Origin: Takakia lepidozioides
Taxonomy: Eukaryota > Plantae > Bryophyta
Length of the DNA: 64,000 bases
Direction of reading: 5' to 3'
Assembly: GCA_030704615.1 (NCBI GenBank)
Contig: CM060734.1
Span: 19,654,001 to 19,718,000, forward strand
Part shown: positions 1 to 64,000 of the stretch, in pieces
Position numbering within the stretch: position 1 is the stretch's first letter
Layout: every line of letters starts with the position of its first letter
Made by a program: the position numbers and the translations under genes
Notes under the pieces: model-generated
Databases searched by the model: none
Told to the model about the DNA's origin: nothing
Seen by the model: only the letters and a program-made list of their open reading frames with translations

Positions 1-281
1 CTGTGCCCCACTGTATGTTATCTTCCATGCTACACAGACCATTGTCATTTACCCTTAAGAAAATTGAATTATCACCCTAAACGAGTTTCACATCGGCTCA
101 TGTCCAACGCATGAATATGGATTGTTGCCCTCAAATGGACATATTATACATGAGAGCATGCACAATTAACCTATCCCTAAACCTAAACCAGCACACATGG
201 CTACTCATCGAGGTCTTCACTTCAGAACCTCCCTGGGAGTTCATCAAAGGATAACTAACTCCAAAACTACAAGAAACTGAC

Positions 282-3200
282 CTGCTTGAGGAAAACATGG
301 AGCTGAGGATGAGAAGCAGGGTCAACGGTGACCTCAAAGAGAGGGATAAACACATTATCCAAAATTGTTTGGAAGGATGTCACAATACCCATTTCCTTGT
401 ACACATTATACAACCGCGGCAACTGCATCAACACATGAAAACCAAAGCACATCATTGAGTAGCAAAGTGCAGTCTGAAGAATTTCCAAGTGACGGATGAC
501 TTTCATACTCTTCATATATCTTTTCCTTCGATCTCCCCTTTCTATTTTATATTGTTTCTCTATTGATTCACCCTTTTCATACCTTCACGTGCACATTCGT
601 CTGAAGAATTTAACCTTGGGACAGCAAGTTATACATACTTGAATGAGCCACAGGACATTTTCACTATATAACTCGTTGTTAACAATCCAGCTAGCCAGCT
701 GATCCCACTCGCTCTGATTCCTCCCATATATTGATATTCTGTACTCTGCCATCTGCATCATGTGCATGCCACAATAGCAACAACCTCATGAAAAACTGTA
801 TACAGCTTCTCACAGGACAAATAACATGAGATTTCCAATTGCATAAACCAAGTACAGATAGCCAAACTATTTCCTTATTGCACTTACACAAGTCCAAATT
901 GAGAACTCCCAAGGTAGAAAGGTAGAAATGATGTATGCCATAGTATGGGGTCAAGCTACAATACTAGCCTCTAAGCTGTCTTCCGATTCAATCCCATGGG
1001 TTTCAGTGTTTTCTTGGATGCTTAAATTATTATTGCAAACTCCATGGTCAATACCCCAAGCAGCCTTGTCCTCTTCATGGCTTCAGATGCCAATACCAAT
1101 CTTTAAACTCTACATATTGCACTTTTGGCTGAGTGGTTCCTCATTAAGTTTCTTAGAATGTACTCATAAGACGTTTAGTGGCGATAGACCCCGTCCCAAG
1201 TTTGGGCTGAACAAAAGGGAATAGATACTACCTTTGTGAGGGGCCCTCCGGTAGTGTGACTGACCTTGATAAAGACAATTAGTTCGAGTTTCCCAGATAT
1301 CAAAGCCCTTCACACAAGCATCAATTTGCTGTGAGTGAGCTGCCCAGCAATTAGACCCCCAACAGGGCCAGGGCTTTAGGCTCACCCTCAAGATTTTCAA
1401 AGTTGGTGAACAGAGGTGCTCAAGTTTCTTAGACTTGGCTAGGTCGGTGTTAGGTGGTGAGCCACTTGGAAAGGTCTCTTAATAAGGCTGAGCTGATACC
1501 AGACATGATAAGCCACCTTGTCCCTATATTTACGGGAATCTATTACCCTATATTCCATGCCGTCATACTCAGCACGCCCAACGCTTAATGGAGGGCTATT
1601 GAGTCCTAACAGGCAGAAGAAGCATCTTAACCTACCGCACACCTTGAAAACCTCTGAGGCAATTGGCTGCATTAGTTGCATCAGCCTTGCCTACTTTCCA
1701 TATATCTGTCAACATATATTGTTCAAGACAGACAACAGTAGCAATTTGTCAACTGAGCAGCCGTTCTTGAAGCAGTGAATTGGATCACCTCCTTGAACTA
1801 ATGCTTGTTGGACATTTTGGTTCTAAAGAGCATCACACCTGAAGACAAGGAGTGACCTCATTTCACCAAAGCCTGAACATAGAAGTTCTCCTCATTTCTG
1901 AAGTGAGGACTTGATGTTGTTTGGATGTGAAAATATCTATGGCAGAATGTACTCATGACTTCCAAACAATAAATGATGGTCACGAGTCGCCACCCGCCAC
2001 CCATCTGTCTACAATTAGTCCTGAAACAGGCCTTGCTTCAATGAGGCAACACCAAAAAGCGAGGATTAATTAACGATTCAGACACAATGGCACATGTCAG
2101 TATTTTGAAAGAATCAGGAATGGGTATGAGATGCACCAAGCACACCAGGTTTGCGATTGTGACTGGGCTGAAGTGTCTGCATAGATCACCAGAAACCCAT
2201 GCGTTTGATAATCAATCACTGCAGCAAAAACCCACACCCACCTGGAGGAGCCCAAAGCTTAACAGACGGTGACTCCTGCTGAAGCAAGCATAACTTATGC
2301 AGTCACTTCACCCGAAGGGCTACTGCCTTCTGTGGAAGGGGGACAACTTTTGGCAGCAGTAACAGGGGCAACACGGTTGCCCAAACCTCCCCAAGGACTC
2401 AAAGGTTCCAGGTACCCCCACACGGTAGGTGTCCGGTTGACCCAGCGACCCTGCTTTTATAGCTGGGTTGGCTATAATGGGTGAATCCAACATATACATA
2501 TGCGGCTTTTAACCCATGACCTAACCACAGGCGATCTGTTGGATGCTAAGCTTAACAGACTGAAAAGTTGTTGAATCCAAGTACCTGTTGTTTTAGCTAT
2601 TACACAGTACAACGCTCCGAAGTCCAGACTCAGTGAGACCTTGAGATCTGTTAAAAGGTACTGCTCTTCTTTAGGTCAGGGTCTGAATAAGTCAGCCTCT
2701 GAGTGAGCAACAAAAGAGGGGTGGTTCAACCTGGTGTATGAACAGCTTCTTAGACCACAGTAGTTCAAATTTTCTCTGCTTGTGGGTAGCTTGCAGATTT
2801 TAAAGGAGCCCCAAGACAGTCATGAGAAAGGTCACATTGTCCCTCCACACGTGGATTTAAACCAGCGCATAACCAGCAGGATGTGGAAATGGCAAGCTGT
2901 CAGATAATACTGGACATCACAAATCATGGTCTAGTGCAATCGTTCATTTATTCAGATGGGATAAACAACCTCGTACTCCTTGGCTTGGGTTTTTGTCGAT
3001 GGAACGGGCAGGATCTTCTGTTTTACACACATTGGTCAGATGTTAAATACAGTACTACACAGAGCTTGTTCATGTCTGTAAACTGATGAACTTGAAAAAG
3101 TACCCAATTTGGGTATATTGGTCATCCATTTTTGCTACCGACCAGACAAACGGGAGACATTTCTCCAACGATGGATATCCAACGGGAAGTCATGGCCAGT

Positions 3201-6200
3201 AGATGGACTCCTGAATTGAGGAGCCTCTCACTGGAGGATGGATTCTGTGCGAACATCCTTTGTCAAATTGTTCTCTGGGAAGAACACTGTATTATAGGTG
3301 TAAAGGTCCCAGAAACAGGCTTGTGATATTCCACCCCAATTTAGTTTCAATGAATATAACGTGGTACCTAAGATGAGCAGCTTTGCGGGTGCCATATATT
3401 CCAGAAATTATTCAGAAATAAATAACCCGTAGTAATAACCTGATATTTACTCGCAGCCAGGTCCCAAAATACTTGTTTCGTTAACTCTGCCAAAAAGCGC
3501 CCTGTACACACAGTAGAGACCTTAGAGGGTCAGTCTTTGATGATCACACTGCATATCACTTGCCAGTTCACCAGGACGTGACAATTGCTAGCCACATACT
3601 CATGGTCAGTTAATGTCATACATTGCACAGCCACAGTCTTAGCTTTGAACATGGATGGTCATAGCCCTATACTTGCTGAGCCTCTTGCAGGTTACTACCC
3701 CTCCCCACTTTTGTGAGTAGCAGGGGAGGAAAATAGTGCCTTACCTCCCAACAAATCCCACCAAGAAACAAGGGACATAGAATTGTTATTTCGCTCCAAG
3801 GTACAAGCAGATAAGATTGAACCCATTCCTGCTACCACTCGGACAAACAGATTTTAGAGTTCAGTTCAGAATCATACTGACTCCACCTCAGAGGGCAATC
3901 CACAGCCACAAGAACAGTATTGCATGAGATAGAGTTCAACCCAACAAGCCAGGGGATGTGAGGTTCAGGGATGGAGATGCCAACCTTGTATAATATTGTC
4001 TTGCTTCAAGAAAATCTCCCTTAGCCTACTTTGGCCACAAGGATTGTACTTGAGATTAAATTTGTCAAAGCGATGAAAAGTGTTCTTGTCAGCATGTACA
4101 TCCAGCAAATCAACATTGAGGTCGTATCTGTTACCAATCCCCACGTACCACAGAATATGCCAGTTTGAATAAGCTCATCAAATTTTGACCATACAAATAG
4201 GAAAAGGAGAACTGTGATTTTTACGCCGTATGCTTGTAATAAAAGACGATCTGCAAGGGCCCCACGAGTATCAACATACAGTTCAACCCTCAACTTATGC
4301 TTTAGCATGCACAGACATTAAATTATACATGATTAGGGAATTCCTGGGAACCTTCTTACTACCTAGATTGATGGAAAGAAATGAAGGGACATGAATTAAA
4401 TCTAGACTGGCACCATGGGACAAGACCTCCCATCGAAGAAAGGAATTGAGAACTTGTCTGACCATGAGTCCACAGGGACACAGTAAAAAGATGTAGCTGG
4501 TTTCACTTGGAAAATAAAACACTTACCCAGTGAGATCCAGGCTTTGAAACACCTCTCTGAGTGTGAGGTATTTCCCATCCCGAAATATGACCACCTGCGC
4601 AACAGATTCAGACCCTCAGGGAGCAACCACTAGAGTCCCACAGTTTTGCGTAGGACCGAAAAGAGAGAATGTATCTGTCTTACAAGGCTACAACTGATAG
4701 ATTTTCAGATGTTATTGAGTTCCCAGAAAGATGTGAGGCATAGTCAGGAAGAAGGTCCATGGTGCATTTAGAAATTACTAGAAGGGGCCATGCACCCCCT
4801 CAAACCAAAACGTTATCTCACCTCATCAGGCTCCTTTCGGAGCTTTGATTTGATAAAGCGCAGGAGATGCTTCTGGTTCATGCACGATGAATGATGCACA
4901 TGGGTGTCAACTTTCCGTACATTGTAGAAATCTCGGTGTGGGGCACTCTTTTGTGCTAGAAACTCACGGTCTGCATTCAGCATCAGGTGAAGGCTGAACT
5001 TCTGCACCAATCCAAACAGTGTTAGAGGTACCTGGTCTGAGAGATACAGTTGAAGAATATTTTCCATATAAAACCAATATCTGTTCATAAGCTGACAATA
5101 CACTCTTGTAAAACCCAATGCAACACCCCTGCAGCATAGAGATCGAACCCCTTCCAATTTGTAGCAATCTCTAGAGAGGAAAGCAATAAATTGAATGACT
5201 TAACTGGCTTACCTGCTCCAACAATCGTAGGCGATGATGGCACAGGGTCCGCACATTGCCAAGTGCTATAATTCTGAGAATCCGATGCAGATCGGTAAAG
5301 AAAGTGGTGGCATCATATACGGGGAAAAGTTCTTCCCTCTCTGCAACCCCGATGAGAAAATGCAGGACTCATATTAACTACTTTGTATACACAGCGTGAT
5401 GTGCAAATCTGATGAGTACATAAAGAAAATGTTCATTAACAGATGCAGTGCAAATATTCAGTGTGTGTGGTGTTCGTTCGAAAGTATAGGAAGCAGACTC
5501 CTGAAATGATAACTCCACCAGATATGAAGGAAGGCTGATTATGGTGGTGAGATCGTGTCAAACCATGGTACAAGCATCTAACGAGTGTAAGTACGAGAAG
5601 CTCTGCAACAAAGTAGTAGTCGTACATACACATAACAGCCCAACCTCCCATCCACACAATCACTGGACTGGCTACTAAGAAAAGGTAATGTCCAAAGGGA
5701 TACAAAATTGAGCAGCCTTTACACAGGATGTGAAGCTATGTAGTAGCTGAGGTACTATACAACAAGAATACACTCCGAGTCAAATAGCTCTCACTGTAAG
5801 AATAGCAATGTAAAACATCTGGTCCAGACATTAATGGCTACTCTGGCAACACTGGAAAATAGCAAGTTCTGTGGTATTCAACTATAGTTTGAAGAAGAAA
5901 GCTGCAAAAACAGAGCTGCATACCTCCATTGCCCCCATAGACACGAACTACACCATCCACCATTTCGTATACATGCTGCACAACGACACCAGGGGCTGAG
6001 TTTAGTCATATAGTGTAGGGGAGGTCACTGGGTAGTACAGTGTCTCCCAATGTAAGGACTCCTGTGAATTGGAAATGCATTACAATACAGTTTATGAATT
6101 CCTTCCCACGTGTTTCTACATTATTACAAGAAACAGACATACAGTACAAGGGTGAATGATGATGATGGGCACTCCAAGCATGGAAATATAAATTAATCAA

Positions 6201-9200
6201 TGCTTGATATATTCCAGACCTTGAAGGGGAGGGGGGTAAGAGGGCAAGGATTTCCTTCCAACAAGGTAGATCAGCAGCACCCTGTTACTATTTCAAGAAT
6301 TCTCTTGCAACTAGATCCTTTCACAGGCATCTTGTGTTCATTTAGTGACTACTGGCAGTAAGTAGATCCTTTGAATCCAACCACCAACTGTAAGCGAGGA
6401 CACCAGATATTTCATAAACAAATTCACAACTCCTCATGGGCCATGGAAGAAAACATGCAGTCTTAAAATCATGTACCGCAGATGCTGGTTCAGGAGAGTA
6501 TTGAAAGGGGTCAGGGTTGGGCTTAGGGGTGCTGGGATCCGTAATCTCCTCCTTATGCCATGGGTGCATGTTTTCCCGAAACACGTATTTATCACGGAAG
6601 GCCATACACTCTTGCATCAAAATGCAAACCTCCTCCTCCTCCTTGGATGGTGCCTCTGATAAATCAAATTGCCCCACCCAAGTCAGTTTAGCTGTTCATA
6701 TTCTTCCTCGGGTGACTAAATCTCAAGCTGTGATTATTGGAGCTGTCAAAAGTCTATACCAAAATTTAGCCTGGATACCTTAAGATCTAACCACTGATTG
6801 GTGACACTCATTGAAGCTCTCTCAGAGAGACAAACCAAATCCAACCCCACACCAAAACAAAAGATCAGATTCTTTCAAGCAACATTGGCTTAGTCTGTAG
6901 GAAAACAGTCCGAGTGGCTTGATGGGACTTCACACTAACCTAAGTGTACTTGCTAATATTATTGCATCAACACACAATCCTTTTCTTTTGAAAAGAAGTG
7001 CCTCTGACCCGAATTTTGTGCTTGCGATCAAAATAAATAATGGCAGCGAAGGAAGGTAGAACCAATTACTGTGAAGGTTGGCTTTGACATAACCTGTATA
7101 GCACAGTACCTGCAGGATACCCTCTGGAACAGTTGTGGGGGTTTCAGCCCACTGGGATATGCATGCAACACTCAACCCCAACCTGCCATAGCCCTCATGG
7201 TTGGTCGGTAACAATCCTATGGGACCTCAATGTATTGCACTAGCATTGACCTCAAGGCTAGAAAGTATGAGTTCATTCCAGCACTGCTGCTAGAGCCATC
7301 CAGCTGGAAACATGTGAGAAGAGAAAACAGAGTAGACATAGTAAACTTAGAAAAGGAACCTGATAAAGTCCACTGGAAACTTGGAGAGCTTAAGGCACAA
7401 AGAAAGTAAGAAACCTGACTTCCACAACAACCTGATCATTACTAGTGGCTCGAATAAGAAAAGAAAAAAGATAGAAAGAAACTCTACAGCGTCTAGGGAG
7501 GGCCAAGGGGACAAAGCAAAACCACAAGAAAAACCAAATCGAAAGACACCAAATGTCGCCCAAAGATGAAGAACCTATCCAGGTAAACCTGGGAGAACCA
7601 CTAAAAAACAATTCAGACAACAAAGACGAAGTGCCTCATGAGAGAGGCAGAGAGAGAAGGGGGGGTCATCTGAAAGCATACCAATTGGTGTGACATTTAA
7701 CCTCACAAAGGTCTCCTGTTCAGGCTCCTTCCGAAGGATGTCGGCTGCAACCGGATCAGGGGCATGCAGGCCATGGAGGTCCCCAGGTATGCTGTGACTT
7801 CGTATCATGTTGGCTGCTGTCTTCTCACCAGGGGGCTTGGCTATTGTCTTCTCAACAGTAGGTGACTTCGCCTTCGCAATTGATTCGTCCTCCTTCAATA
7901 CATCATATTCAAATGATCAGTGCTTAAACCCTTGGAAATTGACCAACCCTTGTTAAGCCTAATTATTTGATTGGATCTAATGAGCTTCCTTTCCGACAAA
8001 CTTTTTGGCCCAAAAATGTGTTCAATGGCTAGGAAGTCCACCAGGGCCTGCCAGCTCACCAGGCATGAAATTCTGTTGAGGCTGACGGGACAACAGTGCG
8101 CAAAGCCTGCTTTCCTACATAGTCAGCAACACCACATGCCACATGTCATGCAGAGCTGACTGCCCCTGACATAGAAGCCTGTGCCAACTATTTCAGACCA
8201 TCATTCAGCTGGCATTGAACGGTTTGGATACAAATCCTGCAGACTCTCTCGATCCGACCATTGATTAAGAACAACACTTAGCTTCACAACAGGAAGGATA
8301 ATTGGCCTATTTATTCATTCAATCAGCACCTTGGATTTGGCTTCTTCCAATGCCTTAAGACAATCTGTTCAGAAACTAAAGGAAGTAGAATTTTGAAGAG
8401 GAAGGGACCCAACCAACCGGATTCAAAACCAACAAATTCGCTGGATCTCTCAAGCATTCCTCCCTCATCTTAAGCCTTTGCCTGACCATAGTGGGCTCAG
8501 AGCGGAGAAGATTACTGCCACAAGCCAGCCTCACCAACCCATCTCCAACCATTGCATCTGCGTCCATGATCTTGTTCTCATTGCCATGCCCATTTACCCC
8601 CATCAATGCCTCATGGATGATGAAGTTCTGCTCGTCTTCTTCATGCAATATATGGTCCTCTTCATCTGAACCTTCCACATTTTCAAATGCAGGCGACTTT
8701 GGCGTAGGGGGCCAGATAGCTGTGCCTTGACGCAGTACCTGTGGTGCCTGCCGCCATGAGGAGGTCCTGGTGTGTGTGCCACCTGTGTATCACACCAGTA
8801 TCTGCGTAAGCTCTATCAAACATTCCTCTCAGCATTCGGTTTCCCAGAACTCTAGATCTCCCTCTTGAATACAATTTGAGAACATAACATTCTTGTCCTT
8901 GATCTTGACCATTCTACAGAAGAGCTGGAGTATAGTGTGAAGTCAATTGGTGTTTGATCCTCTTAACGCAACCAAGACAATCTAACACGAATAGAAAGCC
9001 CTCTCTTCAGCCCTCTCTTCAGTTTCTCTTCCTCTCTGGTTGGGACCTCCTTTCTCTAATATTACTGTGCAGCATCTCCTGTCAACACATTATTTAACCA
9101 GTATAGCATCAAGATTGCAGCCAAGAAACATTAAATGCAAGTCTGTCAGCACGGCAACACCATGCAATTGCAGCCATGCGAAGGACAGTCCTACTGGATC

Positions 9201-10855
9201 CAGGTTGAACAACCAAAACACATTGTCTGCAATTTGATACGCGATGTGTGTCTATTCTTTGCTAGTGTGTTGATTAACCACTATAGGCAGACATGCAATT
9301 GTGTCCAGATAAGTTGCTCCTAATCGACGGTACCCAAAAGTGGCTTGCATGCCAGGTGGATACAGGTTCTCCTGGCTTTCTTTTAAATGGCGGAATTGAG
9401 CATTGCTATGAAAGGAAGTGGATTGGACTATTCTGTAAGAATATACTGCGGGAGATTACAAGCCGCCTTGGCAATGTCTAGGTAGCTAATGCCGGTTTCA
9501 AATCAGGACCTACACCACAGGGGATAAAAATACTCGATCATTTTTAACAACAGAAAAACTATGAGGAAGAGTTGGTCATTACAGGAAATTGAGATCATTT
9601 GACCCTAGTTAGGTAGTAATGACAGCACGAGGCCGGGGCGTCAACCCTAGGTACTGGATAAGCCCACGCCACAAATGTGGTAGAATTCTTCAGCTTAGAA
9701 TAGACACGACTGACGTCAGTATGAGATTCAGACACTAGGAATGTCAGAATACAGCATCGCCAGACTGACAATTGCTGATTGACCTAGAACAATCTACCTT
9801 TTTTTAATTATTTCAGTTTCATGTAGAAGTAGGCTATTACTGCCTAGCCGATGACTGCACTATCATCTCTTCTACAATTTTACAGTTGGCCTTCTCACAA
9901 AGCCCAGTCCGCTATCCCTTGCCACCACTATGAAACTGCAGTGCGCAACATTTATACCCTGGAGGATGTCAGGAATGGCTTCTTCATCACCAAATGAACT
10001 ATGACTACCAGACGATGCAATGCACTTCATAAGGTAAGCATCTACAGAATATAAAGCATGCCAGCCCTCTTGAACAATCCACCCATCACTGCCTTTATGA
10101 GTTCCCATCACCTGGCGAAAAAACATCCCCAGTACCTTGCATCCAGGCACTGCTTATGTGTGATGAGTAAATTTAACATGCATTGCCCTCACGCCTCGAC
10201 GCGTCAACTTTTCGATCCTTACGCATATTAGTTTCGATTAAACGAAAGCTCTTAGGTGCAGATCTTTTGAGCCTAGAGTTGCATGTATCACCAGTGCACT
10301 TGATTGCGAGTTCAATTCCAGTGAATCTGCGTGTCACGTTGTGAAAAAGCATGCGAGCATTCCCGGTTTCAACAGCATTGTTAACGCTAGAGGAAACTGC
10401 CACAAAATAACACAGCTAAGCCCTGAATTGAGAACAAATTGTTGAAGAAAAAACCGACCTTCTCGCCGTGTCTGAACCCGTGGAAGCCCCGGCGGTATCG
10501 CACTCAGAGACGAAAAAGAATGAGCTCTCTGCATACCAGAGGGAAACCCCTGTGCCCAATCCTCCATTCCTCCATATTTCCCATTCTCTGTCCCATTTGG
10601 CAATCCAACGTCCGGAAGCGAAGCAGTTCTGGCATGAGGCCCCTTCCTGGAGGATGGGCTTCGTCGGCGGGACAAGCCCCTGCCGTTTTTCCGCCGCCTC
10701 TGATCTTCAGATTCCGTATCCGTATCTATTCGCGCTAACATTTGATCCAGGGCCCTTCTATGCAACACGTATGCGGATGCCGCCGCAACACTGGCCCCAA
10801 ACATCGCTGCTGCTAAGAACGACCACCATGCTGCCTTTGTGGTAGACCCTTCCAT
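282..10855 (-). CDS. AMPD: AMP deaminase (plant FAC1-like), multi-exon, 3' end beyond window start
   Basis: Exons read at GT-AG junctions with consistent phase: 10459-10855, 8535-8782, 7682-7892, 6477-6655, 5924-5975, 5213-5340, 4822-5001, 4527-4594, 3985-4127, 3440-3501, 639-752, 282-422. N-terminal hydrophobic anchor ([14 protein letters not shown]), then [49 protein letters not shown] (Zn-binding HxH), [24 protein letters not shown] and [12 protein letters not shown] are all AMPD hallmarks. Exon 2/3 boundaries are the least certain. Confidence 0.96.
1159..1611. repeat. Dispersed intronic repeat (possible solo LTR, TG...CA ends)
   Basis: 1159-1420 aligns by eye with 36208-36485 (TGTACTCATAAGA..., CTACCTTTGTGAGGG, TTTCAAAGTTGGT.AACAGAGGT). 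Ends are TGTAC...TAACA; no TSD seen. Confidence 0.55.
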
Positions 10856-13800
10856 TCCTCAATGTTACGCTTCTCTCCTCCGAGAGAGGAGAGACACAAG
10901 ATACAAAGACCCGGCAAGAAATTTATCACTCGTTTTCAATCACACATTCTACTTTCTGAGGAACGAAACACAAGAATTATGTGGCATTCTCACAGCAAAA
11001 GAATTCTGCTCCGCCGTTAAAAAGGAAAACGAGCGAGAAACAGTCCGTCGCCTGGATCTGCTTCAATACAAAATGCGACGATTTCATTTCTCAAGAACCA
11101 TGCATAGCATGCAAGGGACCAAGCGCCCCTAGCAAGAAAGAAAAGGGAAAAAAGAAACCTCTGGCAGGAAGGTGCAGAACGAAGCAGAGCAGAGTGCACA
11201 CACTGCTCTGCTGCGCACCAAAGAGACGAGAGGGAGGGGAAATGACGGGCCCGGCCCAGCGACTCCCCGCTTACTATTGCCTCGCCCGGGCCTCTCCTTC
11301 ATCCGGTCTTCCGTATCGTATGTATAAGCCTCTGGAGGTCTGGAGTTCAAACCTCGCCACTCACAACCACGAGGATAAATACTAAAGACTTGGTAAAAAT
11401 GCGATTGCTTTTTTTTCAAATGGAACCTTCAGCCGAAAGAACCCATCCGTAGACAAGCGTCTTTATCATCTACCCGTACAGGAAAAGGATGAACGTAGCT
11501 ATCTCCAGCGCGGCCAGGTGGCAGGGGGCGGGGCCCACACTGGCAATAGAGAGGAGGTGCCAACGCACACGGGAACGGACCCAATGGGGTGGCGGTCTGG
11601 CAGGCGCGAGCCGCGGCTGACCGATACAAGATATACACGCCGTCCGTGCGCCTATCCGGTGGGGCCTGGGGCCCCGTACGGACGACGAACGATATCCGTA
11701 CCTCGTCCATTGACGGAGCGCTTTTAGGTGGCCCCGTCACCGACAAGGACGAGGACGGCACGATAATAGTGCATGGACAAAGTCAACCCGTGTGAACGTT
11801 GTCATCGTGCTGCTACGGACTACACGTGGCAGGGGCCGTCCACGTTGTCACCTCTATCGTATATGCCACCGTATACGCGGCAGCGTCCCGTAATTTGAGA
11901 TCCCGACACCTGGGTGGGTGCCAAGCGGGGTCCCGACACTTGGAATCCAGCGAGGTTAGGGATTTTATTTATTGTAATAGGTTGGATTGAATGAACCTTG
12001 AAATATTAACGTTTTTTCTGGAAATGAAATTAAGTCAGGCCTTTCTCTGTCTCCGCTCTTATCTACTCCATCCTTTCCATACTTCCTCTCCCATTTCTCT
12101 CCTATCTGGTTTTAGTTACAGGAGCAGTGTGTCATTTATCAGCCTTCATGGCCTTCTGTAAGGTTATCTTTTCCTTACTCTTTGTATCTCAGACATTTTG
12201 TCCACATTTTATAAAGTTTGAGGCCACCGTCCCTCTTCTCTTAAAAAAAAACAAAAACAAAAAATAAATAAATAAATAAATATCTTGCTGATAAAGGGAA
12301 AAAAGAGAAAAACCCTCAAGAAGCCATCCGAGTCAGGAGGCACATTACACAAGGTTGGGATTTTTTCTTAAACTGGGCCATAGATGGAGGATAAGCTTCG
12401 GGGAGCATGTACTGAGGCAGTGCCACGGATGGTCGTCGAACTCTCCTCTCGCACACACGAACTTGGCACATACAATCACACAAGGGCATAGAACCCACCC
12501 ACCCCTGAAAGAGGGCAGTACCCGCATGGGGAAGAGGCTCTTAATTACGCTAGCTTCGGTTGGCTCACGTCATATATATAACACACGAGGGCTCCCTTGG
12601 GGTCTACTTGTCCCATCGTTAGTACTATTTCTTGGACACTTTTCTCTTTATCTACCTACTTTTGCCCATGTCCTCTGGAAATGAGTGACGGTGCGCACAC
12701 GCTGTTGTTGGTCGTTAAGATGATAGATTTAACTGAAATGGGTGGTAGCAGACGGAGTGCGAAGATGGCTGTAGATACAAAAAGGGAGAGAAAAACCTCA
12801 AAGTGGTCAGCATTCGGACATTACATCAACATGATGTTGCTAACATCAGTGTTGCCGCAATTTGTGTGAAAATGTAGAGGCGACCCCCAAGCACTAAGGT
12901 AGAAATGTCTTTCATGGCGCACCAAGTTGGGTGAATGTAATAACTTTATGTACTTTTAACCTATGAGGTCATGTAATACCTTAATAAAAAGCTCTTTATA
13001 TGAGACTGGCAAATTTCTTTAGTTGAAAAATAAATGAAAAATTATCTTTGTCTAATATTAAAAAGTCTACAGAAATAGAGGATTTCAATGTTAGCATGTG
13101 GCGCACTTTGTTCCTATCATGGCTCATTCCTATCTTTTCTACATGGGATTGTAACCATTTTTATAGAGAAAAAAGGTACCATTGGAAAGCATTAAATGTG
13201 GTCTCAAGCATACGGGGATGGTTTGCTACGCAAGGCACCTAGGATTAGTCTTATATTTTTCCATATCGTAAGACAATATACGCGAAAAGGCTGAACAAAT
13301 GGAATATTGTAGGCTCTACTGAAACATCCATAAGCACTGTACTAAACTATGTTGCAAACCAATAACGGAAAAAAGCAAGTAGCGCATCAAACTTCGTTGA
13401 AACAATGACAAAAGAGATCCCTAGACACCATCACAACATATCAACATGTGTATATATCATTACTTATTAATAGTTTGCCTCTTTGAACTCCCAACAACTA
13501 AGGCTGCCACACACATGACTACGAATGTGCAATCTCGTTCTACCCTCAAGTGAATCTATTATGCCATGTCTTCATTTTCATATGTATATGCTCCTAGAGG
13601 TGATGCCAGCGGAGGTGATTATCATTGGCTTTGTTATCAGCAAACTTAATAGGAGGAACAATACATATCTAGCGCCATATACCATCATTTAACAGTAGTA
13701 CACATTTCACAAAATATACTTTGTCAGATATTGTGGCAGGTGATGGAAAATGCAGATTTCAAAGTAGAACGAATGCTTTGGTGTACACATAACTCCAGCA

Positions 13801-16199
13801 ACATTGAGCAACGTCCATGTAATACTTGAGGTGGCGTTGCTAAGGCCTGTATGTGTATGTCTAGCCTATATGTGTATGGGCCTGTGAGCCCATTCCTTCC
13901 GGTTGTTGGTCCTACGTGCAATGGATGTATGCATAGACATTTTTTTCACAACTTTGGGGCGATCTGCATGTTTGCCTTTTTACGTACAATCATCTCGACC
14001 TTTGTACCGGCATACTTCTGTGAGTCATTTGTATCTTTCCGACAAGTTTTGGGTTGTCTCTTGTTGTTATACTTTCTTTTGGTCCCTAGGCCCTATGGAA
14101 TTCTTGTGGACGTAATGATGCAAACTTCATCTCATCTCCACATACTCATTTCCCTCCTGCAAACAACCATGTTTGAAAAGGAGCTCAAACTGATCAGAAG
14201 GTTGTGCAGAATTTTATGGTGCAAATGGATATTTGGGTCATTACAATGGACATATGGCATGCCCTTTCTTGTTTGCCTCAACTTTGGTACGCTTATTTCA
14301 GCAACAAATCATGTTACTTTTCTTGCTATTTTCAATGTAAGTCCTTGCACCTCAAGCATGCAATTTTCATTAGAATTCATCTACCTACAACAATTTGAGG
14401 GTAAAACAAGTGGGCCCATCATGGGGCACAAGATATAGGGGCCAATTCGACCCCACGGTGGCAACCTGTAGCCTTGCATGCTTCGGGGCCATTACGCAGC
14501 TCTTTTGGTACCTTGGATTTTAGGCATTTTAACCATTTTTAAAAATAAAGATACCATTGGAAAACTCTTTATGTGCACATCATTTTGTAGTTGGAATAAA
14601 TTATAATAAAGTTCATCCACCTAGGATAATTCGAGTGTAAAGTGATGGATTCGATGGTGTACTATTGTGGTTCACTCCTCTATGGGTAAGCTTATTGGCC
14701 GTATCATGGCGCACCCAGCCGGACATGTTTCAAAAATGGGAATACTTTCTTGCACCATGGGCGTACTTTTGAGCCGCACCACTATGGGGCACATGTGCCA
14801 TAAATGGTGCTTCTACCCTACTGCTCGGCCGGGGCAGCAAGTTGGTTGCCCACACCTCTCCCAAAGAACTTGAAAGTCCCTATATCTCAAACATAGGTGT
14901 CTGGTGGACTCGGCAACCAACCCCTTTTAAAGTTGGGTTAGGTTGCGTTGGCTATAGAGCTCACCCCCAAAATGATGTGGCAATATCTCCAAAAGGATGA
15001 GGCTCCTATTTACAGTAACCTTGGTTTTTGTCATCTCTCTCTCCACGATTTGGCTATAATGGGTAACATCCAATATACACATATGTGGTTTGAGGGTATT
15101 AATCATGTTTGTAAAATCATTCCTTCTTAGACCCTCTCAGTCATAGATCAGCATATGGCAATCAAAGAGAATTTTGAGCAAGGACTGGCAATGGCATTCA
15201 TATCACCCAGGCCTTTCAAGTCCACAACAACATCACTTTCCAGCTTTCCTTCAGAATTCTCCACACCCCTTTTTTTCATGGAGTGTCACAAAGACTTCCA
15301 CTTCATCCAATTTGGCATTTTTCTTGTCTTCTCCCTTAGCCTCTATATCTCTCGATCATTCCATTTGCTTTGCTAGAGCTTCCATTTCTTCCTCTTCTCT
15401 ACATCATGTTCTAGCATTGCACGGTTGGGCAGGTCTCCTGTTTAGGACTTTTTTTCAGGTCCGGGTATGGCATTTTCGAGGGTGGAGCATAACCGGGTAT
15501 ACATAATGCAAAGATTTGAGAATTGGCTCGGGTACAGGTTATCAAACAAGAGCCATTTTATGATTGTGCCGGTTATCAATATCCCGGTTAGTTGAGCTCA
15601 TGGACTGCTGGGTACCACATCTCAGTTCTCAGTAGTTCATTGGAGATTGTCAAATAATATTGTTATGTTTCATTTTTTTCATTTTTTTAACAAAAGAAAC
15701 AGGGGATGGAGGCCCTGAAAATATATTAAAAGGTGACGGGAAAAATAACCGTGAAGAAACAGCCGTAAAGCGTATTAAGGGGATACCACCCCGTGACTAG
15801 CAAACAAGAAGAAGGCCACATCCAAGACAGAGGGAGGGAAGGGCTACGGGATCAGTTGCGAAGCAAGAAGGCAAGATAAGCATCTGCAGAAAGGAGAAAG
15901 GCAGATGAATACTAAGAACAAAGAGAGCTAAGAAGACTTAAGAAGAGAAGAGCGACCAAAAAGAAAGCCCTGCAGAGAACAAGACAATCAATCCTAGGAA
16001 AACGAGCAGATTTGAACATAATGAACACTACGATCTAGAAATCCAAGTGGGCCTTGATGTGATCCGCACGCCCTCTACGGTGACGCCAGTTGACATCCAG
16101 ATCTTCTGGCTCAGGAACCGGGCTGCCAAGTTTCGGGGAGCTGGTCATGTCAGGTGATCCGAGACTCCGAATTATGGGTGCAGAGGATGTTGCTCTTGC

Positions 16200-17700
16200 C
16201 CCAGGTGTTGTCAAAAGCTTTGTACAATTGAGTCATTCTGCGGCCTGAACACCTGCCAGATGCTGCCACAAAGAGATGCCCAAGCCTTCCTCCCCTTAGT
16301 CATCAAATCCGAATAAATGTTAAACAAAATCAGATTGATGTTGGGGCTCCTCCCCTCAAAGATCAATGCACATCTGCACTTCCAAATCTGCCACAAAGTG
16401 TGGGATCTCACGTAGCACCAAACCGAACAAGAGGAGAAAATAGAGGACTGAGAAATATTGAGCAGCAGCTTTGGAGCACTATGTTGATGATTAAAGGGAG
16501 CAGCAAATACATGTGGGGCATCGCAGCAAAGTGCATGCCAACGAGGGTCAGAATAGTGCAAGAAAGACTCCACGGATGGTGGGCAGCCAAGGGAGATGCA
16601 GCGAGACAAGGCACTCATGGCAAGGGAGTTGCCAAGACAAAATAGTTGATTAAGCTACGGAGAAAAAGGAAAGCACAAGATCAACTACGAGGAAAAGTAG
16701 CAATTCAGGCATGGGAGCTGCTGCTAAAACATGAGGAGGAAGACATACGAGGTGAAGCATCAAGGGAACCGGTAGAAGATGAGGAAGATGGAGCACACTT
16801 TCCTGTCAAAGGTTGGCGGTCGAAGAATGCAACCCAGCAATCAGAAAGTGAGGCACTCGAGGCTGGACTGCTGCAAAGAGGTACAAAGACAGGAGCTGAG
16901 AATGAGATGTTGCCTTTCGTTGAAGTTCCCCACACAAGGGCTGTTTGGCAAGCAAAACCCCAGGCAAGGATGAGAGGTGAATCTGGGATAAAACCAGCAG
17001 CTGGAAGTGAGGAAAGACACAAGGAAGGGCAGCAATACCTTGTCAAATCTAAGGGTGATGGCTGAAGAAAATTAAACAAGGACTGGAAGTATGGGAGCAG
17101 CAATCGCATGAAGAAAAATCTGTCTGAGAGGCTGAAGAGTGAAAGGGAGGAAGACAGACACCTCGCTTATGAAAAGTGGAAGGGCAGGGTAGAAAACCTG
17201 ATGCCTGAAACTGATGGGAGCTCGTGGGAGACTCTGCCAAGAAGACTCCAATCAGCTGCTGCCAACAATCGGACTAGTAAAAGATCGCCCTTGGCTAGCG
17301 CAACACCACGAAATAAATGCAGCCCTGATAGCATGGTGAGTGGGGCACCAACAGAGCCAGAAAATGAGGGAGAAGGAGGAGACTTCCCTGCCAAGAAAGT
17401 CAATGACGGGCCTGCAGTGGCATGCAAAGAAAGGGACACCGTAAGTGTTGCCAACAGATGCAAATCAGTGCTCATCCATTCGAAAGCACCACGGGAGATG
17501 AAGGAAAAGACACCTGCAGGGACGTTGAAGCATAAAAGAGGAGAGCACTTCACTTGGGAAGAAAGTGAAGCATTGGATAACGAGACTGATGACTGGCAGT
17601 CTGAAAAGGAAAGGCGGTTGTGGAAAACCCTGCCAAGACAACCATATGGAGAGAATCAAGCAGGTGGGAACTGCCCTTCATTGGGGTGGTGCAAACAAGA
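16200..17700 (-). mobile_element. Degenerate L1-type LINE ORF2 remnant (C-terminal zf-RVT region)
   Basis: ORF 16211-16618 has VWCYVRSHTLWQIWKCRCALIFEG, matching the plant L1 ORF2 C-terminal W-x-IWK-x-R-x3-F motif. The upstream part is frameshifted and only weakly recognisable, so its extent is approximate. Confidence 0.55.
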
Positions 17701-18606
17701 GCAAGACCAGAAGCTGAACCACATGAGAAGATAGTGTGTCATCACGGATGGAGACCCTGGAAAATGCTCTGCCCAGGAGATGAAGAACATTAGGCAACTA
17801 GAAACGTGGGGGGCTGAATATGCTCTGCAGTCAACTTGGCTTGTTGAATGCTTGCATAAGAGATGAGGGGTTGTTGTCAGTACACGACATTGAGTTCATC
17901 AAATCCTACAACAGCCCACATCGCTACCCACTGCTTACAAACTGCCACAAAAACAGTTTCACAGGACTTACAGATGATTGGTGGAAGGCAAGGCCCCTCG
18001 TCATGGGCCAGATTAATTGTATATTGCAGCCCAGAACAACGACGGTAGGGCAGCAAACCCCATCTTGGCAGCGTCTTTTGTGTGAGAAAAGTCAAGCTGA
18101 ACCTGCTCATCATATCGAGTGGGATGGACCAGATGTAAAGCTGCCAAGCCAACCACACTCATATTCACACTCAAGCAACATAAGCTGGAGCCATTTTCAG
18201 ATTATGAGTACCCGTGTTTTAAGAATACTCCTTCTTCAACTTACGGTGAACGGGCAGAAAATTTCACAATGTGCAGCAGATTAATGGACCAAGATGTGGA
18301 GCTGAATTGGGTATCCAGTTGGGCAATGCTGGTTTCAAAACCCCATTCCATCCCTGCGTTTCAAAGATCTGGCTTGAATGGGCACACTCCGGCAGTGGAA
18401 GGCTCATGGAGTAATGAGTTTGGGCTGATATGCATGTTGACATGCCATGCCGGTGCAAAGAATAGCGTTCTGAGTGGTGATTGTGATCTCAAAATCTGCC
18501 CCTGCATTCAAGCTGATTTCTCTCTTGAGCAGAGCCGCCTTGTGGATGTTCCAGCCAATGTCCAAAAACAACTCAAGTGCAAGACAACAACATCAGCAAG
18601 GCATGG

Positions 18607-19480
18607 TTAGCTAAGCAAGGTCATGGTGGAGAGGCATTTAAACTCTCTGAATGTAATGTGGTCGGACTTCACCCCCTCCCACATCAACTGCTCATAGGTC
18701 TCCAAAACCTGCAATCCCCGCCCTTGTTGTGCATGTCTTGCGATCATCACTTTCCACGACACCACATTTTGCTCAGCCATATTGTTGAACACTCCCTATT
18801 CAGAAGGGTATTCATGTTCAGAATGACATCTACCACAATTCCATCTTTGACGATGCAACCATGGACCTCTTTGCCCTTCTCCAACAGGCTCGTACATGCA
18901 CTACAAACACAAACAAACGTAATGTGCTCGGCTTCACCCCCTAGACCCACATCATTTGCTCATAGGTCTCCAAAACCCGCAATCCCCGCCCATGTTGTGC
19001 ATGTCCTGCGATCATCACGTTCCACCACACCACATTTCACTCAACCATATTGTTGAACACTCCTTGTCCACAAGGGGAATGCTCCCACGTTTGGCATACA
19101 TGTCGACGAGGTATTGTTACATCTGGTACAGTTCCAACTTTGACGATGTCACGATGGACCTCTTTGCCCTTTACCAAGTCTCCAAGGCTGCCAGGTTTGC
19201 ATATGCATTGCAAACACAAATGAACGTGACATAGTCAGGCTGCACCCCTTCTCGCAACATTTGCTCATATGTCTCCAATGCCCTCATCCCGCACACATGC
19301 TAGCCATATCTTGCAAGATTCAACGTGTTCCTTGAGACAACATCTTGTTCAGCCATGTTATCAAACTCTCCTTTCGCAACTTCATAGGTCTCCAAAGCCT
19401 CCATCCCACGTCCCTGCTGTGCATACCCTGCAAGCATCGCACTCCACGACACTACATCTCGGCAAAACAGGCTGAAATAG
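18607..19480 (-). pseudogene. PLS-class pentatricopeptide repeat (PPR) pseudogene fragment
   Basis: Broken frames give RDVVSWSAMLAGYAQQGRGMEALETYE, FNNMAEQNVVSWKVMIARHAQQGRG...EGVKSDHITF, LEKGKEVHGCIVKDG and LVKGKEVHRDIVKVG, which are P/L/S motif consensus. Multiple frameshifts. Confidence 0.88.
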
Positions 19481-20263
19481 CTCAAAGAAGACGCTGCCCT
19501 CACCACATTGTCCTCTACCTTGTGTCATGACCCATTGCGGATTAGACTGACCATGAACCCAAGAAGACCTCTTGTGCGTGCTGCTTGTATCTGTAGTCAG
19601 GTAATGTGGGATTGGTTTGTAAGAACCACCACGGTGCAGCTGAGCGGGCAGAGATTAAAATATGGGCTGCTAAGACCAAGCTGATTCCCCCAAGAACCTT
19701 GTGATCATCAGGAAGAATACCAAATCATGGTACAAAGGGGAGCCAAGAACCCATATTTGCACATAATACGCCCTTGACGCCATAAACGCTTGCAACAACA
19801 GGACATGGGCCTCGATTTGGTTTTCATCCTTCTCGCATCACTTGCTCGTCTCTCTCTCAAGCCTCCATCCCTCTCCCAACATTTAGACAAATTCAGGCAA
19901 AGGACAAAGTTACTCTTCCACCCTTAGATCATTTTACATCCGACGATTAGAACAATCTCTACGAGCCACACAAGCCCTAAAATACATTAAAATATTTCAC
20001 GTCATGAGCCATGTGGAGCACTTATTAAAATTACATTTTTAAATAGGGTGTGCAATGAATGCCTAGTTGTAAGAGTCGTTCTCTAGTGCTTAAAACCACT
20101 TGTAATTGTTGTTTTTTTTAAAAAAAAATTACGTAATTGAATTAAATCGCCGCGAATATTGCGTCGACTGCGGAGTCGTTGATGCAACTTCTATCCGCCA
20201 TTAGAAATGCGAATTTATCCGTTACGACTGTGCAGTAGTAACAAACATCTCGAAGTTATTCCC

Positions 20264-21090
20264 TCACTGGTTTTGGACATGCAGTCGATTCGGAAAGACA
20301 CGAATGCTTCTAGTGTCTTCCCCCCTGTGGGCTTTCGGTGCTCTGACCTTCTCGGGAATCCTGCGTGGCACACAGTGTTTGCCCACCATGTCTGGAAGCT
20401 TAAACTTTAAAACCTGCATCAATCTCTTGCGAGCAAACTTAGTGTACTCCCGGAGCTCCTTGTCCGTATAGGTGAGGGGTGTGCCAATGACATTGGAACA
20501 GTGTAAGTATTTCCTGGCTTCATGTTCCTTATAAAAAAGATCGTCAAGGCCCAAGTTTTCCTTGGCCAAATTGTCCAAAGCAAAATTGAACCAAGAATGA
20601 AGTTGAGGATCCTTCTGCAACATGATCCTCACATCATACAAATACCTATGGGGTGGAACAGAAGGTAAGACCCAATGATCCCCAGTAGAATAACTCTAAA
20701 ATCTCGTCTGCATCTTCTGCTGCTCAATGTGATACTGTGCAATGAAACAATCAGCATAGTATAGACCACAACCCATGACCAGACTAGGTACCTCCTTGGT
20801 CTTGGTGTAAATGTACCCATGAATAATCTGGAAGGAAATTAATTCCTTCAGCATGGTGCCTGCCTCAGACCAGTACCTTGCAAAATGGTGATCTTCAATG
20901 GGTCGGTTATTTGGAAGAACCTTAGTCCGAGTCGCCACTGGCAACCAAATGCGCATGATCTAGTAATAGTGTGCCAAAGATTGTGGAGGACTGGATTCCT
21001 TCCAAGCCAAATCCATCACAATGGGAATTTGGTTGAAGGGCATAATCATAGCCCGATTGTACTCAAGTGCAGCAGGAGTCTTAGGTCAGG
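20264..21090 (-). pseudogene. Disrupted ORF of unknown function (probably TE-associated)
   Basis: ORFs 20696-20956 and 20264-20641 are in the same frame. Protein-like sequence also continues upstream through isolated TAG stops, about 275 codons in total. No family recognised. Confidence 0.4.
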
Positions 21091-24000
21091 GATGCCTCGG
21101 CGTGAGCCTGGTCACGTGAGCGCAACTGCGCTCACGCCACGTCACCTTGCGCCAATGCCACATCACGAGGCTCACTCCACGTCATCACACTTGAAGGCCG
21201 CGTCACCACGCGCCCAGGAAGAAGTGGAGTGTATTCCCATCTGTTGCTTTCACGTGGGAATGACCACTGCCTTTTATTATGTCGTCCAGCTTGTTTTCGC
21301 GGTAAAGGGTGCCAATCCATAGGCTGAATCATTGGTAACTGATAAAATCAAGGCAGCGTGGCACGAGGATCCATAGAGCATCCTTTCCAGGCATGAGTGG
21401 TTCCAAAGGAGGGGCCAGATACAAGTGTTTGACCCAAGGTCCGAGACACCTCATGTTTCATTAAATGTAAAAAATGAAAAAATGCAGACAGATTTATAGG
21501 GATAATGTAACTCCTTATGATGTACTACGATATATGTACTCAATAGTTTGAACATCAAGGAAATAGGGACGGTGGGGGCGACCAATAGAGAGGTGGAAAT
21601 ATGTGCAGTAGAGCAACAGATGGAGACGTGTATCCACTTCAAGTATGAAACTCTGAACATATTAAAATTTTACTAGAACCAGACACCTATACCTACACCT
21701 AGAGTGGATCACAATAGCACCCGGGGACCTTGAAATTCTACAGGTTCGGGTCCAGGTCTGGGTCTGAGCCTACATCGACAGCCCCACCGGTTCTAGCTGA
21801 GCTCGAGTAATGAAGCTCACGTGGCCCCCGCCGGGCCGAGCCCACCTTGGGTCCCACCTATATCCTTGTGTTGTGCGCCGGGTCTATATACTTTGATACC
21901 GACCTGAAAAAGAACCCACAGGGTACAGCGGTCCAAATTGGGACCCGCCCAAGACTGGTCACAACTGCTGCATATTCCTCAGTTACTCAATTAATAATAA
22001 GAATTGAATTAATGAAACGATATTGCTTGTGTATGAGACACAACCTCGCTAATGAAATGTTAAGCCTTGGGCTTGTATTTGAGCCAAAAAGCAATGCGCA
22101 CCACCGTGTGAACGAACATGATTTTTTATGAGTAAGTGAAGTGGATACTGGTCAAGAAAATTGTAAGTGTTGCACAAACCAATCATCAGTTGGGATGCTT
22201 TCATCCATGGTAAACTCATGGAAACCAAAATTTCGTCATAATCTAATATTTGTATTGCCTAATGTGCGGAAAGACAAAAACTTGAAAATGTTGGCCGGCA
22301 TAACTAGGAGCTAATGTGCAAAGTGGTGTTGCATGCCAACACACTAGAAAGTCTCCACCTCAAAGGTGTGTGCCATTGAAGCCACCAAACTGCCCAATGT
22401 GATTTGGCACAAACCCAAAGGATAGGGGTTGGTATCACATGAGCGTATATGCAAGCATGCATGTTGACGCAACCAGAAGAACTGGGTTGTGTGAGCCAAC
22501 TCAAGGGCATGTGGTTGTGAACCTTGATGTTCAGGTCCACTGCGACTGCCATATTCCGAATTCCGTATTAACCACCACGGACACGAAACCAGGAACTTCG
22601 CACAAAATCTCCAAAACTCTTTTCAAGGTAGCTATAGTTTTATAGCCATCAAAAGTCTTATTGTGTGGGAAATTAATTGAGTTCACAATAGAGTATCATA
22701 GGTGAAACTATTTCTTGTGATTTTTTTATGGATGAGATTTCAAAATTATTTGAATCTATGTAAGAGTTTCAATGATGAAACTAGTCTTTTTTGTATTTTA
22801 ATTGATGAAACTTAAATCTCATGCAATCAACTTATGCTCACGTGACCTCAGATTTTTATAGTTTCACAATATTTTTGCATGAACACACTTTTGTTACAAC
22901 ATTTTCATTAGGAATTTGAAAAATACATAGAAAAGAGAGAGAAAAGGAGAAAAAGATAGGATTTTGACCAAAAGTGGGCATAACTAAAAGCTACTTTATT
23001 ACGGCTACTACCCCTTTTCGGTGGTGGACCCTGTAATAAAATACAAGCTGTAAAGGGTGCTAGTTGGTAATGGTTTTTTGCTTCTGTTTATGTTTTTTTT
23101 TGTTTTTCTCCCAGAACAGGGGACAAATGACTTTTTTTTAAATTCAGGGGCTAAGGCCTTGAGAACGTTTTCTTTTGTTAGTAATGATAGCCATAAGGGA
23201 TCGTAGCAGTGTGAAATGGATATTATTTAAGCAAACGTAATCGAGGGGTTGAAGTTGTTATGTAGTGTGTCTTAAATTGTTAATTTATATGCTGCCCCAA
23301 GTGCCTGATGTAATAACTGTAAGTGGGTTAATGCGCCAGCCATAGCGTCGTATTGTTGGGGCAAATTTTCACGCTTCCAGATGATGGCCGATTAATGTTC
23401 TAGGTAGCAATCGTGACATAAAGGGAATTGTATAACGTGTGTGGTGAAATTGTTGGTGGGTGTGGTGTGGTGGGTAGGGCAGCTGTTATTGTTAGTCTTG
23501 TGACTACAAAGAGTTCAAGAAGCATACTCTAACCAAAGTCGGCGTAATGAAGAGTCACTTCATCTTGTGGCTATTGGCCTCTTTCGGGGGCGACGGCCAG
23601 TAGAATTTGTCATTTTGCTCACACGAGCATGCTCACACGCTACCCAACCTCCAGAGGACGAAGACTTTCTACAACCTAAAGACTGATGAATCATATAGGA
23701 TATCTCATCAAACAGACATGATTGTGTCAATCTGTCCTTAATAGGGCGCAACAACAAGGTAAAGTGGCTCTTAGTTACGATGGTTCTAACCAGCGTCTTC
23801 TCTTCTCTTTCTTTCTGTTAATCCACCATCTCTCAACGGCAATAGGGTGGAAAATCAATGGCTCTATATTGCTTTCACTCTTTGACCATTGACGGGGCCA
23901 TTGAAGATCATAAAGTCGTAGCTCTAGAAGACACTAGAAAATAAGTAAAAAAATGTGGAGTGGGCCCTTAAGCACTCTAAATTCAGTTGGATGATTTCCT

Positions 24001-25019
24001 GAGAATCAGATGTCGGGGCAACCGATTCCGCCCAAGGAACAAGCTCCATGCCCGACGTGGGGATAGTGACCTCCGGGCCCTTGCCTAGAATGGAGGGGGC
24101 AGGGATAGAGGAGGAAGAGCGGGTCGTCCAGCTGCCCCTGCCTCTTGCGCTACCACCTGATCCTGATCGCTTTCTGCGGGAGGGAACACCTCTAGATGCC
24201 ATGATCAGGAGAAGAGGAGGTTAGCAAACACCAAGCGCCGGGCTCTCAGCACCAATTACCAAAGCTTTGCACGGCCTAAGAAGGAGCAGAGAGGGGGTGA
24301 GGAGCGAATTCACCTTGAAATAGCTGTTACAACACAACTTGCAACCTTGAGTCATGTCCAATGTACATTTTAATTTATTATCATGCACGCAAGTGACATG
24401 TTTTGGTTTTTGATAATTGTGATAATATGGAACTTAGGGCAAAAACAAGTTGTGTTTGGAGGGAACAAAAAGCAATGCCATGATCATTAGTACAAAAATG
24501 AAGGCCTTCTAATATCTTCTTTACTAGTGTTCATTGAACTTAATTCGTAAATGTACCCTCACCCTTTTATTTAAACGCTCTATGTGGCCTCAGATCTTCA
24601 CCGAATCCAACCATACAAACGGCGTCATTAGATGTCGAATAGCGTGTGAGTAAACTCACGCAGCTACTATGAGCTAGCTCATATGAGTAAAAAATGGATA
24701 TTCCATATCTATTCTAGGAATATCCAACAGACATGCTATATTGAAACAAAAATGTGCTCATTCGCATGACTGTTGAAATTTGTATTCCCATGAACACAAT
24801 ACTAGATGGACTTTTTGGCATGAGGTATTCATCCGAAACAAACTCATTTTGTTTTGTTTTTGTTTTCACCAACAAAACCCGAGTCAATAACTTCTTGAAA
24901 ATAGATGTGATATATATATATATTTGAGTGATTATTACCTCCTTGGCAATGATATATAGTATAGAATTAAAATTTAATTATTGAATATTTTCTTTTTATT
25001 GTATGTCTTGTATTATGGC

Positions 25020-25430
25020 CTAGGATTCTACCTACTTCAATATTTCTCGTTAATGGATGGAGATTCAGTTACGGTTATGAAGAAGCTGACAAACTATAGA
25101 TTGACTAAGCTTTCTTTAGATTATGATGTCTTATAGTTAACAATGACGTCGTCATTAGGATTATAATTGAGGCCAAGCTGGTGGTAAAATGTGTGAAAGA
25201 CCTCGTTTGTAATCTGGGGCTCATGAGCTTATCGCTTCCTTGGTTAGTAGTTAGTACCTATTAGGAAATTAAAGCTGGGGTTTCAAGGGCTCTCAGAGTT
25301 TTCTGATTCAGATTATATACGGATTAACTGAGGTGTAGTGGTGGATATACTAGTATTTGTGTGGATGTATTGGCCACTCCCCTGATGTGAGATTTTGGTC
25401 ATCCCTAGCAAAACATGCTCTATTGTTATT
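25020..25430. repeat. Local dispersed repeat, copy 1 (copy 2 at about 28782-29110 plus 30195-30290, split by the hAT element)
   Basis: GATTCTACCTAC.TYAATATTYCTCRTTAATGGA..., TAATCTGGGG...ATGARCTTATC and GAGATTTTGG blocks recur in the same order. Confidence 0.6.
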
Positions 25431-27589
25431 TCTTCTAAGATCAGCTAACCCTATGATGAATGGAATATCCCTCGGGGTCTTCCGACCTATTAGTGGAGTC
25501 TAAAACGAGCATGAATATGTCGTCTTCTTGGATTAAACAAGTTTATTGTTTTTTTCTTCGTACAACTGATCTGCGGATCTACTATGGGTACGGTTTGTGT
25601 GTTAGTAGAAGTGGATCTAACAAAAATGGCGGCCCCATGAAGAGTAGTGCATGTTTAGACTCGTACAAGCTGCTCAAGTGCATCAGATTGTTCTATCTAA
25701 TGCAAATGGAGCTGAGAATTTGTCTTTATCATCTAGAAAATTTAAAGAACAATTGGAAGGACTTGAGATGGTGGAGATCACATTTGAAGCTGCCTTTGTG
25801 TATGAGTTTGTTGTCGACACTTGTCAAAATCAGCTGTCACAGTCTATTCTCGACTTGGGTTTTCGTCTCCCAACATCTAGTGCAGGGATGACGGGGAGTT
25901 AAGACAAAAGTGGGCTCAGCCTTGTGAATTGTGCTGTTGAAGCGGTGATGGCTAACAGTTAAGGAAGATATGAAACTTGTCTTGTAGATAGTTGGATACA
26001 GGCGGAGACGACAGATAATAATGGTAGAGATGAGGATTAGAGAGGTATATGGTCATGGCACTAAAGCGGTGGGAGGACTTCGAGATCTTTGAAAGGATAA
26101 GCTCGGCGCTGCGGATGTGGTGGGGATGAATGCAGGCTGGTTGTGAAGCTGGCCGGGTAATTCTTAAACAATGCTGGCAAGGTTGGTAGGGTTGGATTGT
26201 TTCTAGGACTCAGAACAAAGGATAAAAAGGCCAGACTTAGAAATGTGACAATGAAAAGAAGAGAAAAATGAGGGATCTGAATACAACGTAATTACTAAAG
26301 GTGTTCAATCCACTAAATCGTGCAGACTGAAAGTTGTAAGACATTGGTATTATGAGGGTGGAATGGATTTGAGAGAGAGGATGGCTTGCCTAGTTTGTTA
26401 AGTTTGATTTGTTCATAGGCTGTGTTCCTGTAAGCATGAGATAGCATAGACAGCAATCGAATGATCTTAGCAGATGATAGGGGCATCTAAAGCATATAGG
26501 GTTTATTTGAATCCAAGAGTAGTGAGAGGCATGACCTTCTTTTCTGTAATAGTTGATGACCAGCTCTCTGACTTCATAAGGCTGCAATAATTAGATGTCA
26601 TTCTGTCTCAGTTACGATTGACAAAGGTCTCAGTCACATGGGAATGATAGCTCGAGAGTAAGGGTTATGATTCCCATTTTGACAGGGTGAATGTTTGCCA
26701 ACGTTTCATGCCAAACTCCAATGATGAATCCTGCACCATGGAACCAACCGGAACTGTGATATGTCAACGGGTGCCAGTTAGAGTTCCTTGCATAGAGTGA
26801 CAGCAACATGAACAGGAAAAAATATGGGTGCATGAGTGGGAACCCTACATTGTGACCAGTGAGTCATTTGGGACTTGAGAGAAAAATTCAGAGATGTTAT
26901 TATAGTCATGTCTGAAGATAATTGAGTGATCATATGAAAAACATGGCATTGTGGGAAGATCATGATTGCAGAAGGAATACCATAAACATCAGTAAATGGA
27001 AGCCTCATGCTGCTTAGAACTGACCTAAGACTGTGTGGTCCTTGTTGATTGATCCACTCCTAACGTATGCAATCACAGAGTCATTGAGGATTATTCATTT
27101 GATGGAATTATCATGGTCATTTAGTCTTACACTTTCCTTCCGCTACAATGTGGGTAATAAGAAATGATATCTCTGTTCAAGACTAACTCAATGTCACTCA
27201 AAGGGATGCCCCCTTTTTTTTCACACTACACTGCGTTCAAAGTGAATTTGCAAAATCCCCAAATTGTTGACCATGGCTTAGCGGAATATCTTAGAGTAGA
27301 TTTCATATATCCTCAATTGAAGTAAAAGATGGGATATAAAAAATATGAAAACATAAGATACAATAAAAATTATCACACAACTTTTAGATGGAGTAAACAG
27401 TGGAGCCAAAGTAAACTGCCAAGTAATTTACTCAACTTGAATGCTAATGGTATTGACATTAAAAAACGACTACATCCATCTTTGATTCAAACTTGCTTCA
27501 GTTTTTATTTGAGCATAATAGAACATTCTAGCTCACAATCCAATTCACTCCACCATAGTGTTTTGTGATGCTAAACATAGAAAAACAAG

Positions 27590-28350
27590 ACTACAAATTA
27601 CCTCTGTATTTCAAGCCCATTACCACTGGGCTAAATGTTGGTTGTATGATGAGGGGATACAATTTGTCTTTGATGTTATTATACTACAGATGGATGTTGA
27701 TCTATTCAGATTCTAATTGACCATGGTACTGAGTTTTGTCATCAGCTTCTAGAGCTAGTGTGTTTCAATATGCGTACAAAACATTGTCTCACATCATCCT
27801 ATAATCCACATTGTATTAGTGGGCTCACCGAGCGGTTCAACAAGACAATGCACAACTTTTAGAAAAGAATAAATCATTGTTGAAAGAATGGAATGTTGCA
27901 TTGCTCGTCTTGATTTTGCTTACCTTACCTCTGTGCATGCAAGTACTACAGTACTATCTCTTTTTGAACTATTGTATGGTGGTAAAGCTGGGTCTCCCAT
28001 GGATGCAAATTCAATGCAAATAAAGGCTCAATTTCCATCATAGTGGGATCAGTTCCTCTAGAAGTTGACAATAAAAAAACAATGTTTACATTGATGGGGT
28101 CAAATTTTAAATAACGCCATCCCAGAGGTGGTGCAGAATAGGAATCACAATCGTAGGGTTGTATATTTAAAAAGCTTCTATGTGGGGCAATTAGTGTGTG
28201 TGAGGTTGTAGCTTGACAAACAAGTGACGGATTGATGGTCCATACTTAATTGAGGACATCCTTCCCGCACACAATATAAGCTCTTGTTTCAACATGAGAC
28301 TATTCCAAAACTGCCTGGCATGATACATGTCTCTCAGCTGGTTCCTTGTA
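27590..28350 (+). mobile_element. Highly degenerate Ty3/gypsy integrase remnant
   Basis: Broken frames read ILIDHGTEF...SSYNPH...GLTERFNKT...EWN...FELLYGG, the integrase catalytic core pattern. Confidence 0.6.
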
Positions 28351-29206
28351 AGGCTGGCATTTGATTTTACCTACATCAATGCTAAAGGTTATTATGTTGT
28401 TATAACACCCAAATAGTCTTCTTGAGTTGTTGTGTAGAATTCAGTGCTGCAAATCATACTTATCTTGTTTCAAGTTTTCAAGATAATCTTGGGGAAGTTG
28501 CAGATTTGCACTCTACATTTGAGATTTCTCCAGTGATTCCTGGTGTAGATTCAGTTATTAATTTTCTTTTTGTGCTTGTCAATTACATCACCATGTAAAT
28601 GGGTGGGGATTTTCCTAGTGAAGGTTTTGTCCTGCGTTCAATTTGCTGAGCAAGGTTGTCATTCATTATGTTTCTTCATCCCACTCATCTTGATGTGTTG
28701 AATAGACCAAAGAAACATGAAGATTGGGCCCTTGGAAGTCCGCCATCTGGCGGTACTGACAATTCTTCACATATGTGGGGTTTGAGATTCTACCTACCTT
28801 AATATTCCTCATTAATGGACGGGTCAGTAACGGTTGTGATGAAGACAATCTATGGATTGGCTAATTTTTCTTTAAATTAGAATGTCTCCTAGATAACAGT
28901 CATTTCCGGATTAAGAATGAGGCCAGTCTGACAAAGGTGTGAAGGATCTCGTTTCTAATCTGGGGTCCTATGAACTTATCACATATAACTTCTATGTTAG
29001 CATTAGGATTTCCTATGTAAGTTGGGGCTTTGGGGTAAGTTATTTTGAAAATCAAATTGTGTATGGAATTGAGGTGTACTAGTGGATATAAAAGATATAA
29101 AAGAAATTGTGGACGTGTTGTCAAAACAAACGTAAATTATAGTGTCACTCTACTGCTTTGCGGTAGAAGGTTGACACTTTTATGATATCCAACATGTGGT
29201 TTGAAC

Positions 29207-30122
29207 CAGTGTTGGGCGGTTCTTGCATTTGTGAAGAAACCTTCGGTTCCGGTTCCAAAATTATTTCAAGAGACGGTTCCAGATCCGGTTCCGGTTTTTT
29301 TTTATTGAGCCGGTTCCGGTCCGGTTCTGGATCCAACTTTTAAACATGGGGGCGGTTCCGGTTACCGGTTAGTTGCTGATAAAAACCATCGGTTCCGGTT
29401 AGGTTCCGGTTCTATTTTAAAAATATATTTGTTTAATTTAATTATATTTAAAATATTTTATCAGTCCGGTAGATTAAATAGCAGTGTATTCACATATTTG
29501 AACTAAAATCCAACGATTTTGTTAGTTTTCACTAACACAAAAAAACAAACAAAAATACTCTAAATAAACTGGTAGAAGAAAATGGGTAAAATTTTATGGG
29601 TTGAAAGTACTATTCAGCTACCTGGCAAGTATTGGCATCTTCAAACATTTTATTAATGAACTTAGCCAGGATATCATGGAGCTGGAGATTGAACCCAAGA
29701 TCTCATGGCGCTGAAGCATTGAACATAGAATCTCATGGCCTTCAAGCATTGAACCCAGGATCTCAGGAGCTTAAGAGCATTAAATAAGTTTTTCCCTGGG
29801 CCCACCAGCCCCACCAAGGGGTCAAGAACCGGACTTAGAAGCGCTTTGGTAGGTACTAGAGACATTCAGGGCTACAGCCCCATTTAGGGCTACAGCCCAC
29901 GGGTGGACCGGAACCGGAACCGCTTTGGAGCTGGAACCGCCGGTTCCCACACATGTGGTCGTAGCTGGAACCGACGGTTCCGGTTCCCACACAATCCCCA
30001 ATGAGCGGTTCCGGTTCCGGTTCCGGTTCTGCACAGGCGGGTCCGGTTCCGGTCCGGTTCCACATAACCGGAACCGGAACCGGCGGATACCCGGGGCCCA
30101 GGCGGGTAACCGCCCAACACTG
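29207..30122. mobile_element. Non-autonomous hAT element (916 bp)
   Basis: Perfect 15-bp TIR CAGTGTTGGGCGGTT / AACCGCCCAACACTG. Perfect 8-bp TSD GTTTGAAC at 29199-29206 and 30123-30130. Subterminal GGTTCC/GGAACC arrays. Confidence 0.93.
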
Positions 30123-30508
30123 GTTTGAACCCACCACCACTAGTGAAGTGGTTTATGCCCTGATCATTACCACTAGGCTAATTGTTGATTGACAGATGTA
30201 TCGGTGTTTGTATGGATATGTTGGAATCATTGGCCATTCATCTAGTATGAGATTTTGGCCTTTTCGGCGAAGCATGATCTAATCTTGGTGAGGAGTAGAA
30301 TATCCCCAAGGACAAAATTGTATCTTCACATCGTCATGACACAATTTTACTTATATTTAATTTTTTTCATTCCAAGTAAAGTTTTCTACTGGGGAAGGGA
30401 ACCAATGACTTCGAAATTGTTGTGTATAATCTAAACTATAAGAAAGGCCAAGGGGTAGAAAGGGGATAGAAGGAAGATAAGTTTTTGAACTCATGTATAT
30501 GTGGACAG

Positions 30509-30635
30509 GGTAACAAAGGTTAATCGGCGGCTCCATGGGGTGCGGGTTACCACAGAAGATGGAAAGCTGTTTGACACTGATGCAGTAGTAGTTGCAGTGC
30601 CTTTGGGTGTGCTTAAAAGCAACTATGTACGATTC
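30509..30635 (+). pseudogene. Isolated exon fragment of polyamine oxidase (PAO2/3/4-like flavin amine oxidase)
   Basis: After an acceptor-like CAG (30506-30508) the frame reads VTKVNRRLHGVRVTTEDGKLFDTDAVVVAVPLGVLKSNYVRF then stop. This matches the plant PAO2-clade segment RVTKI.RR.NGVKVT.E.G.TF.ADA.VIAVPLGVLK. No other PAO exons seen. Confidence 0.75.
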
Positions 30636-31269
30636 TAAGTAGCATAACTTTTTCAGATTGTAATGGAATTTCAAAAATATTGGGCTGTGGATTTTGTGGC
30701 CGCATGTAGAATGCAGATCCGTTTTGCGATTGCACTAATTCGTCATTAGCAAAAACCTGCATCGTTTTTTTTTTTATCAAGGGGGTCTGTGGCGTGCAAG
30801 AGACACCCCCCTTGCTTTGACCAACTATACACTTGGCCAAATTTCCTGCTTTTTGGTTTGTTGGATGTAGAATGTGGTGGGGATGACCAATGAGATGCAT
30901 CAGCCCAATCCAGTTCCATAGCATCATCCAAACTTTAGGACAACCATTTCCAAATTGTTTTTTTGGGGGGGACCCAAAAAATGGCAACAATGGTGTTTTC
31001 TTGATTTCCATCCTATTGCCCTAGAATTTGGCAGGTCTACGCGGGGGTAGGTAGAAAGATAATACCCAATCAAAATTTTAAAACTCCTTGATTTCTAGAA
31101 ATTACAGCAATTTTCCACCCAAGGGGTACTCATTTTGGGAAAAGTCAAACTTACCCCCTTGGGTGTTTAGGGCTCAACGGAACATGAATGGTCTAGAATC
31201 ATACATGTGGTGGTAACATGAGTTTGCAAATTGTTAGGTAATTGTTGGGTTTCAATGGGGGGGGTGTAT

Positions 31270-32080
31270 AATTTACCCGGATATAACCGCTGGGTATATC
31301 CGAGTAAGGTTACCAATATACATCCAGACCTGTACGTTTTGCTTACCCTTATCCGGACCCTTATCAAGGGTGTATTGTATGTTTCCCCAGTACCGGACCC
31401 GGGTGAAGGGCAAATCACCAGCATTTACCCGACCCTTAAGGCCGGTGATGTTTTTCTTGGCGGGTAATAGAATCCGGGTAATAGGCTTGCTGACCTATGT
31501 TCTCGTGCCTACTCCCCCCTTCATTCCATTGCTTATTAAATTGTATCTCATGGACAGATCACAAATCCCAAAGCATCAAATAGCACTACGGAGGTACTAG
31601 TGCGATTTTCTAAGCTCTTCATTGCCTTGTGCATGTACCTACATTTGTTTTTATATTCTTGGGATTGAAACTTAGTCTTTATTTATTATGCTCAAGTTGT
31701 ATTTTGAAATATCTTTATTTAATTTTAATTTCTTGTGGTTAGAATCTGATTGGTTTGTATTGGTTATGTTGCCAATACATTTGAATTCCCTAGGGAAATT
31801 GTCATTTACCCTACCCTTATCCTACCTAAACTTGTATTATCCTGGCATACCAAATTATCCGGACCCGCTTTAAATAACTTTACCCTCAGGTTATATTTTG
31901 ACAGTACCCGGTTATACCCTGACCCGGCGTGTTCTACAAATGTGCATTGCCCGGAACCGACTCTTACTTTCTATTTGAAAAATAATAATACCCTGAACCG
32001 GCGGATAAATCTTTTCTCAAAATTCATTGGGTTACCCTTACCTTGAGGGTAAATAGAAATTCAATACCCGCTCAACGCTG
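31270..32080. mobile_element. Truncated hAT-like element (right end only)
   Basis: Ends ...ACCCGCTCAACGCTG, resembling the ...ACCGCCCAACACTG TIR of the 29207 element, and has TACCC/GGGTA subterminal repeats. No left TIR or TSD found. Confidence 0.45.
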
Positions 32081-32245
32081 GTTATATATATATATATATA
32101 AAAATACAGTTTACAATGCAGATTCAAAGCATGGCCTGGCCAGATTCAGTTTGTTCACCTTAAGTAGCAAAAGAAAAGAAATATGTATAATGTACAGTAC
32201 TGATTGAGCTGCCAAGTTAGAGAACAACTATCCCTTGTGTCTTAA

Positions 32246-33069
32246 CCCTTAAGTTCCCAAGCGACCTGAATCGGGTCACTTTGAATTTGCAGGGTCGACC
32301 TAATTTTTGCAGATCTAATCTGATGGGGCCCAGTCCTGAACCTTTAATGACAAGGGATTTGTCTCGAGTATGATGCAAAAAACAAAACTAAAAAAAAACA
32401 AAAGCTGCGACTGACAAAAAATATCTTAGATCTTTAATTTACGTTTTGGGGCCTGAAAAGGGCTGTTGACCGCTGACGTGGCAGGTAAACAAGCCCAAAA
32501 CAGATTGCACTCCAAAGGCCATTTTTGGCAGAAAATTAGCAATTTTGGAAAAAGCGCTTCACCTTGTGGTGTGTGAGCATTACATATACACATCCACCAT
32601 TGGCTTTTAAAAATTTTGTAGAAAAAAAAGTACTTCATTTGGAGGCACATTTTCTGCTGTCAATTTTGAGATTTCAACCCCCATGTAATTGCATGAATAG
32701 CAAGCATAGGTGAAAAAATCAGTTGGACCTGCAATTTAGTGGGGTCATAGCCACTCCACTATTGATTTGGAAATGGTGGGTCTTGGGGCAAGCAAAATTG
32801 GAGAAAGCTAGGTTTTGATTTGGTCAAACCAATTTCTTTCTCACTTTTTCTTTGGAACCTGATATTTGAGGTCCGGGCCAACGCTATAATCTCACAATTT
32901 CCACGGTGGACTTGGCTCATATTTTGGTATGTCATGCATAAATGAGCTGGGCCCATTGCTATAAGGCTGGAATCTGTGGATGATTTTTGGTAGGTTTCTA
33001 GGGGCAATTTACTGCAGCTGGGTACCCAAAATTGGTAAAAAGTCAAAAAAGGGCTTGGGAACTTAAGGG
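32246..33069. mobile_element. piggyBac-like non-autonomous element (824 bp)
   Basis: TTAA|CCCTTAAGTTCCCAAGC ... GCTTGGGAACTTAAGGG|TTAA: a perfect 17-bp TIR starting CCC, flanked by TTAA on both sides (32242-32245, 33070-33073). Confidence 0.8.
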
Positions 33070-33249
33070 TTAATCAGGTCTGTAGACATTGTATATATGT
33101 GAAGCAGATGGATACATTGGGACTCGTTTGCATGTACGTAGCATGCCGGAGAGCAGTGTTGATGGACCCACCAGCAGTACTTGATCTTGGACTCGGCATC
33201 ATGTGGACGGATTAAAAGATGCACCAAGCTTCACGGAGCACCTGCATTT

Positions 33250-33900
33250 TGTAGGCAACTGGGCGCAAAGTTGGAAAGAGTTCGTTTGGTGAAGTGTATT
33301 TAGTTATTGGTATTGAAAACCAACCAGGACGTAGCTGTGAAGCTGGAGCTGACGAATGATACAGCGACTTCGAAGTAGTTGCGCTATGAGACATCGCAAT
33401 TGCATTACTTGTTGGGCCCGGGTCTCAAAGATTTGCTTAAATCATGTAACGGCCAAAGGTTATGCTAGCAAGATGATCAGCAGAGTGGCACATGTCCACT
33501 CAAAGGGTCCGCTTCGTAGAGATGTAATTGTAAGGGGCCTTGGGAAGGCAAGCTAAGAGAAGCGTACATGATCGACTTTGGAGGTACCGAGATTGGTACA
33601 GCTCAGTGTTTCAGTAGAAACTAGAAACCCGCGTCTCGGTATCGATCAAAGTCGGAGAGACGATTCAGAGTCAATAGGATACACTCTCTTATATTGCCTT
33701 CTAGAGGCAATCTTCATGACAAACCATATTTGCACGGAACAAAAAGCAAAGCTGAACAAGATTGATGTACAGCAGTTGACCACTACTTCGGAACTCGGAA
33801 AAGTTCAGAACTACTGCCGCCTCCGCTTTGATCAGGATCCAAATTATGAATACTCGTAGAATCTCTTTGGTTGAAAGTTGGATTACTTCTGTGACTGGAA
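33250..33900 (+). pseudogene. Casein kinase I (CK1/CKL) processed pseudogene
   Basis: Fragments GRKVGKSSFGEVYL, MISRVAHVHSKG, YMIDFG, LGIDQSRRDDSESIGYTLLY and YCRLRFDQDPNYEY match CK1 motifs (GRKIGSGSFGEIYL, GIEQSRRDDLESLGYVLMY, YCRSLRFDDKPDY). They sit within about 650 bp with no introns, plus many indels. Confidence 0.85.
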
Positions 33901-34542
33901 ACATCTAGTGAATCACTTAGCCAAGAGGTCCCAAGGAATACAGAATCTGAACAAAGACAGCCATGGAACTCAACATACTTGCATACAGTCGCAAAACACA
34001 AAGATCCAGAACTACACATGATTCAAGCATAATTCATGAGAATACACGTTGTAGTTCAATGATTTTCCCAACAGAGGTTCTCTCCAGTGTCACTGGACTA
34101 GTATCCTATTTGCTTTGCAGGTTTCAGGGTGAAAACGAATCAGTGGAAGAGCTGTAGGTGAGAAAAAGCTAAGATTTTTAGGTTCTCATTTTTTAGTATG
34201 GCCTTTCTTCGGCCGAAAACTGGAAAATATCATTGTGCCCTCCAAAGTTCGTTTCACAAATGAAGTCTTAATACTCAAAGCCAAGTCTGGATGGAGGCTA
34301 CTTGGAAATACAACAGCAGAAGACTGATATCCCTGGAACACAATAAATCATTAGCTGATTCCGATCCGCATCTTACAAACTTCATCATTGTGTAAGCTGG
34401 GGTGACACAGCTCATAATTTTTTCACATACAGACAGACAAGACATACAAACACATGTCATATACATCATCCACTTTGGGCTTCTTTGCTGAAGGTGAATC
34501 CCACCCCATCACTGCTCACTTGAAGAGTCATTGTTGACCACA

Positions 34543-36835
34543 TTAAGCAGACTGATCCCCAGGGATCAGTTTAACAACTGTGACAGGGCAGGGTACATTA
34601 TTCACCACGTAGTTGCTCACACTGCCCAGAAGTGTCCTGCACACAGAAAGTGATGACACATGAGTGACCCTCCTCTACCCAAGAGGCAAGAAAAGCCTTA
34701 TCAAAATTTTGTATGCTCCATCTCTCCCCCAGATGCATGCATATCACTCCCTTGCACTGACATTGGATCTCAGATATTCCTATACAATGAAGTGTTCTGT
34801 CTCTGTTGAACTTAATACCTACATTCACTATTAAATCGAGCTATTACAAAGCCATTGAGGTCAGATTGGTACCCAACTGGGAAGGGTCTCAGACACAAGT
34901 TATTAATCAAATGGCCACAACAATCTACTTCAAAGATGCAAAACGCCAACAAAGCAGGTGTTGGAAAGTTTTGAAGGCAAAGGGAGTAAAAAAGAGCCCT
35001 TCACCTGACTCCACCAAACTCTGGACACTGACCATGGTTTAGGTTGACATTGAACCCTGAAGGTGCATCATTGCACATTCTATACATCTACCTTCACACA
35101 GCAAAAAACTTCCAATGGCGGCTACAGATGAGACAAGTGGCAAGCGATCACTTGCAGCTTATCTCACCAACACAGGAGACTCTCACAGAATCCATTCATT
35201 GTGGCTATGCTTAGGCTACGCACTACTTGACTTTCCACGGAACATATCAAGGGCTACCTACCTCTTGAAAGTTCCCAAACCTCGGCTTCCCATAACAAGG
35301 GCGTCAAGTGGGATCTCGACCACTGCATTGCATATCTTCTCCTTTGCATCTCCCCAATAGATCTTAGCCATCACCGTCAGCTGCACAGCCACAGAAAAAG
35401 TCAGGGAAGAGGTCCAAAATAGTTTGACTAGCTTCGTGCAGCCGAGTCGCACGAGTACAAGAGCAAGACTTCTTACAGAAATCAATCATCTCAGTCGGTT
35501 CATTTGAGTGGTTGGCACATGGAGACTGCTAACTGGTAGGTCTTTAGGATATAGGACACTCTGCTTTAAGATTGAGTCTTGTATGGTCTTTCTTCATTAC
35601 AATGCAACAAAACAGGACGAAAGGAAGACAAACCTGGCAGATCGTAAGAGTCACTTAGGAAAAGACAGGTAGGAAGGAACTTTGTAAAGCACTAGCAAAT
35701 TGCTCGCCTCACATCTGCTTCATCAGCACCCAATAGACATCATCGGCACAGGGTCTCTGTTTGTCCTTGGGAATGCTTTAGGCAAAGATCCAGGGTTGAC
35801 AAAAAACAAAGACGAGCCAATTCACAAACAGACCATATACAACCATAACAAAGCAGCAGGAATAAAAAAGTAGGGGAGGCCAAGAGAGAATGGCATAACA
35901 GCGCTGCACTTGATAAACTACCAAAAGGCATGCCAGAAAGTTCATTTTAAAAATAAACTTGAGAGAGAGATAGGGGTGAGTTCCAAATATGAGCCCTCAG
36001 TGAACAGTTCACTGGTCCCTCTTTCACTCGTTTCCGATGTGCCCAGATCACAAAATGCCCTGAAAACACCATGTGGGTGTCATGTAGTGGCCTGCTTGAC
36101 CTTAAACTTCCTTGTGATACATGGCAAGTGGTAGGATCAGACACAACTATATGTTAGTTGTCAATGTAGAGAGAGAGAGAGAGAGAGAGAGTGAGAGAGA
36201 GAGAGAATGTACTCATAAGATGTTGTTTGCCGTAGCCTTGTGGCCAGTGACCCCGCGCCCAGTTTGAGTGGAACACAAAGGGACAGAACCTACCTTTGTG
36301 AGGGCTGACGACGGTAGTAAGACTTACGTTGGAATAAACAATTGATCTGGGTTTTCCATAAATCCTCTAGAAATCCCTTTACACAGGCGTCAACCTGCTG
36401 TGTGGTTTGCCCAATAACTAGGCCCTAAAAGGGCCTGGGCCTTTGGCTCAGCCTCCAGACTTTCAAAGTTGGTAAACAGAGGTACAGGCACAATTCCCTT
36501 GATAGATTTGAAGGGCGCGTCTCTCTGGTGAGAGAACCCCGGACAATGAATCAGAAAATGAATATTGTCAACGGGCAATTGCACTCTCCCTTTCCTCTCT
36601 GCTTCTGTTTTCTGTTCAAATGTAGGCTTCCCGCCCTGAGTTTAAAATTCAGTCTAGTGCCGAGAGTGGGTAGACCCTTGAGGTCATCCATGATGGCCTC
36701 CCCCATGTCACAGACTGGAAACAAGTTCAGGGAAGTTTTCTGCCTAACTTCATTAGAGACTGTACTCATAAGACGTTTGCCGTAGCCTTGTGGCCATTGA
36801 CCCCGCGCCCAGTTTGAGCGGGAACCTAACTTCAT

Positions 36836-36885
<50 letters not shown>

Positions 36886-38001
36886 ACCTTCTTTGCCTTG
36901 GTAGCTTCCTCCAAAATACTCAAAACTTCCTTGTCATCTGCCAACTGATAACGTTTCATAATGCCGGGCTCCCTTAGACTCTCAAAAGGAACAAGAGCTG
37001 TAAGTTGTAACATGCCAACACAAACTCCCGTGTTAAACTGGCAAGCGGGTGCTTCAATTCTGTGTTAATGGGAATGGCTAGCCCCTTGGATAAGCCAAAG
37101 GGCTCCAGCAACACGGGAGGTTCTGAGAAATTGCTTTCCCCACGGTCGTTGATCTAGGCTTACAATGAGAGGGTATATACCCTCACTGTCTCAAGCAGAT
37201 GTATCTTCCGACATCAAATGGCTAGAGCGGACCCAGCCCAATCGTCTTTCCCTGTCGAGATTTCTGTTTGATCATCCCGACATAACCAAGTACAGAGATT
37301 CGACTCGAGATGAGCTCAGTCCACTGTGCTTGTTATACCTTGTGGCAATGGACTATACACTCGCATGGACTCAAGGAGGCGAAGATAGAGGGCGAGAGAT
37401 ACAGAACGCCCAGACCAACAGTGAAAGACCCACTAAAGAGACAAAGGTCACACAACAATGTCCAGACTACTACATGTAGACAACAATTATGACAGCACAA
37501 GACAATGGGGCTACAAGATGCACGCACCTACTCTCAGACTGGCCAAAATTTTCCAGAAGTGCTGATCGAATGACTATCTTTCCGCAGGGCCCACCCCCGG
37601 AAGGGGCAGTGCACGCAAGAGGGAAGAGCTCTTATTTATGCTAAATTCGGTCGGTATCATCTCTGTCCCTCTCTCGTGCAAGGGTTAAGGTGGAAAGCAG
37701 GTGGAGCACATACTAGCCATCATCTGGCGGAATTCAACATCTAGCTCTTCATACTTTCACACATCGATGCATCATCTCTCTCTCTCCAACAGATGAACCG
37801 AAAGGAGGAAAAGGTGGAGGTCTTACGAGAGCCAGACTGTTCCCAAAGATACGACTGCCCGCCTTCAAGCGAATCCCTGTTCACAATTACCAGTATCAGA
37901 TGGTCGCCATCCCTTAGGATATTATCGACTGCCCACTGAAGCGCATACTTGCTGCTGGCCGAGTAATCCAGCGCCACCCCCAAGTATCTCTCCGCTGCCA
38001 T
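34543..38001 (-). CDS. Universal stress protein A-like (USP domain) protein, 4 exons
   Basis: Exons 37827-38001, 36888-36997, 35262-35380 and 34543-34636 with GT-AG junctions in phase. Protein: MAAERYLGVALDYSASSKYALQWAVDN...KIYWGDAKEKICNAV...[35 protein letters not shown], including the USP G-2x-G-9x-GS ATP-binding motif. Confidence 0.95.
36170..36884. repeat. (GA)n microsatellites flanking a copy of the intronic repeat in USP intron 2
   Basis: (GA)n at about 36170-36205 and 36838-36884. Repeat copy from 36208, plus a short second copy at 36761-36824 bracketed by the direct repeat CCTAACTTCATTAGAGA. Confidence 0.7.
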
Positions 38002-38333
38002 TTTCTCTGCTCCTTCTCTGCTTGTGTTTCTCAACTCAACTCAGGTCTGATTGATCCCCCAATCCCTCACGAAATTCGCAAAGCCCTCCTGAAATCACAG
38101 TCAAATTCTGCCCTAGATCTTCTGAACCTGCACTCAAATCTGACAGCTCGATACAGTCTCAACACCGTGTCTCTCTCACGCTCCAAAGTCTCCACCACGA
38201 TGACTCATGGCCAGCAGACCCCCGGAAACGTCCGCCACCGTTCCCGAGGAACTGGGACCTCAACCCGCGATTCACTCATACGGTCATGCCCCCATAACGT
38301 ATGTCTCTCCGTATGAATCGATCGGAACAGAAG

Positions 38334-38551
38334 ACGTGTCAGAATCTTGGCAACTTGCGGTACGAGGTGCAGAGTTCAAATTCAAAATCAGCTGCAACTG
38401 ACAGCTTTAGTCGTAAGTAATTTAAAACAAATAAAAAAGAAAGCTTCTGATCTCTCGTACCTGGACACTGTGTAAGACGCGGGGAGAGACACGTGGCGCA
38501 GACAGAGTTATGCGCTGTTGCGAGACCTTTCCAGGCTATTTTCCACGTGTC
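38334..38551. promoter_or_regulatory. Cluster of ABRE/G-box motifs upstream of the USP gene
   Basis: ACGTGTC (38334-38340), GACACGTGGC (38488-38497) and CCACGTGTC (38543-38551), 330-550 bp upstream of the ATG. Confidence 0.5.
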
Positions 38552-40419
38552 AATTCTCGATTAACAGGCAAAGAAAATCGGCGACCAAGACGAACCGGCC
38601 TGTAGCCTGCACACGGTATCAACCTAGTATTTTATGCGATTTTCATCCATATTTTCACGTTTTCATCCAAATTGTTCCTACGGGGAAGGTATGAAGGTAG
38701 CTGTATGCAGGTCCGCTGGCTACGGTTAGTAGCAGGCCTGCTGAACCGCAATCAGAATTTGACACGTAAGAATATACATCAAAAGGTGGGTTATAGAAAT
38801 CGAGAGTATCTAGCATGCGCATAGCTGATAAAATACGTACCGTTTGAGAATACGTACACACAGACGTATTCTATATATATTCTCAAAACAGTTGACATTT
38901 GTCTATAGTACATCTGACATGCGTTGGATTGATTTTAAATCTAACGGTAAGACTAGTGACGCGTGGCTAGTTGGAGCTGCGCCCCATACCCAAAGCTACA
39001 CTTGTTGGTTTCTTTACTTGAGACGCGTGGCATTGTATGACTTTTGGTGTGGATCCTCTATTGGATGGAAGGATTATTCATCCTTCTACTCTGTAACGGA
39101 CAACAATTCTTATTTAATTTATTTTAAGAAAGACTGAACTCATACGCAGAATTTAGAACTCTCTAAACTTAGATAACACGTTCAATTAAAATAATGTCTT
39201 TGACGCGTCACCCTAGTTATTTCTTTATGTCTTTGACTATCTTTGGTGACGCGTGCTCATTTCAATAAAAAGAACATGGAAACATGGGGACATGGGAGGG
39301 GAACATGGGATCATGAAAGCTAGATCATCCATTATTCATCCATACCTCGGATTAACGCGGTTTCATCCATTGAAATTGGAATCCCACATAATGTGGTCTC
39401 GTTCGCCTCCCGTGTCCTGCGTTGTCTCGTAGAGATTTGAACGCAGAACGTGGTGAGTTGTAATTTATGCGAGTAAGCCCGCCAACCTTTCTCATACAAA
39501 ATCGGAGCGCAGCCTGTAATGCGCACTCGTCGTTATGTTTGCAGCATAAGAGACGATGCCAGATTTGTCTGAATTCCTTCCACTGCACTGCAGTAGAAAG
39601 CCAAAGTGAAGAGAAGAGAGACAGAGATGATGCGATAGGAAGAGCGCAAGAGAGGATTCGAGAGAGCGAGAGAGTGAAGAGATCATTAGTCGTATAATGT
39701 CCAGAAGATCAAAGATTCGAATAGTTTATGGCTGCGAGGATACGACAGACAAAGAAACGGAAATTGCTACAGTTCTGGTGGGTTGGGTAGTTCTCCATCA
39801 GGATTAGAGAGGGGTGTTTGGGTAGTTCTCGATCGGATCAGAGAGAGGTGCCATAGGTGAATATCAGCGGAAACTTGTAGATGGAAATTCCTGTGCATTG
39901 GCTGGTGCCACATATCTCCCACAAATATATAGTCGGATATGGCGAGAAGAAGGCCTACAGGAGAGGAGGAATGTACCTGGATAGCGATTGCGGGGCGTAT
40001 TGAATGTTTTGTCGCAAAAACACCTCAGATCACTTCGTGATGTTTTTCCTCTAGAAGTATAGTCATCGAATTCATGGCGGGAATAGTCCACTGGATGACC
40101 CTCTTCACTCACCCTTTGCAGCTCGTTCCCTGTTTCTGTTTAATGCAGGCCCGTGCAGGGATACATACACTCAGGTAATACGAAACCCTCGGACTGTAAT
40201 GGTTCTCTTGAAATAACAAATGTGTTACATACATCCTCAAGCAAATTACTGCAGGTCCGATCTGATATCCTGGAAATTATCGAGAACCATATACTCCGTC
40301 TTCTCTCCCGTACAGAGCGCGTACATGACAAAATTGCTATCTAGATCTTAAGGGAATCGAGCAGGTAGCATGATATAGCAGAAATCAGTACGTCCGGACT
40401 GTCAATAGAAGACAAAAAG

Positions 40420-40662
40420 ATGAGTTCAGAATGGTCATGTCCAGTCACCCTTCCACCCAAGAAGGATGGATCCAAGCGTTTTTGTGGTGATTTTAGGTCA
40501 GTGAACCGCTTGACCAGGAGAGACTCTTACCCTATGCCATTAATTCAGGATGTTTTGAACCAGTTGGGGAAAGCCAAGTGGTTTTCTGCACTGGATCTGC
40601 AATCTGGTTTTTGGCAGATCAAAATGGATGACCAAGACATAGGCAAAACAGCGGTGATTACG
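40420..40662 (+). mobile_element. Ty3/gypsy reverse transcriptase N-terminal fragment
   Basis: SEWSCPVTLPPKKDGSKRFCGDFRSVNRLTRRDSYPMPLIQDVLNQLGKAKWFSALDLQSGFWQIKM...KTA; truncated before YxDD. Confidence 0.85.
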
Positions 40663-41639
40663 ATGCATTTTGAAATTTTGTCCGGGAAAGGGCTCAGGCA
40701 ATTGACACCAATTTAAAATGACGTCCCAATATCAGCTGAACACAGTTACTTAGCTCTGAAGTCGATGGGTTAGTGTCTAAAACTACTGCATGAATACTAA
40801 GAAACAAGTGCGAACCTATGTGGTCCTTGATTTAAGTGATTAGAACTATAGATCTGATTGCTCTGGGGAATGATGTGCCTAGTGTTCCATGGCACTCGCC
40901 GGCCGGCGGAAATCCCTACAAGGAAGAGTCCATCATACATGAAGGGGAGGAGTACAGGTTGAGGTGGGGATCATCAGCACCTGAGTCCCACTACAAAGAC
41001 AGAGACGTCAGCATTGATGATTTGCTAGAAAATGTTCAACATTCGGAGAGTGTCGTGGACTCCAAAGAAAAAGCAGCTATAGTCCAAAAATCCGCAACTG
41101 AGAAAGACTGGCATTCAAATCGTAAACCTCTGGAAGACTCTATTTCCACAAGAGCTCACCAACTAAGTACAAAACGCTTTCGGGAAACGAAGAATCGGTC
41201 TGCAGACTTTGATAATAGCCGGAACCAAAGTCTGGCACATGAGGAGGGTGCGAAGGGCAGAGGTAAGCGCAACAACATCATGAAACCTTGACAAAATTTA
41301 TGTTTGAGAGGTCTAGAACTCCGCTTTGGGTCTCGTTCTGTTCTCAAGCTGTCTGTCCACGGGCACATTGCGCGCCCCCTGACGTTCTGTTTCATTAGTT
41401 TTGGATTATGAAAGTTCACACACGAGCTGTTTATGTTGGTCAGGATTGTTCTGTGAGGTCCTTTGTCCTAAACTTCGATGGTGGGAGCCTAACCCATAAA
41501 TCCCACGCAAAGCCCCAGGCTATGACAGCGGAACTCGTTGCTGTCTTCTCCATCATGTTTGTGATAGGTGCTGGGAGGCAGTCAACACGGAGGGTGAGTA
41601 CAGAAGCTACAGTGGGAAACAAGAGGCCACCCGTGACTG

Positions 41640-44562
41640 TCTATGGAAAGAATACAAGTGGCGAGATCCAAGCACTTTTGGCCTTCTTGGGAACTGGAAT
41701 TATTCCCTTGACTCCGATCCATGCAACTGGATGAGTGTCCAGTGTGGCGTTGGACCTCTGGCTGGTGGCCGTGTGGTCTCTCTCTCTATTGGTGCTAAGA
41801 TGCTGGAAGGGACCATCACACAAGAGCTGAAGGGTCTTCCTTTTCTCAGAGTCTTGGATTTGAGCGATAACTTGCTCACGGGCAATATACCACGCGAATT
41901 GGGAACCTTAAAGCAGCTCAAACTTCTCCATTTGTTTGGTAACCAATTGACTGGGGAAGTCCCCCCTGAGCTTGGTGACTGTGCGAACTTGGAAGATCTG
42001 CAGATAGGGAGAAAGTAACATTCCACGTACATTTGGCAAGCTTCAAAGACTCCTGAATCTCAACGTCCAGGGATGTAGACTCACAGGAGCGATACCAGCT
42101 GAGGTGGCAAATATTTCAGGGTTGACAATGTTGGCGTTGAGTGACAACTTGCTCTCGAAGACCATTCCACCGGGGCTTGGAAATCTCACAGCACTCCAGA
42201 TGGTGAACCTTGGCGGCAATTTGTTGACCGGGGGAATTGCCGACGAGCTGGTGGGGTGGAGCAGCCTTGTTCAGCTTGAGCTCTCCAGTAATCTGCTAAC
42301 AGGGGCAATTCCATCCTGGCTGGGTTCTTTCCACGCTTTGCAGTATCTGCATTTGGGTGGAAATCAATTGACAGGTGGCATACCCAGATCTTTGGCAAAC
42401 TGTTCCTCTCTTCAGTATCTGAACATCTCATCTAATAACTTGACAGGAAATCTTCTGCCGCATTTTGGCAGGCTCATCAACATGCAATCGTACTTGGACT
42501 TATCACATAACCAGCTCTCAGGATGCATACCCCCAGATCTGGGAGGGTTGCGGCTACTGAAGGGGTTGAACCTCTCAGCGAACTCTCTTAGTGGTGATAT
42601 TCCGGGTAGCCTGGGCGAGTGTGCAGGGCTGATAAGCCTAGACCTGTCAGACAATAAATTGACTGGAAGCATTCCAAATTCTTTTGGTTCACTCCTCAGT
42701 CTCAATTTTTCTTTGAACCTCTCACAATTTTCTGGACGGGTTGATACTCAGTAATCTGGGAGGCCTTTGGTTTCTGTCTCAGCTGGACCTCTCTTCCAAT
42801 AATTTGTCCGGGCTATCGCAGGTTTGGGGCTCACAGAGGCGGACATGGAGCCTTGTCCTTTCCAGATACAGACATCTCTGGGGATTCCATACTCTCTTAC
42901 GAATTTAAGCAAGCTTGTGTTCTTGAATGTCTCTGACAACAAGTTGATAGGCACTGTTCCGGACACTGGCATTTTCTACAGCCTTTCTGCAGAATCTCTT
43001 CTGGGAAATCCTGGGCTTTGTGGAGCTACTCTACACAAGGTGTGCCCAGACATTGTCTCTCCAAACCCAATTGCTTCACTTCATGGAGCTTATGGGCATA
43101 AGATCAAGAGACACACTATGTTGTCCTCCATAGCGGTGGTAGCAATTGAGGGCACTGTCCTTCTCTGCCTTGCCTTGTTTCTGTTTCGTTATCTTTGTGT
43201 CCGCGGCACTCTTCCAGGAGATGATGTTATTGAACATTCTGTTCTCTAAGTACTTGAAAGCTCTCAATCTGACAGCAGAGGAGATTCAGAGGGCAACTGC
43301 CAACTTTAGAGATAATAGTGCTAGCATCAGTGGAGGTGGGGGATCAAACAATGTGGATAAGGCCATTCTCCCAGATGGAACAGTCTTTGCAGTAAAACAA
43401 TGGAGTGTTGCAAATTTAAAGAGGAAGGCCAGAGATAACCTGGAGACAGAGCTAATGAATTTGTCGAAAGTACGTCACTGCAACTTGGTGAGAGTCTTGG
43501 GTTTCTACAGGAGTAGAGACACTCTGGGCATGCTTTTGGAGTTCACGCCCAATGGGAGCCTGGACCAGCACTTGCACCCTGGGGGCCACCAGACTTGCCA
43601 GCTTAGGTGAGTTCTTTGCACACTGCCCCTGCTGAAGCTGGTTATTAAAGACCTCCAGAAGTTGGATTCTGATTTGATTCCTGTTTACCACATGTGACAG
43701 TTGTCTTAGAAGTTGCGAACAGTGCGGATGTGGCATTCATTAAAAGGCATCTTCTGGCTGCATGCACTACTAAGGTTCTCTCCATATGGGATTTGAATAT
43801 TTCCTGGCTTAGTATATGCTTTGATAACTCTGTACCATGTGCGTTTGGGTTGCTATTGTGGTCTCCTTTAATACCTCCATTACAGATTGCAATTGAGAGC
43901 TTGGGAGTGCCATACAAAGCCGCTTATATAGTATGCCCTTGGCTGTGTCTAGGTGGGATGATCGATTTCGGATTGCTATGGGAATCTCAGAGGGTCTGGT
44001 TCATCTCCACCACAACTGTGGGAATCCTATGGTGCATGGTGAATTGAAACCAGAAAATATACTTCTGGACTTGGACATGAATGCAAGAATAACCAACTTA
44101 GGGATAGAGCGACTTGTGAATCCAGCATACAAACGTGCAGCTGCAGCTGCAAACTCAGCTGAATACACCCCATCAGGTTAGTTCTAGTGTAATTTGATGC
44201 AAAATACTTTCAGATGCTTTCCTCATGCAGGAGTAGGCCTGAAGTGCTCAATCCCAGACTGATACTGGAAGGGAGCAACTGAGAGCTTGGAAAAAGTACC
44301 CAGCGGGATGCATTGCTGTGTTGACACAAGTTTTTGTTCTGTTATATCAGTCAACTTGGACCATGTGATTTAGAACTAGACATTGTTCATTTCCTTTTTT
44401 GTTAAGTCTGTTTATGTGGAAACGAAGTAACGTGCATTGTGCCACCTTTCCAGGATGTAAGGTGCATCAATCCACATGAATGTCTAACCCAGTAACACAT
44501 ACCTTCCTGCAGAGTATGCCTCCAGCGGAAATTTGTCACTTAAGGGTGATGTGTACAGTTAT
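41640..44562 (+). pseudogene. LRR receptor-like kinase pseudogene (non-RD, FLS2/LRR-XII-like architecture)
   Basis: LRRNT (EIQALLAF...CNW.SVQC), about 15 plant LRRs (LxLSxNxLxGxIP), GNPGLCG, a TM segment, and kinase AVK...HCNLVRVLG...HGELKPENILLD...KGDVYSY. Disabled by frameshifts (about 42015 and 42720), a 68-bp insertion, a stop at 43247-43249 and C-terminal truncation. Confidence 0.9.
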
Positions 44563-47500
44563 GTTCTTAGACTTATCTGCACCTGATGTGGGGCAATGTT
44601 TTAGCTGTGGACACAGATTGTCGTTCAGGATGCAGTCTTCTTCCATCCCCTTCCTGATCACATAGACAGGCTTCGTTCTCTTTTCATAAAGCACCATTTC
44701 ATTTCATTTCTCTTTTCATAGTTATAATTCAATGTGCTTGACCCAGAGACCCAAATCCGGGCCCTCCTTGGTAAGTGGCTTCCCATATTTCTGGGACCTA
44801 AAGGAGGCTAGTGGAAGCTACTGGATGTGGCTGGAACAATTGCTTTAAGCTCCCTCCTTCTGGGGGCGTGTTAGGCTCCATCTATCAGATGGATCACTCA
44901 GGGATTTAGCCACAAATCCCTAGGTTCTTCTATTTGGAAATCTATCTAGTATGCTTGGGGGAAGTTCAGACCCTTCCTCAAAAAGCAAGAGCCATCATCC
45001 TTCCATGAGGTCCAAAGGCAACATCTTTTCCTCAACTCCTCGTCACCCTCCCCTCTGGAGACAAGTCAGGCTAGGAGATGGGCCTCCTGGGAATCTGGTG
45101 GCTTCACTCAGATTTCCCGCATTTGGACAAATACTCCTTAGTCACTTATTGCCGCTCTGGGATCCAAAAAGGCTACATCTGGTATTAACCCCATTCTGCA
45201 AACAATTCCAAACCCGAGAGACATTCTCAGGCTCGGGGGAGGATCTCCCTCTGCACCAATGGGTAGCTACGCCCTCCCTAATCTCTCATATTCTATACAT
45301 CTCGGAGGTAGACTTGCCTTCTGTCACTGGCTACGCTTTTCAAGCTGAATTGTTCTCGGAGTCCCTCTCTCTAGTTTCTTCAAGAACAGTCACCATCCAA
45401 GCTGCGCTAGTCTCTCCAGCACGCATTTGCCACTGGTCCTCTAAATGTAAAGATTTCAACCCCTCCCTCCCTGTAGGAAGCTCTATTGTTCCTTGCCCAT
45501 AAATGTTTCAAAGCAATCCACCTCACGGCGCTCCGCTCCCTCACAGCTATTATCACCAACAAACACCAACTAGAATCCGACTCTTCGAACGCACCATAGG
45601 TCACCCAGGGTACCCCCTGGGTACCCAGGGGTACCATAGACCCCTCTATTTTCTACGGTCACCTGGTGTCCCACAAGACGCCTATCTTTTTATAGGGCCC
45701 ACCCCCAAAAGAGAGCAGTCGCCGCGAGGCGAAGTGGCTCTTAGTTACGCCGGCTCCGGCCGGAGTCTTCTCTCTCTCTCTTGTTCTTTGGCTGCTAAAC
45801 ATGCATGTGTTATTCGCCTGTGTGCATCCAAGGGGAAGGCACGTGTTGCCACCTTAGTCATAGGAAGCATGCAATGGAGGGGCCAGATATGGACTCTCCA
45901 AAGGCGGATTCGCCCTACTCCCTGCTGGCAAGGGAGGAGAGGAGCCATCTGTATCGGGTCCATCACTATGAATTTCGCCAAAGGATACATCCACTATAGC
46001 CAACTCTAATAACCAACTCTATAACTCTCCATTAGTTTGGAATCGAGGCACATTAGTTTTGGATTGAGGAGATCGTAGCTCATGCATGCAGGTTAGATTG
46101 CAGATTGATGGCGCCGAAATTCTATTCAGTTCATTTGTGTACTGTAGATACTATCATATGCCTGAGTAACATGTTGGTGAAGATCACAGGCGGCATGGGA
46201 ATCAATTGGCGTGAAGGCTGGAGGCTAGAGCTCATGAAGCGTCGATTTTGCAAATCAATTTTGTAACTGGTGCAGTATCTTGCTCATGATATGGCTATGG
46301 CAGAAGCAGCCGCTACCATGAACTGTCGCCAAACACCAGAAAGCAGGGAAGATCCTCAACCATCTTGAGACTCATTTTTGTCTCATCAGTTGTTAGGGTT
46401 TGTAGCTTTGGAGGGCAGCTAGGTCATGAGCCCAGCCCCATGAGCCTGGGAGCTGGGCTCACTTTTAGCGCAGTAAGCGTGAGCCTACGCTCACGCTTAG
46501 TAAGCATGAGCCTAGGGTCTAGGGTGTATTGGAAACAACACCTATTCCCGAGGACCTGAGAACGGGGGCCTATTCCCGTTGGAATGGCCAACACTACCTT
46601 CAACTACACAACACAATAAAAGAATCCAAGAGCACTTTTTGGAAACGAACGACAGCACAATCCATGCCTATAGAATATCACGATGTATTACATGAGTTGC
46701 ATAGGACCGGCACATGAGTAGTATTCAAGTCGAGTTCCAGTATCTTGTATTATTGTCCATTGTTATAAATATCATCTTGATTCATCTTTACTCATCATGC
46801 ATTCGGCCATGCCGACCTTGACTTCTTGTCTAGCCTTGTACCTCTAAGTCTGATCTTTTGTTTGTGTTCAGTCATGCCCTCGTCCTTGACAGTTTGGCGA
46901 GACTAAAGTTTGTTCCTTAGTTAGTTAAGATGGAAGACACAGTTGCGGAAATGGTCGCCACCTTGCAGAGCCTCTAGTTCCAGATGCAAGAACTTCATAC
47001 ATCTACTGCCCACCTACAAGCTGATCAGTCTCAAGATCTTGGCAACGCTCTCAACAATCTGCAACAACAAATTTCAGAGTTGAAGGAGTCAAACAATGGA
47101 TCTTCAACCATACGAGTCCCCACTGCAACAGCTCCTACTGCAACGATTCCTCCACATCTTCAAGAAATTACGAGAGAACCAAAGGTCAGCATGCCCGAGA
47201 AATTTGATGGGACGAGATCAAGATTTCGCGATTTTGTTCAACAAATACGATTGTTCCTACGACTACATCCACAACGTTATCCCGATGAAGGTATTCAAGT
47301 GGGATTCGTGGGCACCCTTCTATCAGGCACTGCCCTATCTTGGTTTGCACCACTGTTAGAGAAAAATTCACATTTACTATACAATTTTGAATCATTCATG
47401 TCCGAGTTCACTACAACGTTTGGAAAGAATGATAGTGAAAGAGTTGCAGAGACAAAAATGTGAAATCTACGACAAAGAGCGCGTCCTGCTTCCATTTACG

Positions 47501-49807
47501 CTGCTGAATTCCGACAATTTGCGTGCAACCTCGACTAGAATGATAAGAGCATCATTAGTCAGTTTCGATGTGGGCTAAAAGATGATGTAAAAGATTTGTT
47601 GCTGACAATGTCAAATGTGAGTACACTGAGTGAATTCATCACCCAAGTCATTGCATGCGTTAATCGTTTGTTCGAAAGACGTCAAGAAAAACGATCTGGA
47701 TGGTCGACGATACACCATGCCGCTGCTACTACGGCACCAAACACAACGATCCATCAGACATCCGGTAGCGATCCTATGCAGATTGATGTTGTCCGATTCA
47801 AGCCATTGACACAACAAGAAAAACAACGACGACGCTCAAATAGTTTATGTCTCTATTGCGGAGAAGAAGATCACATAGCATTAAACTGCCCCAACAAGAG
47901 AAGAATCAAAGCTCGAGGCGCAACTCCAGTGTTCGATACGAGGAGGTCGGAAAACGAAGATGTTCAGTCACAATAGGGAATGCGGTTGGACACCACCAAT
48001 TCTTCACATAAAAAAAAATCTCTTTCTACCTCCAGACCCTGTATCTTGTTTCACAGTTCCAGTAAAGATCATGATGCAAAATTGAGATATCTCCGCAAAA
48101 GCACTTTTAGACTCGGGCGCTCCAGCGTGTTTTATTGACAAAGTCTTTGCGAAGCAACACAATTTAACGCTCGTAAGAAGGAAATTCCCGGCCCATGTTG
48201 AAGTCATCGATGGACGACCGTTAGCATCAGGAAACATTGACCATGAAACTCGACCCCTTGAAGTAAAACTTAAAAATCAAGCATCACAGATTGTTTTCAA
48301 CGTCATCCAATCTCCAACGAATCATGTGATCATTGGACTTCCCTGGTTTATAATTCATAATTCTGACATCGACTGGCGATCGCGAAAAATTTCGGCAAGA
48401 CAAAAATGCAAAAGTACCAAAGGTATTCAACCCCTATTTCTTGGAGTTTGAGCCTTCATGAGAGCTACAAAGAAAGACGCGACATTTGCGCTTTATGTGA
48501 CTTCAATCAAGACCACAACAGACCAAGGTACTTCGACATTACCCACTCAATATCAAGATTTCAAGGATGTATTCGAGAAGAAAAATGCAGACATGTTGCC
48601 AGAACATCGACCCTATGATTGTGCAATTGAGTTGCAAGAAGGAACCCAACCACCATTCAGCCCAATCTACAATTTATCTGAGACGGAGTTGGCTGCTTTA
48701 CGCGGATATTTTGATGAAAATTTGTCGAAGAATTTCATTCAACATTTGAAATCACCCGCGGGAGCACCTATTTTATTTGTGAAAAAGAAATACGGATCGT
48801 TACGCATGTGTGTGAACTATCGTAAGCTCAACAAAATCACTATAAAAAATCGTTACCCACTACCGCTGATTTTCGGACTCCTCGAACAACTTGGACGAGC
48901 AAATGTTTTCACAAATATCGACTTGAGATGAGCTTACAACCTTGTACGAATAAAATAAAGAGATGAATAGAAGACTATTTTTCGCACAAGGTACGGACAT
49001 TTCGAATATAGTGTTATGTTTTTCGGTCTTACAAATGCTCCAGTAATTTTCCAACACATGATGAATGACATCTTTCGAAAAAATTTAGATGACTTTGTAG
49101 TCATCTATTTGGACGACATTTTCACATAATGAAGAAGAACATGGTCGCCATGTACCCCTTGTCCTTGATAAATTGATGGAAAGATGACTATATGTCAAGT
49201 TGAAAAAATATATTTTCCACCAATCTGAAGTCGAATTTTTGGGCTACATTATTTCCGACAAATGAGTCTTTATGGATCAGAATAAAATACAAACCATCAT
49301 TGAGTGGATTAAACCAACTTCGGTTCGAGTTGTACAATATTTTCTAGGGTTTGCAAATTTCTATAGGATCTTCATCAAGGACTACTTCAAAATTGTTGCA
49401 CCATTGACACGACTCACAGGGAAAGACAAGTTTATATGGGACGAGAAGGCTGACCAAGCATTTGAAAGACTAAAATAGGCATTTACAACGGCCTCAATTC
49501 TGGTACATGCAGACCCATCCAAACCATTCTTCTTAGAAGCAGATGCATCGGACTTTGCACATGATGCTGTGCTATCTCAATACGGTACGGATGGCCGACT
49601 TCACCCTGTTGGTTTTCGCTCTCGGAAATTTTCTGCTACAGAAATCAATTATGAAATCCATGACAAAGAACTTTTAGCGATTATCGATGTCTTTGAGGAG
49701 TGGTGTCATCTATTAGAAGGGGCTAAACATCAGATTACTGTCTACACCGTCAGATGTTCTTTTTCGACGATCGTATCTTGCGCCGAAAGAATGGGAGACA
49801 GCTTTCG

Positions 49808-50831
49808 CACTACAGGAAAATGGGAGGGTTTTCGACGCCGCGGCGTCGTAAAACAACATTTTTCGGGCAGGGGGGAAGAACCAAATTTGCGACGCCCGGG
49901 CGTCGCCAAAAAAACGCCGCAAATTTACGACCAATGAGGGTCACAAAAAGGTGAAACCGTGATTTGCGACGCCGACGCGATTTGTGACGCCCGGGCGGAA
50001 ACCAAAAAAAAAAAAAAAAAAAAAAAAAAACTACTATGCAATGTAGATTTAGCATCCTCCGGGGGTCACAAAGTGCGACGCCCGGACGTCGCAATTTAAA
50101 GGGGTACATTTGAATTTAAGCGGGAAAATTTGAATTTCAAAAACTTGTTGACCATTGACTCCGGTTCTGTCTAATGGCGATACGTTCATTGTTCTACATA
50201 TATCATGCAATGCATACTTAAACCCAAGACCTCCACATTATAAAATTTCTAAGACACTACAGACTAACCAACACACCTACCCTACATCTATGTATCACAA
50301 AAGCAATCTATATATATATATATATATATGAAGATTTTCTTCAAGTTCCTTCTAAGGGGGTCATTCTTGTGACGTCGGGGAGTTGCAACCTTCACAGCCT
50401 TAGTGCCCAGCCCCAGCCCCAGCCCAGCCCCAGTGTCATCGCCGTTGTTGCATCCCCCTACCGCCAGGCGCCCCAAGTGACGCCCTTGTAATGAAATAGA
50501 GAGCCGCAAAGCCAAAAAAAAAAAAACAAACAAACAAACTCCCACTGTGGTGATGCTGTGTTGCGACGCCCTGGCATCGCAAAGGCGCTGGGCGCCCTCA
50601 GTGACGCTTTAGCGGCGTCGCAACGTCTAAAATAAAAATAAATAAATAAAACTTCGCAAGAAAAAAAATCCGTCGCAGCGAGGGTCTCTTTCCCTCTTCA
50701 TGCCACCTTGCGACGGCTGGGCGTCGTAATGGTGTCGCAGCGGGGCGGCGTCACAAAAAAGCACCGCGGGCTCGGCGCGCGGGGCGTGGGGGTGCGGCTG
50801 GCGTCGCAAACCTCCCCCATTTGCTGTAGTG
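49808..50831. mobile_element. Non-autonomous CACTA element inserted in chromovirus pol
   Basis: Left end CACTACAGGAAAATGGGAGGGTTTTCGACGCC. Reverse complement of the right end is CACTACAGCAAATGGGGGAGGTTTGCGACGCC. Many subterminal GCGACGCC/GGCGTCGC repeats. The expected 3-bp TSD is not preserved (TCG vs CAA). Confidence 0.88.
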
Positions 50832-52639
50832 CAACCAATAGAAATTCATCATCTTGAAACCAGCAAATCTCAAATTGAATATATTATCCATGTCCACCTA
50901 TGATGATGCAGAGATCATAAAGGAGATTCAGGAAGTACTGAAGAGCGACCAATTTGCTAAAATACTATGAAGTCAATTGAATCAACCTCAAGACCACCCA
51001 AATGTTACAAACGATTTCGAATTCAAAGATGGTTTACTTTACTTCAAGGGACTTCTCTATGTACCTTTAGGACCCATACGATTTTGAATTCTTCAAACAT
51101 GTCATGATCTTCCGGCTACAGGACATTTTGGCTTCAACAAAACAATGGAATTGATATCCAGGGACTATTGGTGGTCGCAGATGTAGAAACTCGTGAAATT
51201 TTTTATAAAATCTTACGACACGTGTGCTAGAGCGAAGGGACCACGACATCGACCTTACGGCCTTCTTCAACTATTATCCATTCCCAAGGGTCCATGGTCG
51301 TCCGTGTCTATGGACTTTATTACGGACCTTCCAATTTCCAAAACCACTGATTCAATCCTTGTTATTATGGATCGTTTTACGAAGATGACACATTTCATTC
51401 GATGTAATAAGACGGTTACAGACGAGGAAACTGCAAGACTCTTCCTCAATAATATCTACCGCATTCATGGACTCCCGCGAAGGACATCGTATCTGATCGA
51501 GGACCACAGTTCATATCAAATTTCTGGAGGGGATTATTTCACATATTGGATACTAAGATCAACCTCTCTACAGCTAATCATCCACAGACTGATGGTTAAA
51601 CCGAACGCGTAAACCAGATTTTGAAGCAGTATCTTCGTTGTACGATAAATTGTCACCAAGATAATTGGACGGACCTTCTGTCATTAACTGACTTTGCCTA
51701 CAACAACACTATACATTCTTCGACCAAGCAAACTCCATTTTTCTCCAGTTATGGTCATCATCCTCGAGCAAACCCTTTCCATATGAAGGTTGTTGGAAAC
51801 CTTGCTACTCATCTTGCTACAATTCACAATGAGTTTACATTCCACCTCGCAGAAGCTCAAAAACAATACAAGGAGTATGCAGATCAACATTGACAACTCC
51901 AACCCCAGTTCAAGGTCGGCGATCGTGTATGACTTCTTCAACATGAAATACAAACCTCGCGACCATCAAGGAAGTTGGATTATCAACGCCTGGGACCATT
52001 TAAAATTATTCGTCAAATAAATCCGGTCAGTTTTCTGCTTGAACTCCCACGAAGTATGTGCATCCACCCAGTCTTCCATGTCTCATTATTAGAGTTGTAT
52101 CATCGCTCAAGTATCCCCGGGCGCGTTTCTGTACCACCTCCACCGATTGAAATCAATCAGGAAATCGAGTATGAAATCGACGAAGTCCTAAACTCTCGCA
52201 TCAAGTATAAACGTCTTGAGTATTTCGTACATTAGAAAGGCTATGACATTAGCGAACGAACGTGGGAACCGTCATCCGACCTCGCCAATGTATCTGACGA
52301 AGTCCAAGAGTTTCATCTACGATATCCAGCTAAGCCTCGAGTCACATGTCAATAAAACGTCACACCGATGACGTCAGCCACTTCAAGGTGAAGATTTCAC
52401 ACTCGGTGCACCTGATACACGCTAAGCAGGGAGGAACATCATACATCAGTATATATAGCTACACTTCCAGCACTCTTGCATCTTGTATTGGCAACATGAA
52501 GTCACAGGAAACGGATACATTAGAGTTGTCGCTTATCCAACTACCAAACCAACCGTTCCGACTCTCACAACCTTCAACATCACACCGACGTCCTCCAGAC
52601 GATGGGCCACCAAGGCGACGCGTACTTCCTCGTCTGGAC

Positions 52640-53380
52640 CATTGGTGGCCGGATATAGCACTCTACCCCGGTTAGTGAGTCGGTTACCACCCCGGTTAGT
52701 AGGTATACATAACCGCATATAGGGTATTTTTGCAAAATAGAGTAAATAGATAACCGACGGTTGGGAGGTGAGTATGTATATATATATGTACCATATATTA
52801 AGGTTAGCACTACACTGTATACCCGGATTAGTAAGGTGTTTTGACCCCCTAGAGCGGTTACAATTATGTATAAGACACGTTCATACTCACAACGCAGTTG
52901 CATTTCTAGCGATGTCTCTCCATTGAAGACATTCAATGAATCATGACATTGATGATATGGGGAGACCAGTTGTGCTGATAGCAAGAATGATTCAGAGTTC
53001 CAAGCTCCTGGCCACTGAGGTGGTGACAGAGGGTTTCCTTATGACATAGCTCATGGCCAAGTTGCTGCACCCTGGAGCCCCTAGGGATGTCAGGTGTGAA
53101 TTGATTATTTTTAAAGAAAATCATTGAGAAATACAAGTTCTCATTCAATATATTATATGTAACCGCCAATTGTATATATATATCCGCCAATTGTAGGACA
53201 CCTCTAACCGTCCTATTCATAATCGTCTAAATTTGAAGAATTTTCTAGAATAGATAACCGGTGGATATACTAACTTAAAAAAATTATCCTTATACATAAC
53301 CATGGAGTGTGTCCATCCCAAAATAATTGAAGTAACCTTAACCGGCGGATATATAAAATTCTTATAACCGGCCAACACTG
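52640..53380. mobile_element. Non-autonomous hAT element inserted in the chromovirus 3' UTR
   Basis: 8-bp TSD GTCTGGAC at 52632-52639 and 53381-53388. Imperfect TIR CATTGGTGGCCGGATATA vs CAGTGTTGGCCGGTTATA. Subterminal ATAACCG repeats. Confidence 0.88.
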
Positions 53381-53701
53381 GTCTGGACCCCGTACGACGG
53401 CAAGTGGAGTCTACTCGAAGTCTGATAATCCTGTTGGAGGTTGAGGCTTCGAACCTAAAGGGCAACGGAATCACGTTTGAAGGCAGCTTCGAAGATCAGA
53501 ATGCTCAAATCACTGCGTGGTCCCGAGTTCAAGGTGTTGGACACTATCGATGGTTGCAGGGACCTATAAATCATTTGAGTCAAGAACGAAGATCCGAATA
53601 CTTGGCAAGTACCATTCGCCGAATTTTGGATTTTCTCCAACTCTAAGCAAATCCAAGATTTTACCGTTCCTCGAGGAACTCGGCGCTAAAGGAAGGGGTG
53701 A

Positions 53702-54347
53702 TGTCACGGACATAGCCTAGAAGAATTCACCAAGAGTAATTATCAGAAGTTACCAAGTTATCAAAAGTTACCGTGATTTATCATGATTTATCATGATTTA
53801 TCATGATTTACCATAAATTACCATGAGTTATCAAATTACCATAAATAACTACCAAATTACTAAGAGTAACTCAGGAAACTGCTCAGGAAGCTTCCTGGTG
53901 GAGGAAGTTTCGCAAGAGACTTCCCTTGGTCAAGGAAGCTTCTCAGGAGACTTTTCTTGGCAGGGGAAGTTTCTCAAGAGACTTCCCTTGGCTGGGGAAG
54001 CTTCTTATGAAACTTCCTAATAGCCAGTATATATAGAAGGCGAGACTGGACATTATTTAGTCTTGCCAACACAAGTTCCAGCTATTCTTGTTTCCAGTCC
54101 CAGTACTTCAGTCCAGCTTTGAGTACTCTAGTCCAGTTTCCAGTATCTGGTACTCCAGTCCAGTTTCCAGCATTCCAGTATTCAAGTCGAATTCCAGTAT
54201 CTTGTACTCTTGTCCATTGTTATAAAGATCATCTTAATTATTCTTTACCCATCATGCATTCGGCCACGCCGACCTTGCTTCTTTTCTAGCCTTGTACCTC
54301 TAAGTCTGATCTCTTGTTTGTGTTCAGTCATGCCCTCATCCTTGACA
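53702..54347 (+). repeat. 3' LTR of the chromovirus (646 bp)
   Basis: TGTCACGGA...TCCTTGACA, preceded by a PPT. Internal tandem repeats: ATCATGATTT x3 and ~39-bp GGAAG(C/T)TTC units. Confidence 0.9.
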
Positions 54348-54572
54348 ATGGGCAAAGCAGCTGCAAATCAGCCCACTGCCGAGGGAGGATCACCCATAAT
54401 CTTTCTCCAGGAACATAAAGACCAATTCAAAAAGCCAGAGTCAATGAGACCAACCCAGGGACAATGGATGATCAACTCCAACTCAGCCCACGCCATACAC
54501 TCACCTCAGCAGGGGGGGAGATGAATGACCCAATGATTCTGGAAGCCAGAAACTCGGTCAGGCCTCAAGGGT

Positions 54573-55415
54573 TTGTACAAAGCAAACTTAAACCATCGGA
54601 ATCATCCCCCTTTGGCAACTGCAATAGAGTTCTTAAACCCCATGTGGTCCAAGGGGAGTTTGGCCAAATTTGTGGTCTCGGGCATTGCAAGCAACCCGGT
54701 GTTGGCAAGAATATGTCTGGGCCTACATTCATTTCCAAAGCTGACCCTGGACAGTTGCTCACAATTAGACACTGATAATCCCCCAAAAGCTTCATGTGTC
54801 ACTCCAATGGTCTTCAGGAAAGGGAACCCTCCCTTCTTTCTCATTACCTCTGGGAATGCGGAGTGTTTGGAGTCTCTGTGGATTACGAATGACGACATCA
54901 AACACTTCATGCAGGTCTGCCTACCAAAGAGCAATCTAGATCTCATCATCAAAAAGAAAATCTATGATTTTTTTGCGGATCATCTTAAGCACTACTATCT
55001 TTCCAGTCTGACTAATATCTCATGGGGAGCATACAAAGAGGATCATCCTGGGCTCACCTCAAAACCCTCCATGCAAGTATTAGCTCTCATGGAGGAAGCC
55101 AAGGTCTACAACACACCTGCACCGAAAGATGCCTTTTGGGTCAACAAATCCATAATGTCGAGAGTTTGGGGCCGGGGTGCACTACCAACAAGAACAACAA
55201 ATTCACTCAAGAATGCATTCTTGATTCTATATGCAAGGCTGGAAAATGACTTGGCTCAAGAGGAGTACCAACAGGAGCTACAAAGGACCAGGGACTTCAT
55301 CAAAAGAGACAAAGGACACAAATCCCTAGCTCAAGCATCATCATCCTCCAGCCCCTCCATAAAAGTGGTTCCTTCCCTGCCCGGCACAATTTCTGCCAAT
55401 GCCAGGTCAGCCTCG
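54573..55415 (+). CDS. Uncharacterised ORF (probably TE-derived), truncated by the inversion breakpoint
   Basis: 297-codon open frame with protein-like composition. Its last 17 codons are antisense retrotransposon protease, so the native ORF is interrupted at about 55416. No family recognised. Confidence 0.4.
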
Positions 55416-58254
55416 AGCCTTGCCCAGCATAAGTGGCTGAGCTCCCGAGTCAAGCAGTACTCGTAGTAGCTGAAACCTCCTGCCCGCCGGCCCACTCAAA
55501 CAGAAAACACCATCCTGGTTGTCCAACAAAACAACTCCAGGTGTCACCATGGCGCGCTCAATGGCTGGCCTAGCTGGCAGTTACAGCTTGCCATGGCGCA
55601 GCCGTGGCAGTCTTGACCCTCAAATCCGAGGATCCTGCCACCACTGCACCTTCTACTAACTTTGAAGAAGATGAAGTGACATCCCCACTCTCACAGAGTG
55701 TTGCTGCTAGTCTGAACACTGCAGCTGGTCTTACCCCCGGCGTCGCAATCATGGTTGCCGAGAACAGTAGGGCCTGACACACAGAGGTAGTCGCCCCCAA
55801 CAGCACACTTGCTGCACTAGCCTTGGCAGCAGGTGTCGGCGCTGCACGTGTAGCTCTCCCCCATGGCACAATAATCTCCGCCTCGGTATCCGTGGGGCGA
55901 GAACTAGGTGCCATGGATGGCGTCAACATTGTCTCCGCCAATGTGAATGATTGAGGCAGCCTGGCTTGACGGCTTGCCTCCCCACACTGTGGATCTAACT
56001 CCACCTCTGCGCCTCGTGGCTCATGAACTCGTGCTGCTCCTCGAGTCACGGCTGCAGCAGAATCCACCTGTATAAGTGGCCACTCAAGTGTTGCCCCGCA
56101 CATAAATCCCATGTCTCTCATGCCTACCATGTCTCCTCCATCAGGATGACGCTGTTGAGGAGGAACAGGGGATGGACCCTCACGTCTTGGAGCTGGTACC
56201 ACATGAGTTGTGGCCATGGCAGCAAGCCTCTGCTCTAGCTGTTGAAGCCAGTTGGCCATGTTTTGGTCAATGCCCTGACCTCCACGACCTTGGCCATGTT
56301 GTGCTTGGCCTCGTCCTGCACCTCGTGCCTGACCACCTCGTGCTATTTGAGGTGCTCCACCTCGCCCCCGGCCACCATTGTTCCCTTGGAACTGGCCTCG
56401 CCGCAACTCAGGGTGCAAGTCATAACACTGGGCCTCTCTATGCCCATACTTGCCACAATGCCCACACTGCAACTGTGTAGGTTGTGCTTGTGCCAATCCT
56501 TTGCCGCTCTCTGGGCAATCCTTCTTGACATGGGGTCCTCCACATGTCCAACACACCACCCCTAGTTTTTGTTGGCCTGCAAAAGAAGCTACTGGCCTCT
56601 GCATCTGAGGCCCCCTGTAAGCTCCATGGAATTTGGGTTGGGCAACCTTGCCCCTCTGACCACGCTGCGGTACAATGTGCTGCGTTTGTTGGTTGGCAAA
56701 CACACCTCGTGGCATGTCTTTGCCAAACCCAATGGTTATTATACGCTCCTCCACCATGTTGAGCTCAATCCGCTCAGCCAGCAGAAACACATCTGCTAAG
56801 GTGGGTTGGGCCGCTTGTAACAGGGTTGCATCCCGCACCCTTCTCCTGAGCTCCTAGTCCAAAATTCCATACCAGAATTGGATTGCCTGAGCTTCAGTGA
56901 CCCCTTGGGTTACACTTATCAAGCACTTCATACGAGAGTAGGCCTCTCGCAAGCTCTCACTGGACTTGCGTTGGAAGTCTTGCAAACTTCGCAACTTCTC
57001 TGTCCGTACGACTTGGTAGTTCCTCCGCAACGCTTGGAAGAACTCCACCACCGGGTTGAATCTAGGCACATGTGTTGTAGTCGTGGCAGGAGGAATGGTA
57101 GCACCTTTAGAACTGAAGTACCGGCACTACTTGTTCCACTACTAGTGCTGGCAGTGGGAGATATTGGTGCTGATGCAGCTACTAGTCGTGTCGTGCCTCG
57201 AGTAATGGAGACGTAGTCAGGTGACCAATACATCCTCCACTCCTCAATCTCTGCTTCATGTCCTCGCCTGAACTCGTGGTAATCGTCCATAGGCGGGCCT
57301 TCCAAATGCTGGAACAGTCCCTTCCACGCCATGAATGGGGTGAACAGCTGTGGATTGCACATCTGCTGCAAATCACACCAGCTGTCGAACTCCTGGATAA
57401 AGTCATCCAGCTCGATTGTGCCCACAGCTCCTGAGTACCTACGAGGCCCCTTGGTAGCTCCATACATCTCCTCCATGTCGTCCCACAACAATGGCGAAGG
57501 AAACTGCACACCGGTTGATGAAGCCTCTGAGTCTGTATCAGACTCTGCACTGGTTGAGGGTGGAGGTGAAGGTGGTCTGAACCGAACACCTCATCTTGTG
57601 AACCCACTCTCACTGAAACTGCCTGTAGCTGTACTCCCCTCAAAACCCTTGGGTAACTCCGTGATGACACTCACAACCCGCACCTCCCCCACGTAACACT
57701 ATAAGGCTCTAGTACTAATTCTAATAGTGACACGGGTGGGTACCTGTTGCGGTTTAAGGGTCATATCCTAAGGGCACCTGCACCTGCATCCACTGCAAGA
57801 ACTCCTATGGTTGGCTGGTCATCAACCCAGCCTCACCATAGAAGAAACACTGGTGGTCTTGCTGGTCATCACTCTAGCCTCACCACCGACAGCATACTCT
57901 AGGATTGACCGGTGATCAAATCCGGCCTAATCCCTATGAAAGCAAGCGCCCACACAAAACCAACATGGCGCACAGTCAAGCATGCAGGTGTGGAGGGGAT
58001 CCAAACACAAAGAACCAAAACATCAACACCCCCACACCAAAATCCCTCCGCAGTGCTGCTCCTGCAGAATACCCCAGCCCAAAACCCGGACTGACTCTTG
58101 CCTCCACCTATTGAAAGGTTTTGGCCTACTGAGAGGATGGAAAGCTATGGGAAGGAGAGACTAAAGCAATTCCTAACCCCAGCATGCCCTCAACCCGACA
58201 CATAGGTGTGGTGGAAGGGTGTTTTTTAGTCTCACAATTGTGAGCATGGTCACT
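55416..58254 (-). mobile_element. Inverted 5' half of a Ty3/gypsy element: putative LTR/leader, gag and protease N-terminus
   Basis: Minus strand: candidate LTR start TGTCGGG at 58200 and PBS-like TAGTACTAGAGCC (cf. Met-i TGGTATCAGAGC) at 57717-57705. Gag fragments 57509-55570 carry Zn knuckles CWTCGGPHVKKDC and CGHCGKYGHREAQC. The frame then reads ...RVLLDSGAQPLMLGKA (aspartic protease catalytic motif) and ends at 55416. Confidence 0.85.
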
Positions 58255-61200
58255 TTCTGTGGATGTGAAAAGCATGACACGCCATGAGCTGTTCATTAGA
58301 CTGCAGCCGGATCATCCTACAGATGGCTCAGTTACCATTGTGATGGACGCAGTTTCATGTGATGTGTTGGTTGGTGGGGCAGTATTATATCCCATGGGCT
58401 TCACCCTGGATTTTTGGGAGGAGTCGGCCTCGTATAGGCCTGGATGGCAATCAGGAGATGGTCGTCGTGTGCAACTCCCTGTGACATTCATTGGGGGTGT
58501 TGCAGCTGCCCAGCGGGGTAAGATACCGACACTAGCAGCCTTCACAGGTGTAGTGAGTTGGCCTGGAGAGTTGCTAGAAGGCAATGCTCATGCAGAGGAT
58601 GTGCCACCTCCAGCAGAGCAAGATGATATGCATTGTACGGCGGAGTTGCCTACCATGGTTGCTCACAGTCCATTGTGGGGCACGAGCAAAGATTTGCAGT
58701 AGACTGCTGATAGACGGGTGCAACAAGCTTGGGTAGAGGCATTTGTACCGTCACGAGAGGAGGACAGTGCAGTGATTGCACCAGAACCACCTCAGTTGTC
58801 GCCATTGGATACCACACCTATTGTGTGGCAGTGCCTGGATGAAGGCATATGCCTTCTGGACTTGTTTGGCGGGATCAGCACTGGATTGGCTGCAGTGCTG
58901 CAGGCAGGTGTACGAGTTCAACGTTACCTGTATGTGGGGAGGGATGAGACTGCACGACGCGTCTCACTGCGCCATGTTGCTCAGTTGGTGCAGCAGTACC
59001 CTGATTTGTTGCCAGTGTCTGCAGTTCGTGGATACCAGCAAGCCTTGCTAGCAGAGATCTCTTTGCTGGGGGCGCAGGATTTGGAGCGGGTTGGCCTTAT
59101 TCACTTGGTAGTGGCAGGTTGGCCTTGCCAAGGGCATTCATCAGCCGGGCATGGCAATGGGTTACAAGACTCGAGGTCACGCCTGTTTTGGGAGATGTTG
59201 AGGGTCCTGCGCTATTACAGCTTCAGCAAACAGACTCTCCGGCATATATCTTGGAGAATGTGCCATTGATGGGTAATTCTCGAGCCACGGTGATGGCCAG
59301 TGTGCATCAAGTCCGGTCTTGGCTTGGATCGGTAGTGTTGCTGGATGTAGCTGCAGTGGGGTCACGGGCTCATCGCCCACGACTATGGTGGACCAACTTG
59401 ATGCCACCCGCATTGCTCAAGCAGGCTTTTGATGGGGTGCAGCGCCCAGCGCACCTGATAGTTGATAGCATTCTGGACACAGGGAGGCAGTCTCAGCGTG
59501 TGAGACACGATGACCGGTCACCTTTGGCAGTGATCAACAGGATAGGTCAACCACGAGCAGCACTACCTACACTCCTCAGCTTTCCTGGATCTCATGCTTT
59601 CAGGGATAGTGGACCTGGCCTCCTGTGGGATGCTAAGTTGCAGCAGTTAGTGGAGCCCAATGCTGACGAGCGCGAGCAGGCAATGGGTTTTACCACTGGT
59701 ACCACGGCGGTGCCATCTCTTTCTGAGGCATCACGTCGTCAGGTGTTGGGGCAAGCAATGGATCTCAATTCCTTGACCTGGATTATCAGCTTGGCTATGG
59801 CTGAGCAGCGCAGAGTACGAAGTACATTTCCCTTGATGGTCTCACTGCCTACCCAAACGGTACAGGCAGCGAGTGGGGGCAAACAGGTGAGGACCACGAG
59901 GTGCATGCCACATCCATGGCACATGTGGGAGGTGCTCGAGGTTCAGAGGGAGTTGGCAGCCAAGGCGGCGGTGATGGATGAGGTTGGGGATTTTTCTCGG
60001 GTTGAGGAGGTCCTCAAGGATGAGATGATGGGGCAGGATGAGGCATTGTCACTAGCAGAGCAGGTAGTGGTCACTGCTCAAGAGGTTGCAGCATAGCAAC
60101 CACGGGACGCGTCTTCTACTTCTAAGCATGCTGGACTCAAGGTTGCAGTCACGGAGGACAACTGGGAGCCTGATGTTGGACCCATAGTCACCGGAGGAGA
60201 GAGACGACGTATACGACGGTTCTTGAGGGCTTACAAGAACTGCTTTGCCTTCAGTTTAAAGGACTTAGGAGCACTGAAGGGTCAAGAGATTTGCATTGAA
60301 TTAGCCACTGACATGCCAATCTTTCGGAGACCCTATAGATACAGTGACATGGAGAGGTCCTTGATTCAGATGAGGACTCATGACCTCTGGGAGGCTGGTT
60401 TGATGGAGCTATCTAGTGGAGAGTATGCTTCAGCCACAGTGATGCCAACCAAGAAGGATGTTTATGGCATGGACGGAAAGACGTATGTGCGGTGATTACC
60501 GGCCTGTAAATCGTCAGACCAAGTCCGATAGGTATGTCATGTCAACATCAAAGGAGATCTTTGATGCCACTGGGCATGCCAAGGTCCTTAGCACTTTGGA
60601 TTTACGATCCGGATATCACCAGTTGCCGATCAAGGAGGCGGATAAGCAGAAGACGGCATTATGGGGGATCAATGTGCACGGGAAGGATTGCCTATACCAG
60701 TGGCGGTTATTACCATTTTTTTAAGAACGCTCCTGCAAAGTTTCAGAGAGTCATGGACAAGATTCTAGCAGGGGTGGAGTTTGCTCGGTGCTACATAGAT
60801 AACATCATCATCTTTAGTGCTACGGTGGAGGAGCATGAGAGACACCTTCAGGTGGTATTTGAGCGCTTGAGGGCGCACGGATTGAAGTTACATCCGGGGA
60901 AGTGCAAGTTTTTCCACAACCAAATTGAGTATCTGGGTCACATGATATATCCTGGAGGATTGGGGGTACAGCAGACTAAGGTAGAGGCCATTGCACAAAT
61001 TCCACGCCCCACGGATGTGAGCCAAGTTTGAGCTTTCATGGGGTTGACAAACTATTATAGACGGTTTGTCAAGGGATTTAGTGCCATTGCAAAGGCTCTA
61101 ACCAAGCTGACCAAGGTGGACCAGGAGTAGCAATGGGAAGATGAGCAAGAACGAGCTTTTCAAGAGCTCAAGGCAAGGCTGACCTCGGCGCCCATCTTGA

Positions 61201-61700
61201 GATGACCTATCAGGGGGCGTCATTTTCAGCTGCATACAGATTGGAGCATGCTGGGGCTTGGAGCGGTGCCCACACAGGTGGATGATGAGGGAAGAGAGTT
61301 CGTAGTGGCTTATGCTAGCCGCTCGAACAACGCTGTTGAGGCTAAGTATAGCTCATATGAGGGAGAGTGCTTAGCTGTAATGTGGGTCGTGGCACACTTC
61401 AGGTGCTATCTATATGGCAATCTCTTCACCCTTGTCACAGATCACCAGCCACTCAAGTGATTGATGGAGTCAGACAAGCTTACAAGAAAGCTTGCATGGT
61501 GGGCACTCATACTCCAGGAATATGACTTTCAGGTGGTACATCGACCCGGTCTAGTCAATCGGGATACGGATGGGTTGAGTTGCAATCCATGCACGAGCCA
61601 TCAGGATGACACTGGAGCTCGGTGGCATGGTGAGACGGGCAAGATGGTGCCCGGATGGCATACATCTTCATTTCTGTGTATCTTGGCAACGGAAGTCTAG
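58255..61700 (+). mobile_element. 3' part of the same Ty3/gypsy pol: protease C-half, C5 DNA methyltransferase, RT, RNase H (decayed)
   Basis: CDVLVGGAVLYPMGFTLDF (protease C-terminal motif), then the DNMT domain. RT: RRMCGDYRPVN, LDLRSGYHQ, KNAPAKFQRVMD, CYIDNIIIF. RNase H: LHTDWS, YSSYEGECLAV, LVTDHQPLK. Truncated before integrase by the MULE insertion. Confidence 0.93.
58844..59790 (+). pseudogene. Retrotransposon-encoded C5-cytosine DNA methyltransferase domain (DNMT3-like motifs)
   Basis: Motif I LDLFGGI (58856-58876), IV GWPCQG (59117-59134), VI YILENV (59245-59262), VIII AHRPRLWWTN (59368-59397), IX EREQAMGF, X RRQVLGQAMDL, in canonical order. One 1-nt frameshift at about 59215. Confidence 0.92.
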
Positions 61701-62099
61701 GTTGGACCTACAACAGGGCAGCGTAGCTACGGCGTGAGCTCAGCCCCGTGAGCCTGGGAGCTGAGCTCACGTTGTAGCTGCAAAGCGTGAGCGGCACAAA
61801 TCTGCTGGAAGAAGGTCCTATAGGCGAGATTGCAAGAGAATTTTACCGTGGACAAAACAAAGGGGGCCACCATGCACCATGTCTGCAATGCCTGCACAAA
61901 AAGAGGAATATGAAAATATGGCAGAATTGAGCTCAGAATGATTGACACACTTTTTCAATTCACAGATAGACGCTTACAATGAATGGCATGTGCATTTGCC
62001 CTGGTTCCGTGAACGAAATGTATGTGTTTGTCCTAAATGCAAAGTCTTCACACGGTAACCTGGAAACCAGCGTGGGAAGCGGGCATGGCTCGTATGTGT

Positions 62100-64000
62100 T
62101 CAAAGAGAATTTGGCGGAGCCCTACGTGAGGTGTCCCGCTGCAGAAGGGTGATGACTTCTCCGTAGCCTAGTGTGGCTTGGTGAATGAATTGGTCTCTCT
62201 TACCGTCGCAACACATAATTACAAGGTATATGTAATATTGATGCTTGCAGGGGACCCACTTCCCTCTCATGCCGAGAGCGCCCTCACGCATCGTTACAAA
62301 ATCCGGACAAGTGCAAGTAGGGAAATTCCCCACGGTAACCTGATATTCTTTGCCATGAAGAACTGAGCCAATAGACAGCACTGTGTAAATCCGTCCATAC
62401 CCCGGGGCAGGGACTTCGGTGATACGAGCCACCCGAGCCTGCAAAATTCTAGCCGATTCCATCTTGCATTCGTGATCTGCACCCGAAGCGACACGGCGCA
62501 CTGTTTTTCCATCTCTTTTTGTTGGGTGGGAGTCGGCACCGGGTGGAGGCATTGCCGGAGCATGTGGCACATCTGTGCCGACAGTGCACAAGGGCACCAC
62601 CCGGGACCGTGCAAGACAAAACCCTCCCTCCTCCAGCATGCTTATCTCGGTTGTTGACAGCGACGTCCCAAGTTTCACAGGCCAAATTGCGGGGGGGGGG
62701 GGTTTCATTATCACCGAAGGACGAACTGTTCCCTTGACGCATCGTGCCATATCGTCTGGGCAGAACCAGAACTTGTGGTCCTTTGACTCCCCACTATGAT
62801 AAGGTCGGAACAACCCTGTGAATGTTGGAGCTGGAGTCCCCCTGGAGCCTTTGCATATTTTTGATTTGCATTTCTTGAAAGAGGGGGTCCGAATTGCCAT
62901 GCAAGCAACTCTAGATCCTGGTGGGGTGCGTTCTATATGCCACTCACTATCAATGCAATCAGATTCCTGCACCATGGCCACCACCTCCTCCAATGGGATT
63001 CCTGCTGCTGTGCTTGCATGTTCTGCACCTGCTCCACTGGAGGAGGACCCACCTGGGAAGGGGGGCACACGACTTAGTCTGCACTGGAGACACCTTTGGC
63101 ACAGAGAAATTGACCCTGTCTGGGCGATGGGAATCTCCATCTGACCCTGGAAGAGTGTTCAATTTCCTTTTGCATGATCCAAATCTTTCCTCGCCTTCCA
63201 AATGAGGGAGCCTGGATTGCAAAGGGGAGCCTTCAGTGCACCTGTTCAGAGCTCTGGCCATCTTCGATGGGTCTCTACTCGCAGCCCTTAGCATCAACAA
63301 AGTCGTACCGGGGCCCTTGCCTCCACCCCGATCCCATCAGAAAATACCTGTTTGTTGTGTAAGTGCCCGCACCATGTCATCAGCAGTGGCCAATACAAGT
63401 CACGACCTGCTTGGTAGATTGCTGCATCCAGGCGTTGTGAACAGTCTCCGCCAAATTACAGGATGGCATGTCGGCCAAGTCCTCCAAGGACATGTCCTGT
63501 AGGAGGCATTGCATGGAAATGTGAGGACGAAAGAAATGGAAGAGGTTCTGCAAGCGACAATCCAAAACCCCAAATGAACAGGCACGATGCAATTTTGTTT
63601 TTTTGGGATTGAAGAGGCTTACCGTCGTCATGAAAGCTCCCCACTGTTGTACCTGAAGTGCCAGAAACCAACCAGTCCTCCAACTCCTTCAGTGGATACC
63701 AGTAGCAGCACCAGAGGAGAACCACCAAGCCCGGATTGCCTGGTAAGTGCTCTGAGCTTCTCCCATTAAGGTGGCATTTTTGTACTTGAGACAGAGCCTT
63801 CTGTGCTCCAACTGAAGGTCAGGGCGAATGCAGCGCTTTGTATGACGTGCCAGAGATTGACTCCAATGGAAGAGGCATGTGCGCTCCCTATTTCCATTGG
63901 GACCTTAGGATCCCCCGAACCAAACACGCGCCGCACTGCATTGAAATTTGCCTGTGCACTATCAGCAAATGAAGCCCGCAAAATTTGTGTCTGTATTCCA
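62100..64000 (-). mobile_element. Mutator-like (MULE) DDE transposase with C-terminal SWIM zinc finger, frameshifted, continues past window end
   Basis: Minus-strand fragments ADSAQANFNAVRRVFG (second catalytic D region), RTCLFHW (CxxH) and CNLAETVHNAW (catalytic E). ORF 62100-63140 has the SWIM motif YQVTVGNFPTCTCPDF...PCKHQYY. Confidence 0.85.

Follow-up and report, generated by a model that had tools for sequence, protein, structure and literature searches.

In yeast, retrotransposon cDNA is captured as a patch at repaired chromosome breaks. For the fillers left by break repair in plants, the template is described as lying more often in cis (PMC7156093), with classical joining being characterized by small losses and 0–1 bp of microhomology, and theta-mediated joining by templated insertions and shards from nearby molecules (PMC10923293). 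In chromothripsis and chromoplexy, grouped as chromoanagenesis, several breaks are repaired together, and inverted segments as well as out-of-order fragments are described among the products (PMC6371609, PMC6988253, 10.1101/2023.05.22.541757), with the breakpoints of chromothripsis numbering tens to hundreds along a chromosome. As to the type of retroelement that is involved here, KnitGypsy-Dnmt3 of Klebsormidium nitens has been described as an LTR Gypsy element whose pol frame includes a DNMT3-like domain (PMC5890265), and a 2026 preprint names ‘streptophytes (Gypsy-DNMT3)’ (10.64898/2026.05.21.726589).

In the window analysed here, i.e. the whole stretch of 64,000 nucleotides, a 68-bp insert within a single LRR of a receptor-kinase pseudogene is the retropepsin stretch that is absent from a rearranged Gypsy-DNMT3 copy 12.5 kb downstream. 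Insert and inversion are, with a probability of about 0.85 in all, products of one and the same repair event. The locus is a repair scar of a known kind, yet an unusually well documented one, and its parts are listed in table 1.

Table 1. Features of the insertion site and of the rearranged element, with positions counted from the first letter of the window.
Feature	Position	Strand	Content
LRR receptor-kinase pseudogene	41500..44620	+	LRRNT, at least 11 LRRs, transmembrane stretch, kinase domain with introns
68-bp shard of Gypsy-DNMT3 retropepsin gene	42813..42880	+	sense orientation relative to the element's C-half
Low-copy left flank	54348..55415		between first gypsy element and inversion junction; 309-codon open frame
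Inverted 5' part of Gypsy-DNMT3 copy	55416..58201	-	LTR (terminus TG at 58201), gag, protease N-half
Protease N-half	55580-55416	-	ends AAG GCT at 55416
Single-copy junction stretch, 68 nt	58202..58269		between inverted LTR terminus and C-half
Rest of element, original orientation	58270..61460	+	protease C-half, DNMT3-like methyltransferase, reverse transcriptase, RNase H

The preliminary description of this DNA had noted 68 bp between G runs that split an LRR and shift its frame, and both observations are borne out. The plus strand at 42783–42812 encodes LDLSSNNLSG, followed by the 68 bp and then by GIPYSL... (in codons ...TTG TCC GGG, 68 bp, GGG ATT CCA...). When the 68 bp are removed, the two pieces form one plant LRR of 24 residues, which is in register with the nine preceding repeats, and L-T-G-G-I is also read in two of these nine; the frame shifts at the insert because 68 is not a multiple of 3. 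The flanking G runs (GGG at 42810–42812 and GGGG at 42880–42883) allow the borders of the insert to slide by up to 3 nt. Around it the LRR sequence is complete at both ends, with no LRR base lost, and the insert has dissimilar ends, i.e. there are neither terminal repeats nor a target duplication. Transposition was rejected for this very reason, as was, given the dissimilar ends, an element with terminal repeats of its own; an intron was rejected because no GT..AG excision restores the LRR repeat. Within the window the insert is single (one match at up to 3 mismatches, with 0 expected from 100 shuffles), and no second match above chance was found there by blastn or tblastn. Its ends, the otherwise intact host sequence and the identified donor family and gap are those of filler or captured DNA.

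The recipient gene has the architecture of a plant LRR receptor-like kinase, with an LRR ectodomain, a transmembrane stretch and a protein kinase domain, and its Pfam matches are LRR_1 (9.7e-31), LRR_8 (3.8e-24) and Pkinase (6.6e-10). The usual catalytic motifs of kinases are HRD and DFG; the corresponding places read HGE and NLG here, and the frame is not intact, with further changes near 42005, at 42717–42723 and near 43235. The last of these, at least, is not an assembly error, since a short-read contig covers 42854–43747 (27 letters of it on the insert side) with 0 differences. Because at least three frame-breaking lesions other than the insert are present in the kinase gene, the insert cannot be credited as its killer, and the earlier suggestion that it helped to disable the kinase, the catalytic motifs of which are altered as well, cannot be upheld. 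The LRR near 42005 is also shortened.

The donor shows the order of a Ty3/Gypsy element, i.e. gag, protease, reverse transcriptase and RNase H, with a C5 methyltransferase in the pol frame that sits, in this family, between protease and reverse transcriptase. Methyltransferase (PF00145, E 4.5e-8), reverse transcriptase (RVT_1, 9.6e-18) and RNase H (RT_RNaseH, 1.2e-25) are matched directly, and the family profile finds the DNMT3A/3C/3B chains with an E of about 1e-9; in this profile search against solved structures only the methyltransferase part was found and no solved protease was matched, and gag and protease were recognized by their likeness to relatives. No integrase was found before the window ends at 64000, and of the LTR ends only that of the 5' LTR lies within the window. 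The copy is degenerate, with stops and a frame change at ~55580, and its protease gene is broken in two. On the minus strand the N-half, which includes the active-site motif D-[ST]-G-A (...RVLLDSGAQP...) conserved in the rows of the family alignment, ends with ...LLDSGAQPLMLGKA at 55416 and is then followed by a stop; on the plus strand the C-half reads ...MTRHELFIRLQPDHPTDGS...DVLVGG... and includes ...MTRHELFIRL.... Elsewhere in the window, no further shards of the element were found.

The preliminary description had also held that the insert is not LRR-like and fits between the two protease halves, and natural relatives of the protease confirm the fit. A database search with the frame of the C-half gave 913 candidates, eight of which reach E ≤0.001 (41–57% identical), and two of these eight are named by their source as Marchantia polymorpha proteins. 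Seven of them are unbroken and read ...LLD[ST]GAQPLMLGK-, then 24 insert-like residues and then ...[MI]T[RK]..., the eighth being fused to other sequence on its N side. The insert, which translates from 42812 as AIAGLGLTEADMEPCPFQIQTSLG (AIAGLGL...QTSLG), is identical to the relatives at 12 of 12 positions in EPCPFQIQTSLG. By tblastn, the relative P0003 falls into three pieces in the window, with its residues 84–138 at 55580–55416 (minus), residues 139–162 at 42812–42883 (plus, E 4.9e-6) and residues 171–417 at 58274–58990 (plus), and for four of the eight relatives compared with the window in this way, protease is seen at three places only, i.e. 55580–55416 (minus), 42812–42883 (plus) and from 58268/58274 onward (plus). 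The family comprises 386 members at E ≤0.001 and 168 at 1e-10 among the 1.84 billion representatives searched. In a wider alignment of 39 out of 158 proteins, chosen because their match covers the protease, the three blocks are contiguous in 31 rows, and the other eight rows are fragments.

For the N- and C-halves in the window themselves no Pfam protease match was found, and the relatives score below the cut-off (Asp_protease_2 with E 0.0012 and 20 bits at a cut-off of 24.3; RVP_2 with E 0.038); the nearest clusters in the ESM Atlas belong to RVP_2 families (score 0.94), which is a lead only. When P0009 was modelled on the 39-row alignment (pLDDT 76.9 overall and about 95 in the domain), the best Foldseek matches of the model were Ddi1 retroviral-protease-like domains (E 2.1e-5, TM by target 0.63–0.70), followed by the RSV and HIV-1 proteases. 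The predicted fold of P0009, a natural relative that was modelled in place of the broken gene, is that of a retropepsin. In this model the equivalent of the insert (residues 139–162) comprises the helix that follows the active-site loop, then a strand, and the beginning of a loop modelled with low confidence. The earlier assignment of the insert to the protease flap region thus appears about right, in that the start of the flap loop is included, with the preceding helix and strand belonging to the insert as well.

Intact paralogs of the element were sought among contigs, not reads, from four sequencing runs of one sample, which is perhaps the source of the assembly; these were compared with 42500–58700 at 80% likeness, and it is the best-supported rows that are considered here. 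In each of the four runs, at least two to three contigs connect 42812/42813 with 55421, the two lying on opposite strands, and have 70–71 letters on the insert side; at least one further contig leads from 42882 to 58272 across 20 other letters. No contig that skips the 68 bp is among the joints listed, from which nothing is drawn. Since the insert is thereby joined to both halves, intact paralogs carry insert-like sequence directly between the protease halves. Beyond 55421, the paralogs pass from the last two codons of the N-half directly into the first codons of the insert, i.e. the end of the N-half (AAG GCT, 55416) and the start of the insert (GCT ATC) abut, with nothing missing or doubled; the first G of the insert's GCT lies in the ambiguous G run. 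This is what had been predicted for intact copies, namely an insert directly between the N- and C-halves, and at the left junction there is neither gap nor overlap. In the rearranged copy the junction at 55416 is bridged at single-copy depth by a contig covering 54935–55498 with 2 differences. Judged by summed contig depth, the Gypsy-DNMT3 family is very abundant in the genome, and the insert-like sequence of its paralogs is at least 80% alike to the insert. On both sides of the left inversion junction AGCCT (5 nt) is found, with CG between (55409–55421), a pair that possibly represents microhomology or a small templated repeat.

At the right junction, the cover by the family stops at 58196–58201, where the paralogs continue into differing flanks (as seen for the contigs listed for 58120–58340), which places the LTR terminus there, with TG on the minus strand. 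Family cover resumes at 58270–58272; in between there is only single-copy depth among the contigs listed, none of which gives cover above that depth over 58208–58271, and one X3 contig spans 58177–58302 with 0 differences. Among the paralog contigs listed, the closest ones show 5 differences in 65 nt, and their match breaks off at 58270 though they extend 29–33 letters further to the left; the C-half most likely starts at this position. The ~20 nt that follow the insert-equivalent in the paralogs were found nowhere, and at the right side this piece of element sequence is most likely gone or replaced. The 22 nt at 58250–58271 keep the frame, and counting them would bring the sequence to the length of the Marchantia relatives, yet no alignment was found for them. 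SVDVKS (58256–58273), which had been read as the start of the C-half, is indeed in frame, but it can be aligned to no relative or paralog, with likeness resuming at 58270–58274. The prediction of little or no overlap or gap holds for insert and C-half as far as overlap is concerned, of which there is none, but a gap of ~20 nt is left unless 58250–58271 is counted as element sequence.

The single-copy stretch between LTR terminus and C-half is likely to be the former upstream flank of the element, inverted along with it and possibly accompanied by filler. It is similar neither to the insert, with which its local alignment scores 15, for a shuffled median of 13 and a 95th percentile of 17, nor to the left flank, with which it scores 23 against 24; the equal length of insert and junction stretch (68 nt) seems to be a coincidence. 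The stretch contains a perfect 14-nt palindrome (7+7, no spacer) at 58231–58244, ~26 nt before the start of the C-half, from which nothing is drawn as to a hairpin or snap-back trace, given that the window contains 26 such 7+7 palindromes, some of which belong to simple repeats. A 10-nt match of the stretch to 42720–42729, 83 nt from the insertion site, was put down to chance, with 79 of 1261 windows of 300 nt (6%) giving an equal one.

The earlier proposal that a single complex break-and-rejoin event links inversion and insert finds its support in the positions of the insert's two ends, which match the gap edges of one copy 12.5 kb away and tie the insert to the inversion. In an element of roughly 9–10 kb, the insert fits the local gap to the base on the left and within ~22 nt on the right, and independent origins of insert and gap are very unlikely (a chance of about one in a million by our own estimate). 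Of the routes to such a scar we lean slightly towards one multi-break end-joining event that inverted the 5' 2.85 kb of the element and moved the shard into the break in the LRR-kinase gene. One break would have hit the LRR, another the sequence upstream of the element, and two more the element itself, behind the N-half and some 70–90 nt beyond that point. The segment 55416–58269 (2854 bp, i.e. the 68 nt of presumed flank, LTR, gag and N-half) would have been rejoined upside down, and the small fragment between the two breaks in the element would have been ligated, with its original orientation kept, into the simultaneous LRR break, by a left join that was blunt or had an overlap of 1 nt and a right join with 3–4 nt of G microhomology. 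About 20 nt would have been trimmed either from the fragment where it met the LRR end or from the end of the C-half; at five of the ends hardly anything would have been lost, and the remainder of the element would have stayed where it was. The intact LRR ends are as expected for protected ends that are joined with little processing. Order and simultaneity of the lesions we infer from their geometry alone, in one sample. Against a moved shard it has to be said that two breaks within about 90 bp are required, that on the right the pieces do not fit together to the base, and that the scheme gives no account of 58202–58269.

The main rival, tentative and clearly less probable than the moved shard, is that in one event with three breaks only, the 68 bp was copied rather than moved, i.e. 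that it is a templated filler, the donor end of which was then lost. The 3' end of the right LRR side (CCC) would have primed on the GGGG within the C-side end of the broken element, and synthesis would have copied 68 nt before running off at the break, as when fillers are formed by polymerase theta or by synthesis-dependent repair; the donor end would then have lost ~90 nt by resection before being joined to the inverted segment. This course is supported by the 3–4 nt of G microhomology on the insert's right border and by the insert's exact stop at the break on the left, as well as by a donor deletion (~90 nt) larger than the insert, which resection allows, and by the need for one break fewer than with a moved shard. 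Moreover, break repair in plants has been found to leave templated fillers, including some templated by other molecules nearby (PMC10923293, PMC7156093), but as described there they are mostly short and local. Copying also needs the 5'-ending strand of the break end as a template before resection, and then the loss of just the copied part plus ~20 nt, with a shorter loss resulting in an overlap and a longer one in a larger gap, whereas insert and C-half are found to be free of overlap. The final sequence is equal for a moved and a copied shard, and therefore cannot tell the two apart.

Very improbable by comparison are two unrelated events, be it that the LRR break captured DNA or cDNA of some other copy, with the local copy being rearranged separately, or that two truncated copies came to lie head to head. 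The abundance of the family and the similarity of the paralogs' insert-like sequence (at least 80%) would make room for such a history, and the gap on the right side leaves just one exact junction, but the start of the insert equals the end of the N-half to the base, its end comes within ~22 nt of the start of the C-half and it resides only 12.5 kb from that very copy, so that the tiling comes close to refuting separate origins. An assembly artefact, with insert or inversion arising from a misjoin among repeats, would be conceivable in a repeat-rich region with read data from one sample, yet is the least probable explanation of all, since the junctions are spanned, at single-copy depth, by contigs from four runs that show 0–2 differences (54935–55498, 42854–43747 and 58177–58302). 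Autointegration of the element's own cDNA was rejected, because low-copy DNA and not an LTR end is found to the left of 55416, and because 68 nt of single-copy DNA stand between LTR end and C-half.

With retroelement sequence serving as the patch in a repaired break, the locus resembles the capture of cDNA in yeast, but those patches derive from free cDNA of any copy, whereas here the patch fits the gap of a neighbouring copy. Plant filler DNA is similar in being a short foreign stretch at a repaired break, with no terminal repeats or target duplication, with microhomology at the border and, in the present case, with a donor in cis within about 12 kb. Classical fillers, however, are copies that leave their template intact, whereas here the donor site is devoid of the stretch and is itself a rearrangement junction; in the strict sense of a templated filler, i.e. 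with the template still present at the donor site, the insert does not qualify, since the local copy lacks it. Several breaks repaired together, an inverted segment and an out-of-order fragment are shared with chromothripsis and chromoplexy. Unlike in chromothripsis, the breaks number three or four within 15.5 kb, a single segment is inverted and a single piece of only 68 bp is relocated, with no further shard in the window, and the term miniature chromothripsis, which the preliminary description had used, is overstated for an event of 3–4 breaks. The chances are about even that this is a natural micro-chromoplexy fixed in the germline, with four breaks within 15.5 kb, two of them <100 bp apart, and a physical fragment that was carried over 12.5 kb. 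If so, it would be a rare case from a wild plant in which shard and hole can be matched to the base, and it would mean that small pieces of free DNA persist and pass from one break to another that is open at the same time.

The biological consequences of the rearrangement are probably small, with both donor and recipient having been, or having become, dead sequence. As a natural record of joint repair in one chromatin neighbourhood, however, the locus tells which ends were kept, which were trimmed and where a fragment went, and usually it is irradiated or nuclease-treated material, rather than a wild-type genome, that yields such records. It also cautions annotators that a short insert of transposon origin within a gene may be a repair shard instead of a product of transposition. 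In addition, the linked insert and inversion provide a compound marker for tracing the haplotype. The donor is like KnitGypsy-Dnmt3 in being a Gypsy element with a DNMT3-like domain in the pol frame, but is a dead, rearranged copy. ‘Marchantia’ has 0 occurrences in the main text of PMC5890265, whereas the named relatives of the donor are from Marchantia polymorpha, and the spread of Gypsy-DNMT3 elements in land plants may deserve a look.

In the neighbourhood of the rearranged copy, the low-copy left flank (1.07 kb) has a depth of about 5 times single copy, with diverged copies elsewhere in the genome that are about 85% alike and lose their likeness at 55357, 58 nt before the junction; for its open frame no family match was found. 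The first gypsy element, which has no methyltransferase, occupies about 46.7–54.35 kb and is bounded by 172-bp repeats (46720–46891 and 54177–54347) that are 92% alike and short for LTRs. Three tandem units of 31 nt lie just inside its right end (53892–54015). A 70-nt repeat that is 84% alike (61725–61792 and 46417–46484) is the sole likeness of the region of the DNMT element to the rest of the window.

Follow-up and report, generated by a model that had tools for sequence, protein, structure and literature searches.

We analyzed a 64-kb stretch of DNA (the window) that contains, toward its right end, a retrotransposon whose coding regions lie on both strands. On the minus strand, two ORFs (56928-57590 and 55570-56853) encode gag, and the second of these contains two CCHC zinc knuckles, CWTCGGPHVKKDC and CGHCGKYGHREAQC. 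Pfam gag models applied to the gag of the element gave no match reaching an E value of 0.01. An aspartic protease motif, LLDSGAQ, is also present. On the plus strand, Pfam detected DNA_methylase (PF00145; 58703-59269; E value of 4.5e-8), RVT_1 (60443-61031; E value of 9.6e-18), and RT_RNaseH (PF17917; 61206-61460; E value of 1.2e-25). The motifs FGG, PCQ, and ENV, which we take to be the named cytosine methyltransferase motifs, are visible in the plus-strand DNMT region. We used the minus-strand gag ORF (55573-56853) in a protein search, which returned 15 homologues of 749 to 2135 amino acids (aa), 14 from Marchantia polymorpha or Sphagnum fallax and one from a metagenome. In 12 of the 15, PF00145 lies in the same protein as gag. 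The Marchantia proteins, for example, Mp_4g09160 (now referred to as P0002; 1278 aa), display the collinear order gag-protease-DNMT, and the closest solved structures to P0002 are DNMT3A/3B (E value of 1.7e-8). The gag-PR-DNMT homologues, the Pfam domains, and this structural match identify the element as a gypsy-type retrotransposon with a DNMT3-like domain, in the order gag-PR-DNMT-RT-RH. As in Ty3/gypsy elements, it combines a gag carrying CCHC knuckles with an aspartic protease, an RT, and a gypsy-type RNase H; as in DNMT-carrying retrotransposons, a C5 methyltransferase domain lies inside the polyprotein.

The copy in the window carries several frameshifts and stops. Neither a direct nor an inverted second copy of 57480-58200 was found in the window, and the LTR is therefore putative. 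The sequence TGTCGGG, proposed as the LTR start in a preliminary description of this DNA, occurs on the minus strand at 58194-58200. According to read depth, repeated sequence gives way to unique sequence near 58177-58207, which fits a TGTCGGG start at 58200. No 3' repeat was detected in the window, and tblastn found no integrase of the DNMT family downstream of RNase H within the window. Since the Sphagnum relative BDL97_09G086500 (P0013) carries rve (integrase), the family has an integrase, which the copy studied here, within the window, lacks. Similarity to other family copies seems to end near 61665 (with a contig loose end at 61638), a position that may be a fifth breakpoint or a nested insertion; with the integrase and the 3' repeat missing from the window, further breakpoints or a nested insertion beyond 61665 are possible. 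The high abundance of the family is apparent from the summed depth of the element bins, which is approximately 10^5, or 10^3 to 10^4 times the flank, a value that is not a copy number. A nearby ORF (62103-63158) has only two homologues, both without names.

The orientation of the two halves was established by tblastn with P0002. Residues 1 to 94 matched 57476-57195, residues 132 to 590 matched 57069-55576, and residues 595 to 648 matched 55580-55419, all on the minus strand, while residues 682 to 1267 matched 58274-60021 on the plus strand. The N-terminal half of the protease (N-half) ends in ...RVLLDSGAQPLMLGKA (...LMLGKA), with its last codon at 55416-55418 (minus strand). The C-terminal half (C-half) lies inside a plus-strand ORF that begins at 58244, and its homology is detectable from 58274. 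The inverted block (block X; 55416-58249, minus strand, 2.83 kb), the right end of which is uncertain between 58249 and 58255, thus comprises the protease N-half (55416-55580), gag (55576-57476), the 5' noncoding region or putative LTR (57477-58200), and, from 58201, 49 to 54 nucleotides (nt) of unique flank (f). Block D (58250-61665, plus strand) begins with the protease C-half, which starts at 58250-58256, and continues with the DNMT3-like domain (58703-60096; a stop at 58700 and a frameshift at ~59215), the RT (60097-61031), and RNase H (61206 to ~61660). This layout agrees with the preliminary description, which had gag and the protease N-half on the minus strand stopping at 55416 and the protease C-half, followed by DNMT, RT, and RNase H, on the plus strand; we place the beginning of the latter at approximately 58250-58256. 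The same description tied gag and DNMT to one element and named as one objection a derivation of the gag and pol halves from different families. Both halves have their best match in the same Marchantia gag-PR-DNMT proteins, which assigns them to one family and upholds the link.

We compared positions 53400-62400 with Logan contigs derived from four runs of one sample. The junction at 55415/55416 was bridged by contigs in all four runs; these contigs had depths of 23 to 62 and covered 35 to 103 nt of the element. Among the matches listed, the right junction was bridged in one of the four runs (X3), by an exact 126-nt contig (58177-58302; depth of 73). The flank at 54604-55205 has single-copy depth, about 80 to 110 in X1. 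The junction contig in X1 had a depth of 62, compared to 70 to 72 for the flank contigs, and the junction contigs in X3 had depths of 50.5 and 73, compared to ~50. Contigs of other copies of the family aligned from 55421 and then continued into sequence absent from the window. The single-copy depth of the junction contigs, together with the other copies running past the breakpoint, indicates that the inverted layout truly exists in the reads and is confined to this locus. We rejected it as the native arrangement of the family because the Marchantia proteins are collinear and other copies here read through the breakpoint. A misassembly at 55416 and 58254, the other objection raised beforehand, is likewise countered by read-derived contigs crossing both junctions at single-copy depth.

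Undoing a simple reciprocal inversion would bring the two protease ends together again. Re-inverting the block, which had been said to restore the order LTR-gag-PR-DNMT-RT-RH, does not restore the protease, as residues 649 to 681 of P0002 have no counterpart at the joint. Part of this stretch was found elsewhere. By tblastn, residues 654 to 673 of P0002 matched 42824-42883 on the plus strand with 70% identity (LGLTEADMEPCPFQIQTSLG), ~12.5 kb upstream of the inverted block. The complete fragment (shard m; 42812-42883, plus strand) spans 72 nt, or 24 protease codons, AIAGLGLTEADMEPCPFQIQTSLG, and was recovered by tblastn with 6 of 6 homologues. The pattern EPCPFQIQT occurs once in the 64-kb window and gave 0 matches in 100 shuffles. 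An exact 26-mer of shard m had 0 matches in the metagenome contigs. Besides the three pieces, tblastn at E values up to 10 detected no further fragments of the DNMT family in the 64-kb window. The single NHEJ-type inversion proposed earlier is thus not borne out: the two protease breakpoints lie 72 bp apart in the intact gene, and the piece between them has been relocated.

Shard m lies in a leucine-rich repeat (LRR) receptor-like kinase (RLK) gene, in which the LRRs run from ~41668 and a transmembrane stretch and a Pkinase domain are located downstream. Because the search for LRR-RLK orthologues was swamped by repeat-rich LRR proteins, four plant RLKs from the resulting list were used for tblastn. 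The 5' part of the gene (block A; 41668-42811, plus strand) ends in ...LDLSSNNLSG, with the Gly codon at 42810-42812; the G at 42812 can be assigned to block A or to shard m. The remaining LRR-RLK sequence (IPYSLTNLSKLVFLNVSDNKLIG..., the transmembrane segment, and the kinase to ~44181) forms the beginning of block B (42884-55415, plus strand, 12.5 kb). Block B also contains a gypsy element (gag at ~46978; polyprotein end at ~52235; DUF4939/Ty3_capsid), repeats, and a unique 309-codon ORF (54537-55466) that is severed at 55415. No Pfam family was detected in this ORF, and a search of 1.84 billion representatives gave only two weak matches (E values of 2.3e-06 and 7.1e-04), to proteins of 4988 and 2986 aa. 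Shard m is flanked by ...QLDLSSNNLSG and IPYSLTNLSKLVFLNVSDNKLIG... and therefore sits between two consecutive leucine-rich repeats. Between the Gly codon (...LSG) and the Ile codon (IP...) there are 71 nt, where the repeat consensus has one codon; consequently, the receptor kinase is thrown out of frame at this point. Two further frame breaks, near 42010 and 42722, may be real or may be assembly indels. The shard junctions at 42812 and 42883 are taken from the assembly only, whereas the junctions backed by reads are 55415/6 and 58254/5.

We then asked how the three protease pieces fit together. With tblastn, the three-piece tiling was obtained with 6 of the 6 homologues tested: the pieces correspond to residues 455 to 499, 500 to 531, and 532 onward in Sphagnum P0013 and to residues 595 to 648, 654 to 673, and 682 onward in Marchantia P0002. 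Fourteen homologues were scanned for the anchor motif, and the protease regions of nine were aligned; in this alignment, the N-half ends in LMLGKA and the shard begins exactly in the next column. For residue spacing, we used a degenerate-motif search of metagenome contigs, which yielded 40 loci with 68 to 86% nt identity. The LMLGK anchor was present in 30 of these 40 relatives, and the distance from LMLGK to EPCPFQIQ was 13 residues in 30 of 30. In the window, one residue from the N-half and 12 from the shard add up to the same 13. The nucleotides fit as well: past 55421, other copies read ...GCT GCT ATC GCA GGT TTG GGG (minus strand). The first of these GCT codons is the last codon of the N-half, and GCT ATC GCA GGT TTG GGG opens the shard, a fit that was judged by eye, and not computed, over the first 30 nt of the shard.

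At the other end of the shard, the distance from TSLG to M-T-x was 8 residues in 35 of the 40 metagenome loci and 7 residues in 3 (the remaining 2 had no anchor). The corresponding distance in the window is 6, 7, or 8 residues for a C-half start at 58256 (SVDVKS), 58253 (LSVDVKS), or 58250 (SLSVDVKS), respectively, and reading continues in frame from the shard only if the C-half starts at 58250 or 58253. Together, spacing and frame place this junction at 58249-58255, probably 2 to 5 nt to the left of its earlier position; for the C-half, a start at 58250-58253 is more likely than the ~58256 given before. The joint between shard and C-half fits to within 0 to 2 codons, the closest relatives, at 68 to 86% nt identity, being too distant for base resolution. 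Used as a ruler, the protease coding sequence proves that the three pieces were once one protease.

Two further features had been put forward for the inversion. One was a 2-bp AG microhomology, and the AG at 55416-17 is in fact the reverse complement of 58253-54. The other was that re-inversion would let the flanking ORF continue stop-free; the reverse complement from 58254 downward indeed gives SDHAHNCETKKHPSTTPM... with no stop, but with the junction at 58249 a stop follows after 5 codons. By chance, a run of 18 codons would be free of stops in about 4 of 10 cases [(61/64)^18]. Both features depend on a junction position that is probably 2 to 5 bp off and therefore lend weak support.

The relocated shard changes the topology of the locus: within 42812-58255 there are four novel adjacencies, not two. 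Of the ancestral adjacencies, A-B (the receptor-kinase gene) and X-m and m-D (the protease) are secure. For the fourth, B-X, parsimony suggests that 55415 was beside the 49- to 54-nt flank f. In the tblastn searches of the window, blocks m, B, and X each occurred a single time, and nothing longer than a few nucleotides had been duplicated or lost. The joints are blunt or ambiguous by 1 to 2 nt, with at most a few nucleotides unaccounted for at each. In a simple two-break inversion, the protease codons would be at the joint; here, 24 of them are absent from it and present at 42812-42883. The locus instead shows the features of a multi-break rearrangement, namely, at least three clustered breakpoints and fragments that were kept in changed order and orientation with no copy gain. 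A breadth-first search showed that converting A,B,X,m,D into A,m,B,-X,D requires a minimum of three inversions. As we read its output, the minimal path found passes through the A|B and B|X breakpoints more than once.

According to our model, the ancestral order was A-B-f-LTR-gag-PR-DNMT... The DNMT3-carrying gypsy-type copy and its upstream neighborhood would have been broken at four points within ~15.5 kb. The 2.83-kb block containing the flank, the putative LTR, gag, and the protease N-half would have been flipped and re-ligated at its original site, and the 72 bp of protease sequence that two of the breaks had released would have been rejoined 12.5 kb upstream, in the LRR receptor-kinase gene. 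Repair would have occurred by non-homologous end joining, as suggested by joints that are blunt or have 1- to 2-nt microhomology and have lost few nucleotides, and all four junctions would have formed together. We consider one four-break event rejoined by end joining to be the probable origin of the locus, because it explains the order directly, whereas serial inversions need exact re-use of breakpoints. The simultaneity of the four junctions, which we infer, is beyond proof from one genome. On balance, although by a narrower judgment, we regard the locus as a copy-neutral "micro-chromothripsis" fixed in a wild land plant, in which a 72-bp shard was cut and not copied, four breaks fell within 15.5 kb, three fragments were kept, and the protease and a receptor-kinase exon were both disabled at one stroke. 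As a consequence of the rearrangement, the copy of the element is dead.

A single replicative event could also have produced the same four junctions in one step. In this scenario, template switching at a collapsed fork (MMBIR/FoSTeS type) would have copied A, the 72-bp piece, B, X reversed, and D. The small microhomology at the joints is compatible with such copying, and according to the available text of PMC9903802, rearrangement junctions commonly contain short templated insertions ("genomic shards"). However, template switching usually leaves a copy-number change, and each segment here occurs in a single copy, no gain or loss exceeding a few nucleotides. Moreover, templated shards usually leave the donor intact in the same text (PMC9903802), while the donor here lacks the piece. 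We therefore consider template switching a rather unlikely origin. A series of events, either an inversion of X and then a separate excision and re-insertion of the 72 bp or three inversions, is less credible still. Inversions are common, and three are formally enough; yet they would have to re-use breakpoints exactly, at two of the four sites in the minimal path, and the alternative would need a 72-bp fragment to be excised exactly at an existing junction. No temporal separation is visible in the sequence.

Two readings that dispense with a common origin of the junctions appear very improbable. Capture of retroelement cDNA at breaks is a known phenomenon, and with a family as abundant as this one (depth sums of 10^3 to 10^4 times the flank, again not a copy number), a simple inversion with a 72-bp deletion could have coincided with the capture of unrelated protease filler DNA or cDNA in a receptor-kinase break. 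The captured piece, however, starts at the very codon position where the N-half stops and ends within 0 to 2 codons of the C-half, which we estimate at roughly one in a million for a random fragment of a several-kb element; we regard this coincidence as the least plausible of the explanations. An assembly artefact is scarcely more plausible. It would draw on the shard junctions, known from the assembly alone, and on the origin of the bridging runs, which come from one sample that is possibly the assembly's own source. Against it, contigs at single-copy depth bridge 55416 in 4 of 4 runs and, among the matches listed, 58254 in one run, and we know of no assembler error that would transfer precisely the 72 bp lacking at the joint to a gene at a distance of 12.5 kb.

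Two other candidates were rejected outright. Two independent truncated copies lying head to head are incompatible with pieces that tile one protease. Autointegration of cDNA, with an LTR end attacking its own protease, does not account for the 49 to 54 nt of single-copy sequence between the LTR end and the C-half; furthermore, what adjoins the N-half is unique DNA and not the end of an LTR.

The four-break rearrangement that we favor implies that an apparent simple inversion in a repeat can be one visible part of a multi-break event that also struck a gene lying 12.5 kb from it. Base-level resolution is rarely achieved for natural, fixed, and conservative shattering at so small a scale; here, the protease coding sequence served as a built-in ruler. 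The absence of the shard from its donor site is relevant to the question of whether such pieces originate by copying or by breakage. With this locus, a further high-copy gypsy family that carries DNMT3 is recorded, in a plant of bryophyte grade; the available text of PMC5890265 and bioRxiv 10.64898/2026.05.21.726589 describes DNMT3-carrying gypsy elements only for algae.

The element is best compared to KnitGypsy-Dnmt3 of Klebsormidium nitens, a gypsy-type element whose pol polyprotein contains a Dnmt3-related cytosine methyltransferase, as described in the available text of de Mendoza et al. 2018 (PMC5890265). The two are alike in having a Dnmt3-type methyltransferase in a gypsy-type pol, a likeness drawn from their descriptions. 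They differ in that the host here, to judge from its best hits (Marchantia and Sphagnum proteins), is a bryophyte-grade land plant and the order is gag-PR-DNMT-RT-RH. For charophyte relatives, a DIRS-like repeat structure was reported (PMC5890265, Fig. 4 legend), and Marchantia is mentioned 0 times in that paper (PMC5890265). Marchantia P0002 and Sphagnum P0013 belong to the same family as the element, with gag 31 to 43% identical (BLASTP). When P0002 was compared to the window by tblastn, the protease N-half was 63% identical and the C-half/DNMT stretch was 56 to 60% identical. These proteins are collinear, whereas the copy in the window is in three relocated pieces with frameshifts and stops.

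The rearrangement itself is a neatly resolved example of an already known class of events. Chromothripsis-like and other multi-break rearrangements have plant examples. With a simple reciprocal two-break inversion, the locus shares block X, inverted in place between 55416 and ~58250; it differs in that the protease ends do not abut and 72 bp have been relocated. With chromothripsis-like rearrangements and "genomic shards," as presented in the available text of PMC9903802, it shares clustered breakpoints, a new order and orientation, a fragment of <1 kb at a junction, and little or no homology. In contrast to these, the event described here is very small (four breaks in 15.5 kb), copy-neutral, and apparently fixed in a normal genome. 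Finally, the "genomic shards" of cancer are, in the same text, templated copies whose donor remains intact (PMC9903802), while the shard in the receptor-kinase gene was removed from its donor site.

In the rearranged DNMT3-carrying gypsy element, likeness to other copies of the family seems to stop directly after the RNase H region, near 61665. The next feature is a hairpin-like 70-nt repeat at 61720-61792, which is 83% like the sequence at 46412-46484. Downstream of this repeat, a high-depth ORF occupies positions 62103-63158 on the minus strand. Its product contains a CxC...CxH motif, which we take to be SWIM-like. A Pfam search with this ORF returned no family, and only two homologues, both unnamed, were found among proteins of 193 to 616 aa.

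To the left of the inverted block that carries the gag half of the element (55416 to about 58249), the unique region is flanked by two copies of a 172-nt repeat (46720-46891 and 54177-54347). These copies are 92% identical, and the one at 54177-54347 shows high depth. A tandem repeat with a period of 31 nt is also present at 53892-54015; it was detected as three 62-nt copies, overlapping one another, with 74 to 81% identity to the reference copy. A second gypsy-type element, which is not related to the DNMT3-carrying family, lies on the plus strand at 46978-52235. Its gag matched DUF4939 and Ty3_capsid in Pfam. By sequence, a stretch at about 52100-52235 in this element is a candidate chromodomain-like region.

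Reading frames are interrupted both within the rearranged element and in the LRR receptor-kinase gene that harbors the 72-nt protease shard (42812-42883). The DNMT frameshift maps to 59214-59215, where contigs of other copies have one extra T, and represents either a lesion private to the window copy or an assembly indel. Upstream of the shard, the receptor-kinase gene has two more frame breaks, at 42005-42020 and 42715-42725; one of them, in the part encoding ...LNLSHN..., resembles the loss of 2 nt from a CT run. Either the receptor-kinase gene had perhaps become a pseudogene already, or small indel errors are present in the assembly.

As judged from the element at 55416-61665 and the read contigs, the DNMT3-carrying gypsy family is very abundant in the genome. 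A single public read run (X1) yielded 9642 contigs at least 99% alike and 15697 at 95 to 99%. The collinear relatives from Marchantia and Sphagnum, among the 15 homologues of the gag ORF (P0001-P0015), are annotated solely as hypothetical proteins. In the published accounts consulted, DNMT3-carrying gypsy elements are described from algae only (PMC5890265; bioRxiv 10.64898/2026.05.21.726589).

Follow-up and report, generated by a model that had tools for sequence, protein, structure and literature searches.

The window, the whole 64,000-nucleotide stretch of Takakia lepidozioides DNA analysed here, contains one copy, dead and rearranged, of a bryophyte Ty3/gypsy family present in high copy number and equipped with a DNMT3-like cytosine methyltransferase domain of its own (Table 1). 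Alignment of a Marchantia homologue with tblastn distributed it over three places in the window: gag, linker and protease active site (residues 1-648) map to the minus strand at 57476-55419, residues 650-673 to 42824-42883 within a disrupted LRR kinase gene, and residues 682-1267 to 58274-60021. The three pieces are consecutive in other copies represented among contigs of the host's sequencing runs. Contigs from these runs (X1, X2, X7) also connect 42812/3 with 55421, the two lying on opposite strands, and 42882 with 58272, with a short side of only 28-29 letters at these two LRR-gene junctions, below our acceptance bar. Junctions 55420/1 and 58271/2 are spanned by contigs of the same runs, which may derive from the window's own sample.

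Table 1. Features of the rearranged element copy, in window coordinates.
Feature	Position	Strand	Evidence
Displaced middle protease piece, 70 bp, inside broken LRR receptor-kinase gene	42813-42882	+	tblastn with relatives; contig junctions
Inverted gag, linker and protease N-half	55421-57677	-	tblastn, motifs
Protease active site LDSGAQP	55454-55434	-	behind gag
Zinc knuckle	56466-56425	-	within inverted gag
Decay in inverted gag part: stop and frameshifts	56856 (stop)	-	sequence
Truncated 5' leader / terminal-repeat remnant	57678-58201	-	family-level depth ends at ~58201, with loose ends there
Low-copy filler at inversion breakpoint, 70 bp, not family sequence	58202-58271	.	depth ~130 vs 1e4-1e5 alongside
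Protease C-half and spacer	58272-58834	+	tblastn
DNMT3-like C5 methyltransferase domain, canonical motif order	58835-59811	+	Pfam, motifs, relatives
Conserved in-frame stop TAG-CAA-CCA closing ORF1, predicted readthrough site	60094-60102	+	stop in 40/42 alignable relatives
Reverse transcriptase and connection	60097-61205	+	RVT_1, tblastn
RT decay: frameshifts; stops	near 60469, 60720; 61029, 61128, 61203	+	sequence
RT catalytic YIDN replacing YIDD	60792	+	motif
RNase H with a stop at 61458, truncated at its end	61206-61718	+	RT_RNaseH; family contig reaching 61718

No second copy of the 70-bp filler occurs in the window, and neither an integrase nor 3' repeats could be found there, the element ending at ~61718. 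Summed read depth over the element, methyltransferase (MT) bins included, was 2.6e5-9e5 against 75-181 in flanking bins in run X1; these values give no copy number and mark a high-copy repeat that generally carries the MT domain, since the MT bins are covered as deeply in the host's runs as the gag and RT bins. A preliminary description of this locus had overlooked gag and the rearrangement. It had placed a protease next to the DNMT, which holds for the C-terminal half, from 58272 onward, and misses the active site, inverted elsewhere. Its view of the copy as dead is supported; RT and RNase H contain two frameshifts and four stops beyond those it listed.

The methyltransferase domain

The domain contains the motifs DLFGGI (58859), WPCQG (59120), ENV (59254) and AHRPRLWWTN (59368), followed by the motif IX region (59668) and LGQAMD (59746). 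All motifs reported in the preliminary description, together with TAG 58700, TAG 60094 and YIDN 60792, were recovered at their reported positions, and so was the frameshift splitting the MT domain, with a frame change at ~59214 that is missing from other host copies in the run contigs. TAG 58700 is decay, with a sense codon at the same place in named relatives. The window domain has lost the motif II acidic residue and the motif IX arginine, and it keeps the catalytic cysteine, ENV and the motif VIII arginine pair. Pfam searches matched its N-terminal half to PF00145 (E 4.5e-8, 33.3 bits, cut-off 22) and returned no match for the C-terminal half alone; downstream of the domain RVT_1 and RT_RNaseH were matched, and the Retrotrans_gag match to the inverted gag was weak (E 0.0012).

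For an unbroken family relative (P0004), the best sequence match among solved structures was DNMT3A/B (E 6e-12 for DNMT3A), with weaker matches to DRM (E 1e-8 or worse). Its predicted fold (pLDDT 89.6) matched DNMT3A in Foldseek (E 1e-19, target TM 0.83). Motifs, PF00145, fold and relatives all agree with the earlier proposal of an own, non-permuted DNMT3-like domain in a Ty3/gypsy element. That proposal had also set the domain apart from DRM, in accordance with the canonical motif order and with DRM scores below those of DNMT3A/B, and from MET1/CMT, in accordance with the absence of BAH and chromo Pfam domains. Across 170 aligned domains, the catalytic cysteine is present in 166 and the ENV glutamate in all 170, and there is hardly any variation at the motif VIII arginines or the SAM-binding glycine; the motif IV proline is replaced, mostly by glutamate, in many algal members.

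Domain order and a conserved stop among relatives

Using the MT domain as bait, we recovered 51 metagenome loci. In 45 of these, corresponding to 37 distinct insertions since some were seen twice, gag/PR precedes and/or RT/RH follows the MT domain, and integrase (rve and PHD finger) was found in 23 of the same-order loci. The 51 include 15 loci that are continuous from gag to integrase, four with the domain alone and two with the domain between RNase H and integrase. A protein search with the C-half of the domain returned 33 proteins at 46-76% identity, the named ones being from Marchantia, Calypogeia and Sphagnum (53-73% identity), and a wider protein search yielded 269 clusters at E<=1e-30. 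Among 252 domain proteins, the MT lies after the protease or before RT in 73 and between RNase H and integrase in 115, with 64 placed in neither type. The named members of the after-protease type are streptophytes (Marchantia, Calypogeia, Sphagnum, Closterium, Mesostigma, Klebsormidium), and those of the RNase H-integrase type are chlorophytes (Haematococcus, Cymbomonas); a JGI code among the chlorophyte-type members presumably denotes Chromochloris. No vascular plant appeared among the hits carrying organism names, most hits being without such a name, and none of nine pattern matches in viral contigs was confirmed. Complete Gag-PR-MT ORFs of 1280-1331 aa exist, with all eight motif patterns in seven of the nine checked, and the Marchantia annotation includes several gene models that span the full ORF1, with chromosome V among their locations.

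The TAG at 60094 had been read as decay within a pol gene that harboured the DNMT. A probe of this region matched 43 of the 51 loci, 42 of which could be aligned, and the homologous site reads TAG in 30, TAA in 10 and TAC in two. The most shared of the decay stops within domains occurs in 45% of copies, so that a stop present in 40 of 42 loci is conserved and does not represent decay. At the protein level, ORFs from Marchantia, Calypogeia and Sphagnum terminate 72-77 aa past the domain. The DNMT hence closes the Gag-PR ORF at a conserved stop, and a placement inside pol is not supported.

After the stop, RT continues in the same frame, and CAA directly follows the stop site in 41/42 loci. The window's TAG-CAA-CCA agrees with UAG-CAR-YYA, the plant type I readthrough motif of tobamoviruses (PMC3159437). 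Most relatives read CAA-CCC, matching five of the six bases and missing the A at +6, and mostly have an ATG next; in these, reinitiation or splicing may be an alternative to readthrough. No ATG occurs at this position in the window. RNA structure 3' of the stop is weak (z-scores +0.1 to -2.0). Four Marchantia MT-RT fusion models, which are without the stretch around the stop, are read as gene predictors splicing past it; MT is fused to RT without a stop in several unnamed relatives and in a Closterium model. From frame and stop context, we infer that readthrough probably operates at the conserved stop. Because the DNMT lies upstream of this stop on the Gag ORF, more methyltransferase than reverse transcriptase is expected, and the former is likely made in far larger amount.

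Constraint, co-inheritance and element ends

Comparison of the window with the metagenome copies showed saturation at synonymous sites (pS 0.73), and gave dN values of 0.25 for MT, 0.21 for RT, 0.15 for RH, 0.39 for PR and 0.57 for the linker. By this sequence comparison, the DNMT is under purifying selection between lineages. Among the metagenome copies, themselves decayed, dN/dS is 0.60 for MT, 0.44 for RT and 0.98 for the linker; shared variants were not clearly more synonymous than private ones, in a test dominated by recurrent transitions. Phylogenies of MT and RT-RH for 81 elements, inferred without host DNMT3, shared 19 of 25 strongly supported MT splits, with one conflicting (Spearman 0.70), indicating that the two were co-inherited. 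A quick tree, restricted to proteins of placed type with an MT of 250-380 aa, groups the window with Marchantia and Calypogeia at full support. The AMP deaminase resembles those of Marchantia (71-72%) and Sphagnum (71%) to the same degree, in keeping with a bryophyte-like host. Within green plants the element lineage is an old one, and its deeper branches depart from the host tree, with Closterium falling outside a clade of bryophyte, Klebsormidium, Mesostigma and chlorophyte-type members. Old paralogous lineages, horizontal transfer or tree error are possible sources of this deep discordance.

CpG depletion was considered as a mark of self-methylation. Codon-boundary CpG counts were 23 observed vs 98 expected for the window element, and 34 observed vs 33.8 expected for a neighbouring DNMT-less Ty3. 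A DNMT-less Ty3 in one of the relatives' loci (L035) shows stronger depletion (0.29) than the family does (0.56), so that depletion is not specific, and we rejected it as such a mark.

Both ends of the window copy are lost, and the ends of the family were therefore described from relatives. Three independent complete insertions (L035, identical to L037; L042; L036) all have the structure A-body-B-A-B, with a 339-bp repeat A at the left, B-A-B at the right (B, 115 bp) and TG...CA termini, and they are flanked by 4-bp target duplications (CATA, AAGG, TCTC). The A pair and the B pair have diverged to the same extent (91-93%). At the inner B|A junction a polypurine tract is followed by CA-NN-TG, the outer A|B junction is not precise, and two further loci (L016 and L020) terminate with a single B. 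In the window, a palindrome at 58231-58244 was tried as a B|A junction and rejected, as it falls in the low-copy filler.

In 8/13 loci, the best pairing partner of the 12 bases that follow the left A is a site 171 nt from the end of A, and this site lies ~30 nt behind a TATA-like box. There are 11-12 Watson-Crick pairs at this site in 5/13 loci; no compensatory change was seen, and a search of the window's leader for a self-priming complement gave none. These pairings provide a lead towards Tf1-type self-priming in the relatives, and the form of the B|A junction a similar lead towards integration from a two-repeat circle cut there.

Relation to known elements and proposed function

The closest known system is KnitGypsy-Dnmt3 of Klebsormidium nitens, described as a Gypsy element under purifying selection with an intronless, non-permuted Dnmt3-type domain and DIRS-like A-coding-B-A-B repeats (PMC5890265). 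The likeness extends to Gypsy RT/RH in the window, integrase in relatives, the Dnmt3-type domain and purifying selection; the repeat layout occurs in the three complete insertions among relatives, both ends of the window copy being lost. A K. nitens protein, KFL_013780020, matches the window with E 1.8e-46 (31% and 40% identity), and its knuckle-PR-MT order suggests that it is a KnitGypsy copy. The present family differs in its land-plant hosts and high copy number, and in not being sister to the K. nitens sequence in our trees. By its authors' account, a single ORF of the K. nitens element contains the DNMT together with RT and RNase H (PMC5890265), an arrangement absent here, where a stop intervenes in the window and in 40/42 relatives; because of this difference we do not class the window family as KnitGypsy-Dnmt3. 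The K. nitens protein, which is partial, ends 7 aa past the domain, and the KnitGypsy family may consequently be mixed in ORF layout. The family is a known kind of element, the Klebsormidium Gypsy DNMT, extended to land plants with an altered gene arrangement.

Other systems are more distant. SymbioDIRS-Dnmt3, whose domains methylate CG in yeast (PMC5890265), and SymbioLINE-Dnmt are likewise retrotransposons bearing a C5 methyltransferase, but belong to other classes (tyrosine recombinase and LINE, respectively), and a Symbiodinium protein matched the family profile with only E 6e-11. The EpiLTRs of Cymbomonas and Euglena are also Ty3-like with a cytosine DNMT, although DNMT4-related and with DAM and chromodomain, and their authors separate them from streptophyte Gypsy-DNMT3 (bioRxiv 10.64898/2026.05.21.726589). 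Tobamovirus type I and MuLV gag-pol readthrough similarly involves an in-frame stop between structural ORF and polymerase, with UAG-CAA-CCA as in the window (PMC3159437); here, in contrast, relatives have CAA-CCC, the stop follows protease and DNMT instead of gag, and readthrough is predicted from sequence only. Phygy, a moss non-chromovirus Ty3/gypsy lineage of ~8.6 kb with 4-bp target duplications, is described in REXdb with a tRNA-Trp primer-binding site, NCGN targets and no extra domain (PMC6317226), whereas the relatives here have a non-tRNA-like primer-binding site, non-NCGN duplications and an additional DNMT.

According to a 2019 account, transposon-encoded methylases are missing from land plants such as tracheophytes (PMC6338049), and Marchantia is absent from three supplements of de Mendoza 2018 (PMC5890265). 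A 2025 paper and a 2026 preprint refer to 'streptophytes', citing or echoing the 2018 work, and their trees may include bryophyte sequences. In the literature searched, with most subscription journals outside it, we came across no account of a family in land plants, of the conserved stop or of the arrangement seen in chlorophytes.

The mechanism we propose builds on the domain order, the conserved stop, and the retention of MT under constraint and its co-inheritance with RT. Most ribosomes would stop after Gag-PR-DNMT, and a few would read through into RT-RH-IN-PHD. Within the particle, the protease would set the methyltransferase domain free to methylate newly made cDNA, and the methylated copy would enter the genome marked like host transposon DNA. 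We favour, with some reserve, the core of this reading: an ORF1 Gag-PR-DNMT ending at the conserved stop, RT-RNase H-integrase expressed via predicted readthrough, and a packaged methyltransferase predicted to methylate the element's own cDNA. Judged separately, release and packaging of the domain are somewhat more likely than not, and methylation of cDNA, probably at CG by analogy with other DNMT3s, is an evenly balanced proposition. Only tentatively do we suggest the full scenario, in which an ancient green-plant-wide Ty3 lineage reached land plants, its DNMT3 moved to the Gag side of a leaky stop, methyltransferase-loaded particles deliver pre-methylated cDNA, the element primes itself and inserts via a two-repeat circle that integrase opens at the internal CA-NN-TG to give the A-body-B-A-B ends, and self-methylation is testable via the open Marchantia ORFs.

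Two other functions of the domain can be envisaged. As abundant Gag-PR-DNMT product or after release, it could act outside the particle and methylate, in trans, the host's chromatin or copies already integrated, for instance to damp sister copies or, with the integrase PHD finger, to shape insertion-site choice. That finger, present in relatives, the several full ORF1 gene models of Marchantia, chromosome V among their locations, and the ORF1 position, which would imply protein beyond the needs of cDNA methylation, are in its favour, but no targeting domain was seen and the chlorophyte placement between RNase H and integrase fits a cDNA or integration-complex role, making a trans function rather unlikely. 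Less likely still is retention of the domain as a nucleic-acid-binding or RNA-modifying module for particle assembly. Its fusion to Gag, the replacement of the motif IV proline, mostly by glutamate, in many algal members, CpG loss that is not family-specific, and the inactivity of the Klebsormidium domain on yeast DNA, a result its authors call inconclusive (PMC5890265), would all suit such a module, which is difficult to reconcile with the near-invariance of the catalytic cysteine, ENV, motif VIII arginines and SAM glycine in 170 domains or with a predicted fold matching DNA-bound DNMT3A.

From the scrambled window copy and from trees lacking host DNMT3, one might suspect that the DNMT plays no part in the element and is a piece of a host DNMT3, captured or nested, or a product of misassembly. 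This explanation is already largely refuted, and we regard it as highly improbable: the domain is intronless and colinear with relatives, 45/51 loci share the same order, MT and RT trees are congruent, dN is near that of RT over a saturated synonymous distance, and contigs span both 55420/1 and 58271/2. A one-off capture or nested host gene, which the preliminary description had listed among the outcomes that would refute it, runs counter to the colinearity, the shared order and an MT depth equal to that of gag and RT, which mark the domain as a trait of the family.

For the methyltransferase, the conserved stop suggests production at capsid-protein amounts. The Marchantia element ORFs are annotated as ordinary genes and can confound bryophyte DNMT inventories and methylome studies. 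The 2018 work did not demonstrate activity of the Gypsy type (PMC5890265); with an abundant liverwort and moss family that has open Gag-PR-DNMT ORFs in Marchantia, the question of why retrotransposons keep their own cytosine methyltransferases becomes testable in a genetic model.

Rearrangement of the element and its surroundings

The DNMT-bearing Ty3/gypsy element appears to have been reshaped by a single multi-break event, in which its 5' half was inverted, 70 bp of its protease were displaced and a 70-bp foreign filler was left behind. The displaced piece, exactly as long as the filler, now lies 12.5 kb away within an LRR kinase gene, whose pseudogene carries several frameshifts in addition to this insert.

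Features of the window and related loci
Feature	Position (window)	Strand	Remarks
Host AMP deaminase gene	279-10858	-	
LRR receptor-kinase pseudogene	41500-44400	+	several frameshifts
Rearrangement sites	42813-42882, 55420/55421, 58201-58272		
Second Ty3 element, DNMT-less	46720-54347	+	172-bp repeats, 92% identity
Low-copy ORF, ~300 aa	54537-55420	+	severed at inversion breakpoint
Pyrimidine/purine tracts behind stop	60105-60195		also metagenome loci L001, L005, L036, L042
ORF-bearing repeat interrupting DNMT element	61720-64000	-	

The severed ORF has no Pfam match and is strongly CpG-poor (2 CpG against 20 expected), and the DNMT-less Ty3 element shows no CpG depletion (o/e 0.96–1.06). The first 70 bp of the interrupting repeat recur at 46417-46484, inside a second site at 46412-46484; its ORF, without a Pfam match, bears a Cys/His pattern that we take to be SWIM-like, and the repeat may be a transposon of the Mutator-like kind. 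Past the window end may lie the DNMT element's integrase half. The host AMP deaminase is 71–72% identical to its Marchantia and Sphagnum counterparts alike (matched exons).

Potential RNA pairing behind the stop

A pyrimidine tract ~10 nt 3' of the stop preceding RT could pair with a purine tract ~80 nt further on, with weak folding z-scores. This potential pairing is present in both lineages, the window element and its metagenome relatives.

Relatives in Marchantia and of chlorophyte type

Several full Gag-PR-DNMT ORFs are entered in the Marchantia annotation as hypothetical genes, including the related proteins P0319 and P0320 (Mp_Vg00370 and Mp_Vg00540), and some are carried on the V sex chromosome. 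The order RT-RH-DNMT-INT-PHD, of which no published description was found in the literature searched, is encoded in an open 2074-aa ORF of metagenome locus L047 (5903-12124), which stands for a large chlorophyte-type group (115 proteins in this analysis).
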